DNA of 64,000 nt, taken from the IMG/VR virus record IMGVR_UViG_3300027770_000032; one strand, 5' to 3'. Position 1 is the first letter of the stretch, and each line of letters opens with the position of its first letter. Origin of the DNA: a virus. The position numbers were made by a program, and so were the translations under genes. Below, one piece after another: positions 1 to 64,000 of the stretch. The notes under the pieces are model-generated. The model saw only the letters and a program-made list of their open reading frames with translations, ran no database searches and was not told the DNA's origin.

Positions 1-1
1 A

Positions 2-1099
2 TCTCTTCGTACCAACAATGACGAGCTGATCAAAGCTAAGCAAGGCATGATCGATGAACTCGAAGATCGTGTATCAGAAACTGAAACTGCTATTCAAGTT
101 GTGTCTGATAACATCTTATCTCTGAGTGCACAGATCGAGGATCATGACAAGGTATCGAAGCGTAAGCTGAAGCTACGTCAGATGGAGACCGATCTCGAGA
201 CCAAGATTCGTAAGTTTAAGAAAGAGATCTCGTTCTTTCACGATCACGATAACTGCCCGACATGTCGTCAAGGTATCGACCATGATTTCAAAGAAGAATG
301 GATTAGTAATCGCACGAATAAGACAAGTGAGATTGAAACTGCCATGGTTGAGATCGAAAGACAGATGGAAAACATCGAGACTCGTCTGAACGAGATCGCT
401 GGTATCAATACACAGATCACGTCTCTCAATACACAGATCACTGGTCATAATGCTGACATTCGTTCGTGGCAGAATTCAATCAAGACTCTCAACGCAGAGA
501 TCGAATCGATTCGTAATAATACGCTTGCGATTGATACGAGCACTGATGATGTCGATGTTTTCAAGACTGAGTTAAAGAATACCAAAGCTCGCAAAGAAGA
601 ACTTACACATCATCGTTCGGTTCTGGAAGTAGCAGGTGTTTTGCTCAAAGATACAGGTATCAAGACGAAGATCATTAAGCAATACGTTCCTGTCATGAAT
701 AAATTGATCAATAAGTATCTCGCAGCCATGGACTTTTTTGTCCAGTTCGAATTGGACGAAAACTTTAATGAAACTATTAAGTCGCGTCACAGAGACGATT
801 TCAGCTATGCCTCTTTCTCAGAAGGAGAAAAGATGCGCATTGATCTTAGCCTTATGTTTACCTGGAGGGCTATTGCTAAGCTGCGCAATTCTGCTTCGAC
901 CAACCTTCTCCTCATGGATGAAGTCTTCGACTCGTCGCTCGACGTCGGGGGAACAGAAGAATTCATGAAGATCCTCGAAGGCTTGACACAAGATACGAAC
1001 ACTTTTGTGATCTCACATAAGGGCGATCAGCTCTATGATAAGTTCCATTCGGTGATTAAGTTTGAGAAGCATAAAAATTTCAGTAGGATTGCAGCATGA
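2..1099 (+). CDS. gp46: Recombination endonuclease ATPase subunit (Rad50/SbcC-like), 5'-truncated by window
   Basis: Frame open from base 2; CPTC zinc hook, coiled coil, FSEGEK signature, LLLMDEVFD Walker B, ISHK. Confidence 0.95.
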   Translation, partial: SLRTNNDELIKAKQGMIDELEDRVSETETAIQVVSDNILSLSAQIEDHDKVSKRKLKLRQMETDLETKIRKFKKEISFFHDHDNCPTCRQGIDHDFKEEWISNRTNKTSEIETAMVEIERQMENIETRLNEIAGINTQITSLNTQITGHNADIRSWQNSIKTLNAEIESIRNNTLAIDTSTDDVDVFKTELKNTKARKEELTHHRSVLEVAGVLLKDTGIKTKIIKQYVPVMNKLINKYLAAMDFFVQFELDENFNETIKSRHRDDFSYASFSEGEKMRIDLSLMFTWRAIAKLRNSASTNLLLMDEVFDSSLDVGGTEEFMKILEGLTQDTNTFVISHKGDQLYDKFHSVIKFEKHKNFSRIAA

Positions 1100-1232
1100 A
1101 CCAGTGGATTGAAGAGAAAGATGGCAAACAGTATTGGTGTCAATACTTTTCGAAAGATGAACTCATACTTCTGAAAAAGTATCATACAGCAATTAATAGA
1201 ATGACAAAACTAGATTATAGCAGGATTATCAA

Positions 1233-1793
1233 ATGATCAAAGACATCTTAATGCATACGGATCCGATCTTGAAAGAAGAGATGCCGAAGTTTGATTTCGA
1301 TAATCCTATAGTCAATGCTGTAGAACTCTACAACGATCTTGCTGAGACGATGATCGATGCTGAAGGCATGGGACTTTCGGCCAATCAGATTGGTATACGT
1401 ACTCGTATGTTTGTGATGCGATCAGAGAATGTCATCGGTGTGATCAATCCGAAGATTGTCGACGTATCTTCTGAGACGGTCGTCCTTGAAGAAGGCTGCT
1501 TGTCATATCCGAATCTTTTCGTCAAGATCAAGCGCCCGAAGTTTATTAAGGTTCGCTTCACACATCCTGATGGCACGACTGAGACGAAGAAGTTTGACGG
1601 TATTACTGCTCGTGTATTCCAGCATGAGCTCGATCACTTAAATGGAATTCAGCATACCAAGCGAGCGAATACATATCATATGGAACAAGCAAAAAAGCTA
1701 GCGGCGAAAATAAACCGAAAAAACGGTGTACTTAAACCGAAAAATGAGTTATCTTTAGAAGTACAACAAATGATGGATTGGTTAAAAGCATGA
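1233..1793 (+). CDS. def: Peptide deformylase
   Basis: GMGLSANQIG, EEGCLS and QHELDH motifs. Confidence 0.95.
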   Translation: MIKDILMHTDPILKEEMPKFDFDNPIVNAVELYNDLAETMIDAEGMGLSANQIGIRTRMFVMRSENVIGVINPKIVDVSSETVVLEEGCLSYPNLFVKIKRPKFIKVRFTHPDGTTETKKFDGITARVFQHELDHLNGIQHTKRANTYHMEQAKKLAAKINRKNGVLKPKNELSLEVQQMMDWLKA

Positions 1794-2197
1794 GTGAAGA
1801 TTGGGTAAGAGATATTTCTGGTATGCATCGGTATTACGGTGTCAATGAGAAGATTCAAGATTTTGATGCCGAGAAGCTGAAGCAGTTTCTTCGGTTTCGC
1901 ATGTCGTTCCTCGACGAAGAACTGACTGAAACAAAGAATGCGGTGAACGCCAATGACGCAGAAGAAATCGTCGATGGTCTAATCGACCTTTGCGTGGTGG
2001 CCATCGGTACATTGGATTCGATGGGTATTGATTCGTATGAGGCATGGAATCGTGTTCTACGCGCCAACCTTCAAAAACAAGTCGGAGTAAAGCCAGAACG
2101 ACCGAATCCTCTCGGTCTTCCAGATCTGATCAAACCTGCTGGTTGGAAGGCTCCATCCCATACTAATAATCATGGATTGCTAGCAAAGCTTAAGTAA
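1790..2197 (+). CDS. MazG-like all-alpha NTP pyrophosphohydrolase (possible dCTPase/dUTPase)
   Basis: LDEELTE...EEIVDGLIDL acidic helices, KPAGWKAP tail. Confidence 0.75.
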   Translation: MSEDWVRDISGMHRYYGVNEKIQDFDAEKLKQFLRFRMSFLDEELTETKNAVNANDAEEIVDGLIDLCVVAIGTLDSMGIDSYEAWNRVLRANLQKQVGVKPERPNPLGLPDLIKPAGWKAPSHTNNHGLLAKLK

Positions 2198-2700
2198 TGT
2201 GGATTATTGACAATTTTTTACCTGACTCTTTGTATCAAGATCTTAAATCCTTAATATTAGGAGATAACATCGAATGGAACTATTGTCCAGGTGCTACATA
2301 TAAAGATCAGCACGATGAATTCTATTTTGTGCATAGTGTGATAGCCGAGAATTATACATCACCTCACTTTAAAGATATTAAACCGATACTTTATTTCATG
2401 GATGATAAACTCGGTTTTGTCATTAATAAAATTATAAGAATTAACTGTACGCTTACTACCAATCAAGGTGTACGTAAGCGTACGGCTATGCATATTGATT
2501 TTGACGAACCCCATTACACAGGCATATACTATATCAACGATAACAATGGGCCTACTGTGGTAGAAGATACCGAGGTTGAATGTGTAGCCAATCGATTCTT
2601 ACTATTTGAAGGATCTAAGATGCATAGTGGTACCTTACAAGACGACTGTCATGCCAGAGTTAACATTGTTTTCAATATGCAAGGTTTTTTTCGAAAATAA
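2197..2700 (+). CDS. 2OG-Fe(II) oxygenase
   Basis: IIDNFL start, HID...H...R-x-N facial triad pattern. Confidence 0.75.
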   Translation: MWIIDNFLPDSLYQDLKSLILGDNIEWNYCPGATYKDQHDEFYFVHSVIAENYTSPHFKDIKPILYFMDDKLGFVINKIIRINCTLTTNQGVRKRTAMHIDFDEPHYTGIYYINDNNGPTVVEDTEVECVANRFLLFEGSKMHSGTLQDDCHARVNIVFNMQGFFRK

Positions 2701-2703
2701 ACA

Positions 2704-2732
2704 TGTACAATTAATCCAATTCTTGGTATAGT
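2704..2732 (+). promoter_or_regulatory. Early-type promoter TGTACA-N17-TATAGT
   Basis: Recurrent motif with AAAATAAACA upstream. Confidence 0.8.
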
Positions 2733-2759
2733 GGACCTATAATCAAGAAGGAAATGATA

Positions 2760-3047
2760 ATGACTAAGTTTGTGAAGAGCAATTTTGAATACCATGGCGG
2801 ATACCTCCATTACAATACCGCCGCCGGCGAACGTAAGTTTGTCGCCCGCTTTAAGCGTGGCCCAATTACCAAAGCCAAGTTTCAAGCCGCGCTGATCAAG
2901 TATTACGATGTAGATGCCTACTTCGCCCGTCTCGTTGGACCTTACAACGCATATGGTCATACTCCTTTTGGAATGATGATGTATGACGGCATTCTTTGCC
3001 GCCATTACAAAACTCACGAGCTCATCCTTGACGGAAAGGCACTCTAA
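2760..3047 (+). CDS. Early hypothetical protein, paralog of 35358..35660
   Basis: NFEYHGGYLHY...ERKFVARFK shared with second copy; follows TGTACA promoter and AAGGA SD. Confidence 0.8.
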   Translation: MTKFVKSNFEYHGGYLHYNTAAGERKFVARFKRGPITKAKFQAALIKYYDVDAYFARLVGPYNAYGHTPFGMMMYDGILCRHYKTHELILDGKAL

Positions 3048-3325
3048 TGGATAAGTATGACATCCTTCGCTCTCTTTTGAGTTTACCTCTTTTTAAGGCC
3101 CGTGACTTTGCTATAGCAATTCTTCGTGAAATCCCTGTACCTCCGATGACTAATAGCAGTATACCAGCTATGAGAAAGCGTGCTAGTGTGAATAAACTCA
3201 TTCGTGACATTGAAAATGCAAACTCACCGTTTTCTATTAGTCAGACTATGTGGAATCTTGATCAAGCCAAAGCGGGTTTGAATGTAGCAAACTCCGCGTG
3301 GGACAAACATTACAAAAGTATTTAA
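3047..3325 (+). CDS. Hypothetical protein
   Basis: Translationally coupled ORF (TAATG). Confidence 0.65.
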   Translation: MDKYDILRSLLSLPLFKARDFAIAILREIPVPPMTNSSIPAMRKRASVNKLIRDIENANSPFSISQTMWNLDQAKAGLNVANSAWDKHYKSI

Positions 3326-3333
3326 ATTAAATG

Positions 3334-3362
3334 TGTACATATTATGAAAGATGTGGTAGATT
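3334..3362 (+). promoter_or_regulatory. Early-type promoter TGTACA-N17-TAGATT
   Basis: Recurrent motif. Confidence 0.75.
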
Positions 3363-3368
3363 AAAATT

Positions 3369-3905
3369 ATGACTGAACTATTAGAAAAACTCAAAACCAT
3401 CTTTGCAACAACCGAGCCTGGCTTGGTAATCGACAAAGAATTCCTCGAACTCCGTGAAACTATGAAGTCACGCCTCAATCAAGGCACTCGAAACGACTTC
3501 AAGTTTACCAAAGACGTCGACTGTCTGATGCTCGAAGAATGGCTCATCAAGAAAAACATCGTTCTTGGTCCGCTGCCTGAGCACTGTGAAAAAAGCGGAG
3601 CATGCGTTTATGACGTTCGCGTCGACGATGCTTACATCGATTTCAAATGCATCGATGAGAACCTATACTATAACGTTTCTGAACAAAAGATGAATACACA
3701 CCCATGGGTAGAAGCTGGCATTAAAGCTGGACGCTTGACTCATTATTGTTTTTATCGGATGTATCGGCCTGAAGATCGACCACTCCAAGAAAATGATGTA
3801 GTGACATTCGAATTAATCAATGTACTTAATTCGCAATATGTAGTAGATTCATTAATGCCTTCCAAATTCGATGGCAAATTTTATAAGGTGCCTAAATATG
3901 TCTAA
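3369..3905 (+). CDS. Hypothetical protein, possible PD-(D/E)xK nuclease fold
   Basis: E...YD...IDFK pattern; own promoter. Confidence 0.45.
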   Translation: MTELLEKLKTIFATTEPGLVIDKEFLELRETMKSRLNQGTRNDFKFTKDVDCLMLEEWLIKKNIVLGPLPEHCEKSGACVYDVRVDDAYIDFKCIDENLYYNVSEQKMNTHPWVEAGIKAGRLTHYCFYRMYRPEDRPLQENDVVTFELINVLNSQYVVDSLMPSKFDGKFYKVPKYV

Positions 3906-4278
3906 AGAACGTGAATCAATTAAAGTCCTCCAAGAATGTGCTGAGATCCAGCTAAAGAAGTCGAAAGACTATCAGAACGAAGCATCACGCATTCGCCAAG
4001 CTGACTACTATCCTCGTGGTGTAGCTACCATCACCGATCTCATCTATGCCAAGACTCTGCGTATGCAATCTGTCATCGAAGCGATGGAAAAAGATCCTAC
4101 ATATACGCCTAACTTCGAATCCATTGTAGACTCTGCAATGGATCTGATTAACTATGCGTCGTTCGTCGTTGCTTATTCTCGTGGTAAGATGGACGGTCAA
4201 TCACCAGATCGTGACTTCCTCAATCGTCCTGTCAAGATAGTTGGCGCGGGCGTTGGAGGTAATCTTGCTGAAGGTTGA
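3898..4278 (+). CDS. Nucleotide-modification-associated all-alpha protein (Nmad1/DUF1599-like)
   Basis: KKSKDY...K.LR...ESIVDSAMDLINYA pattern; abuts gp42. Confidence 0.65.
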   Translation: MSKERESIKVLQECAEIQLKKSKDYQNEASRIRQADYYPRGVATITDLIYAKTLRMQSVIEAMEKDPTYTPNFESIVDSAMDLINYASFVVAYSRGKMDGQSPDRDFLNRPVKIVGAGVGGNLAEG

Positions 4279-4915
4279 AGATATTCGTAATCACTTCATT
4301 GATGAATTGATGGACAGTAACTTTGTCACTGATAAGACTGGTGTCAAAACCATCGAGATGATCGGTGCTACATTCGAAGCAGATGAACCAACCATTTTCG
4401 GTGATGTAAATGATGATTACATTCAACGTGAGCTTGAATGGTACGAGTCAATGTCATTGTATGTCGATGATATTCCTGGTGTTACTCCTGCTATCTGGCA
4501 GAAAGTTGCTGATCGTGGTGGCAAGATCAATTCCAATTATGGTTGGGCTATCTATCATAAAGATAACGGTTTGCAATATATGCGTGTCTTCAATCAATTA
4601 TTACATTTGCCAAATAGTCGTCGCGCAGTCATGATCTACACTCGACCTACTATGTGGGAAGATTACAAGCGTGATGGTATGAGCGACTTCATGTGTACTA
4701 ATACTGTACAGTATATGATTCGTAATGAGCAGCTTGTTGCAATCGTTCAGATGCGTTCGAATGATGTTGTCTTCGGTTATCGTAACGACTATGCATGGCA
4801 AAAGCATGTTGCTGATACTTTGACAGCAGACTTAGGATTAACAAAAGAACCAAAAATTATTTGGCATGTTGGTAGTCTTCATGTGTACGAAAGACATTTT
4901 GATAAGGTAAAGTAA
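4265..4915 (+). CDS. gp42: dCMP hydroxymethylase
   Basis: Matches T4 gp42 as recalled: DKTGVKTIE, YIQRELEWY, INSNYGW, DGMSDFMCTNTVQY, MRSNDVVFGYRNDYAWQ with cytosine-specifying Asp; TTG start after GGAGGT. Confidence 0.92.
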   Translation: MLKVEDIRNHFIDELMDSNFVTDKTGVKTIEMIGATFEADEPTIFGDVNDDYIQRELEWYESMSLYVDDIPGVTPAIWQKVADRGGKINSNYGWAIYHKDNGLQYMRVFNQLLHLPNSRRAVMIYTRPTMWEDYKRDGMSDFMCTNTVQYMIRNEQLVAIVQMRSNDVVFGYRNDYAWQKHVADTLTADLGLTKEPKIIWHVGSLHVYERHFDKVK

Positions 4916-5340
4916 TGAAAGACGTTTTATATTATTCAACTCAGAGTGGCCACGAGATCAGTGATGATGTCGTGGTCGTTGGTTTATGCCCTTCGAGTAA
5001 CGATGTCCGTTCGAGATCAGATACGTATTGGCGTCTCAAGAACTGGATGAACATCGTAGGTCAATATGCATACGACTTCTACAACGTGATTCCTGATATT
5101 GTCGACGCAGAGCCGAAGATGGCGAACGTCAATCTTGAGGATATAAATACTAAGCTAAGCAAGTTTAGAGATAAGAAGGTGATTGCTCTCGGCAACTTTC
5201 CTTCGAAGGTACTCGACAAGCTTGGCATAGATCACCTCAAGATCGGTCATCCTTCAATGCGTAATAGAAAGTGGAACGACTTTCATAACGTAACGATGAC
5301 TCTTGAAAATATGAAAGATTATCTGCGTGGAACTCACTGA
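4915..5340 (+). CDS. Uracil-DNA glycosylase superfamily protein
   Basis: VVVGLCPS, VIALG and HPSMRN motifs. Confidence 0.65.
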   Translation: MKDVLYYSTQSGHEISDDVVVVGLCPSSNDVRSRSDTYWRLKNWMNIVGQYAYDFYNVIPDIVDAEPKMANVNLEDINTKLSKFRDKKVIALGNFPSKVLDKLGIDHLKIGHPSMRNRKWNDFHNVTMTLENMKDYLRGTH

Positions 5341-6487
5341 ATATTATGACGAGTATATCCGATATTTCTATCTAGCAAAAGATCAGCAAGCCAAGTGTAA
5401 TCTTGGTTCTGTGCCATACCTCGAATCGAATATGAACGACGACCTCCTCGAGAACGTAGAGCTCTATGACGTCGTCGAACGTAAGTATGCGGGATTCTCA
5501 CAGATTGTCAATGACGTTTTCTATGGATGGACTCCGGAACATCCATACTGGGACAAGATGGAAAAAGGCCATCATACATACCAAAGGAAGACGATTGCCA
5601 CCGACTGGACTGGTAAGCACTCTGACTTTCAACTTGCCGAATGGTTGTATGTGTTCCTTCTCCATCGTGTGACTGGTTCTGGTATCAACTACTCTGTAAA
5701 ACCTTCGGGCTATTCGAACACCGTTCTTCCACATCTCTACAAGTTTAATACTATTGAAGAGATGACGCGATTCATCAACGTTTATCCATATCCATTCTAC
5801 ACGTCGGTAGGTTATCAGTTTCCTTCCTTTCCAAAGCCGAAACCTGGTTACAAGAGAGGTGGAGACTATTATCTTTCTGAGTATGCACCTCGTCTTTGCC
5901 GAGAAATGGCAGAGTGGCTCGAAGGCAATAACTCCAAGAAAGATCTTCGCGAAATCGGAGAATGGATGTTTGACTGGAATACTAAGAATGGACTTCGTGT
6001 TTATCGATTCCAATATGCTGCATTCGTAGCAGACATTGCCGATTGGTTTCCGCAGTATGTCAATCTTGAAAGCCCATTCTATTATGGTACGAATGCGGTA
6101 GAATGTATCTCATATCTTGCTAACAATACAGATAAGTTGCAAAAAGAAAAGTTCCTCGACAAGGTAATGGAAAAGATTTATGCAGATACAGGCGCGTTCC
6201 CTTACAATGCAGAAGATGTATGCTGCGACTTTATCCGATGGGTCGAGAACTATGTGAAACCGGGTGGAGCTTACAATCATCTCGATTTTGACTCACTGTG
6301 GTCGTCATGCAAAATTAAAGATCACCCGTATGGTCGACAAAAGGCAATGCTGGATCTAGGCCTCGTGAGAACTTTCAATGGTATGACAAACCATCCATCC
6401 GATGATACTGTTCTCAAGCAAGTTGGCATGAGTGTACAAGACTATAAGGCAAAAGTAAATGAACATGTTAACACAACTGCTCGGTGA
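5327..6487 (+). CDS. aGPT-Pplase / amino acid:DNA transferase-like protein (helical glycosylase-like fold)
   Basis: FQYAAFVAD...P...GTNAVECI...NAEDVCCDFIRW resembles the family C-terminal pattern; cluster context. Confidence 0.55.
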   Translation: MELTEYYDEYIRYFYLAKDQQAKCNLGSVPYLESNMNDDLLENVELYDVVERKYAGFSQIVNDVFYGWTPEHPYWDKMEKGHHTYQRKTIATDWTGKHSDFQLAEWLYVFLLHRVTGSGINYSVKPSGYSNTVLPHLYKFNTIEEMTRFINVYPYPFYTSVGYQFPSFPKPKPGYKRGGDYYLSEYAPRLCREMAEWLEGNNSKKDLREIGEWMFDWNTKNGLRVYRFQYAAFVADIADWFPQYVNLESPFYYGTNAVECISYLANNTDKLQKEKFLDKVMEKIYADTGAFPYNAEDVCCDFIRWVENYVKPGGAYNHLDFDSLWSSCKIKDHPYGRQKAMLDLGLVRTFNGMTNHPSDDTVLKQVGMSVQDYKAKVNEHVNTTAR

Positions 6488-7466
6488 GCATGAATTTGAT
6501 ATTGAATATCCGAATATTGCCGAAGTCGAGTATGACGACAAAGGAAAGCCGAAGCAATCATGGATGAAAGACTGGACTCAAGAGGAGAGGACTGAAAAGT
6601 TCTTTGAGTTTTGTCGTGAATATGATTTGCGTCGAGACTCTCTTCTTCGTGACAACTATCAACAGTTCAGTCATCGCATGCATTGGCATGAATGTCCTTT
6701 CGTTGATGAGATCAAGGAAGTCGAAGATTTTAAGACTGTACTCGAAGCATGCCTTATCTTCTCTTTTAGCAATGAACACTGGAAAACTTTTAAAGCATGG
6801 CAATCTGGAGGTCCGGAAGCTATGCGTACTCGTTTTATATCTGAACGTCATGCTCGCTCAGATCTTTTTCAAATCTATTATCCAAAAGATACGAGTGTAA
6901 AAGATTGGCTGTGTGAAGTTCCTACGGCATTTGCAGAGAAGCATGCTGAAAGCTTGTTTGAGAAACGCAATCGACCTTATACGATGATGGAGTTTGCTAA
7001 GAAGTTGAACACGATCTTCGTCGAGGAATTTGGTTTTCGTAATGCCATGTATCCTTGTAAGAACGCAGCTCGTCACGTGGCTATGAGTCATCCCGATTGG
7101 GTGGATCCTGATTCTTTCCTTCATGGCGGTACAGGTTATTTCGACGGACTCAGCCAAGTTTTTGATTGTCCGAATCTGATGAGTAAGAGTAAGTATGATA
7201 TTAACGAGTTCGGTGAGTATGTTGCTTTGAATGATGCGGCGAAGATGCAAGTCGAGCATATGGATTATCTGAAGGCACATCTATCAAATCCCATTCATAC
7301 GCATAACTATCTGAACCTCGAAGACAAGCTTTGTATGCATTATAAATATATGGCAGTCAAGCTTGGCGTGAAGTCGCAGACGATGCAAATCCCATATGAT
7401 TGGGTATATCCCATCGAATGGTCTCTCAAGACGAATAGATATGATAGGCTGACGAATGGCACATAA
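6459..7466 (+). CDS. Second aGPT-Pplase-like paralog
   Basis: FFEFCREY...D.LL, HPDWVDPDSFLHGGTG, NLEDKLCMHYKY parallel the preceding ORF. Confidence 0.5.
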   Translation: MNMLTQLLGEHEFDIEYPNIAEVEYDDKGKPKQSWMKDWTQEERTEKFFEFCREYDLRRDSLLRDNYQQFSHRMHWHECPFVDEIKEVEDFKTVLEACLIFSFSNEHWKTFKAWQSGGPEAMRTRFISERHARSDLFQIYYPKDTSVKDWLCEVPTAFAEKHAESLFEKRNRPYTMMEFAKKLNTIFVEEFGFRNAMYPCKNAARHVAMSHPDWVDPDSFLHGGTGYFDGLSQVFDCPNLMSKSKYDINEFGEYVALNDAAKMQVEHMDYLKAHLSNPIHTHNYLNLEDKLCMHYKYMAVKLGVKSQTMQIPYDWVYPIEWSLKTNRYDRLTNGT

Positions 7467-8358
7467 TAAACATGTCACCGATGGCGTGAACAAAGACGTA
7501 GGCATTTACGGTTGGGAAAAAGCCAGAGAATATTATCTGAGTCTTGCCGAATCATGGACCGATCCTTATCCAGATCCAGTCGTCACAATTCATGACGGTG
7601 TACGATGTGTACGAGACGATCTCATCACTGGAACGAAAGTTCGTGGTGGTGATTGTCTTATTTCAAGAATGAATCAATCGACTATTGTATATGTTCAACC
7701 TCGCACTGGTCTTGCAGGTGTTTCTCTTCTTGATGTGGCCAAGCGTCATAATAAGAAAGTAAAGTTGTTCATGCCTTCTTCACAAACAATCTCTCATCAT
7801 CAGGCATGCTGTATTGAACAAGGAGCAGATGTCGAGTTTCATCGTATTGCTGCAATGCCAAATCTAAACAAGATCGCCAAAGATTGGGCAGATTCTCAAG
7901 AAGATGCCTTCTTCGTTCCTCTTGGTTTAAAGCATGAACTCGTCACCGCTGGTATTGTGAAGGCTGCATCAAAGATCGAAGCGCCTGATGAAGTCTATGT
8001 CGCCATCTCAACAGGTGTACTCTCACGTGCAATGCAGATCGCGTGGCCAAATGCCAAATTCCACTCAGTTGCAGTGTCTCGTAATCTGAAAGCTGGTGAA
8101 CTTGGCCGTGCTGATGTCATCTCTGAACCGATGCCATTTCAACAAAGCGAGAAGGCAGAGAATCTTCCACCGTTTCCATCGATTGATACTTATGATGGAA
8201 AAGTATGGAAATACATTCCAAAAAATACTGGTAGGAACATCTTATTTTGGAATGTCGGTAAACAACCAGTATTGAATGATCCTACAATCTATGATCGCGT
8301 AAATAGTTACCGCGATTGGCAAAAAAATGATGTACAATATAGGCAACTTGATATATAA
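7456..8358 (+). CDS. PLP-dependent enzyme (fold type II) of DNA-hypermodification clusters
   Basis: VRDDLITGTKVR (PLP Lys), VAISTGVL phosphate loop, YDGK, LFWNVG. Confidence 0.8.
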   Translation: MAHNKHVTDGVNKDVGIYGWEKAREYYLSLAESWTDPYPDPVVTIHDGVRCVRDDLITGTKVRGGDCLISRMNQSTIVYVQPRTGLAGVSLLDVAKRHNKKVKLFMPSSQTISHHQACCIEQGADVEFHRIAAMPNLNKIAKDWADSQEDAFFVPLGLKHELVTAGIVKAASKIEAPDEVYVAISTGVLSRAMQIAWPNAKFHSVAVSRNLKAGELGRADVISEPMPFQQSEKAENLPPFPSIDTYDGKVWKYIPKNTGRNILFWNVGKQPVLNDPTIYDRVNSYRDWQKNDVQYRQLDI

Positions 8359-8359
8359 G
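8331..8359 (+). promoter_or_regulatory. Early-type promoter TGTACA-N17-TATAAG
   Basis: Recurrent motif at gene boundary. Confidence 0.6.
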
Positions 8360-8366
8360 GGATAAT

Positions 8367-9434
8367 ATGAACATATTACTCACATCCCCATTCACTCCTG
8401 TTTCTTCCAACATTCACTCGCATCGGGCCGCTCAGGCTGCCATCTATGCTGAACAGTTGAGTAGTTTAGGTAACGTCCATCTCGATCGTACTGGTAACAT
8501 TCATCAGGATACGGTATGGATAGATGCTACTGGTAACATTCATTCTGATCCGCCACAAGTTGATAGAGTCTATGTCTATCATGGCAATGATTGGTTTGGC
8601 TCACTAAACCTTTTCGGTGGCATGAAAAATTATAGTAATATCGATAAGTTGATTCTCTACTCGAATCTAAAGGCTCCTGTCTATTCTTTATGGATCGATC
8701 ATCCGAAGTACAGTGAGATGTTAAAGCCCCGACTCGATGGTGATATCCATCCTTTCTGGCATCTTGTTGATTGGGAAAATCTAAAGAAGATCGAAGACAC
8801 TGCCATTACAGTTCGTGAAATTGAAACTACGAATCGTGCAGTGGCCGGTGATAGCCATGCTATTTGCATGTATCGTCCAGGTTGGTTTGTCAATTCGGTT
8901 CCCTTCAAGACTCTCCACGGTGCACTCAAGGAAGGTCTACAAACTTTTATCGAGCCTCATCATGAGATCGCAGAGTTCTACTTCGGTAACATCGACGTAC
9001 GTCACCATCTTTGCCGTCAACCTGATCCTGAACAAGCAACACGAGATTTGGCGAATAGATACTATGAACAGCTCTCTCGACTAGATCTTGCAAAAGTTTC
9101 TGCATATGAGTTGCTTCCTATCGAGCATGAATCGCGAGTCCTTCCAAAGACTGGATACTATAAAGGAACTCCATTCTATGGTTCATGGGAAGATCGCAAT
9201 AGATGTCGTCTTATCTTTAAGGATGAGATGAGAAAGCTTTGTGCTCAAGGTAGTGTCAACCTCATTGAATGGGTTGATCCGCTTCTCAATGACAGAGGTG
9301 AGCTCGACTTTGAATGCATGGAAAAACCAAAGTCGGTCCATCTCTCGCGCAATTCATATCCGCATTGGCAAGGCCGCAAGTGGTCTGGCCTATCTGAAAA
9401 CAAACCCGCAACTCTAGAGGATTTCTTTGCATGA
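8367..9434 (+). CDS. Protein with SGNH hydrolase/acyltransferase-like C-terminal domain
   Basis: GDSH, FGNID and SVHL blocks. Confidence 0.55.
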   Translation: MNILLTSPFTPVSSNIHSHRAAQAAIYAEQLSSLGNVHLDRTGNIHQDTVWIDATGNIHSDPPQVDRVYVYHGNDWFGSLNLFGGMKNYSNIDKLILYSNLKAPVYSLWIDHPKYSEMLKPRLDGDIHPFWHLVDWENLKKIEDTAITVREIETTNRAVAGDSHAICMYRPGWFVNSVPFKTLHGALKEGLQTFIEPHHEIAEFYFGNIDVRHHLCRQPDPEQATRDLANRYYEQLSRLDLAKVSAYELLPIEHESRVLPKTGYYKGTPFYGSWEDRNRCRLIFKDEMRKLCAQGSVNLIEWVDPLLNDRGELDFECMEKPKSVHLSRNSYPHWQGRKWSGLSENKPATLEDFFA

Positions 9435-9451
9435 AAACTAGTAAGTATATA

Positions 9452-9892
9452 ATGAACGAACATGATGATAATACCGTATCCATCACTAAGAAAGGTCCAA
9501 CAGGTGGACCACAGTTTGAAAGTATGGCAGGATTAAATGGTCCTCCAGGTATATACGTCGAGAATCCTTCGGGCACACACATAAATTTTATTCCAGGAAT
9601 TACGGCGAAGCATCTCAGTGTGTATAAATACAATGAAGGCGAATCACTCAAAGAAATTCAGTCTTACATCGATGCTACTTACGAGCAGCATTATTCCCGA
9701 AATAAATATCAAGCAACAGAATTCATCATTGACGCCGGTCATGGTACTGGTTTTAATATCGGGAATATGATGAAGTACACTCAACGATACGGTCGTAAGG
9801 GTGATCCCGCCGAATGGCGAAAGGACCTGATGAAGGTTATCCACTACGCAATTATGCAACTCCACGTTCATGATACTGAAAATAAAGATTAA
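9452..9892 (+). CDS. DUF3310-like nucleotide kinase/pyrophosphatase family protein
   Basis: TYEQHY...GFNIGNMMKYTQRYGRK...DLMKVIHYA. Confidence 0.7.
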   Translation: MNEHDDNTVSITKKGPTGGPQFESMAGLNGPPGIYVENPSGTHINFIPGITAKHLSVYKYNEGESLKEIQSYIDATYEQHYSRNKYQATEFIIDAGHGTGFNIGNMMKYTQRYGRKGDPAEWRKDLMKVIHYAIMQLHVHDTENKD

Positions 9893-9901
9893 GGATTAAT
9901 T

Positions 9902-10876
9902 ATGGGTATTGAAATTAATGTTCCAATGGAAGAGCTCAGAAAGCGCAAGCTCTTTATTGCCGCGCCAATGTATGGCGGCCAATGCGCTGGTATGTTTACA
10001 CGATCAATCGCAGATCTCTCTGCACTTTGTACGCACTACGGAATTCAAGTCAGATTTTACTTCTTGTTTAACGAGTCATTGATCACTCGAGCGCGTAACT
10101 ACTGCGCAGACGAATTCATGCGTTCAGGTGATACTCACTTGATGTTCATCGACTCTGATATTGGATTCAATCCAAATGACGTGATCGCACTGCTTGCTCT
10201 ACAAAATCCAGATCCATCAGTAGATAACTATGATATCATCGCTGGTCCATATCCGAAGAAGTGCATCAGTTGGGAAAAGATTAAGCTTGCTGTCGATAAG
10301 GGTATGGCTGACGAGAATCCAAACGATCTCGAAAAGTTTGTTGGTGATTACGTCTTTAATCCAACTGGTGAAACACGAGAGATTGCTCTTGGACAACCAG
10401 TCGAAGTGCTTGAATCTGGAACTGGATTCATGATGATTCGGCGCCAAACTTTCGAGAAGTTTCAAGAAGCTTATCCTCAGCAGTTCTACAAACCTGATCA
10501 CGTTCGTACAGAACACTTCGACGGTAGCCGTGAAATCATGGCTTACTTCGATACGCCGATCGATCATAAGCGTACGAACATTAATGCCGAGCTTGAAGAA
10601 TACTTGAAAAAGAATCCAAAAGCAAAAGCAAAAGAGATTGTAGACTTTGTGAAAGATCCGAACAATGGTGTAATCAAAGAATATTCGAAACGTTACCTCT
10701 CCGAAGACTATATGTTCTGTCAGTGGGTTCGTAATGCTGGAATGCATGTATGGCTTTGCCCATGGATGGAACTGAAGCACGTTGGTTCGTATGTATTCGG
10801 TGGTTCTCTGCCAGATATTGCCCGTATCGGTGCAGCTGCAACTGCAGATCCTTCTGCACTCGGTAAAAACAAATAA
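9902..10876 (+). CDS. GT-A fold glycosyltransferase-like protein
   Basis: ESLITRARN, FIDSDI (DxD), GTGFMMI, LSEDYMFC, HVG. Confidence 0.75.
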   Translation: MGIEINVPMEELRKRKLFIAAPMYGGQCAGMFTRSIADLSALCTHYGIQVRFYFLFNESLITRARNYCADEFMRSGDTHLMFIDSDIGFNPNDVIALLALQNPDPSVDNYDIIAGPYPKKCISWEKIKLAVDKGMADENPNDLEKFVGDYVFNPTGETREIALGQPVEVLESGTGFMMIRRQTFEKFQEAYPQQFYKPDHVRTEHFDGSREIMAYFDTPIDHKRTNINAELEEYLKKNPKAKAKEIVDFVKDPNNGVIKEYSKRYLSEDYMFCQWVRNAGMHVWLCPWMELKHVGSYVFGGSLPDIARIGAAATADPSALGKNK

Positions 10877-10879
10877 TGG

Positions 10880-10908
10880 TGTACAATTAATACAATCGTT
10901 GGTATATT
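10880..10908 (+). promoter_or_regulatory. Early-type promoter TGTACA-N17-TATATT (gp45)
   Basis: Recurrent motif. Confidence 0.8.
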
Positions 10909-10936
10909 GAATATTCCGAACATATGGAGATTTATT

Positions 10937-11596
10937 ATGAAATTAGATAATGATACGTTGCAAGTACTCAAGAACTTCTCGGCTATTAACAAGAACATTA
11001 TGTTCAAGCCTGGAAATGTGATTCGTACTATTTCGAGTACAAAATCTGTTCTTGCAAAAGCAACAATTAAACAAGAATTTGACAAAGGTTTTGCCGTATA
11101 TGACCTCTCACGGTTTATTGGCACTCTTTCCTTGTTTAATGATCCTGAGATTGAAATCAAGGATTCGTACGTCGAACTCATCGAAGGTAACAACAAGTTT
11201 CAGTACGCTGTCACTGATCCTTCGCTGATCATCGTTCCTCCTGATCGTGAGATTGAATTGCCAAATCCAGAAGTCAATTGCTTGATTTCTGAAGAAGCGC
11301 TTAATCGAGTGATGAAGGCGTTGGCAGTTTCTCAGTTGCCTGAGATTGCCATCGTCGGTAAGAACGGTAAGATCTTGCTTCAGGCTGTCGATACTCGTGG
11401 CACTAGCAACGACTCGTTTAGCATCGAAGTTGGTGAAACTGAAGCTCGCTTTCGCATGGTATTCCGTTCGGATTGCATGAAGTTGATTCCAGGTTCTTAT
11501 GACGTTTCGATCTCTTCCAAGGGCCTTAGCCATTGGAAGGGCGCAACAGTAGAATACTGGATCGCTGTTGAATCCAACTCGGCGTTCGAGGCTTGA
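10937..11596 (+). CDS. gp45: Sliding clamp
   Basis: LKNFSAIN, FAVYDLSRF, YWIAVE; synteny with gp44/gp62. Confidence 0.95.
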   Translation: MKLDNDTLQVLKNFSAINKNIMFKPGNVIRTISSTKSVLAKATIKQEFDKGFAVYDLSRFIGTLSLFNDPEIEIKDSYVELIEGNNKFQYAVTDPSLIIVPPDREIELPNPEVNCLISEEALNRVMKALAVSQLPEIAIVGKNGKILLQAVDTRGTSNDSFSIEVGETEARFRMVFRSDCMKLIPGSYDVSISSKGLSHWKGATVEYWIAVESNSAFEA

Positions 11597-11603
11597 TTAT
11601 TAT

Positions 11604-11632
11604 GGGTGGTGTTTCGGCATCACCCGCTTTTT
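11604..11632 (+). terminator. Intrinsic terminator/attenuator with UUCG loop
   Basis: GGGTGGTGT-TTCG-GCATCACCC then T tract. Confidence 0.75.
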
Positions 11633-11648
11633 GTGACGGAGATATATT

Positions 11649-12584
11649 ATGCTTGAAGATTTTTTGTGGGTAGAGAAGTATCGCCCAAAGACCGTGTCCG
11701 ACACTATCCTGACTGACGAACTGAAGAAAACATTTCAACAGTTCGTAGATCAGAAAAACATTCCTAACCTCATTCTCTCTGGTACCGCAGGTGTTGGCAA
11801 GACGACTGTGGCAAAAGCCATGTGCGAAGAACTACAATGTGACTATATCGTTATCAACGGTTCGATGAATGGCAACATCGATATGCTACGTAACGACATC
11901 TCACAGTTTGCTAGCTCTGTGTCGCTCATGGGTGGCAGAAAGATGGTGATCCTCGACGAAGCCGACTATCTCAATCCTCAGTCGACTCAACCAGCTCTTC
12001 GTAACTTTATGGAAGAGTTCAGTGCCAATTGTGGATTTATTCTCACTTGTAACTTTGTTGATCGTATCATCGAGCCTCTTCATTCTCGTTGTTCTGTGAT
12101 CAAGTTCAAGATTCCAAAGTCAGAACTGCCAGCTCTTGCAAAACAATTTATGCAACGAGTGTGCGGCATTCTTGACATTGAAGGTGTAGAATACGAGAAG
12201 CCAGTTGTGGCTGAAGTGATCAAGTCTCACTTTCCTGATTGGCGCCGAGTGATCAATGAGTTGCAGCGTTACAGTGCGACTGGTAAGATCGATACCGGTA
12301 TCCTACGTAACTTCTCTGACAATGCACTCGCCAAACTCATTGGTTACATGAAGGATAAGAACTTCACAGCCGTTCGTAAGTGGCTTGGAGAGTCTGACAT
12401 TGAACCGACCGAGTTCTTCCGTGCCTTCTTCGATAAGGCCGAGGATTATATCGGCAAAGGTAGTATGCCTCAACTCGTACTCCATCTCGCAAAGTATCAG
12501 TATCAGAATGCATTCGCTGCTGATCCTGAGATCAATCTCATGGCATGTCTCACAGAAATTATGGCCGACTGCGAATTCTTGTGA
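11649..12584 (+). CDS. gp44: Clamp loader large subunit
   Basis: LWVEKYRP, GTAGVGKTT, DEAD, SRC. Confidence 0.97.
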   Translation: MLEDFLWVEKYRPKTVSDTILTDELKKTFQQFVDQKNIPNLILSGTAGVGKTTVAKAMCEELQCDYIVINGSMNGNIDMLRNDISQFASSVSLMGGRKMVILDEADYLNPQSTQPALRNFMEEFSANCGFILTCNFVDRIIEPLHSRCSVIKFKIPKSELPALAKQFMQRVCGILDIEGVEYEKPVVAEVIKSHFPDWRRVINELQRYSATGKIDTGILRNFSDNALAKLIGYMKDKNFTAVRKWLGESDIEPTEFFRAFFDKAEDYIGKGSMPQLVLHLAKYQYQNAFAADPEINLMACLTEIMADCEFL

Positions 12585-12829
12585 TCTGGTTCAATCGAAA
12601 TAAAACATGCGCCGTGTGTGAAGATAAGTATCTGAAGAGCGTGCCATTTCATGAAATACAAATGAATACTGATGAAGGCATGGTCTCTCTTGAAATATGT
12701 GATAAGTGCGCAGACTTCTTTGATAAGTCTGCAGACGTGATAATGAAAGGCCGATCAAATGACACCCTTCGACTTCGTGAAATCGATCAACTCGACCAAG
12801 AAGAACCTGATGAAAGGTACGGAGAATGA
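12581..12829 (+). CDS. Small CxxC-CxxC hypothetical protein
   Basis: GTG overlapping gp44 stop; CAVC and CDKC. Confidence 0.5.
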   Translation: MIWFNRNKTCAVCEDKYLKSVPFHEIQMNTDEGMVSLEICDKCADFFDKSADVIMKGRSNDTLRLREIDQLDQEEPDERYGE

Positions 12830-13145
12830 TGCTCTCGCCGAGAAGACATACAGTCCTTGGCTAACAAATAGATCCTTATCTTACTTTGCCGATTCCATTC
12901 ATGCCGCCAACATGATGAACTGCAACCACAACCTCGATAACAAACTCCAATATTCTTTTTTGATAAATATCATACGACCTAGCAAACGCTTTGCGAAGTG
13001 GGTGAAAAAAGAAAAGGATGGAGATCTCGAAGCGGTTGCAGAGTACTACAATTATAACCGCCGTGCTGCCAAGGCAGCTCTTGATATCCTCTCCTCTGAA
13101 CATATAAAAATAATAAAGAAAAAGATTCAGAAGGGTGAAACATGA
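12759..13145 (+). CDS. gp62: Clamp loader small subunit
   Basis: YSPWLTNRSLS, LQYSFLIN, KRFAKW; synteny. Confidence 0.93.
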   Translation: MTPFDFVKSINSTKKNLMKGTENDALAEKTYSPWLTNRSLSYFADSIHAANMMNCNHNLDNKLQYSFLINIIRPSKRFAKWVKKEKDGDLEAVAEYYNYNRRAAKAALDILSSEHIKIIKKKIQKGET

Positions 13146-13537
13146 ATATTTTAGAAACTTTAGTTGAAGTGAGGCTTGGAGAAGAAGACGATTTCTTGAA
13201 AGTTCGCGAGACTTTGACTCGTATCGGCGTAGCTTCTCGTAAGGACAAGACTCTTTATCAGTCTTGCCATATCTTACACAAACAAGGCAAATATTATATC
13301 GTCCACTTCAAAGAGTTGTTTGCACTCGATGGTAAACCATCAGACTTTTCAGAAGAAGACAAAGGTCGCAGAAATACAATTACCAAGCTTCTCTCCGATT
13401 GGGGATTGATCGCGATTGTTGATCCAGATAATATCATTGATCCTCAGACTCCTTTGAACCAAATTAAGATCCTTCCATTCAAAGAAAAAAATGAATGGAG
13501 TCTCGTGACGAAATATAATATCGGTCGCAAAAAATAA
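13142..13537 (+). CDS. regA: Translational repressor RegA
   Basis: DDFLKVRETLTRIG, LYQSCHILHKQGKYYIVHFKELF. Confidence 0.97.
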   Translation: MNILETLVEVRLGEEDDFLKVRETLTRIGVASRKDKTLYQSCHILHKQGKYYIVHFKELFALDGKPSDFSEEDKGRRNTITKLLSDWGLIAIVDPDNIIDPQTPLNQIKILPFKEKNEWSLVTKYNIGRKK

Positions 13538-13559
13538 GTTATTGATTTAAATTGAAATT

Positions 13560-13594
13560 AAAACGCGCTTGGATGATTCTGAGTGCGTTTTTTT
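13560..13594 (+). terminator. Terminator hairpin fused to an early promoter (copy 1)
   Basis: AAAACGCGCTTGGA...TCTGAGTGCGTTTTTT; similar to 17551..17587. Confidence 0.75.
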
Positions 13595-13595
13595 G

Positions 13596-13624
13596 TGTAC
13601 ATTATTGTCAAAACGTTGTATCCT
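13596..13624 (+). promoter_or_regulatory. Early-type promoter TGTACA-N17-TATCCT
   Basis: Recurrent motif after terminator. Confidence 0.75.
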
Positions 13625-13654
13625 GGGTATATGATGATGAAAAGGAAAAATACT

Positions 13655-14047
13655 ATGCTTACTCTTCGTGATATTAACACTGCAACCAACAGCCGTGATG
13701 GCGATATCTACTCTGACCTGTACAAGGACGTATACGGTAGTCGTCCTCGTCACGCCGAGTTCGCGTCGATCGAAGAGTTCGATACCGACTTCGAAGCTCT
13801 TTCGCACATGCTTGATAAGCAGATCGAGAGCGAAGCTGAGTATCAACAGATCTACTTCGACAAGTTTGTTGCTCGAGTTGAAGAGACGATGCAAATCGTT
13901 CAGGGTACAACTCGTGAACGTGCGATCGAGATCATCGCCGAAGCCGAAGGTATTCGCGCGGCGGAGTTCGAATTCTATGGTCTCGAGATTCTTGAGCATG
14001 AACTCAACCTCAAGTACGGTTCAATCGCTCGATGGTTATCAGAGTAA
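13655..14047 (+). CDS. Early hypothetical protein
   Basis: YSDLYKDVYGSRPR motif typical of phage early proteins; promoter and SD upstream. Confidence 0.75.
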   Translation: MLTLRDINTATNSRDGDIYSDLYKDVYGSRPRHAEFASIEEFDTDFEALSHMLDKQIESEAEYQQIYFDKFVARVEETMQIVQGTTRERAIEIIAEAEGIRAAEFEFYGLEILEHELNLKYGSIARWLSE

Positions 14048-14055
14048 AATACCGG

Positions 14056-14084
14056 TGTACAATAATGCCAAACTATGGTAGAAT
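14056..14084 (+). promoter_or_regulatory. Early-type promoter TGTACA-N17-TAGAAT
   Basis: Recurrent motif. Confidence 0.8.
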
Positions 14085-14112
14085 GATATTATCAGTTGAA
14101 AAGGAATATATT

Positions 14113-14418
14113 ATGACTCTTACCATTAAACAAATCGAATCGAATTACGCCGTCCCTGCCGACGCGACTCGTCAAAATTATTATCCTGTCCGCGCTTATT
14201 GGATTCCAATCGAACTTCGCGAACAAGTTTTGGCCGCTTACCGCGAAACCAATACTCGTGTCCGTCTTCGCTATCGTGGCCCTCGCGCCGTTTCAATCGG
14301 CCGCGAAATGACTCGTCCCGATAAAACCACTTATCTTCGTTCGCGCCACCGTGCGATGCAAGATTGTTTGATTGCCGACGCAACTCATTTCACTGTTTAC
14401 GACTATACTTCGCGATAA
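14113..14418 (+). CDS. Early hypothetical protein
   Basis: Promoter and AAGGA SD upstream. Confidence 0.7.
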   Translation: MTLTIKQIESNYAVPADATRQNYYPVRAYWIPIELREQVLAAYRETNTRVRLRYRGPRAVSIGREMTRPDKTTYLRSRHRAMQDCLIADATHFTVYDYTSR

Positions 14419-14448
14419 GTTGAATATATATTATTAGGAGATTATTTT

Positions 14449-14610
14449 ATGAACGTCGAACTTTTTGCATTTCCAACAATGGAAAATCCGAAGGCCGTCG
14501 AAGATACATTTTGCGATCTTCTGAACGCAAAGCGTCGTGGAGAATCGATTCCTGTTGAAGCACTCGATTGGATGGACACCGCGAATAACTGGTTATTGGA
14601 GTCGAAGTAA
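14449..14610 (+). CDS. Small hypothetical protein
   Basis: AGGAG SD, MNVELFAFP..., coupled to next ORF. Confidence 0.55.
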   Translation: MNVELFAFPTMENPKAVEDTFCDLLNAKRRGESIPVEALDWMDTANNWLLESK

Positions 14611-14783
14611 TGCCGAATGAAAATAAAGGTGGAACGTTTGCGCCAGCAGATATGGATTTACTAAAGCGCGCCCTCCGTCATTATAAAGATATGCTCGTAA
14701 GTACTGAAGAGAGCGAGCGAAATGCGTCTCCCGAACTCATGAAGGTAGCTAATCTTCTTCATCGAATAGGTCGTATCGTCTAA
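14610..14783 (+). CDS. Small hypothetical protein
   Basis: TAATG coupling; MPNENKGGTF... Confidence 0.5.
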   Translation: MPNENKGGTFAPADMDLLKRALRHYKDMLVSTEESERNASPELMKVANLLHRIGRIV

Positions 14784-14791
14784 CAGTTAGA

Positions 14792-14869
14792 GGTCCCGTA
14801 GCTCAGCTGGATTAGAGCACGAGCCTTCTAAGCTTGGGGCCGCAGGTTCGAATCCTGCCGGGATCACCA
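14792..14869 (+). tRNA. tRNA-Arg(UCU)
   Basis: Acceptor GGTCCCG/CGGGATC, anticodon arm CGAGC-CTTCTAA-GCTTG, GTTCGAATC, encoded CCA. Confidence 0.95.
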
Positions 14870-14877
14870 CTTTTTAG

Positions 14878-14906
14878 TGTACATTAATTCTTTTTTGGTT
14901 TAAGAT
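14878..14906 (+). promoter_or_regulatory. Early-type promoter TGTACA-N17-TAAGAT
   Basis: Recurrent motif. Confidence 0.8.
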
Positions 14907-14932
14907 GGATCTATAATCAGAAAGGAAACGAA

Positions 14933-15091
14933 ATGCTCAACTATACTCTCACCATTCGCAACGCTAAAACCAATAAGGTTCTTCGTAAGATTGAGTATAA
15001 GAACCACAGCGGTCATGCTATGATGGATGAGTGCTTCTACTGGAGGCAGCATTATCGGAACAAGGGCATCGAGATTATCAACGAATGGTAA
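14933..15091 (+). CDS. Small early hypothetical protein
   Basis: Promoter and AAGGA SD; MLNYTLTIRNAK... Confidence 0.55.
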   Translation: MLNYTLTIRNAKTNKVLRKIEYKNHSGHAMMDECFYWRQHYRNKGIEIINEW

Positions 15092-15109
15092 TCAATTGTT
15101 AAAGTTTAC

Positions 15110-15185
15110 GGACACTTAGCTCAGTAGGTAGAGCACCGGGCTTTTAACCTGTAGGTCCTGGGTTCGAACCCCAGAGCGTCCACCA
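15110..15185 (+). tRNA. tRNA-Lys(UUU) with stem mismatches
   Basis: TAGCTCAG...CTTTTAA...GTTCGAAC, CCA; one A-C in acceptor stem, C-U at top of anticodon stem. Confidence 0.85.
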
Positions 15186-15200
15186 TTTAAAGGATAGTAT

Positions 15201-15746
15201 ATGCCTTGGTCAATCGGAGTGTTTAATAACACACTAGAAAACCATATTAGTAAGATTGCGCCGAACTATATCTTAGATGTAGGATGTGGTTCTGGTTCAT
15301 ATAGTGATATGTTCAAGCGAGCAGCTCCTCGTGCTGTACTCGAAGCAGTTGAGCCTACTGAAAAGTACTGGTCAGCATACAAATTACAAGATAAATATCA
15401 TATTCTTCATAAGATGGAGATTCAAGAGTTTACTAAACAAGATAATAAAATTTATGATTTGATTACTTGTTTCGATGTGCTCGAACATCTTTATCTGAGT
15501 GAAGCTATTGATACTTTAGAGTGTTTGACATATTGTTCTCGTAATATTATTATTGCATGGCCTACAAATGTTAATCAAGGAAACCATGAAGGTAATCCTT
15601 ATGAGAAGCATAAATCTAATATGACGTTATCAGATCTTACACGATTTGATATTACGTATTATCAGAAGACACCGTTAGAGCAAAATGCAATGTATCATTA
15701 TGCACATATTAAAGGTTTACACGGTGAATATACTTCTCTAATTTAG
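15201..15746 (+). CDS. Class I SAM-dependent methyltransferase
   Basis: ILDVGCGSG, YDLITCFDVLEHL. Confidence 0.85.
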   Translation: MPWSIGVFNNTLENHISKIAPNYILDVGCGSGSYSDMFKRAAPRAVLEAVEPTEKYWSAYKLQDKYHILHKMEIQEFTKQDNKIYDLITCFDVLEHLYLSEAIDTLECLTYCSRNIIIAWPTNVNQGNHEGNPYEKHKSNMTLSDLTRFDITYYQKTPLEQNAMYHYAHIKGLHGEYTSLI

Positions 15747-15752
15747 TTTAAT

Positions 15753-15828
15753 GCCCTTATAGCTCAGTTGGTAGAGCGACGCACTTGTAATGCGTAGGTC
15801 CGGCGTTCAAGTCGTCGTGGGGGCACCA
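15753..15828 (+). tRNA. tRNA-Thr(UGU)
   Basis: Anticodon arm ACGCA-CTTGTAA-TGCGT, GTTCAAGTC, CCA. Confidence 0.95.
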
Positions 15829-15856
15829 TTTATTTTTCATTGTATACGTTATTTAG

Positions 15857-15885
15857 TGTACAAATTATGCATTATGTTGTAGATT
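15857..15885 (+). promoter_or_regulatory. Early-type promoter TGTACA-N17-TAGATT
   Basis: Recurrent motif. Confidence 0.75.
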
Positions 15886-15909
15886 GAATAATAAGAAATG
15901 GAGATTATA

Positions 15910-16161
15910 ATGACTAATTCTGATTACTTGACGATGGCTGAAACTCGTTTCTCATCGGTTCAACGCTACTTTCCTAATTCTTCTGAGTTTAATCGGCTGT
16001 TTAATATCGTTCTTGATATGACAAATAAGATGACTGACGAAGAACGTCAAGCTCATAAGGAAAAATCCATGGAAACACCTGCCACGAAAGCTGCACGCTT
16101 GAAAGAAGAGCAAAGGATTATGCGGCAGATGGAAATGAACAAAGACAGCAACAGCATATAA
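15910..16161 (+). CDS. Hypothetical protein
   Basis: Promoter and GGAG SD upstream. Confidence 0.6.
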   Translation: MTNSDYLTMAETRFSSVQRYFPNSSEFNRLFNIVLDMTNKMTDEERQAHKEKSMETPATKAARLKEEQRIMRQMEMNKDSNSI

Positions 16162-16164
16162 ATA
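16157..16164 (+). promoter_or_regulatory. T4-type late promoter TATAAATA
   Basis: Exact gp55 consensus before SD. Confidence 0.7.
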
Positions 16165-16175
16165 AGGAATATAAT

Positions 16176-16367
16176 ATGATTAAGAAAGTTGAAATGCATG
16201 TCAGTGAACACACTCTCGACGAAGATGGTGGTCCTGGTGCACAGTCGATTGATATCAATCTTTATGTTCAAGCACTCGGGGCAACTCCTGCCGAGAAGGC
16301 AGCGATTCGCACTATTATGAATTCGGCTCAGTTGTATATCAATACAGAATTAAAGAATTTAAAATAA
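16176..16367 (+). CDS. Small late hypothetical protein
   Basis: TATAAATA and AAGGA upstream. Confidence 0.6.
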   Translation: MIKKVEMHVSEHTLDEDGGPGAQSIDINLYVQALGATPAEKAAIRTIMNSAQLYINTELKNLK

Positions 16368-16374
16368 AGTTTAT

Positions 16375-16449
16375 TCCCCGATAGCTCAGTGGTAGAGCAG
16401 GTGACTGTTAATCACCTGGCCGGTGGTTCGAACCCATCTCGGGGAGCCA
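16375..16449 (+). tRNA. tRNA-Asn(GUU)
   Basis: TCCCCGA/TCGGGGA acceptor, GGTGA-CTGTTAA-TCACC, CCA. Confidence 0.95.
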
Positions 16450-16450
16450 A

Positions 16451-16600
16451 TTCGAGTGGGAGATGATGGAGATGCATCTCTTGATTTAAGGCACACTATG
16501 AGGGTCACTAACGACTAGAACCCGAACTGCTGAACCACCGAAGAAGCGACAAATCTAGGGAGTGGTACTCCTGCCCAACCAGCAATAGGTTTGTCGCTTC
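16451..16600 (+). ncRNA. Candidate structured RNA downstream of tRNA-Asn
   Basis: 15-bp stem 16543-16557/16586-16600 enclosing hairpins; further hairpins 16451-16526; no convincing ORF. Confidence 0.45.
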
Positions 16601-16621
16601 ACATTATTCATGGAGATAGTT

Positions 16622-16771
16622 ATGTGGCGTATTTGGGCAAAAGCTTTAGGTGAAAAAGCAAGTCCTTGTGATCGCGAGTCTGATAGAGTCGCTTTGATCC
16701 GAACTCTCTTCATCGTACAAGCCGTCATAGCAAACATCTTTTTGATTGCAAATGCAATTCATCATTGGTAG
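16622..16771 (+). CDS. Small membrane protein
   Basis: GGAG SD; MWRIWAKALGEK...hydrophobic C-terminus. Confidence 0.6.
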   Translation: MWRIWAKALGEKASPCDRESDRVALIRTLFIVQAVIANIFLIANAIHHW

Positions 16772-16780
16772 GAGTAAATT

Positions 16781-17368
16781 ATGGTACAACGTATTAAGAT
16801 TAAAAGGTTTTGGGATATTGATGAGAATGTAGGTGATGAACTGAAAACTCTTGTTCCAAGTGTAACTTTTAAAACTCGTGTTAGAGATGACTTGATTGGC
16901 GGTGACAATCCATATCGCTGGGAAGATGTCACCACGTGGGATCTGTTCGCAGGTAAACGCGTGGTTCTTTTCTCCCTTCCTGGTGCATTCACTCCAACGT
17001 GTTCGACATATCAACTTCCTGGTTTCGAAGAGAAGTTTGCTGAATTCAAGGCTCTCGGAATTAAGGACATCTATTGTGTTTCGGTCAACGATGCGTTTGT
17101 GATGAATGCATGGGCGAAAGCACAGAAGGTGAAGAAAGTCAAGGTAATTCCTGACGGTTCAGGTAAGTTCACTCGTAAGATGGGTATGCTAGTTCATAAG
17201 GATAATCTCGGTTTTGGTGAACGCTCATGGCGTTACGCATGTGTCGTTAATAACGGTAAGATCGAGAAGTGGTTCATCGAACCAGGCGCAGAAGATAATT
17301 GCCCAGTCGATCCTTATGGTGAAACTGCTCCAGAAAACATCTTAAACTGGTTAAAAGAAAATGGATAA
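16781..17368 (+). CDS. Peroxiredoxin (Prx5-like redoxin)
   Basis: FSLPGAFTPTCS, VSVNDAFVMNAW, GFGERSWRY. Confidence 0.95.
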   Translation: MVQRIKIKRFWDIDENVGDELKTLVPSVTFKTRVRDDLIGGDNPYRWEDVTTWDLFAGKRVVLFSLPGAFTPTCSTYQLPGFEEKFAEFKALGIKDIYCVSVNDAFVMNAWAKAQKVKKVKVIPDGSGKFTRKMGMLVHKDNLGFGERSWRYACVVNNGKIEKWFIEPGAEDNCPVDPYGETAPENILNWLKENG

Positions 17369-17550
17369 TAAGAAAGTCGTTGCTGGAGTTGCAGGAATAG
17401 CAGTCGTAGGAATCCTTTCCTATTTTGGCTATCGTCTTGTCAAGGAACTGAACGAACTTGATGTCGATTTCTTCGGAGAGAATATCGAAGACTCTTATTA
17501 TCAAAAGTATCCTCAGAAAAACAACGATACATAACTCATAATCTTTTTAA

Positions 17551-17587
17551 AAAAAACGCATTCGGACTTGCTCTGAGTGCGTTTTTT
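17551..17587 (+). terminator. Terminator hairpin fused to an early promoter (copy 2)
   Basis: AAAAAACGCATTCGGA...TCTGAGTGCGTTTTTT. Confidence 0.75.
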
Positions 17588-17589
17588 GG

Positions 17590-17618
17590 TGTACATTATT
17601 ATCAAAACAGTGTAAGGT
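17590..17618 (+). promoter_or_regulatory. Early-type promoter TGTACA-N17-TAAGGT
   Basis: Recurrent motif after terminator. Confidence 0.75.
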
Positions 17619-17646
17619 GGAACTATAATAAAGAAGGAAGAAAAAA

Positions 17647-17991
17647 ATGATTAAGGTTTATCAGATTCAGCTTACCGATGCAGAGATCAACATGATCAAT
17701 ACCGGCGAAACAAGCGCACGTATCAAGGCTTACTTCGATCGTAGCTTCGAAGGTAAATTTAAAGCTGAAAACTTCCAGTACTACACGCATGTCGCTAACG
17801 TTGATACCAACGACATGGAAAATGCCTTTGAAGCAATGAATCTCTGGGAAGAAAGCATATACTTCGAGGATATTTTTAAGCTCGGCCCTTGCTCTTCGAT
17901 GTCAGTTGGTGATATTCTTGACGTTGACGGTAAACTTTATCGCTGCGCTTCGGCAGGCTTCACACTTCTTGAAAATTATCAAAAGGATTAA
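17647..17991 (+). CDS. Early hypothetical protein (YodL-like SMSVGD motif)
   Basis: SMSVGDIL; promoter and SD upstream. Confidence 0.65.
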   Translation: MIKVYQIQLTDAEINMINTGETSARIKAYFDRSFEGKFKAENFQYYTHVANVDTNDMENAFEAMNLWEESIYFEDIFKLGPCSSMSVGDILDVDGKLYRCASAGFTLLENYQKD

Positions 17992-17993
17992 TT

Positions 17994-18275
17994 ATGCTTA
18001 AACTCTCAAAAGATTTAAGTCGGTTTCCAAGTCAGCGAGCTGCTCTGGCTCGTCGGAAATCAGAACTTTTTCTCGAAATCATCAAATGGACCGGCACGTC
18101 CTGTGTTATTGTGGCTGCAGCTTGTCGAGCATTTGATTTCCATGCGGCAGATCTTCTGATCTCGATTGCTGGTGCTGGCCTTTGGGGTTATGCTGCAATC
18201 GCGATGAGAGATAAAGCATTGATTGCTGTAAACGCACTCGTTGTTGGTATTTTAATTGTAGGAGTTATTGTATGA
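17994..18275 (+). CDS. Small membrane protein
   Basis: Three hydrophobic segments. Confidence 0.6.
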   Translation: MLKLSKDLSRFPSQRAALARRKSELFLEIIKWTGTSCVIVAAACRAFDFHAADLLISIAGAGLWGYAAIAMRDKALIAVNALVVGILIVGVIV

Positions 18276-18433
18276 AGTTTGATCCATGGACCGATCGAGT
18301 CTTTGTTCGTCGTTTGAAGAACGTTCTCGTTGCATCTCAGCGTGCAGAGAATCCTGAGTTTAAAGCGATGTGGATAAAAAAGTTTGACGAACTGTTTTTA
18401 AGGGCAGAATAAACAATAGCAATCGCTAAATAG

Positions 18434-18441
18434 TATAAATA
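18434..18441 (+). promoter_or_regulatory. T4-type late promoter of the curli/cyclase operon
   Basis: Exact TATAAATA, intergenic. Confidence 0.75.
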
Positions 18442-18446
18442 ATCGT

Positions 18447-18734
18447 ATGGGTTACGATACTATATTCAAAATTATTGGTGACGTCGGATTCCCCATCGCA
18501 GCAGCATTGCTCGGTGGGGTTTTCGTTTATTTTGTTATCAACTATATCCTTGAGAGTGTTGTAAAAGCAATCAGGGGCATGCAGGGTATTATCATGGGGC
18601 TTGACAATCGAGTCAAGACAATGAATCATGATATCATCCGTGTTGATGCTATAGTCAGTTCAGCTCTCGGTCTTCAGCCAGACCTTGACAGAATTGCCCG
18701 AGCAGACGGAAAGAACGATGCTCGGAAAGACTAA
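18447..18734 (+). CDS. Small membrane protein, first gene of curli-like operon
   Basis: VGFPI + TM helix + coiled coil; paralog of next ORF. Confidence 0.75.
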   Translation: MGYDTIFKIIGDVGFPIAAALLGGVFVYFVINYILESVVKAIRGMQGIIMGLDNRVKTMNHDIIRVDAIVSSALGLQPDLDRIARADGKNDARKD

Positions 18735-18985
18735 TGGATCCAGAACTGCTCGCAGAGCTTATAAAACAATACGGTTTTCCAATTGTCGCGTCTGTGGGAA
18801 TGGGATATTTTGTTTGGTTCATTTATAAGTTTGTCACAGATAAATTAATGCCATTGATTGGCGAAACTAACGGTATTTTAATTGCACTAATCGATCGTGT
18901 CCGTATGTTGGACAACGATCTCATTAGACTTCAACAGAAGGTGAGCGTTGTTTTACAGATAAAGGATCCTCATAATGACAATTAA
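18734..18985 (+). CDS. Small membrane protein, paralog of 18447..18734
   Basis: YGFPI + TM helix; LIDRVRMLDNDLIR vs LDNRVKTMNHDIIR. Confidence 0.75.
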   Translation: MDPELLAELIKQYGFPIVASVGMGYFVWFIYKFVTDKLMPLIGETNGILIALIDRVRMLDNDLIRLQQKVSVVLQIKDPHNDN

Positions 18986-19056
18986 TTTAAAAATTGAGAT
19001 CCTTAAAGTATTCTGTCTTGAATTTGGATTTTCTTCTGAAAAGAAAGAGGAAAAAG

Positions 19057-19497
19057 ATGTTCAAGAAAATATTGATTTGCTCGATATTCTTCAGCAGCCC
19101 AGCGGCAGCTGATCCGCTCGTACAACAGTTTAAAAGTCCATCCTTTAATGGATATGGATGGTCGTCACATGTGCAATCAATCGATGCACAAGAACGTTCT
19201 CGTGAACAAGCAATCAAAGATGCTGAAGCCTCAAAGATTGCTCTTGCAAGAGCTGAAGCTTCGAATACGCCGCTTGCAAAGTTCATGGCACTATTCACCT
19301 CTCAGGTATATGCTCAGCTAGCCACACAGTTGTCAAACAATCTGTTTGCAGAAGGTTCGGCGCAACAAGGCATGTTTAATCTTGATGGTAACACGATTAG
19401 CTATGTAAAAACTGGTACATCAGTGACATTGACTGTCGTTGACAAATTTGGTAATACGACAGTCGTGACTGTTCCTATCGCAACGTTTGCATTTTAA
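19057..19497 (+). CDS. csgF: Curli assembly protein CsgF-like
   Basis: Signal peptide then LVQQFKSPSFNG (CsgF N-terminal motif), SQVYAQLATQL; precedes csgG. Confidence 0.8.
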   Translation: MFKKILICSIFFSSPAAADPLVQQFKSPSFNGYGWSSHVQSIDAQERSREQAIKDAEASKIALARAEASNTPLAKFMALFTSQVYAQLATQLSNNLFAEGSAQQGMFNLDGNTISYVKTGTSVTLTVVDKFGNTTVVTVPIATFAF

Positions 19498-19506
19498 GGA
19501 GAAGTC

Positions 19507-20331
19507 ATGAAAAAGCTTTTATTACTTCCATTACTTCTTATCACAACGGCTTGTGCTGGAGGAGTGCATCCTCATCTCAATCAATCATATCTCGCAAGAG
19601 AAGATGCTGAAGTAGAAAGATTTGCAAATCCTAAGTTGTTTAGAACTCTACCAGAACTTGATGGTCAGGTAATTCCGATTGCCATCTACTCGTTCACTGA
19701 TAGAACAGGACAACGCAAACCTTCTGCTACTCAAGCCAGCTTCTCGACAGCCGTCACTCAAGGTGCAGATGCTTATGTTATTAAAACATTGGCAGATACT
19801 GGTGGAGGAAAATGGTTTCGACCAGTCGAGCGCGTAGGCATTGATTCGCTTATTAAAGAACGTCAACTCGTAAGACAGATGAGAGAGCAACAACTCGGAG
19901 AAGGTGCTGAACCACTTCCTCCTTTGATGGTTGCAGGTATCATCCTTGAAGGCGGTATTATTGACTATAGTTCAAATACCAAAACTGGTGGTAACGGTGC
20001 AAGATTCCTCGGAATCGGTCCTTATCAACAATATTCAGAAGATCAAGTTACTATTAGTATGCGACTCGTTTCGGTTCAGACAGGTGAAGTTTTAACTTCT
20101 GTCACCGTTGAGAAGAATCTACTCTCTACTTCCGAGGGAGTGACAGCATTTAAGTTTTTTGATGTGGGAACAAAAGCTTTTGAATTTGATGGACAACAAA
20201 CATCAAATGAAGCTGGTAGTTATGCAATCCGTTCAGCCATAGAAACGGCAGTTGTGGAATTAATCAAGGATGGTGAACGCAAAGGACTATGGAGATTTAA
20301 GCAAAAGGAATCAACAAATGAAGGTAATTAA
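19507..20331 (+). CDS. csgG: Curli secretion channel lipoprotein CsgG
   Basis: Lipobox TTAC; FTDRTGQRKP, STAVTQGA, WFRPVER, KERQLVR, EGGII, TGGNGARFLGIG. Confidence 0.93.
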   Translation: MKKLLLLPLLLITTACAGGVHPHLNQSYLAREDAEVERFANPKLFRTLPELDGQVIPIAIYSFTDRTGQRKPSATQASFSTAVTQGADAYVIKTLADTGGGKWFRPVERVGIDSLIKERQLVRQMREQQLGEGAEPLPPLMVAGIILEGGIIDYSSNTKTGGNGARFLGIGPYQQYSEDQVTISMRLVSVQTGEVLTSVTVEKNLLSTSEGVTAFKFFDVGTKAFEFDGQQTSNEAGSYAIRSAIETAVVELIKDGERKGLWRFKQKESTNEGN

Positions 20332-21091
20332 GTCTTTATTAGTTGGTGCTGCTCTTCTTTATGGAACATCAGTGACTGCACAAACCGTGCTACCGACAGC
20401 CCCAACTCCACCAGCAATTGTAACTACATCACCAAATGAGGTGACTGCAGCTGCAGTGGCTACAACAAACAAAGTATATATCGATCAAGAAGGTGGCAAT
20501 GTAGATGTTAACGTTGTTCAAACTGGTACTGCTAATATCATTGGCGACAATGATGATCCTATCTATTTACGAGGTGATAATCAAAGTGTCATCGCTGTTC
20601 AAACCGGTAACGGAAACCAACTCTACATGGGCGTGGTCTCCGCTACAGGAGCAACAGGAATCACAGCAGTAACAGTTCGTCAAATCGGTAATCTCAACAC
20701 CGCAGACATCCGTTGCGGCACGCTTCAATCTGACGCTATCTGTAACAAGTTTGATCTGAATGCCAGATTTACAGGCGATTCAAACTCGCTCGTATTTCAT
20801 GGTTCAGGCGAAAACATTCGTAACTCGATGGATGTAACTGGTGATAATAATGCATTCAACATTGATGCACTCTCACCTAATGCAACTCAGACTCTTCTTG
20901 TCACAGGTGACTATAATGACTTCGACGTGACACAAACAGGTCTTGGCGGCACATTCGGTCATTCACTTTATGTGAACCTCACAGGTACACTTAACACCAT
21001 TACAACCCAACAGTACGGAGCTTCAGAAACCGTAATCAATATTAACTCGGCGGGTTCAAATGGTACGTTTAATATCAAGACTGGCCATTAA
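20318..21091 (+). CDS. Secreted curlin-repeat protein
   Basis: Signal peptide; repeats YIDQEGGN, VQTGTAN, VQTGNGN, RQIGNLN, TGDNN. Confidence 0.75.
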   Translation: MKVIKSLLVGAALLYGTSVTAQTVLPTAPTPPAIVTTSPNEVTAAAVATTNKVYIDQEGGNVDVNVVQTGTANIIGDNDDPIYLRGDNQSVIAVQTGNGNQLYMGVVSATGATGITAVTVRQIGNLNTADIRCGTLQSDAICNKFDLNARFTGDSNSLVFHGSGENIRNSMDVTGDNNAFNIDALSPNATQTLLVTGDYNDFDVTQTGLGGTFGHSLYVNLTGTLNTITTQQYGASETVININSAGSNGTFNIKTGH

Positions 21092-22196
21092 TCTATTACT
21101 TCTGATATCGGTTCCCGCCTTTGCAGGTGTGGGATCGATATCAGAGTTTCAGGGCGGAGGTTCCGTTAAGCGTGGTGCAAAGGTTGCACCTGCTGCTAAA
21201 GGCTCGAGTATCGAGAAGAACGATACCGTATCGACTAACTCTCAAGGTAGATTTAAGATTCGATTCGTTGATGCCACGATGGTAAACATCACACAAAATT
21301 CAAGGTTAATAATTGATGATTTCGTTTATGATGGAAATAATAAGAGTAAAGGCAAACTCGGTCTTAAACTGGCTTTGGGGACTGCAAGATATACTTCTGG
21401 CGGGATTGCTCATGGGAACTCTCGAGGTGTTGGAATACGTACTCCGACTGCGACGATTGCAGTCAGAGGCACAGACTTTGTTATGTCTGTTGATGAGGCA
21501 GGCAGATCGACTGTTGTTCTTGTTCCTGAATGTTACAACGATAAAGATATCACAAAGATCAACTTCGAATGCCCTTCAGGAGCTATCGATGTCATCACTG
21601 CTGCAGGCATCGTCACTCTGACTCAGCCATTCCAAGCAACGATGGTCGAGAATTCTTATGCGCCTCCTGCGCCTCCTGTCGTCATTAATCCTTCAATGAA
21701 GGGTATGGACAACAATATTCAGATCTCTCCTCTCGAAACGGATGACGGTCAATCACTGATCACTGCTGCTCGCGAAGCACTCAAGAAGTTTGTCAATCCT
21801 GCAAAAGCCGCTTCTGATGACAACCAAGATCCAAATACTGGCGGAGATGGCGTAGAAGAAGTTGCGGTGGCTACTCTTCGTTTGCCTACTCAAGACGAAC
21901 TTCAAAACATTTATGCAGAGTATAACTCTGGAGCAAGACCGACAGAAACTATCTATACGAATGTATCTCCTATATTTAAAAAACAAATGCAAGTCGGATG
22001 GGTGTACTCGAGAATCTCAGAAGATAAGAATCAAGTTGTCATAGTGTGGTTACCAAAAGATACTGAAATTCAAATGGTTTCATCTCATAATGGGATTGTC
22101 GACGCTTACAATTTTATGGATGATAAATGGACTACGACTGGTACAGGTAGACCACAAGGAAATATCACCGTGATACAAGAGTCGGGTGCAAGATGA
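21060..22196 (+). CDS. Periplasmic FecR-domain protein
   Basis: Signal peptide; DTVST...IRFVD.T...NSRLIIDDFVYD, IRTPTATIAVRGTDF. Confidence 0.85.
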   Translation: MVRLISRLAINLLLLISVPAFAGVGSISEFQGGGSVKRGAKVAPAAKGSSIEKNDTVSTNSQGRFKIRFVDATMVNITQNSRLIIDDFVYDGNNKSKGKLGLKLALGTARYTSGGIAHGNSRGVGIRTPTATIAVRGTDFVMSVDEAGRSTVVLVPECYNDKDITKINFECPSGAIDVITAAGIVTLTQPFQATMVENSYAPPAPPVVINPSMKGMDNNIQISPLETDDGQSLITAAREALKKFVNPAKAASDDNQDPNTGGDGVEEVAVATLRLPTQDELQNIYAEYNSGARPTETIYTNVSPIFKKQMQVGWVYSRISEDKNQVVIVWLPKDTEIQMVSSHNGIVDAYNFMDDKWTTTGTGRPQGNITVIQESGAR

Positions 22197-23653
22197 TGAG
22201 ATGGATCTTAACACTACTACTGTTAATGTTCAGCGTGCAGTTAAATGCACAGACACCATCAAACTATGGTTTTGAAGCTGGAACTTATGCTGGTTGGACA
22301 GCTAGTAACGGATCTACTACACTTCGTACGTCATGGAGCGATAGTGGCAACGGTGTACAAGTTACGACTGGAATGCAGAACTATTGCCCAGGCGGTGGTA
22401 AGTGTTGGACGATTACTCCATATGGATCGTACATGCTCTCGGTTCAAGCAGGAGGAAATTCTCCTCAATTTAATGCTGCAATGACTACTCTTGGACTGAG
22501 CGCTTCAAATATCACTTCTATTCGTAATACGATCTATTCGAATGGATCGATGAATCCTACGAACGCTTCTTCTGTCAGTCGAACAATATTCTTACAAGCA
22601 GGAATTACATATTCGTTTGGGTGGCAATATCTGTCGACAGACTATGTTCCGTATAACGACGGTTCTCTCATCACCTTGACAGGTGGACCAGGAACACCAA
22701 CACTCAACGGTCAAACACAGAACTTTGCGTTGTTAGGCTTTACGAATCCTGGAACGGGCAACTACTCGACCAATTCATATGGTGCTACTGGATGGCAGGT
22801 TGCTGTGTTCACAGTTCCGGCAGATGGCAACTATATGCTTGGATTCTCGTCGTTCAATCTTGGCGATACAGCTCTCTCACCTATTCTATTCATCGATCAG
22901 TTACAAGGAACTACGGCGTTGAATGGTACTACGTTTGCTCCTGTTGCACCTAACCAAGGATCTTCGGCACCGACTGCTCCACCTCCGCCTCCTGCAGAAC
23001 CAACATATCCAACTACATCAATTGCGACTAATCAAACTATTAAGCTTGGTCAGACAAATGCCATTGTAAGTAACTCAATTTACATTCAAAACATCGGTGA
23101 TAATAACACCGTCAACATCGAACAGTTCTCAAAATTTAACGCCGTAAGAGGTGTGAATGGTTCTCAATCGATGTTGATCAACGGTAGCAATAACGCTATT
23201 ACTATCAATCAAGGCACTGCAGCGGCAGCTCTTGGAAACAATCTTGCAGAAGTGTCTGTCACAGGAAACGGTAATACGGTATCTCTGACACAACAATATA
23301 ATGGCAAATATACAGAGCTAGTAATGAATGGAACAGGAAATCAGCTGACTGCTCAGCAAAAAGATGTTGGTGGAAAGTCTGCGTTCTTCAACATCTTAGG
23401 TAATTCGAACGTTATCACAACTACACAATCAGGTTCTGGTAATCACTTCTTAGATATCAGTGCACCTTATGGAGGATTGAATGCAACCATCACTCAATCT
23501 GGTGCTGCGCAGAAGCTGTTTAAACTAATAATAAATAATCCTGGAATTGGAGTCACTGTATCGCAAACTGCTGCGAGCGTTACTGACTCAGTCTTAATGT
23601 CAATCACATGTACGACCGGACCTTGCAATGGATACAGTTACGTTAAAAATTAA
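22193..23653 (+). CDS. Secreted two-domain protein: beta-sandwich, Pro linker, curlin repeats
   Basis: Signal peptide, NYGFEAG...W domain, APTAPPPPPAEP, repeats IGDNNTVNIEQ, GNGNTVSLTQ, GTGNQLTAQQ, GNSNVITTTQ. Confidence 0.7.
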   Translation: MMRWILTLLLLMFSVQLNAQTPSNYGFEAGTYAGWTASNGSTTLRTSWSDSGNGVQVTTGMQNYCPGGGKCWTITPYGSYMLSVQAGGNSPQFNAAMTTLGLSASNITSIRNTIYSNGSMNPTNASSVSRTIFLQAGITYSFGWQYLSTDYVPYNDGSLITLTGGPGTPTLNGQTQNFALLGFTNPGTGNYSTNSYGATGWQVAVFTVPADGNYMLGFSSFNLGDTALSPILFIDQLQGTTALNGTTFAPVAPNQGSSAPTAPPPPPAEPTYPTTSIATNQTIKLGQTNAIVSNSIYIQNIGDNNTVNIEQFSKFNAVRGVNGSQSMLINGSNNAITINQGTAAAALGNNLAEVSVTGNGNTVSLTQQYNGKYTELVMNGTGNQLTAQQKDVGGKSAFFNILGNSNVITTTQSGSGNHFLDISAPYGGLNATITQSGAAQKLFKLIINNPGIGVTVSQTAASVTDSVLMSITCTTGPCNGYSYVKN

Positions 23654-25688
23654 AAAGATTCTATTGAGTCCATGGTTGGCACTCTTTACATTTGCATTAT
23701 TACTTGCATTTAAATTACAAGATCCATACTTAGTTGAAGCGACTCGTCTCAAATTTTATGATTACATCATGCTTGATAAAGCAAAACAATCTGAGCAGAT
23801 TGTAGTCATTAATTTAGGGGAGAAATCAATTGAAAAATATGGTCAGTGGCCTTTCCCGCGCGAAGTCCACGCTAAAATCATTGATGAGGTCTATGATAGA
23901 GGGGCTGCTCTTGTTGGCAGCACTGTACTTATGCTCGAGCCTGATCGCATGGGCACTGATAGTGTTCTTTCAGATAGCTTAAACAAATATCCAGTCGTTC
24001 TTAGTCAGACTGTAAGCGACTCTTGTTCTCGGGTAAGTACGACAATTCGGAAAACAGGCGTTGCCGTAATCGGCGATGGAGAAGCAACTGAATTTCTTCC
24101 TCAATACCCATGCGTTCTAAGTAATGTCTCAGTTCTTCAAGAAGCCGCAGCCGGTGTTGGGATAACGTCAACCCTACCTGAGACTGATGGGGTTGTGAGG
24201 CGAGTTCCTCTTCTATCTGAATCATCAGGCGAATACTATCCCGCATTTGCTCTAGAGCTGTTGCGTGTAGCGGCAGGAGACTCTTCGTATCAAGCCAAGA
24301 TAAATCAGACTGGGGTTGAAGCATTAAGAATTCCTTCTTTTGAAACAATTAAAACAGACGAATATGGAAGAGTGTTCATTAATCCGAACTATCGATTCCA
24401 GTCATACGAAATTGGCGAAGAAGTTCCTGATCTGACTGGTAAGATAGTGATTCTAGGCGTAACTGCCGCAGGAATTGCGAATCCTGTAGCGACTCCTTCA
24501 GGTGCGCAATATCCCCATCAATTGCAAGCGAGTATTCTTGAAACTCTGATAAATGGAGATTCTGTTTCGATTCCGAATTGGACACAGCTTGTAGATCTTG
24601 CTGCTCTTCTTGTTTTGGCTCTGTCATTAATCATGATCTCTCGATTAAAATACTCTATCGTTTGGATAGGTTTGATTCTAGGTGGATACCTTTATTTACC
24701 GGTGTATTTATTCGCGAGTAAAGGAATCTTGTTGGATGTCACTTTTAACGTGCTGGCCATCGCGATCATCTATATGCATATTTATACCGTAAAGTTTATT
24801 AGTGAGTTCATGCAGAAGCAACAAATCAAGAAACAGTTTGGCACATATCTAAGTCCAGATCTGGTCGCAAAGTTACAAAGACAACCAGATCTCTTGAAAC
24901 TCGGAGGAGAATCGCGCGAGCTTTCAATCATGTTCACAGACGTTCGTGGATTTACTACAATCTCTGAACACTATGGCGAAGATGTCCAAGGCCTCACATC
25001 AATCATGAATCGTTATATGACTGTCATGACAAGAGCGATTCTTGAAAACAACGGGACATTAGATAAGTATATCGGTGATGCACAGATGGCATTCTGGAAT
25101 GCGCCACTCGATAACAAACAGCATGCATTAGATGCAGTGAGAACATCCTTTCAGATGCTCAAAGATTTGGAGATATTTAATGAAGAAGTTAAAAGCGAAG
25201 GTATACCCGCTTTTGGGATGGGTCTTGGTATTAACACTGCCACTGTGGTTGTTGGCAATATGGGCAGTACTCAGCGTTTTGACTATACTTGCCTGGGTGA
25301 TGGCGTTAATCTGGCTGCTCGTTTGGAAGGTCAATCCAAGCCTTATGGGGTCAAACTTGTCGTCGGGCCACAAACTGCCGAATTGGTTAGGGATGTATAC
25401 CAAGTAGTTGAGCTTGATCTCATTGCCGTAAAAGGTAAGACAGAACCCGCCAGAATCTATACCATTTTTGATGTTACTGATGGAGCAGGAGACCTCCTAC
25501 ATAAAAAGTTCCTCGAACTCTATCGTCAAGGCAAATGGGATGCAGCTATCAATATGATAAAAGATCTGAAGCGTTGCTGGAACGAAGATCTGAATGCATA
25601 CTACGAGATGATGGAGAAACGCATTCAAGATTTGAAGATTGAAGAACCATATAAATGGGACGGAATTTATCGCGCAACCTCAAAATAA
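23628..25688 (+). CDS. CHASE2-domain class III adenylate cyclase
   Basis: GQWPFPR, DGVVRRVPL (CHASE2), TM helices, FTDVRGFT, DKYIGDA, DYTCLGDGVNLAARLE, VKGK. Confidence 0.95.
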   Translation: MDTVTLKIKKILLSPWLALFTFALLLAFKLQDPYLVEATRLKFYDYIMLDKAKQSEQIVVINLGEKSIEKYGQWPFPREVHAKIIDEVYDRGAALVGSTVLMLEPDRMGTDSVLSDSLNKYPVVLSQTVSDSCSRVSTTIRKTGVAVIGDGEATEFLPQYPCVLSNVSVLQEAAAGVGITSTLPETDGVVRRVPLLSESSGEYYPAFALELLRVAAGDSSYQAKINQTGVEALRIPSFETIKTDEYGRVFINPNYRFQSYEIGEEVPDLTGKIVILGVTAAGIANPVATPSGAQYPHQLQASILETLINGDSVSIPNWTQLVDLAALLVLALSLIMISRLKYSIVWIGLILGGYLYLPVYLFASKGILLDVTFNVLAIAIIYMHIYTVKFISEFMQKQQIKKQFGTYLSPDLVAKLQRQPDLLKLGGESRELSIMFTDVRGFTTISEHYGEDVQGLTSIMNRYMTVMTRAILENNGTLDKYIGDAQMAFWNAPLDNKQHALDAVRTSFQMLKDLEIFNEEVKSEGIPAFGMGLGINTATVVVGNMGSTQRFDYTCLGDGVNLAARLEGQSKPYGVKLVVGPQTAELVRDVYQVVELDLIAVKGKTEPARIYTIFDVTDGAGDLLHKKFLELYRQGKWDAAINMIKDLKRCWNEDLNAYYEMMEKRIQDLKIEEPYKWDGIYRATSK

Positions 25689-25691
25689 ACA

Positions 25692-25720
25692 TGTACATTA
25701 ATCCATTTTCATGATAGGAT
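25692..25720 (+). promoter_or_regulatory. Early-type promoter TGTACA-N17-TAGGAT
   Basis: Cassette closely resembling 2695..2753. Confidence 0.8.
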
Positions 25721-25747
25721 GAACCTATAATGATGAAGGACGAAAAC

Positions 25748-26215
25748 ATGAATATCACGATTACCGGCATGATTGGCAAGCGCAAAGAGAAAGCCCTTCT
25801 GAAGGAAGCCGCAGAGTTTTTTGCCGATCAGTTGATGGATCCTCGCATGGTTCGCAACCTCACCCTCGACATCGAAGTTTACAATAACCTTGACGTTGAA
25901 GGCGAATGCGTCGATGAAGATGGTTTTCGCAATCCTCGGTGGTTCACCATCGGCCTGAAGAGCCAAGACATCAAAGACATGATCAAGACTCTTGGCCATG
26001 AAATGGTGCACGTCAAGCAACATGCCAAGAACGAACTTCAGACTGGCCATGCAGTTGCTGCACGCGGCGGTCTCAAAATCTACAGCAAGTGGATGGGTGA
26101 AGTTTGGAAAGCAAAACGTAAAGAAGATGATTACTTTGACTCTCCTTGGGAGATCGAAGCGTATGGCCGTGAAGTCGGTCTTTATGCAAAGTGGGTTCAA
26201 TATAAAGGAAATTGA
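25748..26215 (+). CDS. HExxH zinc metallopeptidase-like protein
   Basis: TLGHEMVHVKQ, PWEIEAY. Confidence 0.75.
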   Translation: MNITITGMIGKRKEKALLKEAAEFFADQLMDPRMVRNLTLDIEVYNNLDVEGECVDEDGFRNPRWFTIGLKSQDIKDMIKTLGHEMVHVKQHAKNELQTGHAVAARGGLKIYSKWMGEVWKAKRKEDDYFDSPWEIEAYGREVGLYAKWVQYKGN

Positions 26216-26216
26216 T

Positions 26217-26456
26217 ATGAAAGATATTATGAAAACAATTTTTGATCGTGTATTTAGTTTTACTGGTATGGTGGGTTTACTAGTTTTATTGACTGGCTGG
26301 TTTCTTGGATCGGCTATCATTAATGAAAACGAAGAGCGCGCGCTGAATAAAGCTACTATTAAGGCTTGCTACGATGGAGGCCTAATTAAGGTCGATACTG
26401 ATGCAGGTTCTTACTGTGTTGCTCCTGCTAATCTTGTAAGGGTTGAAGTAAAATGA
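26217..26456 (+). CDS. Small membrane protein
   Basis: AAGGA SD; N-terminal TM helix. Confidence 0.55.
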   Translation: MKDIMKTIFDRVFSFTGMVGLLVLLTGWFLGSAIINENEERALNKATIKACYDGGLIKVDTDAGSYCVAPANLVRVEVK

Positions 26457-26665
26457 GTTTTTGGTTGATTGTTTATTTGTTCACTCAAGAAGGCGAATTC
26501 GTTGCAAAAGATGTTTACGAAACCGGTGGTCAAGAACAGTGTGTGAAGTTTGCCGGTGAAGTGACTCGCACGATTATTAATAGCCGTCTGCAAGCACAAT
26601 TTCATTGTGTAAGTGATGATCATTACATGGGCCGCAAACAAGACGAAGGGATTGATTATGACTAA
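26453..26665 (+). CDS. Hypothetical protein
   Basis: Coupled ORF. Confidence 0.55.
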   Translation: MSFWLIVYLFTQEGEFVAKDVYETGGQEQCVKFAGEVTRTIINSRLQAQFHCVSDDHYMGRKQDEGIDYD

Positions 26666-26767
26666 TCATCCTCGTCAGCGCGCAATGTGGGATGGACTAA
26701 CTGGATCAGGCTGTCTTGGTATTGTTCTTTTGCTTGCTATGATAACTGTAATTGGAGTTTTGTTTGA

Positions 26768-27178
26768 ATGACTGAACGTGTAGGTATCGTAGCAAGTTGT
26801 TTTGATTTGTTTCATGCAGGTCATATCCTGATGCTGATGGAAGCAAAGGGGAAATGTGATCGGTTGGTCGTGGCTTTGCAGTCAGATCCTACGATTGATC
26901 GACCTGAGAAGAACAAGCCAGTTCAAGCAATGTTTGAGCGCTATGTACAACTCGAAGCATGCAAGTATGTCGATCAAATAATCCCTTATGATACAGAAGC
27001 TGATCTGCTAAACCTACTGTCAGGTTACGATTGGGACGTTCGTTTCCTTGGTATGGATTACATTGATCGGACAGAATTTACTGGATCCTATCTCGATATT
27101 CCTATCCACTACTGCAGCCGTAGGCACAACTATAGTTCATCTGGTTTGCGTGAACGTATTTTGAAAGCAAAGAAATGA
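26768..27178 (+). CDS. Cytidylyltransferase (TagD/RfaE-like HxGH family)
   Basis: FDLFHAGH, RFLGMDY, RRHNYSSS. Confidence 0.88.
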   Translation: MTERVGIVASCFDLFHAGHILMLMEAKGKCDRLVVALQSDPTIDRPEKNKPVQAMFERYVQLEACKYVDQIIPYDTEADLLNLLSGYDWDVRFLGMDYIDRTEFTGSYLDIPIHYCSRRHNYSSSGLRERILKAKK

Positions 27179-27618
27179 GTAAGTGGGCAGCACGATTCCT
27201 CGATCTTGCTGACCATGTCGCGACATGGTCAAAGGATCCTCGGACACAAGTAGGATGCGTCATCGTAGATAAGCACAATCGTATCGTCTCTCTCGGTTTT
27301 AATGGCTTTCCTCGTGGTGTGAACGATCTTGCACAGAGATACAATGATAGACCGACGAAACATCTGTTCGTAGCTCACGCCGAGCGAAATGCACTCGATA
27401 ATGCTCCGTTGTCTGTTGAAGGTTGTACGCTTTATAGTCCTCTGCTACCTTGTAGCGAATGCGCAAAGAGCATCATTCAGAAAGGAATTACGAAGGTTGT
27501 ATCATACGAACCAGATGAAGACGTTGAACATTTTCACTGGGATATCACAAAACAAATGTTTTTAGAAGCATGTGTTCAACTTTATCTGATAAATAAAACT
27601 GTCACGCCTAATGGGTGA
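27175..27618 (+). CDS. cd: dCMP deaminase
   Basis: SKDPRTQVG, GFNG, HAERNA, PCSEC. Confidence 0.92.
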   Translation: MSKWAARFLDLADHVATWSKDPRTQVGCVIVDKHNRIVSLGFNGFPRGVNDLAQRYNDRPTKHLFVAHAERNALDNAPLSVEGCTLYSPLLPCSECAKSIIQKGITKVVSYEPDEDVEHFHWDITKQMFLEACVQLYLINKTVTPNG

Positions 27619-27650
27619 CACAACTAAACTCGCTTAATAGGAGAATGAGT

Positions 27651-28160
27651 ATGTTTAATAATATCAAGGATTTCGATCGCTTTTTTGTAGGCTTCGATCC
27701 AATCGTAAAGAGAATGTCAGAAGCTGCAGAGCAGACTGTCAAGGCAGCTCAAAACTATCCCCCATACAATATCAAGAAGATTGATGAGAACAAGTATCTT
27801 ATCGAGATGGCTGTTGCTGGTTTCGGTAAGCAGGATCTCGAAATCGAGCTTGCAGAAGATAAGCTAATCATCAAAGGTAATGTTCAGTCTGGAGAACCTG
27901 CAGAGCAGGATTCGAAGGGCGAATGGACATGGCCTGCATTCCTCTATCAAGGACTTGCGAATCGCCCATTTACTCGCACGTTTAATCTCGCGGATAATGT
28001 AGAGATTCGTAACGCATCTCTTCTGAATGGTATTCTCAAGATTGCTCTCGAAGCAATTATTCCTGAGCATAAGAAACCAAAGAAGATCCATATTCAGGAT
28101 CCAGACGAAGAATATCCGTCGCAAGCTGCCGAATTCTTGGCAGAAGGTAAAACGAAGTAA
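27651..28160 (+). CDS. Small heat shock protein Hsp20 (IbpA-like)
   Basis: NYPPYNI, IEMAVAGF, FTRTFNLA, NGILKI. Confidence 0.95.
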   Translation: MFNNIKDFDRFFVGFDPIVKRMSEAAEQTVKAAQNYPPYNIKKIDENKYLIEMAVAGFGKQDLEIELAEDKLIIKGNVQSGEPAEQDSKGEWTWPAFLYQGLANRPFTRTFNLADNVEIRNASLLNGILKIALEAIIPEHKKPKKIHIQDPDEEYPSQAAEFLAEGKTK

Positions 28161-28163
28161 AAA

Positions 28164-28187
28164 GAAGGGGAGCTTTCGCTCCCCTTC
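28164..28187. terminator. Hairpin between convergent hsp20 and endolysin
   Basis: GAAGGGGAGC-TTTC-GCTCCCCTTC; A-run on left gives U tract on - strand. Confidence 0.85.
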
Positions 28188-28190
28188 AAC

Positions 28191-29357
28191 TTATCCCCAA
28201 TTGGCGTATTGTTTTGTTTTCTTTAGGCGATCGTCAAGACCATGTGTACCGCCATTCACTCGCTTTGTAATCTGAGTGATGATAGCATCGGATACACCTT
28301 TGTCTGCAATTGCAAGCAATCCATTTTTACGGAAGAACCATAATGCAGACTCAAAAGCCAACTCACCAACCACAAGATCAGGATTCGTCAAGACGTCAGG
28401 ACGTTTTACGTCAGCGGCAAAGGTTGCATAGTTGTCTTTCCCAGTCAGTTGGATCGGACCACGACCTCTCCACTTATAACCATCTCCAGAGGCTTCTGAA
28501 CCGTTCCCCATCCGATTAGCATACACTTTGTTTGCAATCTTTTCTGGTTTACGAGCATAACCTGCAGTCGAAGCGATCGTAGGAAAATACTTCTTGAAAA
28601 TTCCGTTGAGTCCCTTATCTGAGTAGTTGAGGTTCTCAGAGAACACCTTAAACCCACCTGACTCATGAGCACACTGACCGAAGAAGTGTGCCGCTTGATT
28701 GTTTGTCAGCTTGAAATAATCTCTTGCTGCCTTATATGTTCCAGGTCCCCATTTACCGTCGGCAACAATGCCGCATTTCGTTTGGAGAGCAGCTAATGGA
28801 CCAAGACCCGCAGCAATCGGAATTGCCTTTGAAGCAGGAACCGGAGGAGTTGTCTGACGAAGAACTCCAGTGGCCTTCATTGTGGTGGGATCAAAATCCT
28901 GAACAGGCGTATATGTTGTGCCACCAGATTTTGACTTCGCAGCAACTAGAAGTTGACGACGATTCCCACCAGCCTTCTTAATCGAAGCGTGAACCCATCC
29001 TGAATTCTTATCACCTTTTGTGTAGAACTCAAGAATCACTTGGTCAAATTCAAGATTATCGCCGATCCAATCGGCAACAGTTTTGTTATCAACACCTTTT
29101 ACTTCAAAGTCAATCGCCTGACCGTTGACATGTTGTGATGTCTTTGAACCACCGACTGCCTTATTCACAAGCGGTGCACGATACGAAGAGTTGATCGTCA
29201 CAGGACCAAACTTTGCACGAACTGGTTCAAGAATCTTTTCGCAACAGTAACGCATATTCTCAATATGTTCTGGAGTTGGATTATTGCTAAGTCCAAGTTT
29301 TTTAGCCGTTGGAGAAACAGTCATTTCTTCTAGAGCAAAATGTTCAGTTAGTTTCAT
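28191..29357 (-). CDS. Modular endolysin: peptidase M15A + GH19 muramidase
   Basis: SSYR...SQHVNGQAID...WVH (M15); AHESGGF...ENLNYS...GRGPIQLTG...VNGG (GH19). Confidence 0.88.
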   Translation of the reverse strand: MKLTEHFALEEMTVSPTAKKLGLSNNPTPEHIENMRYCCEKILEPVRAKFGPVTINSSYRAPLVNKAVGGSKTSQHVNGQAIDFEVKGVDNKTVADWIGDNLEFDQVILEFYTKGDKNSGWVHASIKKAGGNRRQLLVAAKSKSGGTTYTPVQDFDPTTMKATGVLRQTTPPVPASKAIPIAAGLGPLAALQTKCGIVADGKWGPGTYKAARDYFKLTNNQAAHFFGQCAHESGGFKVFSENLNYSDKGLNGIFKKYFPTIASTAGYARKPEKIANKVYANRMGNGSEASGDGYKWRGRGPIQLTGKDNYATFAADVKRPDVLTNPDLVVGELAFESALWFFRKNGLLAIADKGVSDAIITQITKRVNGGTHGLDDRLKKTKQYANWG

Positions 29358-29375
29358 TTTTATCGCCTTTTACTA

Positions 29376-29404
29376 TGTACTTTATTTGGGTTTTAGAGTA
29401 TAAC
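29376..29404 (+). promoter_or_regulatory. Variant promoter TGTACT-N17-TATAAC (gp43)
   Basis: One mismatch in each hexamer. Confidence 0.55.
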
Positions 29405-29433
29405 TAATAATGCGGCCAGATACTGGAGATCCA

Positions 29434-31941
29434 ATGAATTTTTATACCAATGTTACTCGTCATCGAAATCAAATTTTAGTTCGCGGAATATCTGACGGCA
29501 AACCTGTCAAGTTTTCTGTGAAATACAAACCTTATTTATTCGTTCAAGCAAGTGCACAAACCGAACATAAGAACCTGAAAGGTGAATATGTCGGCAAGAT
29601 GCAATTCGATTCCATGTCTGAAACACGAGAGTTTCTACAAAGTTACGAAAACGTGGCAGGCATGAACATCTACGGCCTCTCCGATTGGCCTTACATGTAT
29701 ATTTATGACAAGTATAAGGGTGAGATCAAGTATGATCCTGCCCTCGTTTCAGTTTGTTCGATCGATATCGAGACCAGCATTGAAGGTGGTTTCCCCGACA
29801 TCGAGAAAGCAGACAATGAAATCACAGCGATTACCATCGGCCGCAATGGTAGAAAGACTACTTTTGGTTGCGGTGAATATCAGGAGCATCAAGACAATGT
29901 ACAATATTACAAATGCGCAGACGAATCTGCACTCTTACTCGCCTTTCTCGAAGTCTGGAACGGATCACTCTATTCGCCTGACGTTGTCACAGGCTGGAAC
30001 ATCGAGTTCTTCGACATTCCGTATCTTGTCAACAGGATTCGAAAGGTTCTTGGAGATGATCACGCTGAACGTCTCTCTCCCTGGAAAATACTTCGTGAAT
30101 ACAAAGTTAACAGCCGTGGACGAGACTGCATTTGCTATGCCCCTATCGGCATCGCCGTCCTTGATTACATCAAACTCTACAGGAAGTTTACGTACACAGA
30201 GCAGGAATCTTACCGACTTGACTACATCGCTCAAGTTGAACTCGGCGAAGGAAAGCTTGACTATCGCGATGAAGGTTATACCGACCTCGATGACCTTCGG
30301 CTAAGAAACTTTCAACTCTACATCGAATATAACGTTCGAGATGTTGAGATCGTTGAGAGACTCGAAGACAAGCTAAAGCTCATCGAGCTGGTCTATGCTT
30401 TGGCTTATGACGCTAAGGTAAACTATGAAGATACCATGGCAACCGTGAAGCAATGGGACGTGATCACTCACAACTATCTTCTCGATCGAAACATCGTGGT
30501 TCCTCTCAACGATAAGAATAAACCCGACCGAGCCTTCGTAGGCGGATATGTCAAAGATCCAAAGGTCGGCATGAGTAAATGGGTTGTGTCGTTCGATCTA
30601 AACTCCCTTTATCCTCACCTTATTATGCAGTACAACATCTCGCCAGAGACGCTTGTCACTCGCTTAAAAGATAAGGTGTCGATCGACGACCTACTTGTTG
30701 GTGGCGCTAGTCAGTTCGGTGGCTATCTTGATAAAACGAACTGCACTATCGCCGCCAACCTTTGTATCTATACAAAAGAAAAGCGTGGCTTCTTGCCATC
30801 GATTATGGATCGTATGTATGACGATCGTACTCGATATAAGAAGCAGATGATCAAGTGTAAGAAAGAATACGAGAAGACGAAAGAACCCCAGCTCGTCAAA
30901 GAAATTGCTCGTCTCGATAACATGCAGATGGCCAAGAAGATTCAGTTGAACTCGGCTTATGGTGCTCTCGGCAACAAGTGGTTTCGCTGGTTTGACGTGA
31001 ACAATGCCGAAGCCATTACCACATCTGGTCAGCTCAGCATTCGTTGGATCGAGAATAAGCTCAACGACTATCTCAACAAACTGTTGAAGACCGAGAACTT
31101 TGACTATGTATTGGCTTCCGATACCGATTCAGTGTATGTGACTCTCGAATACCTCGTGAAGAATGTATTCGGTGATGATGTTCCTGAAACGAAGAAGGTG
31201 ATCCAATATATCGACAAGATCTGTAAGGAACGAATTGAACCATTCATCGACCGTTCTTATCAAGAGCTTGCCGAATATATGCGTGCATATGATCAGAAGA
31301 TGCAAATGAAGCGAGAGAACATCGCAGATAAAGGTATCTGGAAGGCCAAGAAGATGTACATCTTGAATGTATGGAACTCTGAAGGTGTTGAGTATGAGAA
31401 GCCGAAGTTGAAGATGACAGGCATCGAAGCAGTTCGATCCTCGACTCCGACTGCATGTCGTGATGCCATTAAGAAATCTCTCGAGATTATTATGGCTGGA
31501 TCCGAATCGGATCTTCAGAAATATGTGGCCAACTTTAAGTCAGAGTTTTCTTCTCTTGGATTTGACGACATTGCTTTTACTCGCGGTGTCAAGGATATCG
31601 AGAAATATTGGGTAGGTGGTAGGTTCCAAAGCCAGACACCTATTCACGTTCGCGGTTCAGTCGTCTTCAATGAAATGTTGAAGAAGAAGAAACTGACAAA
31701 TAAATATCAATTGATTACCAGCGGTGAAAAGATTAAGTTCGCGTATCTCAAAAACCCGAACCCGACACAAGACTACGTGATCGCATGTCCGAATGGTCTA
31801 CCAAAAGAATTGAAAATGGAAACCTATATCGACTATGCGGTGCAGTTCGAGAAAGGCTATCTTAGCCCTATCGAGTCTATCACAAATACAATGGGCTGGC
31901 AAGCAGAAAAAAGAGCAACACTCGAGGATTGGCTAAACTAA
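29434..31941 (+). CDS. gp43: Family B DNA polymerase
   Basis: DIET exonuclease, SFDLNSLYP, KIQLNSAYG, DTDS. Confidence 0.98.
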   Translation: MNFYTNVTRHRNQILVRGISDGKPVKFSVKYKPYLFVQASAQTEHKNLKGEYVGKMQFDSMSETREFLQSYENVAGMNIYGLSDWPYMYIYDKYKGEIKYDPALVSVCSIDIETSIEGGFPDIEKADNEITAITIGRNGRKTTFGCGEYQEHQDNVQYYKCADESALLLAFLEVWNGSLYSPDVVTGWNIEFFDIPYLVNRIRKVLGDDHAERLSPWKILREYKVNSRGRDCICYAPIGIAVLDYIKLYRKFTYTEQESYRLDYIAQVELGEGKLDYRDEGYTDLDDLRLRNFQLYIEYNVRDVEIVERLEDKLKLIELVYALAYDAKVNYEDTMATVKQWDVITHNYLLDRNIVVPLNDKNKPDRAFVGGYVKDPKVGMSKWVVSFDLNSLYPHLIMQYNISPETLVTRLKDKVSIDDLLVGGASQFGGYLDKTNCTIAANLCIYTKEKRGFLPSIMDRMYDDRTRYKKQMIKCKKEYEKTKEPQLVKEIARLDNMQMAKKIQLNSAYGALGNKWFRWFDVNNAEAITTSGQLSIRWIENKLNDYLNKLLKTENFDYVLASDTDSVYVTLEYLVKNVFGDDVPETKKVIQYIDKICKERIEPFIDRSYQELAEYMRAYDQKMQMKRENIADKGIWKAKKMYILNVWNSEGVEYEKPKLKMTGIEAVRSSTPTACRDAIKKSLEIIMAGSESDLQKYVANFKSEFSSLGFDDIAFTRGVKDIEKYWVGGRFQSQTPIHVRGSVVFNEMLKKKKLTNKYQLITSGEKIKFAYLKNPNPTQDYVIACPNGLPKELKMETYIDYAVQFEKGYLSPIESITNTMGWQAEKRATLEDWLN

Positions 31942-32171
31942 TGGCAAACTTAGACATCGATTTAGATTTTGATTTTGGTTTCACGACTTCTTCTGAAGAA
32001 GAAATCAAACAAGAAGGTACTGATAAGGCAAGGCACATGTACGATGCCATCATGCCTTTACTTACAAACTTAAAGAAAGACGCAGATAAAAACCCGATCA
32101 TTAACTGGCCTAATCGTGGCGAGAAGATCGATCTCTTCATTACTAAACTGAATAAGATACTTGCGAGTTAA
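31941..32171 (+). CDS. Hypothetical protein
   Basis: DFDFGF...PLL.NLKK...INWPNR pattern seen in T4-like phages. Confidence 0.7.
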   Translation: MANLDIDLDFDFGFTTSSEEEIKQEGTDKARHMYDAIMPLLTNLKKDADKNPIINWPNRGEKIDLFITKLNKILAS

Positions 32172-32183
32172 TAAAAATACTTG

Positions 32184-32212
32184 TGTACAAATAAAGATAT
32201 ATCGTATATACT
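32184..32212 (+). promoter_or_regulatory. Early-type promoter TGTACA-N17-TATACT (uvsX)
   Basis: Recurrent motif. Confidence 0.8.
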
Positions 32213-32236
32213 GGGACAATCAGACAAGGAGAAGTT

Positions 32237-33307
32237 ATGTCAGACCTATTAAATAAATTGCGTAAGAATACCACAATCAAAGATTCGGATATCTTATCAG
32301 ATTCCAAGTTCTTCAATGCCAAGGACATGATCCGCACGACAGTGCCTGCAATCAACATTGCATTGAGTGGTAAAATTAATGGTGGCTTCGTTCCTGGTCT
32401 GACTATTTGGGCAGGTCCATCAAAGCACTTTAAAACTTCGTTCAGTCTTCTCATGGCGAAGGCATATATGGACACTTATCCTGATGCAGTCATGCTTTTT
32501 TATGACTCAGAATTTGGTACTCCTCAAGCTTACTTCGACTCGTTCGGCATCGACACATCTCGAGTTCTCCATACTCCCATCACAGATGTAGAACAGTTGA
32601 AGTTTGATATTATGCAACAGTTTGGTGAGATCAAGCGCGGTGATCATGTCATCATCGTAATCGATTCTGTTGGTAACCTTGCATCGAAGAAAGAAGTCGA
32701 AGATGCATTGAAGCAAAACTCGGCAGCCGATATGACTCGTGCAAAACAACTCAAGTCTCTCTTCCGTATGGTAACACCACACCTCAATCTGAAAGATATT
32801 CCGCTAGTCGTGGTCAATCACACCTATCAGACTCAAGAGATGTACTCGAAGGCTGTGGTTTCTGGTGGTACAGGCATCTATTACTCGGCTGATAACATCT
32901 TCATCATCGGGCGTCAGCAAGAAAAAGATGGCAAGGAAGTCACTGGTTATAACTTCATCATCAACGTCGAGAAGTCACGTTATGTAAAAGAAAAATCAAA
33001 GATTCCTATCGAAGTGTCATGGGACAAGGGTATCAGCAAATGGTCTGGTCTCTTGGATATGGCACTCGAGTCTGGTCATGTCATCAAGCCAAAGGTTGGT
33101 TGGTATCAGAAGGTTGATATGGAAACTGGCGAAATCCTTGACAAGTCTTATCGTATCGCTGATACCTACAACGTTGGTTTCTGGCATCCTATTTTGATCT
33201 GCCCGAAGTTTGTTGACTTCATTGAGAACAAGTATGCTGCAGCCAACGGTGCTATTATGCAAAGTGAAGACGACGTGGCAGATGTTTATGAGATGGAGGA
33301 TGAATGA
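32237..33307 (+). CDS. uvsX: RecA-like recombinase
   Basis: GPSKHFKT, YDSEFG, DSVGNLASKKE. Confidence 0.97.
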   Translation: MSDLLNKLRKNTTIKDSDILSDSKFFNAKDMIRTTVPAINIALSGKINGGFVPGLTIWAGPSKHFKTSFSLLMAKAYMDTYPDAVMLFYDSEFGTPQAYFDSFGIDTSRVLHTPITDVEQLKFDIMQQFGEIKRGDHVIIVIDSVGNLASKKEVEDALKQNSAADMTRAKQLKSLFRMVTPHLNLKDIPLVVVNHTYQTQEMYSKAVVSGGTGIYYSADNIFIIGRQQEKDGKEVTGYNFIINVEKSRYVKEKSKIPIEVSWDKGISKWSGLLDMALESGHVIKPKVGWYQKVDMETGEILDKSYRIADTYNVGFWHPILICPKFVDFIENKYAAANGAIMQSEDDVADVYEMEDE

Positions 33308-34719
33308 GAATTGAACATATCATATTTGGAAATCTTATCGAAAACGAGGAATACGGTCGTAAGGTCATTCCATTCCTCAAAGAAGAGTACTTTACCGACA
33401 CTGTAGATCGTAAGATCTTCTCTATCATTCATGAATATGTGGGAAAGTATAACAACTTTCCTACAAAATCTGCTGTCGAGATCGATCTCAACGATGTCGG
33501 TGGTTTGTCTGATGATCAGTTTAAGACTGCAAAAGAAGTTGTCTCTGGACTTGACAAATCTGAAGATCGTGATGTGGCATGGCTCGTAGATAATACCGAG
33601 AAGTTTTGTAAAGACAAGGCTCTATATAATGCTCTGATGCAATCGATTCAGATCGTCGATGATAGTAAGAAGGATAGCATATCTGTTGGATCCATTCCTC
33701 AGATCTTGACTAATGCTCTCGGTGTTTCTTTCGATAGTCATGTTGGTCATGACTTCTTGAATGACGCAGCAGAACGCTATGAGTTCTATCATCGGAAAGA
33801 AGTTCGAATTGGTTTCGATCTCGATCACTTTAACAAGATTACTCAAGGCGGTCTCCCTCGCAAGACACTCAATATTGCTCTTGCTGGCACTGGTGTCGGT
33901 AAGTCATTGTTCATGTGTCATGGCGCGGCACATAACTTGATGGCAGGTCAGAATGTCTTGTATATTACTCTCGAAATGGCAGAAGAAAGAATCGCCGAGC
34001 GTATCGATGCCAATCTTCTTGGTGTCACGCTTATCGATCTCAAAGATCTGCCACAGGCAATCTACTATAAGTTGATCGGAAGAGTCAAGGAACGAGCAAA
34101 AGGTAAGCTCATTGTGAAGGAGTATCCAACAGCATGCGCAGGCGCCGCAAACTTTCGACATCTCTTAAACGAGTTGAAGATCAAGAAGAACTTTATCCCG
34201 GACATTATCTACATCGATTATCTCAACATCTGTGCATCTTCGAGGATCAAACCGGGATCGAACGTGAACTCGTACACCTACATCAAGGCGATCGCCGAGG
34301 AACTTCGCGGCCTCGCCGTCGAGTTCAACGTCCCTATTGTTTCGGCGACTCAGACTAATCGTTCTGGTTTTAGTAGCTCTGATGTTGGTCTCGAAGATAC
34401 TTCTGAATCGTTCGGTTTGCCGGCAACTGCAGATTTTATGTTTGCCTTGATTACGAGCGAAGAGTTACGTCAACTTAATCAGATCATGGTCAAACAACTC
34501 AAGAACCGTTACGGCGATCCATCGGTGAATAAACGCTTTGTGATTGGTGTTGACTACTCGAAGATGAGACTGTATAATGTAGAAGCTTCTGCTCAAGTCG
34601 ACATCGTGCAAGATGAAGATCGACCAATCTTTGACAATACAAACTCTGGTTATCGACTCGAAAATGAATCGAAACCAGTCAGCAAGTTCGAGAAAATCAA
34701 ATTTGCAGGTTTCAAATGA
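33304..34719 (+). CDS. gp41: Replicative DNA helicase
   Basis: AGTGVGKS, IDYLNI, SATQTNR, SESFGLPATAD, KQLKNRY. Confidence 0.97.
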   Translation: MRIEHIIFGNLIENEEYGRKVIPFLKEEYFTDTVDRKIFSIIHEYVGKYNNFPTKSAVEIDLNDVGGLSDDQFKTAKEVVSGLDKSEDRDVAWLVDNTEKFCKDKALYNALMQSIQIVDDSKKDSISVGSIPQILTNALGVSFDSHVGHDFLNDAAERYEFYHRKEVRIGFDLDHFNKITQGGLPRKTLNIALAGTGVGKSLFMCHGAAHNLMAGQNVLYITLEMAEERIAERIDANLLGVTLIDLKDLPQAIYYKLIGRVKERAKGKLIVKEYPTACAGAANFRHLLNELKIKKNFIPDIIYIDYLNICASSRIKPGSNVNSYTYIKAIAEELRGLAVEFNVPIVSATQTNRSGFSSSDVGLEDTSESFGLPATADFMFALITSEELRQLNQIMVKQLKNRYGDPSVNKRFVIGVDYSKMRLYNVEASAQVDIVQDEDRPIFDNTNSGYRLENESKPVSKFEKIKFAGFK

Positions 34720-34898
34720 TCGATAATCTCAGGAACGGTTGGATAATCAATACAGTCAAAAATCCTAAATACAGATGGAAATGCCAGATACTAAAGAATA
34801 CTTGGTGGATGGTCGAGGAAGGCAATGAGCCTAATTGGTTTCATCGCAAGATGCAAGAACTTTGTTTTGGTTTTAAATGGGAGAAGATTGATGGTTAA
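34716..34898 (+). CDS. Small Trp-rich hypothetical protein
   Basis: Coupled ORF; PNWFHRKMQ. Confidence 0.6.
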   Translation: MIDNLRNGWIINTVKNPKYRWKCQILKNTWWMVEEGNEPNWFHRKMQELCFGFKWEKIDG

Positions 34899-35133
34899 CT
34901 ACAAGATCGTAAATACTGGAAAGATCGTCAACGTTGGTGGCGGGTTTGGAGAAATGGGTGGAGATATCCTCGAGACCAAGACAGATCAGATTGTAGTCAA
35001 GGGTATGCGTATGTCCAAAGCCAAGGAGATGGTTCGTCACCTAAACTTTGGCGGTGGGTTTGATGGATCTACTCCAGCATTTTTTTTAGCCGAACGCGAA
35101 AAAACTTTAGAATTGACTGTAGAACTTGTATAA
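34891..35133 (+). CDS. Hypothetical protein
   Basis: LNFGGGFDGSTPAFF motif. Confidence 0.65.
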   Translation: MVNYKIVNTGKIVNVGGGFGEMGGDILETKTDQIVVKGMRMSKAKEMVRHLNFGGGFDGSTPAFFLAEREKTLELTVELV

Positions 35134-35136
35134 ATA
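35129..35136 (+). promoter_or_regulatory. T4-type late promoter of candidate ncRNA
   Basis: Exact TATAAATA. Confidence 0.7.
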
Positions 35137-35283
35137 GATGTACACTATGTGGTGCGTGGATATACAGTTCAACTGTGTAAGTTAGGCAAGAGTCTTAATT
35201 GACGAATGGAATAGGCAGGGTCACAGGTGGGGTTCCTCCTGCTACACGCATGATGGGCGGCTTTCGGGTCGCCCATTTTTTTT
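35137..35283 (+). ncRNA. Candidate small structured RNA with its own late promoter and terminator
   Basis: TATAAATA at 35129; closing stem 35153-58/35245-50, three inner stems; terminator 35253-35283; no ORF. Confidence 0.6.
35253..35283 (+). terminator. Intrinsic terminator
   Basis: ATGGGCGGC-TTTCGG-GTCGCCCAT + T tract. Confidence 0.9.
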
Positions 35284-35303
35284 GTCTTTTTTAAAAATAA
35301 ACA

Positions 35304-35332
35304 TGTACATTTTATCAAAACTTTGGTAGTAT
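35304..35332 (+). promoter_or_regulatory. Early-type promoter TGTACA-N17-TAGTAT
   Basis: Recurrent motif with AAAATAAACA. Confidence 0.8.
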
Positions 35333-35357
35333 GAATAATAAGCTAAGGAGATTGTTA

Positions 35358-35660
35358 ATGACTGCTTTTACAAAAACTAACTTCGAATACCATGGTGGAT
35401 ACCTGCACTACATGACTGCTGCAGGTGAACGCAAGTTTGTTGCGCGCTTCAAGCATCGTGGTCCAGTTACCAAGGCTAAGTTTCAAGCCGCATTGATTAA
35501 GCACTACACAGTCGAAGGTTACTTTGCTCGTCTGGTTGGTCCTTATAATGCTCAAGGTGAAGCTCCTCTGCAGATCTTGATGAATGACGAGATCTTGCAA
35601 TTCGATCGTGATGATTTAGGCCGCGGATTCTTTATCTTAGACGGTAAAGAACTCCGCTAA
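35358..35660 (+). CDS. Early hypothetical protein, paralog of 2760..3047
   Basis: Near-identical N-terminal two-thirds; same promoter cassette. Confidence 0.8.
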   Translation: MTAFTKTNFEYHGGYLHYMTAAGERKFVARFKHRGPVTKAKFQAALIKHYTVEGYFARLVGPYNAQGEAPLQILMNDEILQFDRDDLGRGFFILDGKELR

Positions 35661-35668
35661 AATAAACA

Positions 35669-35697
35669 TGTACAATTAATCGATATCGATGTATACC
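35669..35697 (+). promoter_or_regulatory. Early-type promoter TGTACA-N17-TATACC
   Basis: Recurrent motif with AAAATAAACA. Confidence 0.7.
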
Positions 35698-35719
35698 AGA
35701 ATCTGAAGGAAATTATATT

Positions 35720-36139
35720 ATGACAATGCATCTTCTCGGCCCTGCTTACACGACCACTCATCATGGCAAGCGTAAGTCCAAAATGACGACGTCAAAGTAC
35801 ACCAAAATTGGTTTGGCTTGGCTCGAAGATTGTAGATTTTGCAAGAGCAACGGCTTAAAGCCAAAGACGTTCGAAGAATATCAAGATTACCGTGCAGGTA
35901 ACTACAAGCCAAAGCTTCGCGGTACACCGATGCCTGATTATGGCATTTCTGACCATCGCCAAAAGTATCCTTCTCAGAACGAGATCGGTGTAGCTTACAC
36001 CAAGAACTCAAATTACGAGCAAGAAAAGCTCGCAGTAAGCAGCAATTATATCATCGGCCAAGCCTATAATAAAGGCGGACTTGTTGTCCTTTCCAAGTCT
36101 GAAGCGGCCGATCCGGCAACTGGTAAGAGGCGAGCTTGA
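35720..36139 (+). CDS. Hypothetical protein
   Basis: MTMHL...AYNKGG pattern; promoter and SD. Confidence 0.7.
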   Translation: MTMHLLGPAYTTTHHGKRKSKMTTSKYTKIGLAWLEDCRFCKSNGLKPKTFEEYQDYRAGNYKPKLRGTPMPDYGISDHRQKYPSQNEIGVAYTKNSNYEQEKLAVSSNYIIGQAYNKGGLVVLSKSEAADPATGKRRA

Positions 36140-36284
36140 GCTTCTTGTTCTTCCTCTCATCGTTGCCGTTCTTGGCGATCTTGGGCTTCTTCCTTTGGGT
36201 CGGGTTTAAGGTCGCCAAGCATTTTTTTAAATTCGCACTCTATGGATTTCTTTTTATTATTTTAATCCTTCTCGCTTTAGGGGG

Positions 36285-36313
36285 TGTACAAAATTGAATT
36301 TTTGTAGTAAGGT
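36285..36313 (+). promoter_or_regulatory. Early-type promoter TGTACA-N17-TAAGGT
   Basis: Recurrent motif. Confidence 0.7.
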
Positions 36314-36319
36314 AAACCT

Positions 36320-36553
36320 ATGATTGACCATACACCAACTTATTCCGCCTTTCGTACGCCGCTCGCAATGACTGGTATCGATTTTCATGATCACCATCTA
36401 GTCGGTCTGACATGGCCATATATAAACTGCAAAGGCAAACAGTATCACGTGACGATGCTCGATCGTGGTTGGGTGTGTGACTGTCCCGGTTTTAATTTCT
36501 ATAATAAGTGTAAGCACATTACACAAGTGCACGAAAAGGTGATAGCAGAATGA
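36320..36553 (+). CDS. SWIM zinc-finger protein
   Basis: CDCPGF...CKH. Confidence 0.75.
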   Translation: MIDHTPTYSAFRTPLAMTGIDFHDHHLVGLTWPYINCKGKQYHVTMLDRGWVCDCPGFNFYNKCKHITQVHEKVIAE

Positions 36554-36951
36554 TTGTTCAAAACGCAGCGACATGCCTGAGTTGTGGAGATTTTATTGTT
36601 TCGAAGCATCGTCATGACTTTGTTGAATGCACGTGCGGTGCGATCGCAGTCGATGGTGGCCAAGATTATCTTCGACGTGTAGGTGACTTTACGAATGCGA
36701 CTGATCACTCGTGGTCTTTAGACAGTGATTTATATTTTGATTGTGCACAAGCAGTGACCGACGCTCTCGATACAGGAAGAAACAATATCGGCGTTGCAAA
36801 TGCTGTGTTGCGTAAGCTTCGTGAAGCTGGTCGTATTGTTGCCGATCACGAGCAGCGTATCTTTGCCGAGAATAAGAACCTCGACGAGATTATGGTTGAA
36901 GAAGCTGATGGTACTTTTAATCGTTATAGGAAGGTAAATATTAATGAGTAA
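36550..36951 (+). CDS. Zn-binding hypothetical protein
   Basis: CLSC...HDFVECTCG..AVDGG. Confidence 0.7.
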   Translation: MIVQNAATCLSCGDFIVSKHRHDFVECTCGAIAVDGGQDYLRRVGDFTNATDHSWSLDSDLYFDCAQAVTDALDTGRNNIGVANAVLRKLREAGRIVADHEQRIFAENKNLDEIMVEEADGTFNRYRKVNINE

Positions 36952-37186
36952 GTATACGATTGATTTAACTTATGAAATGACTGATCAAATTGTTGTCGAC
37001 CAACTGCGTGATACATGGGATACTTTGCGTCGAGATCTTGGATCAAACTCCAGTGTTTTTGTTTGGGGTGATCAAGAGGCTGATGATGTCGAGATCCAAA
37101 AACATATCGATGCGCTTGAGATTGTGCTCAAGTGGTATTCAACTCCTGATCAGCTAAAAGAAATGGGATTGAAAGACGATGCCTAA
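36944..37186 (+). CDS. Hypothetical protein
   Basis: Overlapping operon ORF. Confidence 0.65.
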   Translation: MSKYTIDLTYEMTDQIVVDQLRDTWDTLRRDLGSNSSVFVWGDQEADDVEIQKHIDALEIVLKWYSTPDQLKEMGLKDDA

Positions 37187-37565
37187 GTATCTTGTAGAAA
37201 CAATCTCGGTGCACCGTATTCGTTATGTTGTCGAATGTGAGAGTGCAGAACATGCCAAAGACGTCGTCACGATGAATGAGGCGGAAGAGTTTTCTCAGAT
37301 GCATATCGACGAGTTAGTCACTTCTGCTCGCGTAATCGATGATGCAGAGTATCTTCGTGTATTTGACGAGGACAATGATTATCTTCGTGAATGGTCAGAC
37401 GAACAAAAGTTTAAGTATGTGCACGAAGTGGTCTATGATACTCCGAAACCAGATATGAAAGAACTTGATCCTGATCTACGTGACTGGGAATACGATGGGC
37501 TTGGTATCAAAGTCTGGAAAGGCACAAATATTCGTTATGAGGTAGAAAATAATGGAACAGAATAA
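37179..37565 (+). CDS. Hypothetical protein
   Basis: Overlapping operon ORF. Confidence 0.65.
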   Translation: MPKYLVETISVHRIRYVVECESAEHAKDVVTMNEAEEFSQMHIDELVTSARVIDDAEYLRVFDEDNDYLREWSDEQKFKYVHEVVYDTPKPDMKELDPDLRDWEYDGLGIKVWKGTNIRYEVENNGTE

Positions 37566-37815
37566 AGTATATACAATTAAATTGATGTCGGGCGAAGAAC
37601 TCATTGCTCGTGTCAAGCAAGAAGGCGGAGTCACCGAGCTCATCAAGCCTCGTACGGTTGGTATGGGACCTCAAGGTTTTGCGATGATGCCATGGATGAT
37701 GTCAGCTCCTGATAACAACGTTGTCATCTCTGATACTGTGATTGTTGGCGCCACTGAAACAAGTGCACAAGTGTCAACACAATATCTAAAACAAGTGACA
37801 GGAATTCAAGTGTAA
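37552..37815 (+). CDS. Sm-like fold protein
   Basis: IKLMSGEELIA...PW pattern. Confidence 0.6.
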   Translation: MEQNKVYTIKLMSGEELIARVKQEGGVTELIKPRTVGMGPQGFAMMPWMMSAPDNNVVISDTVIVGATETSAQVSTQYLKQVTGIQV

Positions 37816-38231
37816 TGTTAGAATGTTTGATTATGGGCGACTCGATCGCCGTCGGTACGAAAATGTTTGCGCCAAAGGAATGCGTATCGTATTCGAAAGG
37901 CGGATTCAATACGTGGCAATGGAACAAGAAGTGGGGTAAGACTCCACTTGAAGCCAAGACAATCGTGATTAGCCTCGGAACAAACGATCATAGCGGCGTG
38001 GATACAAAAAAAGAGTTGACAAAAATTAGAACTCGTGTTAAGGTAGGCAATGTAGTATGGATCATGCCTCCTTGTAATAAAGGCTTTTGCAAACCTAAGG
38101 TTAACGCCGCGGTGAAGAGCATTGCTGTCAGTTACGGAGATCGTATCATCTCTACTTCGTATGTTCAACCTGATAATGTCCATCCATCGTGGCGTGGATA
38201 TAAAAATCTCGTAAAGAAAGCTGGAATATGA
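37815..38231 (+). CDS. SGNH/GDSL hydrolase
   Basis: GDSIA, SLGTND, DNVHP. Confidence 0.85.
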   Translation: MLECLIMGDSIAVGTKMFAPKECVSYSKGGFNTWQWNKKWGKTPLEAKTIVISLGTNDHSGVDTKKELTKIRTRVKVGNVVWIMPPCNKGFCKPKVNAAVKSIAVSYGDRIISTSYVQPDNVHPSWRGYKNLVKKAGI

Positions 38232-38785
38232 ATGTATTTGTATTAGATACTGATCCTGTAAAAGCAGCTCAGCTGCAGTGTGATAAGCACGTAGTGAAGA
38301 TGATTGTCGAGAGTGCTCAGATGCTTTCGACAGTCCATCGTATGCTTGACGGTGAGCAATGTCGTATTCCTTCGAAGTCTGGTAAGACGATGTCGAAGGC
38401 ATGGACTCTTCCTGACGAACGCGAAGATACATTCTATCGTGCTGTGCATATGCATCATCCTTGCACGATTTGGACTGCACAAAGCAATAACAACTATACT
38501 TGGCACTGGATACACTTTGCTGCTCTCTGTGACGAGTACACGTATCGCTATGGCAAGGTTCATAGCACAGATACCCTCTTACGAGAAGCACTGAAGCAAT
38601 TGCCTCGTAACATTCCGATTGGCTACAAGACTCAGTTCCCATTGGCTATGGCGGCTTTTCCCGAGTGTATCGATTACAATGACATCGTAGGATCTTATCG
38701 TAAGTTCTATCAGACGAAGCAAGATCGCTTCAAGATGGCATGGACTAAGCGTCCAATTCCAGAATGGTTTGCAATCGCAGCCTAA
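38228..38785 (+). CDS. Pyrimidine-dimer DNA glycosylase (DenV-like family)
   Basis: MNVFVLD...CDKHVVKMIVESAQMLST, HPCTIW, EYTYRYGKVH. Confidence 0.75.
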   Translation: MNVFVLDTDPVKAAQLQCDKHVVKMIVESAQMLSTVHRMLDGEQCRIPSKSGKTMSKAWTLPDEREDTFYRAVHMHHPCTIWTAQSNNNYTWHWIHFAALCDEYTYRYGKVHSTDTLLREALKQLPRNIPIGYKTQFPLAMAAFPECIDYNDIVGSYRKFYQTKQDRFKMAWTKRPIPEWFAIAA

Positions 38786-38803
38786 TATAATTAAAATTAA
38801 TAT

Positions 38804-38840
38804 GACCGCTCTAGTAGAGATACTGGAGCGGTTTTCTTTT
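38804..38840 (+). terminator. Intrinsic terminator
   Basis: GACCGCTCTAGTA-GAGA-TACTGGAGCGGTT + T-rich tail. Confidence 0.85.
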
Positions 38841-38844
38841 GTTT

Positions 38845-38852
38845 TATAAATA
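38845..38852 (+). promoter_or_regulatory. T4-type late promoter
   Basis: Exact TATAAATA right after terminator. Confidence 0.75.
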
Positions 38853-38856
38853 TATC

Positions 38857-39813
38857 ATGACAAATAAAACACCTTATAGACCACTGATTCCTTCTGAGCT
38901 ATTAAAAGCTGGCAGAGAAGGAAGAATCAATACCTTCTTTGATAAGATCAAAGCAGGAGAAGAATTTTTACTTATGAGTGGTAAACTCGTAAAGATTAAA
39001 AAAGATTCTGATCTTGAAACTTTAGCGATGTCCGCTTATAATTCTGGAAACAAAAAAGCATTGGGCGCAATTAAGTTTACTAGTACCACCGGAATAACAT
39101 ATAAATTTGCAGATTTTGCCAAGTCTGCAGAATTTGGCGGTAAAGGTGCGGGTTCTGGTACAGTAGCTGAAAATGTCGCGCTTGCAGACATCCAGAAAAA
39201 ACTAGCAGAAGTTCTTTCTACAGAAAAAACACCTTATATTAAAGTTAAGATTGGCAATGAAATTGTAAAAATGGCCGAAGTCATTTCGACTCCCGGTACA
39301 CCAAAAGCAGACTTTCACGTGATCGATGAGAAAGGTAACGAGGTTGCCTGGATCTCTCATAAAAAAGGAAGAAAAGCCAATGACTTTCAACAATACGGCG
39401 GTATGACTGAAATTAATGATGAAGCCGAGGTTCTTCAGTTTGCTAATGATGTTAAGAAGATTCTTGGTGGAAAAAGATTGCCTATGAAGACGGCTTTTGC
39501 TCGTCCGGTGTCAGCAAAGAGTGTAGCGTTAAAAACTTTATACGGTAAAGATTATAAAGCGGGTAAAGCAAGCGGCCGACAGAACATTAACGTTCTTTAT
39601 CAAGGCCCAATGTCATTTGCAAAAGTAGGCGGAAACTATAAGATCACGAGCAATCATACAGTAGTGCATGGAGAAATTCCTTCTGGAGACTATGAGTGTT
39701 ATTACTACTGTCGTCCTGCACAAGATCGCACACAGTTTGGTGTACCAGGAGCTAGATTTTTTATCGTTGCTAAATTGACTGCAATAAAAAATCGCAACAC
39801 TTTGATTATTTAG
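38857..39813 (+). CDS. Late protein with probable PD-(D/E)xK nuclease fold
   Basis: AE...PKADF...ISHK...FQQYGG; late promoter upstream. Confidence 0.55.
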   Translation: MTNKTPYRPLIPSELLKAGREGRINTFFDKIKAGEEFLLMSGKLVKIKKDSDLETLAMSAYNSGNKKALGAIKFTSTTGITYKFADFAKSAEFGGKGAGSGTVAENVALADIQKKLAEVLSTEKTPYIKVKIGNEIVKMAEVISTPGTPKADFHVIDEKGNEVAWISHKKGRKANDFQQYGGMTEINDEAEVLQFANDVKKILGGKRLPMKTAFARPVSAKSVALKTLYGKDYKAGKASGRQNINVLYQGPMSFAKVGGNYKITSNHTVVHGEIPSGDYECYYYCRPAQDRTQFGVPGARFFIVAKLTAIKNRNTLII

Positions 39814-39815
39814 CA

Positions 39816-39844
39816 TGTACATTTTATCAAAACTATGGTAGAGT
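39816..39844 (+). promoter_or_regulatory. Early-type promoter TGTACA-N17-TAGAGT
   Basis: Recurrent motif; spacer nearly identical to 35304 copy. Confidence 0.8.
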
Positions 39845-39849
39845 AAACT

Positions 39850-40455
39850 ATGATAAAGAAACGTTTCAGAGAGTTTGTTGGTTCAGGTACGCTTACGATA
39901 TTCGATATCGATGAGACGCTGTTCCATACATATGCAAAGGTTGCTGTTGTGAAAGATGGCAAGGTTGTTCGAATGCTCGACAACCAAGAGTTCAACACTT
40001 ACAAACGTAAGAAGGGTGAAACCTACGACTTCGGAGAGTTTGCAAATGCTGAGGTGTTTCGCAAGTCATCTAAACCAATCACTCGAATGGTTGCCAAAAC
40101 AAAAGCGATCTTTGCTAACTCAAAGAAGAATCCTCATAGTCGAGTGATTATCTGCACAGCACGAGCTGACTTCGATAATAAGGATATCTTCCTTCAGACG
40201 TTCAGAGATCATGGTCTACCTATCGATAATATCCATGTCGAACGCGCTGGTAACCTGAAGATAGACTCTTCGGCAGAAGCCAAGAAGATCATTTTTCGGA
40301 AGTATATAAATACTAAGAACTACGTAAAGCTTCGGTTGTTTGATGATGCTCCGAGCAATCTTCAAGCATTTCTTTCGTTAAAGAAAGAATTTCCTAACAT
40401 TACGTTCGAAGCTTATTTTGTAAATCCTGATGGATCGGTAAAAACAGTACGATGA
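39850..40455 (+). CDS. HAD-family phosphatase (RNA-repair/Pnkp-like)
   Basis: FDIDETL, TAR, KK, FDD. Confidence 0.8.
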   Translation: MIKKRFREFVGSGTLTIFDIDETLFHTYAKVAVVKDGKVVRMLDNQEFNTYKRKKGETYDFGEFANAEVFRKSSKPITRMVAKTKAIFANSKKNPHSRVIICTARADFDNKDIFLQTFRDHGLPIDNIHVERAGNLKIDSSAEAKKIIFRKYINTKNYVKLRLFDDAPSNLQAFLSLKKEFPNITFEAYFVNPDGSVKTVR

Positions 40456-41621
40456 CAACCTTTAAAGATTTCCTTGCCGAAGAGCTCGACGAAAGTAAAC
40501 TTACGCATCTTGAGCATGCTGAAGATCACGTGATTAATGCTGGTCATGAAGGCTTTTCTCATGCCTATCATAATCTGAAAGATGTGCATGATAAGTTGAC
40601 TGGTAAGAAGAACGATACCAAAGTGACTATGAAGTATGATGGTTCTCCTTCTGTAGTATTTGGTCGTCATCCTCAAACCGGTCGATTCTTCGTGGCATCA
40701 AAGTCTGCCTTTAATAAGAATCCGAAGATTAACTACACCGAAGAAGATATTCAAAAGAATCACGGTCATGCTCCGGGTTTGGTAGAAAAACTCAAAGCAG
40801 CTTTACAACATCTTCCGAAAGTCACACCGAAGAAAGGTGTTTTCCAAGGTGATATTATGCATACGCCTAATGATGTGCATGAATCTGATGGTCGCGTGCA
40901 CTTTACTCCAAATACGATTACGTATTCTGCTGCGAGAGCTTCAGCGCAAGGCCAAGCTGCTTTAAACGCAAAGATAGGCATTGCCGTTCATACGAAGTAT
41001 AATGGTAATAATCTCGAAGATATGCAAGCCGAACACGGCGCTGATTTGAGCGAGTTTGGATTGCATAGAGATGTGCATTTGATTTCTACTGCTCATCGCC
41101 TTGATAATATTAAATATACTCCTCAGCAACGAGAAAGATTTGCAAGGGCGATGGCTGCTGCAGCAAAGGCGAATAAAAAAACAAAGCCTGAAACGTATGA
41201 AGCGATCAAAGGCCACGAGGTTCCACTCAAGACTTACATTAATCATACTGTTCGTACCGGTACAAGACCGAATGTCGAAGGTTTTATGAATCACTACATC
41301 AAGTCGCAACAGAAAAGGGTTGATAGTGTAAAAACCGAAAAAGCAAAAGCAGCAAAAACTGCCGAGATGGAAACGGCAATTGGTCATGTTCAACGCAATC
41401 GTGCGCATTTTGAAAATGTATTAAATCAACATAAGGCGCTGCAGAAGGCCAAGAACATATTAACGAATACACTTTCAAGTAATTCAGAATTTGATCATAG
41501 TATTAATGGAAAGAAAGCAAAGCCTGAAGGCTTTGTGGTAGTCAGACATAATCGTCCTACTAAGTTTGTTGATCGCGCTGAGTTCTCGGCGGCCAATTTT
41601 AATAGAGGTAAACCAGCATGA
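40452..41621 (+). CDS. Polynucleotide-ligase-fold protein (DUF6267-like) with capsid-targeting-like N-terminus
   Basis: KYDG (motif I), QGD, EGFVV (IV), K (V); starts MTTFKDFLAE. Confidence 0.7.
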   Translation: MTTFKDFLAEELDESKLTHLEHAEDHVINAGHEGFSHAYHNLKDVHDKLTGKKNDTKVTMKYDGSPSVVFGRHPQTGRFFVASKSAFNKNPKINYTEEDIQKNHGHAPGLVEKLKAALQHLPKVTPKKGVFQGDIMHTPNDVHESDGRVHFTPNTITYSAARASAQGQAALNAKIGIAVHTKYNGNNLEDMQAEHGADLSEFGLHRDVHLISTAHRLDNIKYTPQQRERFARAMAAAAKANKKTKPETYEAIKGHEVPLKTYINHTVRTGTRPNVEGFMNHYIKSQQKRVDSVKTEKAKAAKTAEMETAIGHVQRNRAHFENVLNQHKALQKAKNILTNTLSSNSEFDHSINGKKAKPEGFVVVRHNRPTKFVDRAEFSAANFNRGKPA

Positions 41622-42229
41622 AGTCAATTCATATTACACAAGGAAGATTTAATCCTGTTCATGCTGGACATGCGATGGTTGTACAGAATGTAATGAATGC
41701 CGCCAAAAAAGAAGGTGCAGATCATAAGATCTTAACGACTGGATCTCATGATGCAAAGAAGAATCCTTTGACGCCAGAGCAAAAGGTAAAGCATCTTTCT
41801 CGCGCTGTCAAGGGTGCACACGTCGAAGCCATGACAAGAGAGCATCCTACGCTTCTTCATCAGATGTCAAAACTACACAAAGCTGGTTATACTCACGTTA
41901 CCATGCATGTCGGATCAGATCGTGTTAAAGAATTTCACGCTCTGTTGCATAGATACAATGGTGCAGAAGGTAAACACGGTCACTATAACTTTAAAAGTAT
42001 TAAAGTCAAGGCTGTAGGCGGTGAGCGTACGGAAGGCGGAAGTGGAATTGAATCTGCTTCTGGTACTACGATGCGTAAGCATGCTGCAGCTGGAGATAAG
42101 GAATCATTTCATAAGATGGCTCCATCGGGTATGAGTAAAGCACATAAAGATGAATTGTATCATGATGTCCGCAAAGGTATGGGTGTCAACGAATCATTTA
42201 TTATTCGATTTAAAAACTGGATTAGTTGA
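41618..42229 (+). CDS. HxGH nucleotidyltransferase (cytidyltransferase-like)
   Basis: GRFNPVHAGH, KNPL, GSDR, SGTTMR. Confidence 0.85.
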   Translation: MKSIHITQGRFNPVHAGHAMVVQNVMNAAKKEGADHKILTTGSHDAKKNPLTPEQKVKHLSRAVKGAHVEAMTREHPTLLHQMSKLHKAGYTHVTMHVGSDRVKEFHALLHRYNGAEGKHGHYNFKSIKVKAVGGERTEGGSGIESASGTTMRKHAAAGDKESFHKMAPSGMSKAHKDELYHDVRKGMGVNESFIIRFKNWIS

Positions 42230-42248
42230 CTCGTTAAAGTTTCCTTGT

Positions 42249-42256
42249 TATAAATA
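42249..42256 (+). promoter_or_regulatory. T4-type late promoter
   Basis: Exact TATAAATA, intergenic. Confidence 0.75.
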
Positions 42257-42317
42257 GGTTTGCGGTTAGGCTACGGCAATCCCGTTTGTGTAACAGATAA
42301 GCCCAAGGGAAACTCTG

Positions 42318-44360
42318 ATGGAAGATAAGAATAAAAAACCGGTTGATACTCAACAATTAAAGAAACCAACTGGAAAGTCTGTAACTGGCAAACCGCTTGA
42401 TGGTATCGAGATCCGTCCTCAGCTTAAGGGTCTCGGAAATCGCCAGCATAACGAGGATACCGTAGTCCTAACTGACACCTTAGCTGAGAAAAAAGCGTTG
42501 ACACTTGTTCAACGGCAACGTCGAGCTCGCATCTTAAGAGCCAAAGAACCAAAGATGCAAAGAGCGAAAGAAGTTTCGCAGCATAAGCTCGCCTCAGAAG
42601 ATAAGCTGAAGGCTCGAGCAATCAACAAAGCAAGAAACATCGTCAAGATGAGATTCTCAGCTCGGAAGGGTACACCTTATACCGAGCTTACGACATCTGA
42701 AAAGATTCAAGTCGATAGAGTAGTTGATAAGAAAGTTAAGCTAATTCGAAAATTAGCCGCTCGTCTTTTGCCTTCTCTTCGAAAAGCAGAAGTCAATCGT
42801 TTGGCTTCATTTCAATCCGGAGCAAAATTGCAGCATGCGACTGCAGGTCCGGTCGTCAACGAACAATTCAATAATATTGTCGAGAGTCTTGATAATAAGA
42901 CTTCGATGCAGCTCGTCGACATTATCGGCGAATCGATCGATGCTCTCAACGAGAACGACAACTCGATGGGAATCACGCTGAAGAGACTGCTGAATGCAGT
43001 TCTTCCAGAAGATGCCGCAACTTCTACTCTTATTCAAAAATCCGAAAGAACCGGCATACCGTTCTCGACCCTCAGAGAGGTGTTCGAGCGCGGTTCTTTT
43101 GCGTGGGAAAATGACGGTAGAACTACGCAAGAACAATTTTCTTTTGCAAGAGTCAATAGCTATATTGCCAAAGGAAAAGCATGGACACTCGATGCAGATC
43201 TTCGCGAAGAGAAACTTATCAATGATAAACTCGATAGCATATTCGAATCTGCCTATCATACTGGACTGAGTGCATCGACTGCCAAGGCGCGCGAATCTCA
43301 CTGGAAAAAGATGGAAAAGTATTCTGACAAAGATGATCGTGCATATCAAGATGCACCTGGTGACAAGGCAGCTCGGAAGAAGCCGATGCCGCAATCTGTA
43401 CATACCAAGAAATATCATGCTATGTACGGAGAAGATGTCAACGAAGGTCTTTGGGCTAACATTCATGCCAAGCGCAAGAGAATTGCAGCTGGATCTGGTG
43501 AACGCATGCGTAAGCCTGGATCGAAAGGTGCTCCAACGCAGGCTGGATTGCAATCAGCTCAAGAAGCAACAGAAGATCAAGTAGGTAATCAAATCGCTGA
43601 TACTGCAAGACATGGTAAAATCAGATATGTCGGCGTAAGAACTGCTGCGCACAAAGAAACTGGTACTCAAGAACGTCAAGAAGTTCAGTATATAAAGCGA
43701 AATGCTTCGACTATCAAGAAAGAAAAAGACGCCGATCCTCAACAGATTCGCTTAGCTCAAGATCAGATTAAAAACAAAGTGATCGACGAGTCGAACAATA
43801 CACCATATGTCAAGCCTTTTACAGAAAAAGGCAGCACTGAACAACGTGGATGGAAAGCTTCGAATAAGCATGGCAATGTCAAGTACTTTGGATTGAACTT
43901 TAAAGCTTCTGCGCATAAGCATGCAGGAATCAATGAAGCTGCCGAAAAGCATCCGATTGTCAAAGAATACGACGCATTAAAAAAGCACGATATTAAAACG
44001 CTGCATGGACTTATTAAACAACAAAGCAAAGTAGTTGATACATCGGAATTTAAAACAAAAGACCGTGCAATATCACAGTATTTGCGTAATAAACATGGCC
44101 ACAAAAAAGTAGATGCTGCATTTGGATTTAACGAAGATACTTCTGCAACTCGCGAAGTTGGTACAAAATCGCTTGTCAAGAAGTATCAGAAAGAAACTCC
44201 TGGCCAAGAAAAAGCAGATATCAACGAGATATTCAATACAGCTTTTGATGAAGATATCGAGCGCAGATCAGATTTTCGAATGGTCAAAGTTCGTACTCCA
44301 ACCGGATTTGTTTGGAGAAAAGTTAAGAAAGAAGCAGATATTGAGAGAGACGCAGAATGA
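42318..44360 (+). CDS. Large modular late protein, probable internal head protein
   Basis: Late promoter; basic modules separated by [ILVF]-x-E sites; shares ARVNSYI domain with 45122..47356. Confidence 0.65.
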   Translation: MEDKNKKPVDTQQLKKPTGKSVTGKPLDGIEIRPQLKGLGNRQHNEDTVVLTDTLAEKKALTLVQRQRRARILRAKEPKMQRAKEVSQHKLASEDKLKARAINKARNIVKMRFSARKGTPYTELTTSEKIQVDRVVDKKVKLIRKLAARLLPSLRKAEVNRLASFQSGAKLQHATAGPVVNEQFNNIVESLDNKTSMQLVDIIGESIDALNENDNSMGITLKRLLNAVLPEDAATSTLIQKSERTGIPFSTLREVFERGSFAWENDGRTTQEQFSFARVNSYIAKGKAWTLDADLREEKLINDKLDSIFESAYHTGLSASTAKARESHWKKMEKYSDKDDRAYQDAPGDKAARKKPMPQSVHTKKYHAMYGEDVNEGLWANIHAKRKRIAAGSGERMRKPGSKGAPTQAGLQSAQEATEDQVGNQIADTARHGKIRYVGVRTAAHKETGTQERQEVQYIKRNASTIKKEKDADPQQIRLAQDQIKNKVIDESNNTPYVKPFTEKGSTEQRGWKASNKHGNVKYFGLNFKASAHKHAGINEAAEKHPIVKEYDALKKHDIKTLHGLIKQQSKVVDTSEFKTKDRAISQYLRNKHGHKKVDAAFGFNEDTSATREVGTKSLVKKYQKETPGQEKADINEIFNTAFDEDIERRSDFRMVKVRTPTGFVWRKVKKEADIERDAE

Positions 44361-44650
44361 TCGGATTTAAAGAGTTCATCACTGAGCGTGGCGAAGACTC
44401 GAAAGGTCATTTCATTGCCACTGAAAAAGGTGCAGGAATGACTGTGAAAGGTGTCAAAGCTTTTCGCGCAAAGAATCCTGGATCGAATCTACAAACTGCT
44501 GTCACAGGTAAAGTCAAACCCGGATCAAAAGATGCAGGAAGACGCAAGTCATTCTGTGCTCGTATGAGTGGTAATAAAGGCCCAATGAAAGACGAGAAAG
44601 GCAGACCGACTCGTAAAGCAATGTCATTAAGAAGATGGAAGTGTAACTAA
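44357..44650 (+). CDS. Small basic protein (DUF6321-like) with capsid-targeting-like N-terminus
   Basis: MIGFKEFITE; RRKSFCARM...LRRWKC. Confidence 0.7.
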   Translation: MIGFKEFITERGEDSKGHFIATEKGAGMTVKGVKAFRAKNPGSNLQTAVTGKVKPGSKDAGRRKSFCARMSGNKGPMKDEKGRPTRKAMSLRRWKCN

Positions 44651-45087
44651 TGGAAGAGATCACAAACCCTTTAAAGGTCGCGTTTGCAGACACCTATGCG
44701 CTTTACGTGAAGGCTCAAAACTATCATTGGAATGTCGAAGGACCAATGTTCCCGATGTATCATGAATTCTTTGGTAACATCTACGAAGAAGTCGGCGGTG
44801 CCATTGATCCTTTCGCCGAAGAGATTCGAGCCCAAAAATCTTATGCTCCAGCTTCGTTCGGAAGGTTCAATGAACTATCAACAATTGAAGATGAATCTCT
44901 TATTCAGTTGCTTCCTACAACCATGGTGACTAATCTTTTCGAAGATAATAATCGAGTTCTTGCTTCTCTTCAACTTGCAAGAGAAGCAGCAGACAAATAC
45001 AATCAAAACGGTCTCGTTAACTTCCTTGAAGAAAGACTGGATCAGCACAACAAACACGCATGGATGCTCCGCGCATCGATGAAATAA
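44650..45087 (+). CDS. dps: Dps/ferritin-like protein
   Basis: KAQNYHWNVEG..F...HEFF, D..AEEIR, KHAWML. Confidence 0.92.
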   Translation: MEEITNPLKVAFADTYALYVKAQNYHWNVEGPMFPMYHEFFGNIYEEVGGAIDPFAEEIRAQKSYAPASFGRFNELSTIEDESLIQLLPTTMVTNLFEDNNRVLASLQLAREAADKYNQNGLVNFLEERLDQHNKHAWMLRASMK

Positions 45088-45090
45088 TTT

Positions 45091-45098
45091 CATAAATA
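45091..45098 (+). promoter_or_regulatory. Late promoter variant CATAAATA
   Basis: Intergenic, before large late gene. Confidence 0.6.
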
Positions 45099-45121
45099 GA
45101 TTTAAATTTACGGAGCAAAAA

Positions 45122-47356
45122 ATGTTAACGAATAAAATCACAGGATTCAGTGCTGATCTTCTCAACACAGTAAGAGGCATTCTTGGCGAAGCGAAGAAAC
45201 ATGCTGACGATTGCGAGTGCGAAAAGTGCGAAGCAGAAGAGATGGAAGAAGGCCATATGCCTACTGCCGACGAACCGACTGATGCAAACAAGAAAACTGC
45301 AGATAAAGTTCGTGCGATGATGGCTAAAGAAAAGAAGCCAATGAAAGAAGAAATTCTGGAAATGGTGGAAGAAGCATCAAGTGGTCTTGCAGATAAAGCA
45401 AAGAAATCTGGTGTATCTTTGTCAACCTTGAAAAAAGTATATGCTCGTGGCATTGCAGCTTGGAATAGCGGCCATCGTCCTGGTACAACTCCACAACAGT
45501 GGGCCCATGCTCGTGTGAATTCTTATATTACGAAGGGTAAAGGCACATATGGCGGTGCTGACAAAGATCTTCATAGCGAAAGCCACGATATGCCATTCGA
45601 AGGCCCATATAAAGAAGTCGGCCAGCGCAAAGACGAATACGGCAATAAAGTAAAGAACGTTGCCAAGTATCTTGCAAAGAAGGCAATGAATAAGCAGAAG
45701 AACGAAGAAGTCGAGCAGGTTGATGAGATCTCTTCTGATATGGCTTATCGCTATCTAAAAGGGAAGCGCGAAAGAGATTACGACATCAGCGCAGATGGTA
45801 AATCAAGCACAACAAAGAAACCACAGACTTTTGCTAAGATGAACAAAGACGCAAAGAGTTCTATGCGTGCGCTCAGAACAATTGAGAAAGCCAAAAAAGC
45901 CAATGAAGAAGCAGAGCATAACAACTGTGGAACTCTCGAATGCTGCGGCGAATGCGATACAGCCACACAAATCGATGAAACTGCAAAGATTGTTGCTCAT
46001 CTTCAAAAGCGTTACGGCGATAACATTCGTAAAAGCCATGTTCGCTCCGCAGCCAACGATTTTGGTGTTGATGCATCGAAGTTAGCGAAGGCAGTACGCA
46101 CTAAGTTAGGCAAGAATATGCTTGACGAAGAAGATGATGGCTGGTATACCCATTCTCAGATGCACGGTTCAAAGAAAAGTGAAAAGCACCCAAAGGGTAT
46201 TTCGGCTGATGAATGGAAATCTGGCATTAGATGGCATCATGGTAAGAATAAAAGAATTAATATTAAAGAAGAAGTTGAAGAGCTCGACGAGATCTCAAAG
46301 GCAACAATGGGCCGTTATATCAATAAAGCCAAAGACTCGATTGATATCGTTTCTTATAGACAAGGGCACAAAGAAGCCCACGGTAGTTCTGCAGCGGGTG
46401 CTGAAAAGAAACTCACAAAGCGTCATAAAGGTATCGAAACTGCAGTTAAGAAACTGACCAAGGAAGAGCAAGACTTTGTTGATTCGTTGAACAATGAAAT
46501 ATTTGAAAAAACAGATCCTTATGATATTGCTGGTATGATCAAAAAAGCAAAAGCAAAGAATGATCCAAACCATCCTGCTATGAAGCATGTTGCAGCAATC
46601 GAAGATATCAAAAAGCATGGTGGTGCACTATCTGTTCAAGGCGATCATGTCAGATCTCTTATAAAAGCGTTAGGCGAAGATGCAAATGTTGGTCAGATCG
46701 ACGAGATCTCTAAGGGCAAGGCTATGAATGCTTTACAATATGCCGCTTCGGATCCAGATGATGTGCGCGGCTATACTCTTCAAAAGAAGATTGCTAAGAA
46801 GTGGCCTAACATGGCAAAACACGCGGCAGATGCTTCATATACTGCTGCTTATGGTAGATCGGGTAGAGATATTTTCCAAGATCGTGATAAGTTAGCTGAC
46901 CGTGCACGTTCTTCTTATCGAATGACCAAGGGCGGTAAGGCAAACAAGCAGGATCTCAAGGCACGTTTCCGTAAAGAAGAAGTAGAACTTGACGAAGCTC
47001 GTGGCCGTCCTAAAAAAGGTGTAGCCAAAGACTTTACGATTCATCCGAGAACTAAAGAAAAATTGATGCATAACAATCCTGCAGATATGGCCAGAATTGA
47101 AAGACTTCAGAAGAACAAAGTTCTTGCAAAACCAAAAGTCGAAGCTGACGAACATATCATGAATCAACTTCAAAAAGCGAAGACATCGATGTTAGGTGGA
47201 TCTAAAATCAACTTTACACACGGTGATTCGAAAGAAGTTTCAGGTACACATGCTGCAAAGATTTTGTCGAAGTATGCTGGCATGAAACCAACAGAGAAAG
47301 AAGCCTTTCAAAAGTTTGTAGGTCATTCTCATGAAAACCTCATGAAACACGTATAG
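45122..47356 (+). CDS. Large modular late protein, probable internal head polyprotein
   Basis: Linkers EEVEQVDE, EEVEELDE, QIDE, EEVELDE between basic modules. Confidence 0.7.
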   Translation: MLTNKITGFSADLLNTVRGILGEAKKHADDCECEKCEAEEMEEGHMPTADEPTDANKKTADKVRAMMAKEKKPMKEEILEMVEEASSGLADKAKKSGVSLSTLKKVYARGIAAWNSGHRPGTTPQQWAHARVNSYITKGKGTYGGADKDLHSESHDMPFEGPYKEVGQRKDEYGNKVKNVAKYLAKKAMNKQKNEEVEQVDEISSDMAYRYLKGKRERDYDISADGKSSTTKKPQTFAKMNKDAKSSMRALRTIEKAKKANEEAEHNNCGTLECCGECDTATQIDETAKIVAHLQKRYGDNIRKSHVRSAANDFGVDASKLAKAVRTKLGKNMLDEEDDGWYTHSQMHGSKKSEKHPKGISADEWKSGIRWHHGKNKRINIKEEVEELDEISKATMGRYINKAKDSIDIVSYRQGHKEAHGSSAAGAEKKLTKRHKGIETAVKKLTKEEQDFVDSLNNEIFEKTDPYDIAGMIKKAKAKNDPNHPAMKHVAAIEDIKKHGGALSVQGDHVRSLIKALGEDANVGQIDEISKGKAMNALQYAASDPDDVRGYTLQKKIAKKWPNMAKHAADASYTAAYGRSGRDIFQDRDKLADRARSSYRMTKGGKANKQDLKARFRKEEVELDEARGRPKKGVAKDFTIHPRTKEKLMHNNPADMARIERLQKNKVLAKPKVEADEHIMNQLQKAKTSMLGGSKINFTHGDSKEVSGTHAAKILSKYAGMKPTEKEAFQKFVGHSHENLMKHV

Positions 47357-47363
47357 GTGTAAT

Positions 47364-47579
47364 ATGGCAATTAATGTTGGAAATTTTGTAGTAAAAAATA
47401 AAACGGTTGAAACAGAAACTTTACCAGAAGTTGAAGTTGCTATTGAAAATGAAGAAGTTGCGCCTTTACCCCAAGTTGTACAAATGGAAGAAGGCACTGT
47501 TATTCATAATGGTCAACCAAAAAAGTTTAATAAAAAAATGTCGGCATACATGATTGATATGCTTACATCCGAAGAATGA
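47364..47579 (+). CDS. Hypothetical protein
   Basis: AGGT SD, operon position. Confidence 0.55.
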   Translation: MAINVGNFVVKNKTVETETLPEVEVAIENEEVAPLPQVVQMEEGTVIHNGQPKKFNKKMSAYMIDMLTSEE

Positions 47580-47585
47580 TAAATA
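47578..47585 (+). promoter_or_regulatory. Late promoter variant GATAAATA
   Basis: Before structural gene. Confidence 0.55.
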
Positions 47586-47613
47586 AGACAAAGAATCTTT
47601 AGGAGAAACGAAG

Positions 47614-48474
47614 ATGGCTCAATGGGGCAATACAGACGATGCTGCAAACTCGGTCCTATGGGCCACAACTGCAGTGAACAAAACACCTAACACGGTAAAC
47701 CAAACTGCACTGTTCGGTAACACCACTGTCGGCGCATTTACTGCTGGCGAAGCAGTCGGCCAATTTGGTCTTGATGTAAACGAAGTTTCACTTGCAGTTG
47801 CCAACGTGGCAGTCGCACAGTATGTGATTACAAGCGGAGGTTCAGGTTATGGAGCGAATGCTGCAGTCACTGTTGCTAACACAACAGGCGGAGCAAATAC
47901 ACTTGCTGCTAACTCGACACAGACACTCGGTCGTATTACGGCAGTGACTGCAAACGCGACAATTCGTGGATATACATCGCGTCCAGCGGTGACAATCGCG
48001 GCACCTGCTGCACTTAATATCGTATCGAATACTGCTGGTTTCAGTAATACAAATGATACATTTCTTGTTGCAACTGCCAACTCTAAGTTTGCTGTCGGAG
48101 ACAGAATCTATTACTCAGTTCCTACTGCAAATACTCCAATCGCTCCTCTCTCAGGTAATACGTACTACTACATACAAGCGGCGAATACGACAACAATCAA
48201 ACTCGCAACTGCTCCAAATGGCGATGCGATTGATCTGACTGACACTCGTAACCTTGCATCGCCTGAAACACACACAGTACGAGGTGATACTGCAACGGCT
48301 GAAGCTGTTCTCACCGGTTTCGGTGCTATCGACGGCGCAGCACACACCGGTTGGGTACTTCGCACAGTCGGAAGTGGCGGTCGTGCAGGCCGCGTTCAGT
48401 ATGAAACACTCGTTGCAATGGGTGGAAACTTCTCGACTGACGCATCTGACGACGCAATCTTGCCAGACGCATAA
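47614..48474 (+). CDS. Virion structural protein (Ala/Thr/Asn-rich)
   Basis: MAQWG..D start, HTGWV...GRVQYETLVAM end; late promoter. Confidence 0.7.
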   Translation: MAQWGNTDDAANSVLWATTAVNKTPNTVNQTALFGNTTVGAFTAGEAVGQFGLDVNEVSLAVANVAVAQYVITSGGSGYGANAAVTVANTTGGANTLAANSTQTLGRITAVTANATIRGYTSRPAVTIAAPAALNIVSNTAGFSNTNDTFLVATANSKFAVGDRIYYSVPTANTPIAPLSGNTYYYIQAANTTTIKLATAPNGDAIDLTDTRNLASPETHTVRGDTATAEAVLTGFGAIDGAAHTGWVLRTVGSGGRAGRVQYETLVAMGGNFSTDASDDAILPDA

Positions 48475-48483
48475 GGATAATAT

Positions 48484-48735
48484 ATGAGCGATCGTGCCAA
48501 GAAAATAACTGAACTGACTTCGATTGGTACGGCTAATACGTCGATCGCGAGCGGAGATATCTTCATTGTCGAGGATATCTCCGCAAACACGACAGTATCT
48601 GCTACATTATCCACACTTCGTAAAGCTATCGTACAAGGCCCATATGCAAATAACACTGCCGCAAATACCGGCGGTGTTGCACTCGGTCAACTATACTATA
48701 CTGCGGCAGGGGATGTGAAAGTAAGAAACGCCTAA
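48484..48735 (+). CDS. Small structural protein
   Basis: KKITEL, YANNTAA..GGV..GQLY motif of fiber-associated proteins. Confidence 0.6.
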   Translation: MSDRAKKITELTSIGTANTSIASGDIFIVEDISANTTVSATLSTLRKAIVQGPYANNTAANTGGVALGQLYYTAAGDVKVRNA

Positions 48736-49124
48736 TGATTGAAAAACTTGATGATTCGAATTTCTTGATATATGCTGCTAAGTGTTATGATAATCCACAA
48801 TGTTTTGAGGATCTTGAATTCTACGAAGATCTTGCAAGATTTAAATATATTAAAAGATTACTGAATCGCTATGAAGAATCCGGAGAATTAAAAGACAGAT
48901 TGATTGTCAATCATCTTGTTGTTCTATATAATGTATTTGGTAACGAAGCTACAAGATTGATATTCTTTAAGTTAGAAGGCTATCATCATATGTTGAAGCC
49001 ATTTATTATATTATTGGGAAGACTTCCGGAAAAGATATCGAATATCGGTGTCGATAATAAGACTATTCTGACTGAAGATATTGTAATGGATGAGAAAATA
49101 GTACAGAAATTAAGGAAGATTTAA
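48735..49124 (+). CDS. Conserved T4-like phage hypothetical protein
   Basis: YDNPQC...EFYEDL.RFKYIKRL...NHL..LYNVFG. Confidence 0.75.
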   Translation: MIEKLDDSNFLIYAAKCYDNPQCFEDLEFYEDLARFKYIKRLLNRYEESGELKDRLIVNHLVVLYNVFGNEATRLIFFKLEGYHHMLKPFIILLGRLPEKISNIGVDNKTILTEDIVMDEKIVQKLRKI

Positions 49125-49594
49125 TGGCCAATAAAGAAAAGCAAGAGTATGACTACGAAGGCGATATGGCCATGTCACAACTCAAGTCTATCCTTGCTAA
49201 CGCTCAGCGTATGCATGATATGCTCGAAGTAGACACAAATCTTCCTGAATGGGTTCAATCAAAGATCACACTTGCCGAAGATTATATCACTACTGCTGCA
49301 AACTATATGCAAGGCGAGATGAGCGAAGACGTAGTTCGAGTAGGAACTCTTGCTCAACGCACTCAAGCTTATCGTGCAGATAAGGCAAAGAAAGCTGGCA
49401 CCAATCTAAAGATGGATCCAGATACTGGAACACCAGATCACTTCACTGCTGCAATGCGCCGCAAAAAAGGTTTACCTGAAGAAGTAGCAACCAATTCGGT
49501 AGGTGCTGGCAATGTAGCGGGTTTGCAAGGCGAACCGCCAGTAAATAAGAAAAAGAAAAACGTCATGTCTTTCAATCGATTTATGAAAAAATAA
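49124..49594 (+). CDS. Probable internal head protein
   Basis: EGDMAMSQL...LPEWVQSKITLA; EVATNSVGAG; x-x-E sites. Confidence 0.6.
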   Translation: MANKEKQEYDYEGDMAMSQLKSILANAQRMHDMLEVDTNLPEWVQSKITLAEDYITTAANYMQGEMSEDVVRVGTLAQRTQAYRADKAKKAGTNLKMDPDTGTPDHFTAAMRRKKGLPEEVATNSVGAGNVAGLQGEPPVNKKKKNVMSFNRFMKK

Positions 49595-49595
49595 T

Positions 49596-50111
49596 ATGTT
49601 AGGCATGATTCCTCTTCCGTATAAGCTACTTGCTATTGGAGCATTGCTCATTGGAGTATTCTTTTACGGGTATATGAAAGGATCTGCTTATGCTGAAGCT
49701 GAATTGGCAAGGTTTGCTGCCAAAGCAAGTGAACAAGTTGCGGAATTGGAGAGGAAGAATTCTGCAATTTCTACTGAGGTAGTCACTGAATATGTTGATC
49801 GTACAAACACAATTAGAGAGAAAGAATATGTATATCTTGATGCCGCTAAAAACTCTGTTCCTAGTCAGTCTGTTATGTCTAACGGCTGGGTGTTCACGCA
49901 CGACATTAGTGCCAGTGCCGGTGATGCCGACGCCGCCAGAAGTTCTGATGCGTCCCCCTCAGCAGTTAAAGACACTGATGCCCTCATCGGAATCATCAGA
50001 AACTACGCCATCTGCCAATCAAACTCGGTCCAACTCGTCGAACTCCAACGCTGGATAAGTGAGAATAAAATGGCCGTTGATGCCATGGCAAAAGAGAATA
50101 AAAAGAAATGA
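49596..50111 (+). CDS. Inner-membrane spanin (Rz-like)
   Basis: N-terminal TM, coiled coil, NY..C....QL..LQ.WI end; contains nested lipoprotein gene. Confidence 0.8.
   Translation: MLGMIPLPYKLLAIGALLIGVFFYGYMKGSAYAEAELARFAAKASEQVAELERKNSAISTEVVTEYVDRTNTIREKEYVYLDAAKNSVPSQSVMSNGWVFTHDISASAGDADAARSSDASPSAVKDTDALIGIIRNYAICQSNSVQLVELQRWISENKMAVDAMAKENKKK
49828..50058 (+). CDS. Outer-membrane spanin lipoprotein (Rz1-like), embedded in +1 frame
   Basis: Signal peptide with lipobox LTAG-C (Cys codon 49891) then Pro-rich PVPVMPTPPEVLMRPP. Confidence 0.8.
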   Translation: MYILMPLKTLFLVSLLCLTAGCSRTTLVPVPVMPTPPEVLMRPPQQLKTLMPSSESSETTPSANQTRSNSSNSNAG

Positions 50112-50323
50112 AAAAGTTTAAAGACGCTCCAGTAGAAGACGATTCGAATGACAGTGTCATTACGATCATTGCTAACTCTCTCAATAGAGCGAGTAGTGGT
50201 AATAAAGATGATACGCGTGGTCTACTCTTGTTGATCGCTGCTCTTGGACTTCTTAATCTTTCAAAAGACGGGCTTCCTGCAAGTGTCGCAAGAAAGCTCG
50301 CATCAACATCAAACAGAAAATAA
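50108..50323 (+). CDS. Small membrane protein
   Basis: One hydrophobic segment. Confidence 0.55.
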   Translation: MKKFKDAPVEDDSNDSVITIIANSLNRASSGNKDDTRGLLLLIAALGLLNLSKDGLPASVARKLASTSNRK

Positions 50324-50334
50324 CGGAGATTCTT

Positions 50335-50529
50335 ATGTGGAATAAAATTAAAAGCTTGATCGCTTGGTTTACGAAAACAGCAGATCTGAATAAAGATGGC
50401 AAAATCACAGCGGAAGATCTTGAGCTTGCAAAAGCGGTTGCTGATAAGACGGCCAAAGAAGCAAACGAAGTTATCAATGCTGTGAGCGATGCTGCTGACA
50501 AAATTAAGAAAGTTAGAAAAAAGAAATGA
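50335..50529 (+). CDS. Small protein with EF-hand-like loop
   Basis: DLNKDGKITAEDL. Confidence 0.6.
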   Translation: MWNKIKSLIAWFTKTADLNKDGKITAEDLELAKAVADKTAKEANEVINAVSDAADKIKKVRKKK

Positions 50530-50975
50530 GCTTAATGTCATTTTTCTCGTCACCACCAATTACGAGCTTCGAACAACTTGAGCTAGAAAAAGGTAAGATT
50601 CAGCTGACTATCATGAAGATGGTAACGCTCGTCTTATCATCTATTATGTTAGCAGTTGTCGGTATCTTCCTGATTGGCCTCTTTTTGCCAAATGAAATGA
50701 TCGATAATAACGAGATCTTTAAGATTATTGGTCCAGCATTCTCAATGATCATCGGCGCCTTTGTCGGTGCTTTTGCTACAATGATGGGCATGAAAGTAGC
50801 CGAGTTTGATCCAAATGTCAAGACACAAGAGCTCGGTAAGACTGATCATAAGGTTCTTGCAGAAGCTCATGTGATTAACGCACAAGCCGAATCGATTGAA
50901 ACCGAAAATGAAATTAAGATGATGGCTGCTATCGATAAATACAAAGACAGCGACGAGGATTTTGGTCCTTTCTAA
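50526..50975 (+). CDS. Two-TM membrane protein
   Basis: Two hydrophobic helices, IDNNEIFKIIGPAF. Confidence 0.65.
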   Translation: MSLMSFFSSPPITSFEQLELEKGKIQLTIMKMVTLVLSSIMLAVVGIFLIGLFLPNEMIDNNEIFKIIGPAFSMIIGAFVGAFATMMGMKVAEFDPNVKTQELGKTDHKVLAEAHVINAQAESIETENEIKMMAAIDKYKDSDEDFGPF

Positions 50976-51009
50976 ATTATGATTTCGTTAACCTAACGGA
51001 GTCGAAGAA

Positions 51010-51249
51010 ATGTTTAAAAAAATAAAAGATCTCATTTTTCAGACATTCACTGGAAAAGATAATAAGACACTTGATCTTGGTAGAATTCTGTGGGCCAAAG
51101 GAGTAATCATCTTCTTTGGTCTGTCGATCTATGACATCTATCGCGGAGCAACATTCGATGCATCAACATGGGGTATCGGTCTTGGTGCAGTACTTGCCGC
51201 CGGCGGTGCAGCTCTTGCACTTAAAGCTAGCACAGAACCAACAGAATAA
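51010..51249 (+). CDS. Small two-TM protein, holin candidate
   Basis: 79 aa, two TM segments, near spanins. Confidence 0.45.
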   Translation: MFKKIKDLIFQTFTGKDNKTLDLGRILWAKGVIIFFGLSIYDIYRGATFDASTWGIGLGAVLAAGGAALALKASTEPTE

Positions 51250-51731
51250 TGGCAACTCCAAACGTCAACAAGCTAGTTGAAGATGTATCGTATCTGAGTA
51301 GAGATATGGCAGTCGTCAATACGCTTGTTGGCCGTTTGGATACCACCATTGATAAGCTGACTGATATTTCAAGCATCGTATCAAATCTTCTTGCTGTTCA
51401 CGAAACTAAGCTAACTTCTCAAGAAATTATAAGTAAACAACTATCAGATTTAGTGGAAGCGCGTAGAGTGGAAACAGACGATAAGATTCAAATCTTACAT
51501 GAGCGCATCTCTTCTGGTGAACGCGAGTTGAAAGATAATATCGATGATCAGTACGATGAATTGATGAAAGAAATTAAAGAGATGAGAGCAGAGTCGACTA
51601 TTCAGCATAATACTCTGAGTGATCGCATCACTACTATGGAAAAATGGATGTGGGCAGTCATCGGTGGTTCTGCTATTGTGGGTGGCATTATAACTCTCGT
51701 TCCGTGGGCATCTATATTTAATATAGGCTAA
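51249..51731 (+). CDS. Coiled-coil protein with C-terminal TM anchor
   Basis: LAVHE...RI..MEKW.W..IGG. Confidence 0.65.
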   Translation: MATPNVNKLVEDVSYLSRDMAVVNTLVGRLDTTIDKLTDISSIVSNLLAVHETKLTSQEIISKQLSDLVEARRVETDDKIQILHERISSGERELKDNIDDQYDELMKEIKEMRAESTIQHNTLSDRITTMEKWMWAVIGGSAIVGGIITLVPWASIFNIG

Positions 51732-51748
51732 TTTAGCTAAAATAAACA

Positions 51749-51776
51749 TGTACAATAATGACAATCTGTGTATAAT
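51749..51776 (+). promoter_or_regulatory. Early-type promoter TGTACA-N16-TATAAT (gp61)
   Basis: Recurrent motif with AAAATAAACA. Confidence 0.75.
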
Positions 51777-51799
51777 GAAGTTAACAGATTGGAGTTGTT

Positions 51800-52819
51800 A
51801 TGCTTTGGATAGAACACAAATACATTAGTCTTCTCTCAGGAAGATTAGAAAGATTTCAGAGAATCAATAGCAATGTCTATCGGTTCCGTTGCCCGATCTG
51901 CGGCGACTCTCAAAAGGATCGTCGTAAGTCTCGTGGGCATCTTCTCGAAAGAGGAGGTAAGATTCGCTTTTATTGTCATAACTGTAGCGCGAGCATGCAG
52001 TTTAAGTATTTCATGAAAGAGATCGATCCGACTCTCTATCTCGAATATGTCAAAGAACAGATCAAAGAATCCGGTAATCAAAAAGACGTCGAGACTTTTG
52101 CAGAGAAGATGAAACCTCCAGTCTTTGTCAAGACCACGGCTCTCTCGAAACTCAAGAAAGTAAGTCAGTTAGATCCTGACCATCCTGTTAAAAAATACAT
52201 TAACAGTCGACAGATTCCATCCCATCTACATTACAAGTTATTCTATGCTCCAAAATTTGGCGCGTGGGTAAATAGTATGCTTCCTGATAAAATGAAGATC
52301 GGTGAGAAAGACGAACCTCGTCTGATCATACCATTCCTTGATCAAGAAAAGAATCTCTTCGGTTTTCAAGGCAGATCGTTTCGAAAAGATGGTGTTCGAT
52401 ATATTACGATCATGCTCGACGAAAGCAAACCAAAAGTATTTGGACTCGATACGATCGATGAGTCCAAAGATATATATCTATTAGAGGGACCGATCGATTC
52501 GATGTTCTTGCCGAATGCCATGGCGGCGGCTGGTGGAGATCTTTCTGCACAAATCGAACAAACCGGTTTACTTAAAGAGAAAATTGTGGTAGTATTTGAT
52601 AATGAGCCAAGACATTCAGATACAATCAAAAGAATGCAGAAGGCCATTGATGCTGGTTATCGTGTAGTCATATGGCCATCAGACATCCAACATAAAGATG
52701 TCAATGATATGATTTTAGCTGGCTACACGTCAGAATATATTAAGGGTGTTTTAGATGAATGTAATTACTCAGGACCAACTGCAAAACTACATTTCGCGAT
52801 ATGGCGAAAAGACCGTTGA
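51800..52819 (+). CDS. gp61: DNA primase
   Basis: CPICGDS...CHNC zinc finger, EGPIDS and FDNEPR TOPRIM, KDVNDM. Confidence 0.96.
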   Translation: MLWIEHKYISLLSGRLERFQRINSNVYRFRCPICGDSQKDRRKSRGHLLERGGKIRFYCHNCSASMQFKYFMKEIDPTLYLEYVKEQIKESGNQKDVETFAEKMKPPVFVKTTALSKLKKVSQLDPDHPVKKYINSRQIPSHLHYKLFYAPKFGAWVNSMLPDKMKIGEKDEPRLIIPFLDQEKNLFGFQGRSFRKDGVRYITIMLDESKPKVFGLDTIDESKDIYLLEGPIDSMFLPNAMAAAGGDLSAQIEQTGLLKEKIVVVFDNEPRHSDTIKRMQKAIDAGYRVVIWPSDIQHKDVNDMILAGYTSEYIKGVLDECNYSGPTAKLHFAIWRKDR

Positions 52820-53025
52820 GGCTATACAGAATCTTCCAGAGCAAATGCTTACATGGGTAGTTTATAATGCTAACATGGTTCAGACTGCCGTAGAACTAAT
52901 CATCGATCTTCGTGGTGAAGATTTCTATTATGATTATGTTCAGGTGATGTCATGTGAACAAGGCGAAGATAACTGGGGTCCTTTGTATTTTGATCCTCAC
53001 GTATTTAAACTATTAGGAAACGGAT

Positions 53026-53298
53026 ATGACTGAGTTAGTAGATAACGAGTTTGGAGTCGAGTACGAGCAGATCTCTATTCGGAAGCTTCGAATCTTTCGA
53101 GTTGGAAAGCAATGGCTTGTCGAGTATCAACGCGCTGCTCGATTGTGGGCTCCATGGGATTACTTCTGGTGGTACAATGATGGTCAGTACGTCGAGTACT
53201 ACGATGCTCTTGGTAGAGTCAATGATCTGAAGGCGAATGGATATATAAATCTTCCACAGTTCCAAAAGGTGAAAACGTTCGATGTCTCATCTGAGTGA
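53026..53298 (+). CDS. Hypothetical protein
   Basis: AGGA SD, operon position. Confidence 0.6.
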   Translation: MTELVDNEFGVEYEQISIRKLRIFRVGKQWLVEYQRAARLWAPWDYFWWYNDGQYVEYYDALGRVNDLKANGYINLPQFQKVKTFDVSSE

Positions 53299-53564
53299 TA
53301 ATAACATAAGTTATTTTAAGCACATGTTGAGATCATGGCGCTGGGGAGCAATACTGTTTATTCATGGTTTATTTCCAAACGTATTCAAGACAAAAGTAAG
53401 TGATGAAATGTGTAATCATAAGGATTAATAATGCGTGAACCAATCGCGAAGATAGATGAATATGAAATGAAAACGGCGAGTGGCAATATTTGGATTGTTA
53501 CTCTTCTTGGTGATAAAGCCACGAATGGTAAGCGGTATTGTGAAGCACACATAAAGGGTAAAAA

Positions 53565-54263
53565 ATGAGTGAAGTAAATTTAATCGGTCTGACGAAACCG
53601 AGTGCCTATACAGAATGTAATACAGCAAATGAATTGGTTGCATGGGCAGCAAGAGTATCCAACCCATCGAATCAAAATAACGCAGCAACAGCACCGAAAC
53701 TGGTTCAATATCTTATTCGCAATCAACACTGGTCACCACTGGAGATGGTACATGTATCAATGGAAATTAAAACAACTCGTGACATCGCTCGGCAAATACT
53801 TCGCCATCGATCCTTTTCCTTCCAAGAATTTTCACAGAGATATGCAGACCCGACTCAAGAACTTGGACTCGGCACTCGAGAAGCACGACTACAAGACGCC
53901 AAGAATCGACAGAACTCAATTGAAGTAGATGATAAAACAGTTAATACTGAATGGGAACATATACAGCGCCGTATGATCTATCATGCAAAGAAAGAGTATA
54001 ACACTGCAATTAAACTTGGCATGGCAAAAGAACAAGCACGAGCATTGCTTCCAGAAGGATTGACAGAATCGACTATCATCATGGCTGGTTCGCTCCGTTC
54101 ATGGGTGCATTACTGCCAGTTGCGTATGGATCGTGCGACTCAGAAAGAACATCGCATTGTTGCCGAGCAATGCTGGGAAATAATTTGTCAGCACTTTCCT
54201 GATGTGAAAGCTGCTTTGGATAGTATGGCTGCACAAGCAGAGTTTGAGAGGAAGTTACCATGA
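53565..54263 (+). CDS. thyX: Flavin-dependent thymidylate synthase
   Basis: HWSPLE, RHRSFSFQEFSQRY, EQAR, TQKEHR. Confidence 0.96.
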   Translation: MSEVNLIGLTKPSAYTECNTANELVAWAARVSNPSNQNNAATAPKLVQYLIRNQHWSPLEMVHVSMEIKTTRDIARQILRHRSFSFQEFSQRYADPTQELGLGTREARLQDAKNRQNSIEVDDKTVNTEWEHIQRRMIYHAKKEYNTAIKLGMAKEQARALLPEGLTESTIIMAGSLRSWVHYCQLRMDRATQKEHRIVAEQCWEIICQHFPDVKAALDSMAAQAEFERKLP

Positions 54264-54439
54264 AACATAGTACCGTAGTAAAAGAAACTGAAGATGGTGA
54301 GTTATATATAGAACTACCATATGAACTCTTAAAGACATTACATTGGGGCGAAGACACAGAATTAGTGTGGTCGTATGGAGAAACTAACTCTTGGATCCTT
54401 AAAAAGAAAGAAAATGATGATACTTGTAACGAAACGTGA
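54260..54439 (+). CDS. Small AbrB/MazE-like protein
   Basis: DGELYIELP..LL..L.W.E...L.W pattern; below ORF-track size. Confidence 0.5.
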   Translation: MKHSTVVKETEDGELYIELPYELLKTLHWGEDTELVWSYGETNSWILKKKENDDTCNET

Positions 54440-56684
54440 TGGATCAAAAGAAGCTTTAAATATTAATAAGTTCCATAAAGTAGCGCTGCATGCGTGTGAA
54501 GGTTTAAGCGGCGTTTCTGTTTCAGATCTTGAAATCAAAACTCATATTCAATTTTATGATAAGATTAAGTCTTCTGATATTCAAGAGACTCTGATCAAGG
54601 CAGCTGCTGAACTCATTACAGAAGACGAACCGAACTATCAGTATGTTGCTGGTCGTCTGATCAACTATAATCTTCGTAAACAAGTATATGGGCAGTATGA
54701 GCCTATCTCTTTATGTCAACATTTTGCTAATGTAGTCGAAGAAGGCTATTATGATGAATCATTGGCTGATGTATATGACGATGCAGAGTGGTTTGAATTA
54801 GCAGAATACATCGACCACGACCGTGATAACCTGCTAACCTATGCTGCCATGGAACAGTTCCGCGGTAAGTATCTGATCCGCAACCGTGTCACCAACAAAT
54901 TCTACGAAACGCCTCAGATGGCATTCATGTTGATTGCCATGACTCTCTTCCAAAATTACAAAACAGATCGAATGAAATGGGTAAAGGACCTTTATGATGC
55001 TATCAGTAAATTTGACATTAGTCTTCCTACTCCTATTATGGCAGGAGTGCGCTCACCTCAACATCAGTTTAGTTCGTGCGTACTTATCGAAACTGACGAC
55101 TCACTGGATTCCATAAATGCAACAGCTTCTGCGATTGTTAAGTACGTTTCACAAAAGGCCGGAATTGGTATTGGCGGCGGTTCTATTAGGGCTATTGGAT
55201 CTCCTATACGTAATGGTGATGCTTCTCACACTGGTGTTATTCCTTTTTATAAGCATTTCCAATCGGCTGTTAAATCTTGTAGCCAAGGTGGTGTCCGCGG
55301 TGGAGCAGCGACTCTCTATTACCCCCTTTGGCATTACGAAGTTGAAGATATTCTTGTCCTAAAGAATAACAAGGGCACAGAAGACAATCGAATTCGTCAT
55401 CTTGATTATGGCGTACAATTTAACAAGGTAATGTATGAAAGACTTTTATCTGGAGGTAATATCACCCTCTTCTCGCCTAGTGATGTCCCGGACCTCTATG
55501 AAGCCTTTTATAAAAGCACTGAAGACTTTAAAGAACTCTATGAAAAGTACGAACGTAGTAAGGTTAGAAAGAAAACCATCTCTGCGATTGATCTCTTCTC
55601 AACCTTCGTTACCGAGCGAAAAGATACCGGACGAATCTATCTGATGAACGTCGACCATTGCAATGAGCATGGTTCGTTTACTCAAGCAGCACCAATTAAG
55701 ATGAGCAATCTTTGTTGTGAGATTACATTACCAACTACACCATTAAAGGATATTCACGATGAGTCAGGCGAAATCAGCCTTTGCACGCTTGCAGCAATCA
55801 ATTGGGGAAAGATTAAGAAACCAGCAGATTTCGAAAAGCCATGCACCCTTGCAGTACGCGCTTTGGATGCCTTACTGGATTATCAGGACTATCCTGTTCG
55901 AGCCGCTGCTATTGGTACTCGGAATCGCCGGCCTTTGGGTATTGGCATCATTAATTTTGCTTATTGGTTGGCTCGCAACGACACTAATTATTCTCATCCA
56001 AACCTTGATCTGGTCCATGAGTATGCTGAAGCATGGAGTTACTATCTTATTAAAGCCTCTGTCGATCTTGCTGAAGAAGTAGGTTCTTGCCCTCTTGATC
56101 ATCAAACAAAGTATGCGTATGGTACTATGCCAATCGATACATATAAGAAAGAAGTTGATGAACTTGTAGAGCCAAACTATAAGATGCCATGGAGTATACT
56201 TGCAAGTCGAGCATTATCATCTGGTATTCGTAACTCGACTCTGATGGCTCTCATGCCAGCCGAGACTTCTGCTCAGATCAGTAACTCAACCAACGGTATT
56301 GAACCACCACGTGCACTCATCTCGATCAAGCAATCAAAAGATGGTGTACTCAAGCAAGTTGTTCCTGAGTTAAAAAGATTAAAGAATAAATATGAGTTAC
56401 TATGGGATCAAAAGTCTCCAGAAGGTTATCTGAAGATTATGGCAGTCCTACAGAAATTTATCGATCAAGCAATCTCAGTCAATACTTCTTATAATCCTCG
56501 TCATTACGAAGATGAAAAGATTCCAATGTCTGAGATGATCAAACATATTCTGATGCACTACAAGTATGGCGGTAAGACACTCTACTACTTCAACACCTTT
56601 GACGGAGCTGGTGAGATGGAAGAACTTAAACCACTCGCACAAGGTCAACTCGAAGACGAGGATTGTGATTCTTGTAAAATATGA
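54414..56684 (+). CDS. nrdA: Ribonucleotide reductase class Ia alpha subunit
   Basis: ATP cone VTKRDG, QFSSC, SNLCCEI, terminal CDSCKI. Confidence 0.98.
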   Translation: MMILVTKRDGSKEALNINKFHKVALHACEGLSGVSVSDLEIKTHIQFYDKIKSSDIQETLIKAAAELITEDEPNYQYVAGRLINYNLRKQVYGQYEPISLCQHFANVVEEGYYDESLADVYDDAEWFELAEYIDHDRDNLLTYAAMEQFRGKYLIRNRVTNKFYETPQMAFMLIAMTLFQNYKTDRMKWVKDLYDAISKFDISLPTPIMAGVRSPQHQFSSCVLIETDDSLDSINATASAIVKYVSQKAGIGIGGGSIRAIGSPIRNGDASHTGVIPFYKHFQSAVKSCSQGGVRGGAATLYYPLWHYEVEDILVLKNNKGTEDNRIRHLDYGVQFNKVMYERLLSGGNITLFSPSDVPDLYEAFYKSTEDFKELYEKYERSKVRKKTISAIDLFSTFVTERKDTGRIYLMNVDHCNEHGSFTQAAPIKMSNLCCEITLPTTPLKDIHDESGEISLCTLAAINWGKIKKPADFEKPCTLAVRALDALLDYQDYPVRAAAIGTRNRRPLGIGIINFAYWLARNDTNYSHPNLDLVHEYAEAWSYYLIKASVDLAEEVGSCPLDHQTKYAYGTMPIDTYKKEVDELVEPNYKMPWSILASRALSSGIRNSTLMALMPAETSAQISNSTNGIEPPRALISIKQSKDGVLKQVVPELKRLKNKYELLWDQKSPEGYLKIMAVLQKFIDQAISVNTSYNPRHYEDEKIPMSEMIKHILMHYKYGGKTLYYFNTFDGAGEMEELKPLAQGQLEDEDCDSCKI

Positions 56685-57457
56685 AATATAAAACTATCTT
56701 CATTAGTGATGTTCACTTAGGAACAAAAGATTGCAAAGCCGATCTTTTGAATAACTTTCTTAAGCACAACACGTGTGATACTTTATATTTGGTTGGTGAT
56801 ATCATTGATGCATGGAAAATACAACAAAATCGTTTAAAATGGAAACAGTCACATACCAATGTAGTCAGAAGAATTTTAGGATTTGCTAAACACGGTACTC
56901 GTGTAGTCTATGTTGCCGGCAATCACGATGAATTTCTTCGCCCGATGATTCCGTATGGTGTAAGTTTTGGTAAGATTGAAATATGTAATCAGATATGCCA
57001 TGAAGGTGTTGATGGTAAAAAATACATGGTTGTTCATGGTGATCTTTTTGATGGCATTACTCGTCTTGCACCTTGGTTAAGTTTTCTTGGCGACAGAGCA
57101 TATGATTTTGTACTTAATTTAAATAGTCGGTTTAATTGGATTCGCCATAGACTTGGATTTGGCTATTGGTCTCTAAGTAAGTGGTTAAAGTATAAAGTCA
57201 AGAGAGCCATCGACTTTATGTTTCAGTTTGAAAAAAATGTTACTGCATATGCTAAAAGAAAAGGATATGATGGAGTAATTTGCGGTCATATACACAATGC
57301 AGAAATCAAAGATATCGATGGCAGCATGTATATGAACGATGGCGATTGGGTAGAATCATGTACTGCACTTGTCGAACATCGAGATGGCAGGTGGGAAATC
57401 GTAACATGGCAGGAAATTAAAAATGAAAATAAAAAAATTAATTTTAAAAATGTATGA
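56681..57457 (+). CDS. LpxH-like metallophosphoesterase (UDP-2,3-diacylglucosamine hydrolase family)
   Basis: ISDVHLG, GDIID, GNHDE, HGD, CGHIH, NDGDWVES. Confidence 0.88.
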   Translation: MKYKTIFISDVHLGTKDCKADLLNNFLKHNTCDTLYLVGDIIDAWKIQQNRLKWKQSHTNVVRRILGFAKHGTRVVYVAGNHDEFLRPMIPYGVSFGKIEICNQICHEGVDGKKYMVVHGDLFDGITRLAPWLSFLGDRAYDFVLNLNSRFNWIRHRLGFGYWSLSKWLKYKVKRAIDFMFQFEKNVTAYAKRKGYDGVICGHIHNAEIKDIDGSMYMNDGDWVESCTALVEHRDGRWEIVTWQEIKNENKKINFKNV

Positions 57458-57559
57458 AGCGATACTCAAAAAAGATACTCAAACTGAAAAGAAACTTTGG
57501 TTTCAAGCTTTAAAAAAATCGCTTAAACATAAAAAAACTCATACTATAAAATAAAGTGG

Positions 57560-57588
57560 TGTACAGAAAGTAGCAAATGCAGTATATT
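57560..57588 (+). promoter_or_regulatory. Early-type promoter TGTACA-N17-TATATT
   Basis: Recurrent motif. Confidence 0.65.
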
Positions 57589-57765
57589 AAAATAGATAAC
57601 GATATGTGGGACGATCTTAGCAAAATTTGGTTTGTTCATAAGCATGAAACAAATCCAAACTCGACTGCTGTAAAACTTACGATTGAAGACACCAAAACAG
57701 GTGAAATTCAAACGCGAACTGTTCCTCAAAACCAAATTGAGTGGCTCGAACCGAAGGACTTTTAA
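57577..57765 (+). CDS. Hypothetical protein
   Basis: Coupled to next ORF. Confidence 0.5.
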   Translation: MQYIKIDNDMWDDLSKIWFVHKHETNPNSTAVKLTIEDTKTGEIQTRTVPQNQIEWLEPKDF

Positions 57766-58310
57766 TGCTATATACGGGATCGGGAAATATACCTCATCAT
57801 ATCTATTGTTGGGTAGATTCTTCGTTCATTCGTAAAGATGCCAAACCAAATACGTTCGAACCGTGTGTATGGTTTGCACTTCATGCCAAAGCTGGACATT
57901 CTTGGGGTTGTCATGTCATGTTGGAATGTGGAGCAGTTTGGCGTGGAGTTCCTCCTCATGCCTTGGCATTTTCTCCAAATCCTGAGAAAACTTGGCATCT
58001 TGAAGATACACAGATATGGGATTGCTATGGCGATCAGTTTTCTGTTTTAATATATAGTTATCTACATAGCCAACAAGCAGAAATTCGAAAGAGCGGCCTT
58101 TTTGGTCGTTATCTTTTTACAGTGGTTCCAATGCATGATGGATATTCACAAGATCCTTCTCAATCGAAGGAATTTATGTTTATTCAATTAGATAATGGCA
58201 GACTAACTATTATGCCTACCAATGAACTTCGATTCCATGATAAATCATATACCGAAGGCGATTGGCCGAAAGATATTAAACTAAACACCAGTACTTGGAG
58301 AGTTGAATGA
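57765..58310 (+). CDS. Hypothetical protein
   Basis: LECGA.W...P..A, QIWDC, LDNG...P.N pattern. Confidence 0.7.
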   Translation: MLYTGSGNIPHHIYCWVDSSFIRKDAKPNTFEPCVWFALHAKAGHSWGCHVMLECGAVWRGVPPHALAFSPNPEKTWHLEDTQIWDCYGDQFSVLIYSYLHSQQAEIRKSGLFGRYLFTVVPMHDGYSQDPSQSKEFMFIQLDNGRLTIMPTNELRFHDKSYTEGDWPKDIKLNTSTWRVE

Positions 58311-59380
58311 CCGTTTTTTCAAACGAAATGTTTGATGCTACAGAACAGAATTGTTTCTTCGGAAAACAAGTAAACATTGCTCGTTACGATAAGCAACGTT
58401 ATAACATCTTCGAGAAGCTGACAGATAAGCAACTTGGATTCTTTTGGAGACCAGAAGAAGTTGATCTGTCAAGAGACGGTAAAGACTTTAAAGGGTTAAC
58501 CGACCATGAAAAGCACATCTTCACAAGCAATCTCAAAAGACAGATTCTTCTTGACTCTGTTCAAGGACGTGCGCCTAGCTTGGCGTTTCTACCAATTTGT
58601 TCGCTCCCCGAACTCGAAACCTGGATCCAAACATGGACATTTTCCGAAACGATTCATAGTCGATCCTACACTCATATCATTCGAAACGTTTATTCAGATC
58701 CGTCAAGGGTATTTGACGAGATGCTCGACATTCAAGAAATAGCAGACTGTGCTTATGATATTAGCAAATACTATGATAACTTAATTAGTTTTAATGTCAG
58801 ATGGAATGGTGATGTTGCACATTACGACCATAAGAAAGCCTTATGGCTTTGTCTGAATGCTGTGAATGCTTTAGAAGGAGTAAGGTTCTATGTCTCGTTT
58901 GCGTGTAGCTGGGCTTTCGCCGAAGTTAAGAAAATGGAGGGTAACGCCAAGATCATCAAGCTCATCGCGCGGGACGAGAACGTTCACCTTGCCTCGACAC
59001 AACAGCTCCTCAAAATTCTACCGAAAGAGGATCCAGACTTTGCTCGCATACAAGAAGAGACACGAGATGAGTGTATCGGCATGTTTTATCGCGTGGTCGA
59101 CCAAGAGAAAAGTTGGGCATCTTACCTTTTCCAGAATGGTTCTATGATTGGTCTGAATGAAGAACTTCTTTGTAATTATGTCGACCATATTGCTGCAAAA
59201 CGAATGGGTGCTATCGGCTTGAATGGCAAACCTGGAGCGAATCCTTTGCCATGGACACAGAAGTGGATTTCAGGTTCTGATGTTCAAGTTGCCCCGCAAG
59301 AAACAGAAATTACTAGCTATGTGATTGGTGGAGTGAAAAAAGATGTTGATGAAAACACGTTCAAAGGATTTACGTTATAA
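58307..59380 (+). CDS. nrdB: Ribonucleotide reductase class Ia beta subunit
   Basis: FFWRPEEVD, ETIHSRSY, EGVRFYVSFA, RDENVH, VAPQETE. Confidence 0.98.
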   Translation: MTVFSNEMFDATEQNCFFGKQVNIARYDKQRYNIFEKLTDKQLGFFWRPEEVDLSRDGKDFKGLTDHEKHIFTSNLKRQILLDSVQGRAPSLAFLPICSLPELETWIQTWTFSETIHSRSYTHIIRNVYSDPSRVFDEMLDIQEIADCAYDISKYYDNLISFNVRWNGDVAHYDHKKALWLCLNAVNALEGVRFYVSFACSWAFAEVKKMEGNAKIIKLIARDENVHLASTQQLLKILPKEDPDFARIQEETRDECIGMFYRVVDQEKSWASYLFQNGSMIGLNEELLCNYVDHIAAKRMGAIGLNGKPGANPLPWTQKWISGSDVQVAPQETEITSYVIGGVKKDVDENTFKGFTL

Positions 59381-59517
59381 TGGATTGGATTACTTGCCCT
59401 TCGTGTGACGAAGAATTTAAAATAATTACTGAGAGTACAACTCTACCTGAATATTGCCCATACTGTTCCGCAGAGCTTGATCTTGAAGATCCATTCGACG
59501 AAGAATATGAAGAATAA
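59380..59517 (+). CDS. Small zinc-ribbon protein
   Basis: CPSC...YCPYC, acidic tail; coupled to nrdB. Confidence 0.6.
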   Translation: MDWITCPSCDEEFKIITESTTLPEYCPYCSAELDLEDPFDEEYEE

Positions 59518-59547
59518 ATAGATCTTTCTCCTAATGGAATGTGATCT

Positions 59548-59967
59548 ATGTGGTTATACGAAGACAAAGAATTTATTGATGTCGAAGATTATTATGGTTT
59601 CATATATGTTATTGAAAACTTAATCAACGGCCGAAAATATATTGGTCGCAAGTATCTGACTAAGGCCGGATACAAAACTGTCAAAGGCAAACGAAAGAAG
59701 CTCCGCGTAGAGTCCGATTGGCGAGACTACTACGGATCTTCGACTTCCCTCAAAGAAGATATTGATCTCTACGGAAAAGATAACTTTCGTAGAACGATCT
59801 TAAGACTCTGTAAGGGTCGCGGAGAATGTAATTACTTTGAAACGAAATATATATTTGATAACGATGCCATTTTAGATCCTCAGTATTATAATACTTGGGT
59901 GTCTTGTAAAATTCAAGCAAGCCACGTAAAGGCTTTACTTTTCAACCCTGAACAGGAGAATTTATGA
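59548..59967 (+). CDS. GIY-YIG endonuclease (short, Seg-like)
   Basis: GFIY...YIG, YYGSS, E...YYN. Confidence 0.85.
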   Translation: MWLYEDKEFIDVEDYYGFIYVIENLINGRKYIGRKYLTKAGYKTVKGKRKKLRVESDWRDYYGSSTSLKEDIDLYGKDNFRRTILRLCKGRGECNYFETKYIFDNDAILDPQYYNTWVSCKIQASHVKALLFNPEQENL

Positions 59968-59968
59968 G

Positions 59969-60358
59969 GTGGGTAAGGTACTCGAACATAAGCATTTGAT
60001 TGTAAGAGCAGAGCTCAAGAATCCTCCACAATGCACAGAAGCCATTGAAACGTGGATGAAAAAGCTCGTCAATCAAATTGATATGAAAATTTTAATGGGA
60101 CCATATGCGGTGTATTCTGATATGGTTGGTAACCGTGGTTTGACTGCCGTGACTATTATTGAGACGAGTCATATCGCTCTACATGTTTGGGATGAGTGTG
60201 AACCTGCGCTTGCTCAACTCGATGTATACACGTGCAGCGCTTTGAATACTAATGATGTCTTCGAAGCCATGAAAGAATGGGATCCTACTCAAGTCGAATA
60301 TAAGTATATCGACAGAGAACATGAACTGTGTACATTAATTGAGAAACGTGTTATATAA
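59969..60358 (+). CDS. Pyruvoyl-dependent AdoMet decarboxylase-family proenzyme
   Basis: HKHLI, GLT...IETSHIALHVW, QLDVYTC. Confidence 0.85.
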   Translation: MGKVLEHKHLIVRAELKNPPQCTEAIETWMKKLVNQIDMKILMGPYAVYSDMVGNRGLTAVTIIETSHIALHVWDECEPALAQLDVYTCSALNTNDVFEAMKEWDPTQVEYKYIDREHELCTLIEKRVI

Positions 60359-60359
60359 T
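60329..60359 (+). promoter_or_regulatory. Early-type promoter TGTACA...TATATAAT
   Basis: Recurrent motif at gene boundary. Confidence 0.6.
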
Positions 60360-60390
60360 AGTATATGAACAATAAAAATGAGGTATTATA

Positions 60391-60660
60391 ATGGGTAAAA
60401 AGAGAACACGTAAGACAGTTACTTCGAAAGGACAGCGTCGTAATATCGTCGCCGGCGTAAAAGAAGTTCGTCAAGCGCGAAGTGAAGGAGAAGTTGCTTA
60501 TAATAAACTCGAAGCGTGGCGCAAAGGACAGAATCCATGGATTACTGTTCCTGGTCCAAGCACAAAGTGTCGCTTGATGAAAGTCAAAGCAAATGCCGTT
60601 TGGGGCAATCCAAAAAATCGTTCAACCGGTATTTACAGCAAAGTAACAAACGATGGTTAA
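60391..60660 (+). CDS. Basic hypothetical protein
   Basis: GAGGT SD; AWRKGQNPWITV. Confidence 0.65.
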   Translation: MGKKRTRKTVTSKGQRRNIVAGVKEVRQARSEGEVAYNKLEAWRKGQNPWITVPGPSTKCRLMKVKANAVWGNPKNRSTGIYSKVTNDG

Positions 60661-60907
60661 GAATGTATTGATCTATACGAAAGAAAATTGCCCTTATTGT
60701 ACACAAGCAAAAAACTTGTTTACAAATAAAGGACAACAGTATATAGAGAAGAAGATAGGAAAAGATCTTACACGCGAAGAGTTTATGGAAAACTTTCCAG
60801 ATGTAAGAACAGTTCCTTTTATTATTATTGACACAGAAAAGGTAGGTGGTTATGACAAACTCATTGAATGGTACGACAGACCAGAACGAAGCTTCTTGGC
60901 GGAATGA
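60653..60907 (+). CDS. Glutaredoxin
   Basis: CPYC, TVP, GGY. Confidence 0.92.
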   Translation: MVKNVLIYTKENCPYCTQAKNLFTNKGQQYIEKKIGKDLTREEFMENFPDVRTVPFIIIDTEKVGGYDKLIEWYDRPERSFLAE

Positions 60908-61157
60908 ATACCTCAAAGGTATTCTTCAAACTGGAATCGCAAATGTTACCTTCGTAAAGAAGGATGGCACAGAACGAGTTCTTCGTTGCACTCTGTCTCC
61001 GACACAACTTCCGGAACAGACTGATCTTGAAAAAGCTTTTAAACAACAAAAGACTCCAAATCCAGATGTACTCGCTGTATGGGATCTCGAAAATAAGGGA
61101 TGGCGTTCATTCCGTTACGACTCGATTCTCGGCTTTAGTATAGTACACGTCGAGTGA
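60852..61157 (+). CDS. WYL-like SH3-fold protein
   Basis: VTFVKKDGTER..CT, WDLE..GWRSF. Confidence 0.7.
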   Translation: MTNSLNGTTDQNEASWRNEYLKGILQTGIANVTFVKKDGTERVLRCTLSPTQLPEQTDLEKAFKQQKTPNPDVLAVWDLENKGWRSFRYDSILGFSIVHVE

Positions 61158-61498
61158 TCTACATGGTCGATATTGATCAGACTATCTGTCTGACTCCTTT
61201 TATGGATGGAAAGCATCGATATGAACTTTCCATCCCATTTAGGCAGCGTATTGAAGAGATAAATAAACTATACGATCAAGGCCACACTATTAAGTATTGG
61301 ACTGCTCGTGGTTCAGGATCGGGCATCGACTGGACTGAACTCACTACACAACAACTAAATGATTGGGACTGCAAGTTTCACGAAGTTCGAGTCGGAAAAC
61401 CGTCATACGATATATGGATCGATGACAAGGCTATCAGTGATAAGGATTTCTTTGCAATTGCAGACCGATCGATCTTTCCAGGATTTGAAGATGAATAA
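61154..61498 (+). CDS. Small HAD phosphatase
   Basis: DIDQT, WTARG, GKP, WIDDK. Confidence 0.82.
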   Translation: MIYMVDIDQTICLTPFMDGKHRYELSIPFRQRIEEINKLYDQGHTIKYWTARGSGSGIDWTELTTQQLNDWDCKFHEVRVGKPSYDIWIDDKAISDKDFFAIADRSIFPGFEDE

Positions 61499-62480
61499 TC
61501 AAGAACGAATTGAATTGAATGAACTGAATAAGGAATCGAATGGCGGAACAGAACTTACCACTCGAAATCTCTTCCATCGACTATCAAGTGATGAACTCGA
61601 TGGTGTCCAAATTATCACTGCTCGCGTCCGCGACCTCGATCCTGACCGAATTAAGATCTATCATTTACATGATCTCGCCGGTGATCCGGAAGCTGCACAT
61701 CTTCAAGATCCGACTTCTCGAGCTCGCTTTCAAAAGTTGGTCTTCAGCTCGAACTGGCAGTATCAACAGTATCGTGACTATCTTGGAATTCCATATAGCA
61801 ATCATTCAACAGTTATCGAAACAGGCATCGAGCCTATTCCACTCGTTGACAAACCAAAGGACAAGATACGCCTCATTTATACATCCACACCTCATCGTGG
61901 ATTGGAGATTTTGGTTCCTGTCTTTTGTGCTCTTGCCGAAAAATACCCCAATATTGAACTAGACGTGTTTTCTTCGTTCGGTATCTATGGTCCTGGATGG
62001 CAGGGACGCGACGAAGCGTACAAGCCTATCTTCGATCGGATGAAGGAGCACCCACAGATCAACTACCATGGATGGGCAGATCAAGAGACTGTTCGAGCTG
62101 CATATCAACGCGCACACATCTTTGCATATCCTTGTATCTGGCCTGAAACTTCTTGTCGTTCTTTGATTGAAGCGATGTCAGCTGGTTGTCTTGCGGTACA
62201 TCCTAACTTCTCGGCACTGGCTGACACGTCGGGTGGGTTGACTGTCCAGTATGATGGAGATCATGAGGATCAAAATCTCCATGCTAATATCTTTGCACAT
62301 ACTCTCATGTATGCCATCGAAAATGTTCAGAACAACGACATTACTAATATGATGTCATTCGTCAAAGCATACGCAGACACTCGCTTCGGTTGGGATTCTG
62401 TCATTCCCAAGTGGAAGGGACTCATCGCTTCGTTAAAGGAACAACACCGTGATATTGGCCAAGGCACCACTCAGAGTTAG
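61491..62480 (+). CDS. GT-B glycosyltransferase
   Basis: GGTE, YTSTPHRGL, ETSCRSLIEAMSAG (E-x7-E). Confidence 0.85.
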   Translation: MNNQERIELNELNKESNGGTELTTRNLFHRLSSDELDGVQIITARVRDLDPDRIKIYHLHDLAGDPEAAHLQDPTSRARFQKLVFSSNWQYQQYRDYLGIPYSNHSTVIETGIEPIPLVDKPKDKIRLIYTSTPHRGLEILVPVFCALAEKYPNIELDVFSSFGIYGPGWQGRDEAYKPIFDRMKEHPQINYHGWADQETVRAAYQRAHIFAYPCIWPETSCRSLIEAMSAGCLAVHPNFSALADTSGGLTVQYDGDHEDQNLHANIFAHTLMYAIENVQNNDITNMMSFVKAYADTRFGWDSVIPKWKGLIASLKEQHRDIGQGTTQS

Positions 62481-63399
62481 TTTTTTCGGTGGGGGTAGCG
62501 ATATCCCCACGCACTTTGCAACATGGGGTGGAGCAACCATCTCAACGGCTATCGACAATTATGTCTATGTAGCAGTTATGCATACACCACACGACCACAT
62601 TAAAGTGTCTTACTCAAAGCTTGAGTGCGTCACAGACGTCGAAGATATTCAGAACGAAATCGTTCGTAACGCGCTCAAGTTCTTCGGTATCAAATCCAAC
62701 ATCGAAATCACATCATTCGCAGACATTCCCACGATCGGTAACGGTCTTGGTGGATCGTCTGCCTTTACTTGTGCCTTGATCAAGGCTTTGTCTGCCTATC
62801 TTGGTTATGAATACGTCAATCCATATGGCCTTGCGAAAACTGCTTGTCATATCGAGATTGACTTATGTGGTTGGAAGATCGGTATGCAAGATCAGTTTGC
62901 ATCTGCATTTGGTGGTATGAATTACATTGAGTATGCTAATGAACTTGGTAATGGTCGTGTAGATGTCAAGCGGCTTGATTCGAATAGTATCGAAAACTAT
63001 ATGATTTTGATTCCAACTAATATCGAACATCATGCAGCAAAGATTCTTGATAAGATCAACTTTGAAGCCAAGACATTCGTTATTCGCCAACTCGCAGATA
63101 TGGCAAAGATGCAGAGTACACAACGCGTGAATATCAACGAATATGGTGGATTATTAAACTCTGCGTGGATGTTAAAGAAACAGATGACTGAAGGCATCTC
63201 TTCAGAAGAGATAGATAGTATGTATGATCGATGCCAATCTGCAGGAGCACTCGGATCTAAACTGCTTGGTGCAGGAGGAGGCGGATACATGTTAGCACTC
63301 ACAGATTCAAAGAGCGCAATTCGCCAAGAATTCTCAGATAGAATATGCCTAGATGTAGGCATCTCACATGAAGGAGCAAAAGTTGTTTATAGAGACTGA
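62449..63399 (+). CDS. hddA: D-glycero-alpha-D-manno-heptose-7-phosphate kinase (GHMP family)
   Basis: APLRVSFFGGGSD, GLGGSS, QDQF..AFGG, KLLGAGGGG. Confidence 0.85.
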   Translation: MILAKAPLRVSFFGGGSDIPTHFATWGGATISTAIDNYVYVAVMHTPHDHIKVSYSKLECVTDVEDIQNEIVRNALKFFGIKSNIEITSFADIPTIGNGLGGSSAFTCALIKALSAYLGYEYVNPYGLAKTACHIEIDLCGWKIGMQDQFASAFGGMNYIEYANELGNGRVDVKRLDSNSIENYMILIPTNIEHHAAKILDKINFEAKTFVIRQLADMAKMQSTQRVNINEYGGLLNSAWMLKKQMTEGISSEEIDSMYDRCQSAGALGSKLLGAGGGGYMLALTDSKSAIRQEFSDRICLDVGISHEGAKVVYRD

Positions 63400-63967
63400 T
63401 ATCATACTTGATCACCTCGGCCTGATTAATATCGGCTTTGCTAGCATTGATCAAGAAGAATTTAAGAAAGCCGCCGAACTTATTTGGATGACCAGCATTT
63501 CCAATAATCGAAATAACATCTATACGATTGGTAATGGTGCTTCTGCTTCGATCGCTCAACATTGGGCATGTGACTATACCAAAGGTTGCAAGCAAGGTGG
63601 ATTACGACCACGGGTCATCTCGCTAGCAGCAAATATTCCACTCATGACTGCCATCTCCAATGATATCAGCTATGACGATGTCTATTCGTTTCAACTCGAA
63701 GCGCTTGGTCAAGAAGACGATGTACTCGTAGCCATCTCTTCGAGTGGCAATTCTCCAAATGTTGTGAAGGCAATTGAGACTGCTAAGTCTTTGAATATGA
63801 AGACTATTGCATTGTCAGGATTTAAATCAGATAATAAATGTACTCAACTTGCAGATATTTCTTTGCACGTTGACATTCAAGAATACGAAGCAGCAGAAGA
63901 CGTCCATCAAGCCATTATGCATATGATTGCTAAATATATTCGAAACAGAAATAAGGTAACTATATAA
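63368..63967 (+). CDS. gmhA: Phosphoheptose isomerase (SIS domain)
   Basis: GNGASAS.AQH, TAISND, ISSSGNSPNV, EDVH. Confidence 0.88.
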   Translation: MKEQKLFIETDIILDHLGLINIGFASIDQEEFKKAAELIWMTSISNNRNNIYTIGNGASASIAQHWACDYTKGCKQGGLRPRVISLAANIPLMTAISNDISYDDVYSFQLEALGQEDDVLVAISSSGNSPNVVKAIETAKSLNMKTIALSGFKSDNKCTQLADISLHVDIQEYEAAEDVHQAIMHMIAKYIRNRNKVTI

Positions 63968-64000
63968 TGTCAGAGCAACCAGTATCAATTCATCAAATTC

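What the first reader, a model, noticed from the sequence alone, without database searches (positions are those of the whole stretch)
1790..10876. Candidate new cytosine hypermodification pathway: T4 gp42 coupled to enzymes known from thymidine hypermodification
Seen: 4265..4915 is a near-canonical dCMP hydroxymethylase (RSNDVVFGYRND, Asp where dUMP enzymes have Asn). dTMP is supplied separately by ThyX (53565). Tightly linked genes encode two aGPT-Pplase/amino acid:DNA transferase-like paralogs, a fold-II PLP enzyme, an SGNH protein, two nucleotide-binding helical proteins and a GT-A glycosyltransferase; a MazG-like pyrophosphatase and a 2OG oxygenase lie upstream. Established: T4 glucosylates 5hmC with alpha/beta-gt, whereas aGPT-Pplase-type transferases plus PLP decarboxylases act on 5hmU DNA in ViI- and M6-like phages. 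Inference: here that chemistry is applied to 5hmC, giving an amino-acid-, amine- or aminosugar-substituted cytosine. No T4-type alpha/beta-gt or obvious DNA kinase is visible in the window, and the transferase-family call rests on weak motifs.
Basis: partly seen in the sequence, partly recalled or inferred. Interest (0 to 1): 0.85.

Follow-up and report, generated by a model that had tools for sequence, protein, structure and literature searches.

The report
Kinase-less hydroxymethylcytosine DNA hypermodification cassette
An uncultured aquatic T4-like phage makes T4's hydroxymethylcytosine, but next to that gene it carries distant relatives of the enzymes that attach and trim amino acids on thymine in other phages, so its DNA probably holds a decorated cytosine that has not been described chemically.

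Summary
The genes are real and form one tightly packed + strand operon just upstream of gp45/44/62.

- **4241-4915** is a T4-type dCMP hydroxymethylase. It carries every published signature of a 5hmC maker and lacks the marker of the RB69-type 5-hydroxycytosine enzymes.
- **5327-6487 and 6459-7466** are remote paralogs. In high-confidence models, the best solved-structure match for both is the PaMx11 glycine:DNA transferase. Both keep an invariant E-D-x-x-C where those transferases have E-T-x-x-C with the catalytic cysteine. Neither reaches the Pfam ADDT threshold.
- **7456-8358** belongs to the family of the M6 gp52 DNA decarboxylase, and the PLP lysine is conserved.
- **8367-9434** has an invariant GDSH motif, a weak T4 beta-glucosyltransferase N-domain likeness and a polymerase-like clamp-binding tail. 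In other phages it is fused to a 5327-like domain. Its fold was not tested.

Across 80 related viral contigs the core is hydroxymethylase + 5327-type + 8367-type (+ PLP). The second paralog is optional. The GT-A gene and the 2OG-like gene are not linked to the cassette. No DNA kinase was found.

The product is unknown, and I found no paper describing such a pathway. The scan has noted this same cassette before, on at least 53 other genomes.

The parts
1778..2197 (+). MazG/PRA-PH-type nucleotide pyrophosphohydrolase. It is a candidate dCTP-clearing enzyme, the functional analogue of T4 gp56.
   Evidence: PF01503 E 5.4e-10; phrog_671 nucleotide pyrophosphohydrolase E 4e-21. It sits upstream of gp42 in 45 of 80 related loci, many of which are truncated. 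The dCTPase role is inference.
3871..4278 (+). DUF1599 protein ('nucleotide modification associated domain 1'), always directly upstream of gp42.
   Evidence: PF07659 E 2e-4, below the cut-off; phrog_1485 E 8e-13. Found in 56 of 80 loci, adjacent to gp42. Function unknown.
4241..4915 (+). dCMP hydroxymethylase (gp42 orthologue, 5hmdCMP synthase). The true start may be the TTG at 4265.
   Evidence: E 2.4e-87 to T4 dCH 1B5E. It has the catalytic Cys (FMCTNT), Asp at the ThyA N177, L143 and D169 equivalents, and the RSND..G.RND signature. The same signature is present in all 65 linked orthologues. Signature rules are taken from PMC13326640.
4915..5340 (+). Small UDG-superfamily-like protein, translationally coupled to gp42. 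It is an optional member.
   Evidence: PF03167 E 0.0018, below the cut-off. No PDB sequence hit. Present in 40 of 80 loci.
5327..6487 (+). AADT-fold, HhH-glycosylase-superfamily protein with an invariant E296-D297-x-x-C300 motif. It is the universal core enzyme of the cassette and the candidate cysteine-dependent group transferase acting on 5hmC in DNA.
   Evidence: AF2 pLDDT 96.1. In an unbiased search of 48,161 chains the top hit is PaMx11 gp46 (8Z2M; Z 9.6, 206 residues aligned, rmsd 4.0), followed by DUF2419 and HhH glycosylases. E296 and C300 are invariant in 56 of 56 sequences and D297 in 52 of 56. Present in 80 of 80 loci. Found fused to the 8367-type protein in P0269 and others.
6459..7466 (+). 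Second AADT-fold paralog with an invariant E288-D289-K-x-C292 motif. It is an optional module.
   Evidence: AF2 pLDDT 90.8. VIA Z 9.6 to 8Z2N_B (222 residues aligned, rmsd 4.1); the next match is an HhH glycosylase at Z 7.5. hhalign to the 5327 family gives prob 94.9%, E 4.7e-8. Present in 47 of 80 loci and absent from complete cassettes such as L031, L044 and L048.
7456..8358 (+). Fold-type-II PLP enzyme of the M6 gp52 family; candidate decarboxylase or trimmer of a DNA-bound amino acid.
   Evidence: phrog_7093 E 6.3e-39 over profile positions 15-279 of 279. M6 gp52, shown to decarboxylate C-alpha-glycinylthymidine in DNA (PMC8989533), scores E 2e-159 to the same family. K61 aligns with M6 K36, and the ISxG loop and PFP..YD.K.W motif are shared. 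Present in 70 of 80 loci.
8367..9434 (+). Core partner enzyme. It has an N-terminal region weakly like the acceptor-binding domain of T4 beta-glucosyltransferase, a C-terminal part with an invariant GDSH motif (SGNH-like, unproven), and a clamp-binding-like tail KPATLEDFFA.
   Evidence: phrog_13881 E 1.7e-44. Invariant residues are listed. Likeness to beta-glucosyltransferase: BLASTP E 0.011, hhalign E 2.8e-4 at prob 41%, and PF09198 hits the same region of two orthologues at E about 2e-3. The tail scores 26 against the gp43 tail, versus a next best of 8 among 370 ORF tails. Fusion with the 5327-type domain: P0269, 38% identity, E 2e-47. Present in 71 of 80 loci.
9431..9892 (+). DUF3310 protein. 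This domain is often fused to phage nucleotide kinases. Its role is unknown; it may act on the nucleotide pool.
   Evidence: PF11753 E 4.7e-7. The PHROG hits include 'nucleotide kinase' families in which the domain forms the C-terminal part. Present in 55 of 80 loci.
9902..10876 (+). GT-A-like protein with a DSD motif. It is a neighbour of gp45 and probably not a core part of the cassette.
   Evidence: phrog_1574 E 2.6e-62; Pfam hits are only E > 0.07. Stenotrophomonas phage DLP_6 has it beside gp45 but has no gp42 or 5327-type gene. Relatives G006 and G001, 99-100% complete, have the cassette but no homologue of this gene.
29410..31941 (+). gp43 DNA polymerase (context). Its C-terminal tail KRATLEDWLN is the template for the tail of 8367-9434.
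   Evidence: PF00136 E 1e-32; tails compared.
53565..54263 (+). ThyX flavin-dependent thymidylate synthase (context). It gives an independent dTMP supply.
   Evidence: PF02511 E 2.8e-41.

Best explanation
This is a cytosine hypermodification cassette that starts from 5-hydroxymethylcytosine.

Shown by sequence signatures: the gp42 orthologue makes 5hm-dCMP.

Inferred:
- The MazG-like enzyme lowers dCTP, so 5hmC replaces C during replication, as in T4.
- Modification then continues on the DNA. The 8367-9434 protein docks on the gp45 sliding clamp through a polymerase-like C-terminal peptide and meets 5hmC through a domain like the acceptor-binding domain of beta-glucosyltransferase.
- It works together with the 5327-6487 protein, an enzyme with the fold of amino acid:DNA transferases. 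The invariant Cys300 of that protein would attack C6 of the flipped-out pyrimidine, so that the C5-CH2-O substituent leaves and a nucleophile adds, as in PaMx11 gp46. Here an Asp (E-D-x-x-C) takes the place of the Thr that faces O4 of uracil. That fits a cytosine N4 amino group.
- Because no DNA kinase is present, the GDSH domain probably supplies the activation, for example by forming an ester, or the group transfer itself.
- The M6 gp52-type PLP enzyme then decarboxylates or otherwise trims an appended amino acid carrying a free alpha-amine.
- The second paralog (6459-7466) adds an optional further step.

The expected end product is an amino-acid-derived, probably amine-bearing, C5-methylene-substituted cytosine. 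Its exact structure is unknown.
For: - gp42: E 2.4e-87 to T4 dCH with all four signature residues. The signature is kept in 65 of 65 linked orthologues.
- Fold: both helical proteins have PaMx11 gp46 as their top solved-structure match (Z 9.6 each), one of them in a search that did not rely on Foldseek. The following hits are all from the HhH-glycosylase superfamily.
- Motif: E-D-x-x-C is invariant in both families, against invariant E-T-x-x-C in 10 AADTs, where C247 is the proposed nucleophile and E243/T244 hold the metal at O4. The end points of the structural alignment (311 to 258) fit C300 lying on C247.
- PLP enzyme: it belongs to the same PHROG as the experimentally proven M6 gp52, with the lysine conserved (PMC8989533).
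- Action on DNA: the clamp-binding-like tail is an outlier at about 6 sd, there is a beta-glucosyltransferase N-domain likeness, and natural fusions join the 8367-type and 5327-type domains.
- Linkage: gp42, the 5327-type, PLP and 8367-type genes are syntenic in 80 IMG/VR loci. The distant phages that carry the fusion protein also carry an Asp-type TS homologue.
- No Pfam ADDT or HMUDK_hel match in five related genomes, two of them 99% complete.
Against: - Nothing here shows chemistry.
- Neither helical protein reaches Pfam ADDT, and hhalign against an AADT alignment is not significant.
- Z 9.6 is modest for an all-helical protein. DUF2419 and AGOG follow within 1-2 Z units.
- I could not obtain a residue-by-residue superposition, so the equivalence of C300 and C247 is inferred.
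- The fold of 8367-9434 was not predicted. SGNH is suggested only by GDSH and by an Atlas score of 0.90 with few shared features. Every beta-glucosyltransferase likeness is below threshold.
- A P-loop DNA kinase that lacks the helical domain could lie outside the window.
- The PLP family also occurs beside ParB genes in siphophages with a different context.
Confidence: 0.6

Rival explanations
1. Ester or acyl modification only. The 8367-9434 chimera acylates the hydroxyl of 5hmC, comparable to the published 5-carbamoyloxymethylcytosine. The AADT-fold proteins serve only as base-flipping or DNA-binding partners, like the helical domain of 5-hmdU DNA kinases. The PLP enzyme makes or trims the donor rather than acting on DNA.
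For: - The minimal conserved unit is gp42 + 5327-type + 8367-type, sometimes as one polypeptide. This has the same architecture as P-loop kinase + HMUDK_hel.
- One family member weakly hits HMUDK_hel (E 0.01).
- 5hmC O-carbamoylation is a precedent (PMC8670742).
Against: - The invariant Glu-Asp-x-x-Cys in both helical families suggests catalysis, not just binding.
- The PLP enzyme is of the family that acts on DNA-bound amino acids.
- The acyltransferase fold is unproven.
Confidence: 0.17
2. The two helical proteins are DNA glycosylases or repair or counter-defence enzymes of the HhH superfamily. They might, for example, excise unmodified C/U or 5hmU, or protect against host glycosylases that attack modified bases. 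They would not be modification enzymes.
For: HhH glycosylases (AGOG, AlkA, EndoIII, MutY) fill the hit lists below gp46. A UDG-like gene sits next to them.
Against: - The best match in both searches is the transferase.
- There was no Pfam HhH-GPD hit at E <= 10.
- An invariant Cys in an E-x-x-x-C context is the transferase hallmark.
- There is strict linkage to a hydroxymethylase and to an M6 gp52-type PLP enzyme.
Confidence: 0.1
3. Nucleotide-pool pathway. The helical proteins act on free nucleotides or nucleosides, as the DUF2419 queuosine hydrolase does, and the modified dNTP is made before replication.
For: DUF2419 structures score Z 8.2-8.5, close to gp46. The cassette is flanked by pool enzymes: MazG, DUF1599, DUF3310.
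Against: The polymerase-like clamp tail and the beta-glucosyltransferase N-domain likeness of the fused partner point to DNA as the substrate. The PLP family acts on DNA in M6.
Confidence: 0.07

Closest known systems
Thymidine hypermodification pathways of phages M6, PaMx11, ViI and PhiW-14 (dUMP hydroxymethylase, 5-hmdU DNA kinase, amino acid:DNA transferase, PLP decarboxylase; PMC8989533, PMC11472151)
   Same: - A TS-family hydroxymethylase supplies a hydroxymethylpyrimidine.
- A helical, glycosylase-like enzyme with a Glu-x-x-x-Cys motif is encoded beside a fold-II PLP enzyme of the same PHROG as M6 gp52.
- The logic is post-replicative.
- There are two aGPT-Pplase-like proteins per system.
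   Different: - The base is cytosine (Asp-type synthase), not uracil.
- There is no P-loop DNA kinase and no HMUDK_hel or ADDT Pfam match.
- The motif is E-D-x-x-C instead of E-T-x-x-C.
- A GDSH-motif protein with a clamp-binding tail stands in the pathway and is sometimes fused to the helical domain.
- Sequence similarity to AADTs is not detectable by HMM.
T4 5hmC glucosylation (gp42, gp56, alpha- and beta-glucosyltransferase)
   Same: - gp42 orthologue at about 63% identity.
- The modification genes sit next to gene 42 in a T4-like replication module.
- The N-terminal region of 8367-9434 is weakly like the acceptor domain of beta-glucosyltransferase.
   Different: - There is no UDP-glucose-binding half and no alpha-glucosyltransferase.
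- A MazG-type enzyme takes the place of gp56.
- The added enzymes are of the amino-acid-transfer type, not sugar transferases.
RB69/DLP3 arabinosyl-5-hydroxycytosine pathway (PMC13326640)
   Same: A T4-like phage with a gp42-like TS homologue of similar identity (about 61%), followed by a modification gene cluster.
   Different: Those synthases carry Asn at the ThyA D169 position and make 5-hydroxycytosine. The window's enzyme keeps Asp, as do all 65 linked orthologues. No NDP-arabinose genes or DNA arabinosyltransferases are present.
5-carbamoyloxymethylcytosine from environmental phages (MetaGPA, PMC8670742)
   Same: A non-sugar group is put on the hydroxyl of 5hmC made by a TS homologue. 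It was found in uncultured phages.
   Different: That system uses a carbamoyltransferase. Nothing similar is present here.

Membership tests
T4-type dCMP hydroxymethylase (5hmdCMP synthase) | Full-length homology to T4 gp42 / TS fold | tested here: met
   E 2.4e-87 and 295 bits to 1B5E over residues 10-221.
T4-type dCMP hydroxymethylase (5hmdCMP synthase) | Catalytic Cys; Asp at the ThyA N177 position (dCMP specificity); Asp/Glu at the L143 position | tested here: met
   FMCTNT, RND and SDFMC align with T4 C148, D179 and D145. Rules taken from PMC13326640.
T4-type dCMP hydroxymethylase (5hmdCMP synthase) | Asp kept at the ThyA D169 position (Asn marks 5-hydroxycytosine synthases) | tested here: met
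   RSND in the window and in 65 of 65 linked orthologues.
Amino acid:DNA transferase (Pfam PF18724 ADDT, formerly aGPT-Pplase2) | Match to the family HMM above the cut-off | tested here: not met
   No hit at E <= 10 for either protein. One of 56 family members hits at E 0.00099. No hit in five related genomes. hhalign to a 10-sequence AADT alignment is not significant.
Amino acid:DNA transferase (Pfam PF18724 ADDT, formerly aGPT-Pplase2) | Fold of PaMx11 gp46 (8Z2M/8Z2N) | tested here: met
   It is the top match for both models: Z 9.6 with 206 residues aligned at rmsd 4.0, and Z 9.6 with 222 residues aligned at rmsd 4.1. This is a modest Z for helical proteins.
Amino acid:DNA transferase (Pfam PF18724 ADDT, formerly aGPT-Pplase2) | E-T-x-x-C active-site motif with the nucleophilic Cys | tested here: inconclusive
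   The window proteins have an invariant E-D-x-x-C with the same spacing, the same order after the HhH-like motif, and consistent alignment end points. No residue-level superposition was available.
Amino acid:DNA transferase (Pfam PF18724 ADDT, formerly aGPT-Pplase2) | Partner 5-hmdU DNA kinase that makes the phosphorylated substrate | tested here: not met
   No HMUDK_hel match in the window proteins or in five related genomes. No kinase domain was found in the cluster.
M6 gp52 / ViI gp226-type PLP-dependent DNA decarboxylase | Family membership and the Schiff-base lysine | tested here: met
   phrog_7093 E 6.3e-39 for the window protein and E 2e-159 for M6 gp52. K61 aligns with M6 K36. Pfam PALP gives only E 2e-4, below the cut-off.
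M6 gp52 / ViI gp226-type PLP-dependent DNA decarboxylase | Decarboxylation of a DNA-bound amino acid | not testable with these tools
   Needs an enzyme assay.
SGNH/GDSL hydrolase-acyltransferase | Block I GDS nucleophile motif | tested here: met
   G161-D162-S163-H164 are invariant in 25 diverse homologues.
SGNH/GDSL hydrolase-acyltransferase | Blocks II, III and V (Gly, GxND, DxxH) and the flavodoxin-like fold | tested here: inconclusive
   G(N/S)ID and SVH are conserved but do not fit the canonical patterns. There was no Pfam or PDB sequence hit. The Atlas hint to Lipase_GDSL scores 0.90 with 143 shared features.
T4 beta-glucosyltransferase (PF09198) | N-terminal acceptor-binding domain | tested here: inconclusive
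   BLASTP E 0.011. hhalign prob 41%, E 2.8e-4 over 49 columns. PF09198 hits the same region of two orthologues at 14.4 bits, against a cut-off of 27.
T4 beta-glucosyltransferase (PF09198) | C-terminal UDP-glucose-binding domain | tested here: inconclusive
   No similarity was seen beyond residue 111 in BLASTP or hhalign. The C-terminal part carries GDSH instead.
GT-A glycosyltransferase as a pathway member | Co-inheritance with the hydroxymethylase cassette | tested here: not met
   The GT-A gene occurs without gp42 or the 5327-type gene in DLP_6. The cassette occurs without the GT-A gene in the 99-100% complete records G006 and G001.

The most novel reading that the evidence does not exclude
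A widespread lineage of aquatic T4-like phages replaces cytosine with a chemically undescribed base. The base would be 5hmC carrying an amino-acid-derived substituent. A cysteine-dependent AADT-fold enzyme would install it without prior phosphorylation. Activation or group transfer would instead come from a sliding-clamp-tethered chimera of a beta-glucosyltransferase-like acceptor domain and a GDSH acyl-enzyme domain. This would be a new way of activating a DNA base for substitution.
Probability: 0.4. Interest if true: 0.9.

Novelty: new variant of a known kind. Interest (0 to 1): 0.78.

Why it matters
All amino-acid-type DNA hypermodifications known so far sit on thymine and need a DNA kinase. 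The known 5hmC and 5-hydroxycytosine decorations are sugars or a carbamoyl group.

This cassette would extend amino-acid-type chemistry to cytosine, with a different activation step. That would mean a new natural DNA base, and possibly a new enzyme class acting on 5hmC. Such enzymes could be useful for labelling or sequencing 5hmC.

The cassette is abundant: at least 588 IMG/VR stretches and about 950-1,600 protein clusters in metagenomes. The base would therefore be common in freshwater and marine viromes. It would affect restriction and CRISPR sensitivity, and it could bias sequencing of these phages.

Tried and rejected
- **DNA search:** megablast of the cluster against 50,697 phage records gave no match. 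tblastn of the 5327 protein against phages gave no match.
- **Paralogs:** BLASTP between the two paralogs found nothing. Only profiles see the relation.
- **Family scans:** NCBIfam gave nothing useful. Pfam at E <= 10 gave nothing for 5327-6487.
- **PDB by sequence:** profile or sequence searches for the 5327 family, the 8367 family, the PLP enzyme, the GT-A protein, the UDG-like protein and DUF1599 gave no meaningful hits.
- **AADT by profile:** hhalign of both helical families against PaMx11 gp46 alone and against a 10-sequence AADT alignment was not significant. One low-probability alignment put the AADT Cys on F215, which I rejected. It contradicts the order of the motifs and the range of the structural alignment.
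- **Aeromonas phage 31:** hhalign of the C-terminal half of ORF233c to either helical family found nothing.
- **ESM Atlas:** it holds no model for the 8367 protein or for a 92% identical homologue.
- **RB69-type reading:** I considered that gp42 is an RB69-type 5-hydroxycytosine synthase and rejected it, because Asp is kept at the D169 position.
- **GT-A and 2OG as members:** I considered both as pathway members and rejected them on comparative grounds.

Full report
**Setting.** The window comes from an uncultured T4-like myovirus. gp45, gp44 and gp62 follow the cluster. gp45 is at most 44% identical to cyanomyovirus clamps. The cluster has no nucleotide-level match among 50,697 phage records. 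From 3369 to 10876 the + strand genes overlap or are separated by no more than 9 bases, so they form an operon-like block.

**The hydroxymethylase.** 4241-4915 matches T4 dCMP hydroxymethylase at E 2.4e-87. A 2026 paper shows that gp42-like enzymes of RB69 and many other Straboviridae make 5-hydroxycytosine instead of 5hmC, and that Asn at the E. coli ThyA D169 position marks them (PMC13326640). I therefore checked the signature.
- The window has RSNDVVFGYRND. Asp is kept at the 169 position and Asp sits at the N177 position.
- It has SDFMC, with Asp at the L143 position and the catalytic Cys.
- This is the T4 pattern. All 65 orthologues linked to the cassette in related contigs have it too.
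- Identity alone does not separate the two types. T4-like and RB69-like phages both score 61-64%.
- ThyX at 53565 gives an independent dTMP supply.

**The two helical proteins.**
- BLASTP sees no relation between 5327-6487 and 6459-7466. Profiles built from 56 and 47 homologues align at prob 94.9%, E 4.7e-8 over the C-terminal halves.
- AlphaFold models are confident, at pLDDT 96.1 and 90.8.
- For 5327-6487, a search that aligns the model to all 48,161 representative chains puts PaMx11 gp46 first. This enzyme is the 5-phosphomethyl-dU glycinyltransferase, an AADT. The match is Z 9.6 with 206 residues aligned at rmsd 4.0. Next come DUF2419 (Z 8.5), AGOG (Z 8.2) and a run of HhH DNA glycosylases.
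- For 6459-7466, Foldseek's only probable hit is the same enzyme (prob 0.91). VIA-align gives Z 9.6 and 8.9 for its two entries, against 7.5 for the next fold.
- These Z values are modest for helical proteins. Both lists are coherent, however, and both are headed by the same enzyme.
- At sequence level the proteins are not ADDT members. There is no Pfam hit, only one family member hits at E 0.001, there is no hit in related genomes, and hhalign is not significant.
- The published gp46 mechanism uses Cys247 to attack C6, with Glu243 and Thr244 holding a metal at O4. In ten diverse AADTs the E-T-x-x-C motif is invariant.
- Both window families have an invariant E-D-x-x-C with the same spacing: E296/D297/C300 and E288/D289/C292. 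It lies downstream of an HhH-like F..AD..D motif, as in AADTs.
- The structural alignment ends at model residue 311 and chain residue 258. That is the offset expected if C300 lies on C247.
- The Thr-to-Asp change parallels the Asn-to-Asp switch that turns a dUMP enzyme into a dCMP enzyme. This last point is my inference.

**The PLP enzyme.** 7456-8358 matches phrog_7093 at E 6.3e-39 over almost the whole profile. M6 gp52 is the founding type of that family (E 2e-159). It was shown to decarboxylate C-alpha-glycinylthymidine in DNA, and it is modelled on a fold-II template (PMC8989533). K61 aligns with M6 K36, and two further motifs are shared.

**The 8367-9434 protein.**
- Twenty-five homologues, down to 29% identity, share invariant residues. 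These include GDSH (161-164), G.ID.R.H, P.E...R..P and ME...S.H.
- Pfam and PDB sequence searches are silent. The Atlas gives only a hint to GDSL lipases.
- **Fusion.** In P0269 and six other metagenomic proteins this protein is fused N-terminally to a 5327-type domain (38% and 40% identity). The phages that carry the fusion also encode an Asp-type TS homologue.
- **Tail.** Its C-terminal tail KPATLEDFFA resembles the tail of this phage's gp43, KRATLEDWLN. Its BLOSUM score of 26 compares with a next best of 8 among 370 ORF tails, whose mean is -10 and sd 6. T4-family polymerases bind gp45 through this peptide (established knowledge).
- **Beta-glucosyltransferase likeness.** Residues 58-111 resemble residues 52-100 of T4 beta-glucosyltransferase: BLASTP E 0.011, hhalign E 2.8e-4. 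The Pfam model of that domain hits the same region of two orthologues, and it is the only hit in each of those genomes (E about 2e-3, below the cut-off).
- Together these three points indicate an enzyme that works on DNA at hydroxymethylcytosine.

**Comparative genomics.**
- At least 588 IMG/VR stretches encode the 5327 family. The best 80 loci were read.
- Counts in those 80 loci, many of them truncated: 5327-type 80, 8367-type 71, PLP 70, gp42 64, DUF1599 56, DUF3310 55, GT-A 49, 6459-type 47, MazG 45, UDG-like 40, 2OG-like 1.
- The 6459-type gene is missing from otherwise complete cassettes. Some lineages show only gp42, the 5327-type and the 8367-type genes.
- The GT-A gene is decoupled in both directions. 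Stenotrophomonas phage DLP_6 has it beside gp45 without gp42 or a 5327-type gene. Two 99-100% complete relatives have the cassette but no GT-A gene.
- No HMUDK_hel match exists in five related genomes.

**Reading.** The cassette most likely converts 5hmC in DNA into a non-sugar, amino-acid-derived derivative, by chemistry related to thymidine hypermodification but without the kinase.
- Shown: the identity of gp42, the fold and paralogy of the helical proteins, the family of the PLP enzyme, the linkage and the fusions.
- Inferred: Cys300 catalysis, Asp297 as the cytosine reader, the acyl or activating role of the GDSH domain, clamp docking, and the nature of the product.
- Rivals: an ester-only modification, glycosylase or repair roles, and a nucleotide-pool pathway.

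**Literature.** Four full-text searches found no description of AADT-like enzymes tied to 5hmC. The pelagimyophage survey lists 'two thymidylate synthases' without further comment.

**Earlier notes of this scan.** They report the same cassette in at least 53 other genomes, with the same 'kinase-less' reading. I treated those notes as leads. I retested the clamp tail and the beta-glucosyltransferase-like domain myself.

Noticed in passing
L001:7001-9388 (Aeromonas phage 31 ORF233c; also phages 44RR2.8t, 25, Aes508 and others): Cultured Aeromonas T4-like phages carry gp42 (58% identity) and a 795-aa protein. Its first 334 residues belong to the 8367-type family (phrog_13881, E 1.7e-111). Its C-terminal half contains an E-I-A-C-C stretch reminiscent of the E-D-V-C-C of 5327-6487, but hhalign finds no relation. 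These phages could serve as a laboratory handle on the pathway.
   Followed up: partly
window 2197-2700: This ORF matches phrog_274, annotated 'DNA endonuclease V', at E 5.8e-36. In Pfam it gives only a faint 2OG-Fe(II) oxygenase hit (E 0.088). It is present in just 1 of 80 related loci, so it is a variable accessory gene and not part of the cassette.
   Followed up: partly
L002:6082-6792 (Microcystis phage Mae-JY30) and Erythrobacter phages vB_EliS_R6L and ZS04: Homologues of the PLP enzyme (29-33% identity) are annotated 'DNA modification methylase' and sit next to ParB/sulfiredoxin genes. The annotation is probably wrong. The context suggests another, different DNA-modification system.
   Followed up: no
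window 9902-10876; L095:11001-11858: The GT-A-like gene is a conserved left neighbour of gp45 in distant T4-like phages: Stenotrophomonas DLP_6 at 60% identity, and Rhizobium and Sinorhizobium phiM12-type phages at 49-52%. It occurs there independently of any hydroxymethylase. Its substrate is unknown.
   Followed up: partly
window 4915-5340: A 141-aa UDG-superfamily-like protein is translationally coupled to gp42 (PF03167 E 0.0018). It is present in about half of the related cassettes. No PDB sequence match was found.
   Followed up: partly
window 41618-42229 and 56681-57457: A cytidylyltransferase-like protein (PF01467, E 3e-6) lies at 41618-42229. A calcineurin-like phosphoesterase lies between the two ribonucleotide reductase subunit genes at 56681-57457. 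Neither was examined further.
   Followed up: no
L088, L089, L090: Phages that carry the fused 8367+5327-type protein encode divergent TS homologues, about 26% identical to gp42. They keep Asp at the ThyA 169, 177 and 143 positions, so they are probably cytosine hydroxymethylases of a separate branch. One sits beside a dCMP deaminase.
   Followed up: partly
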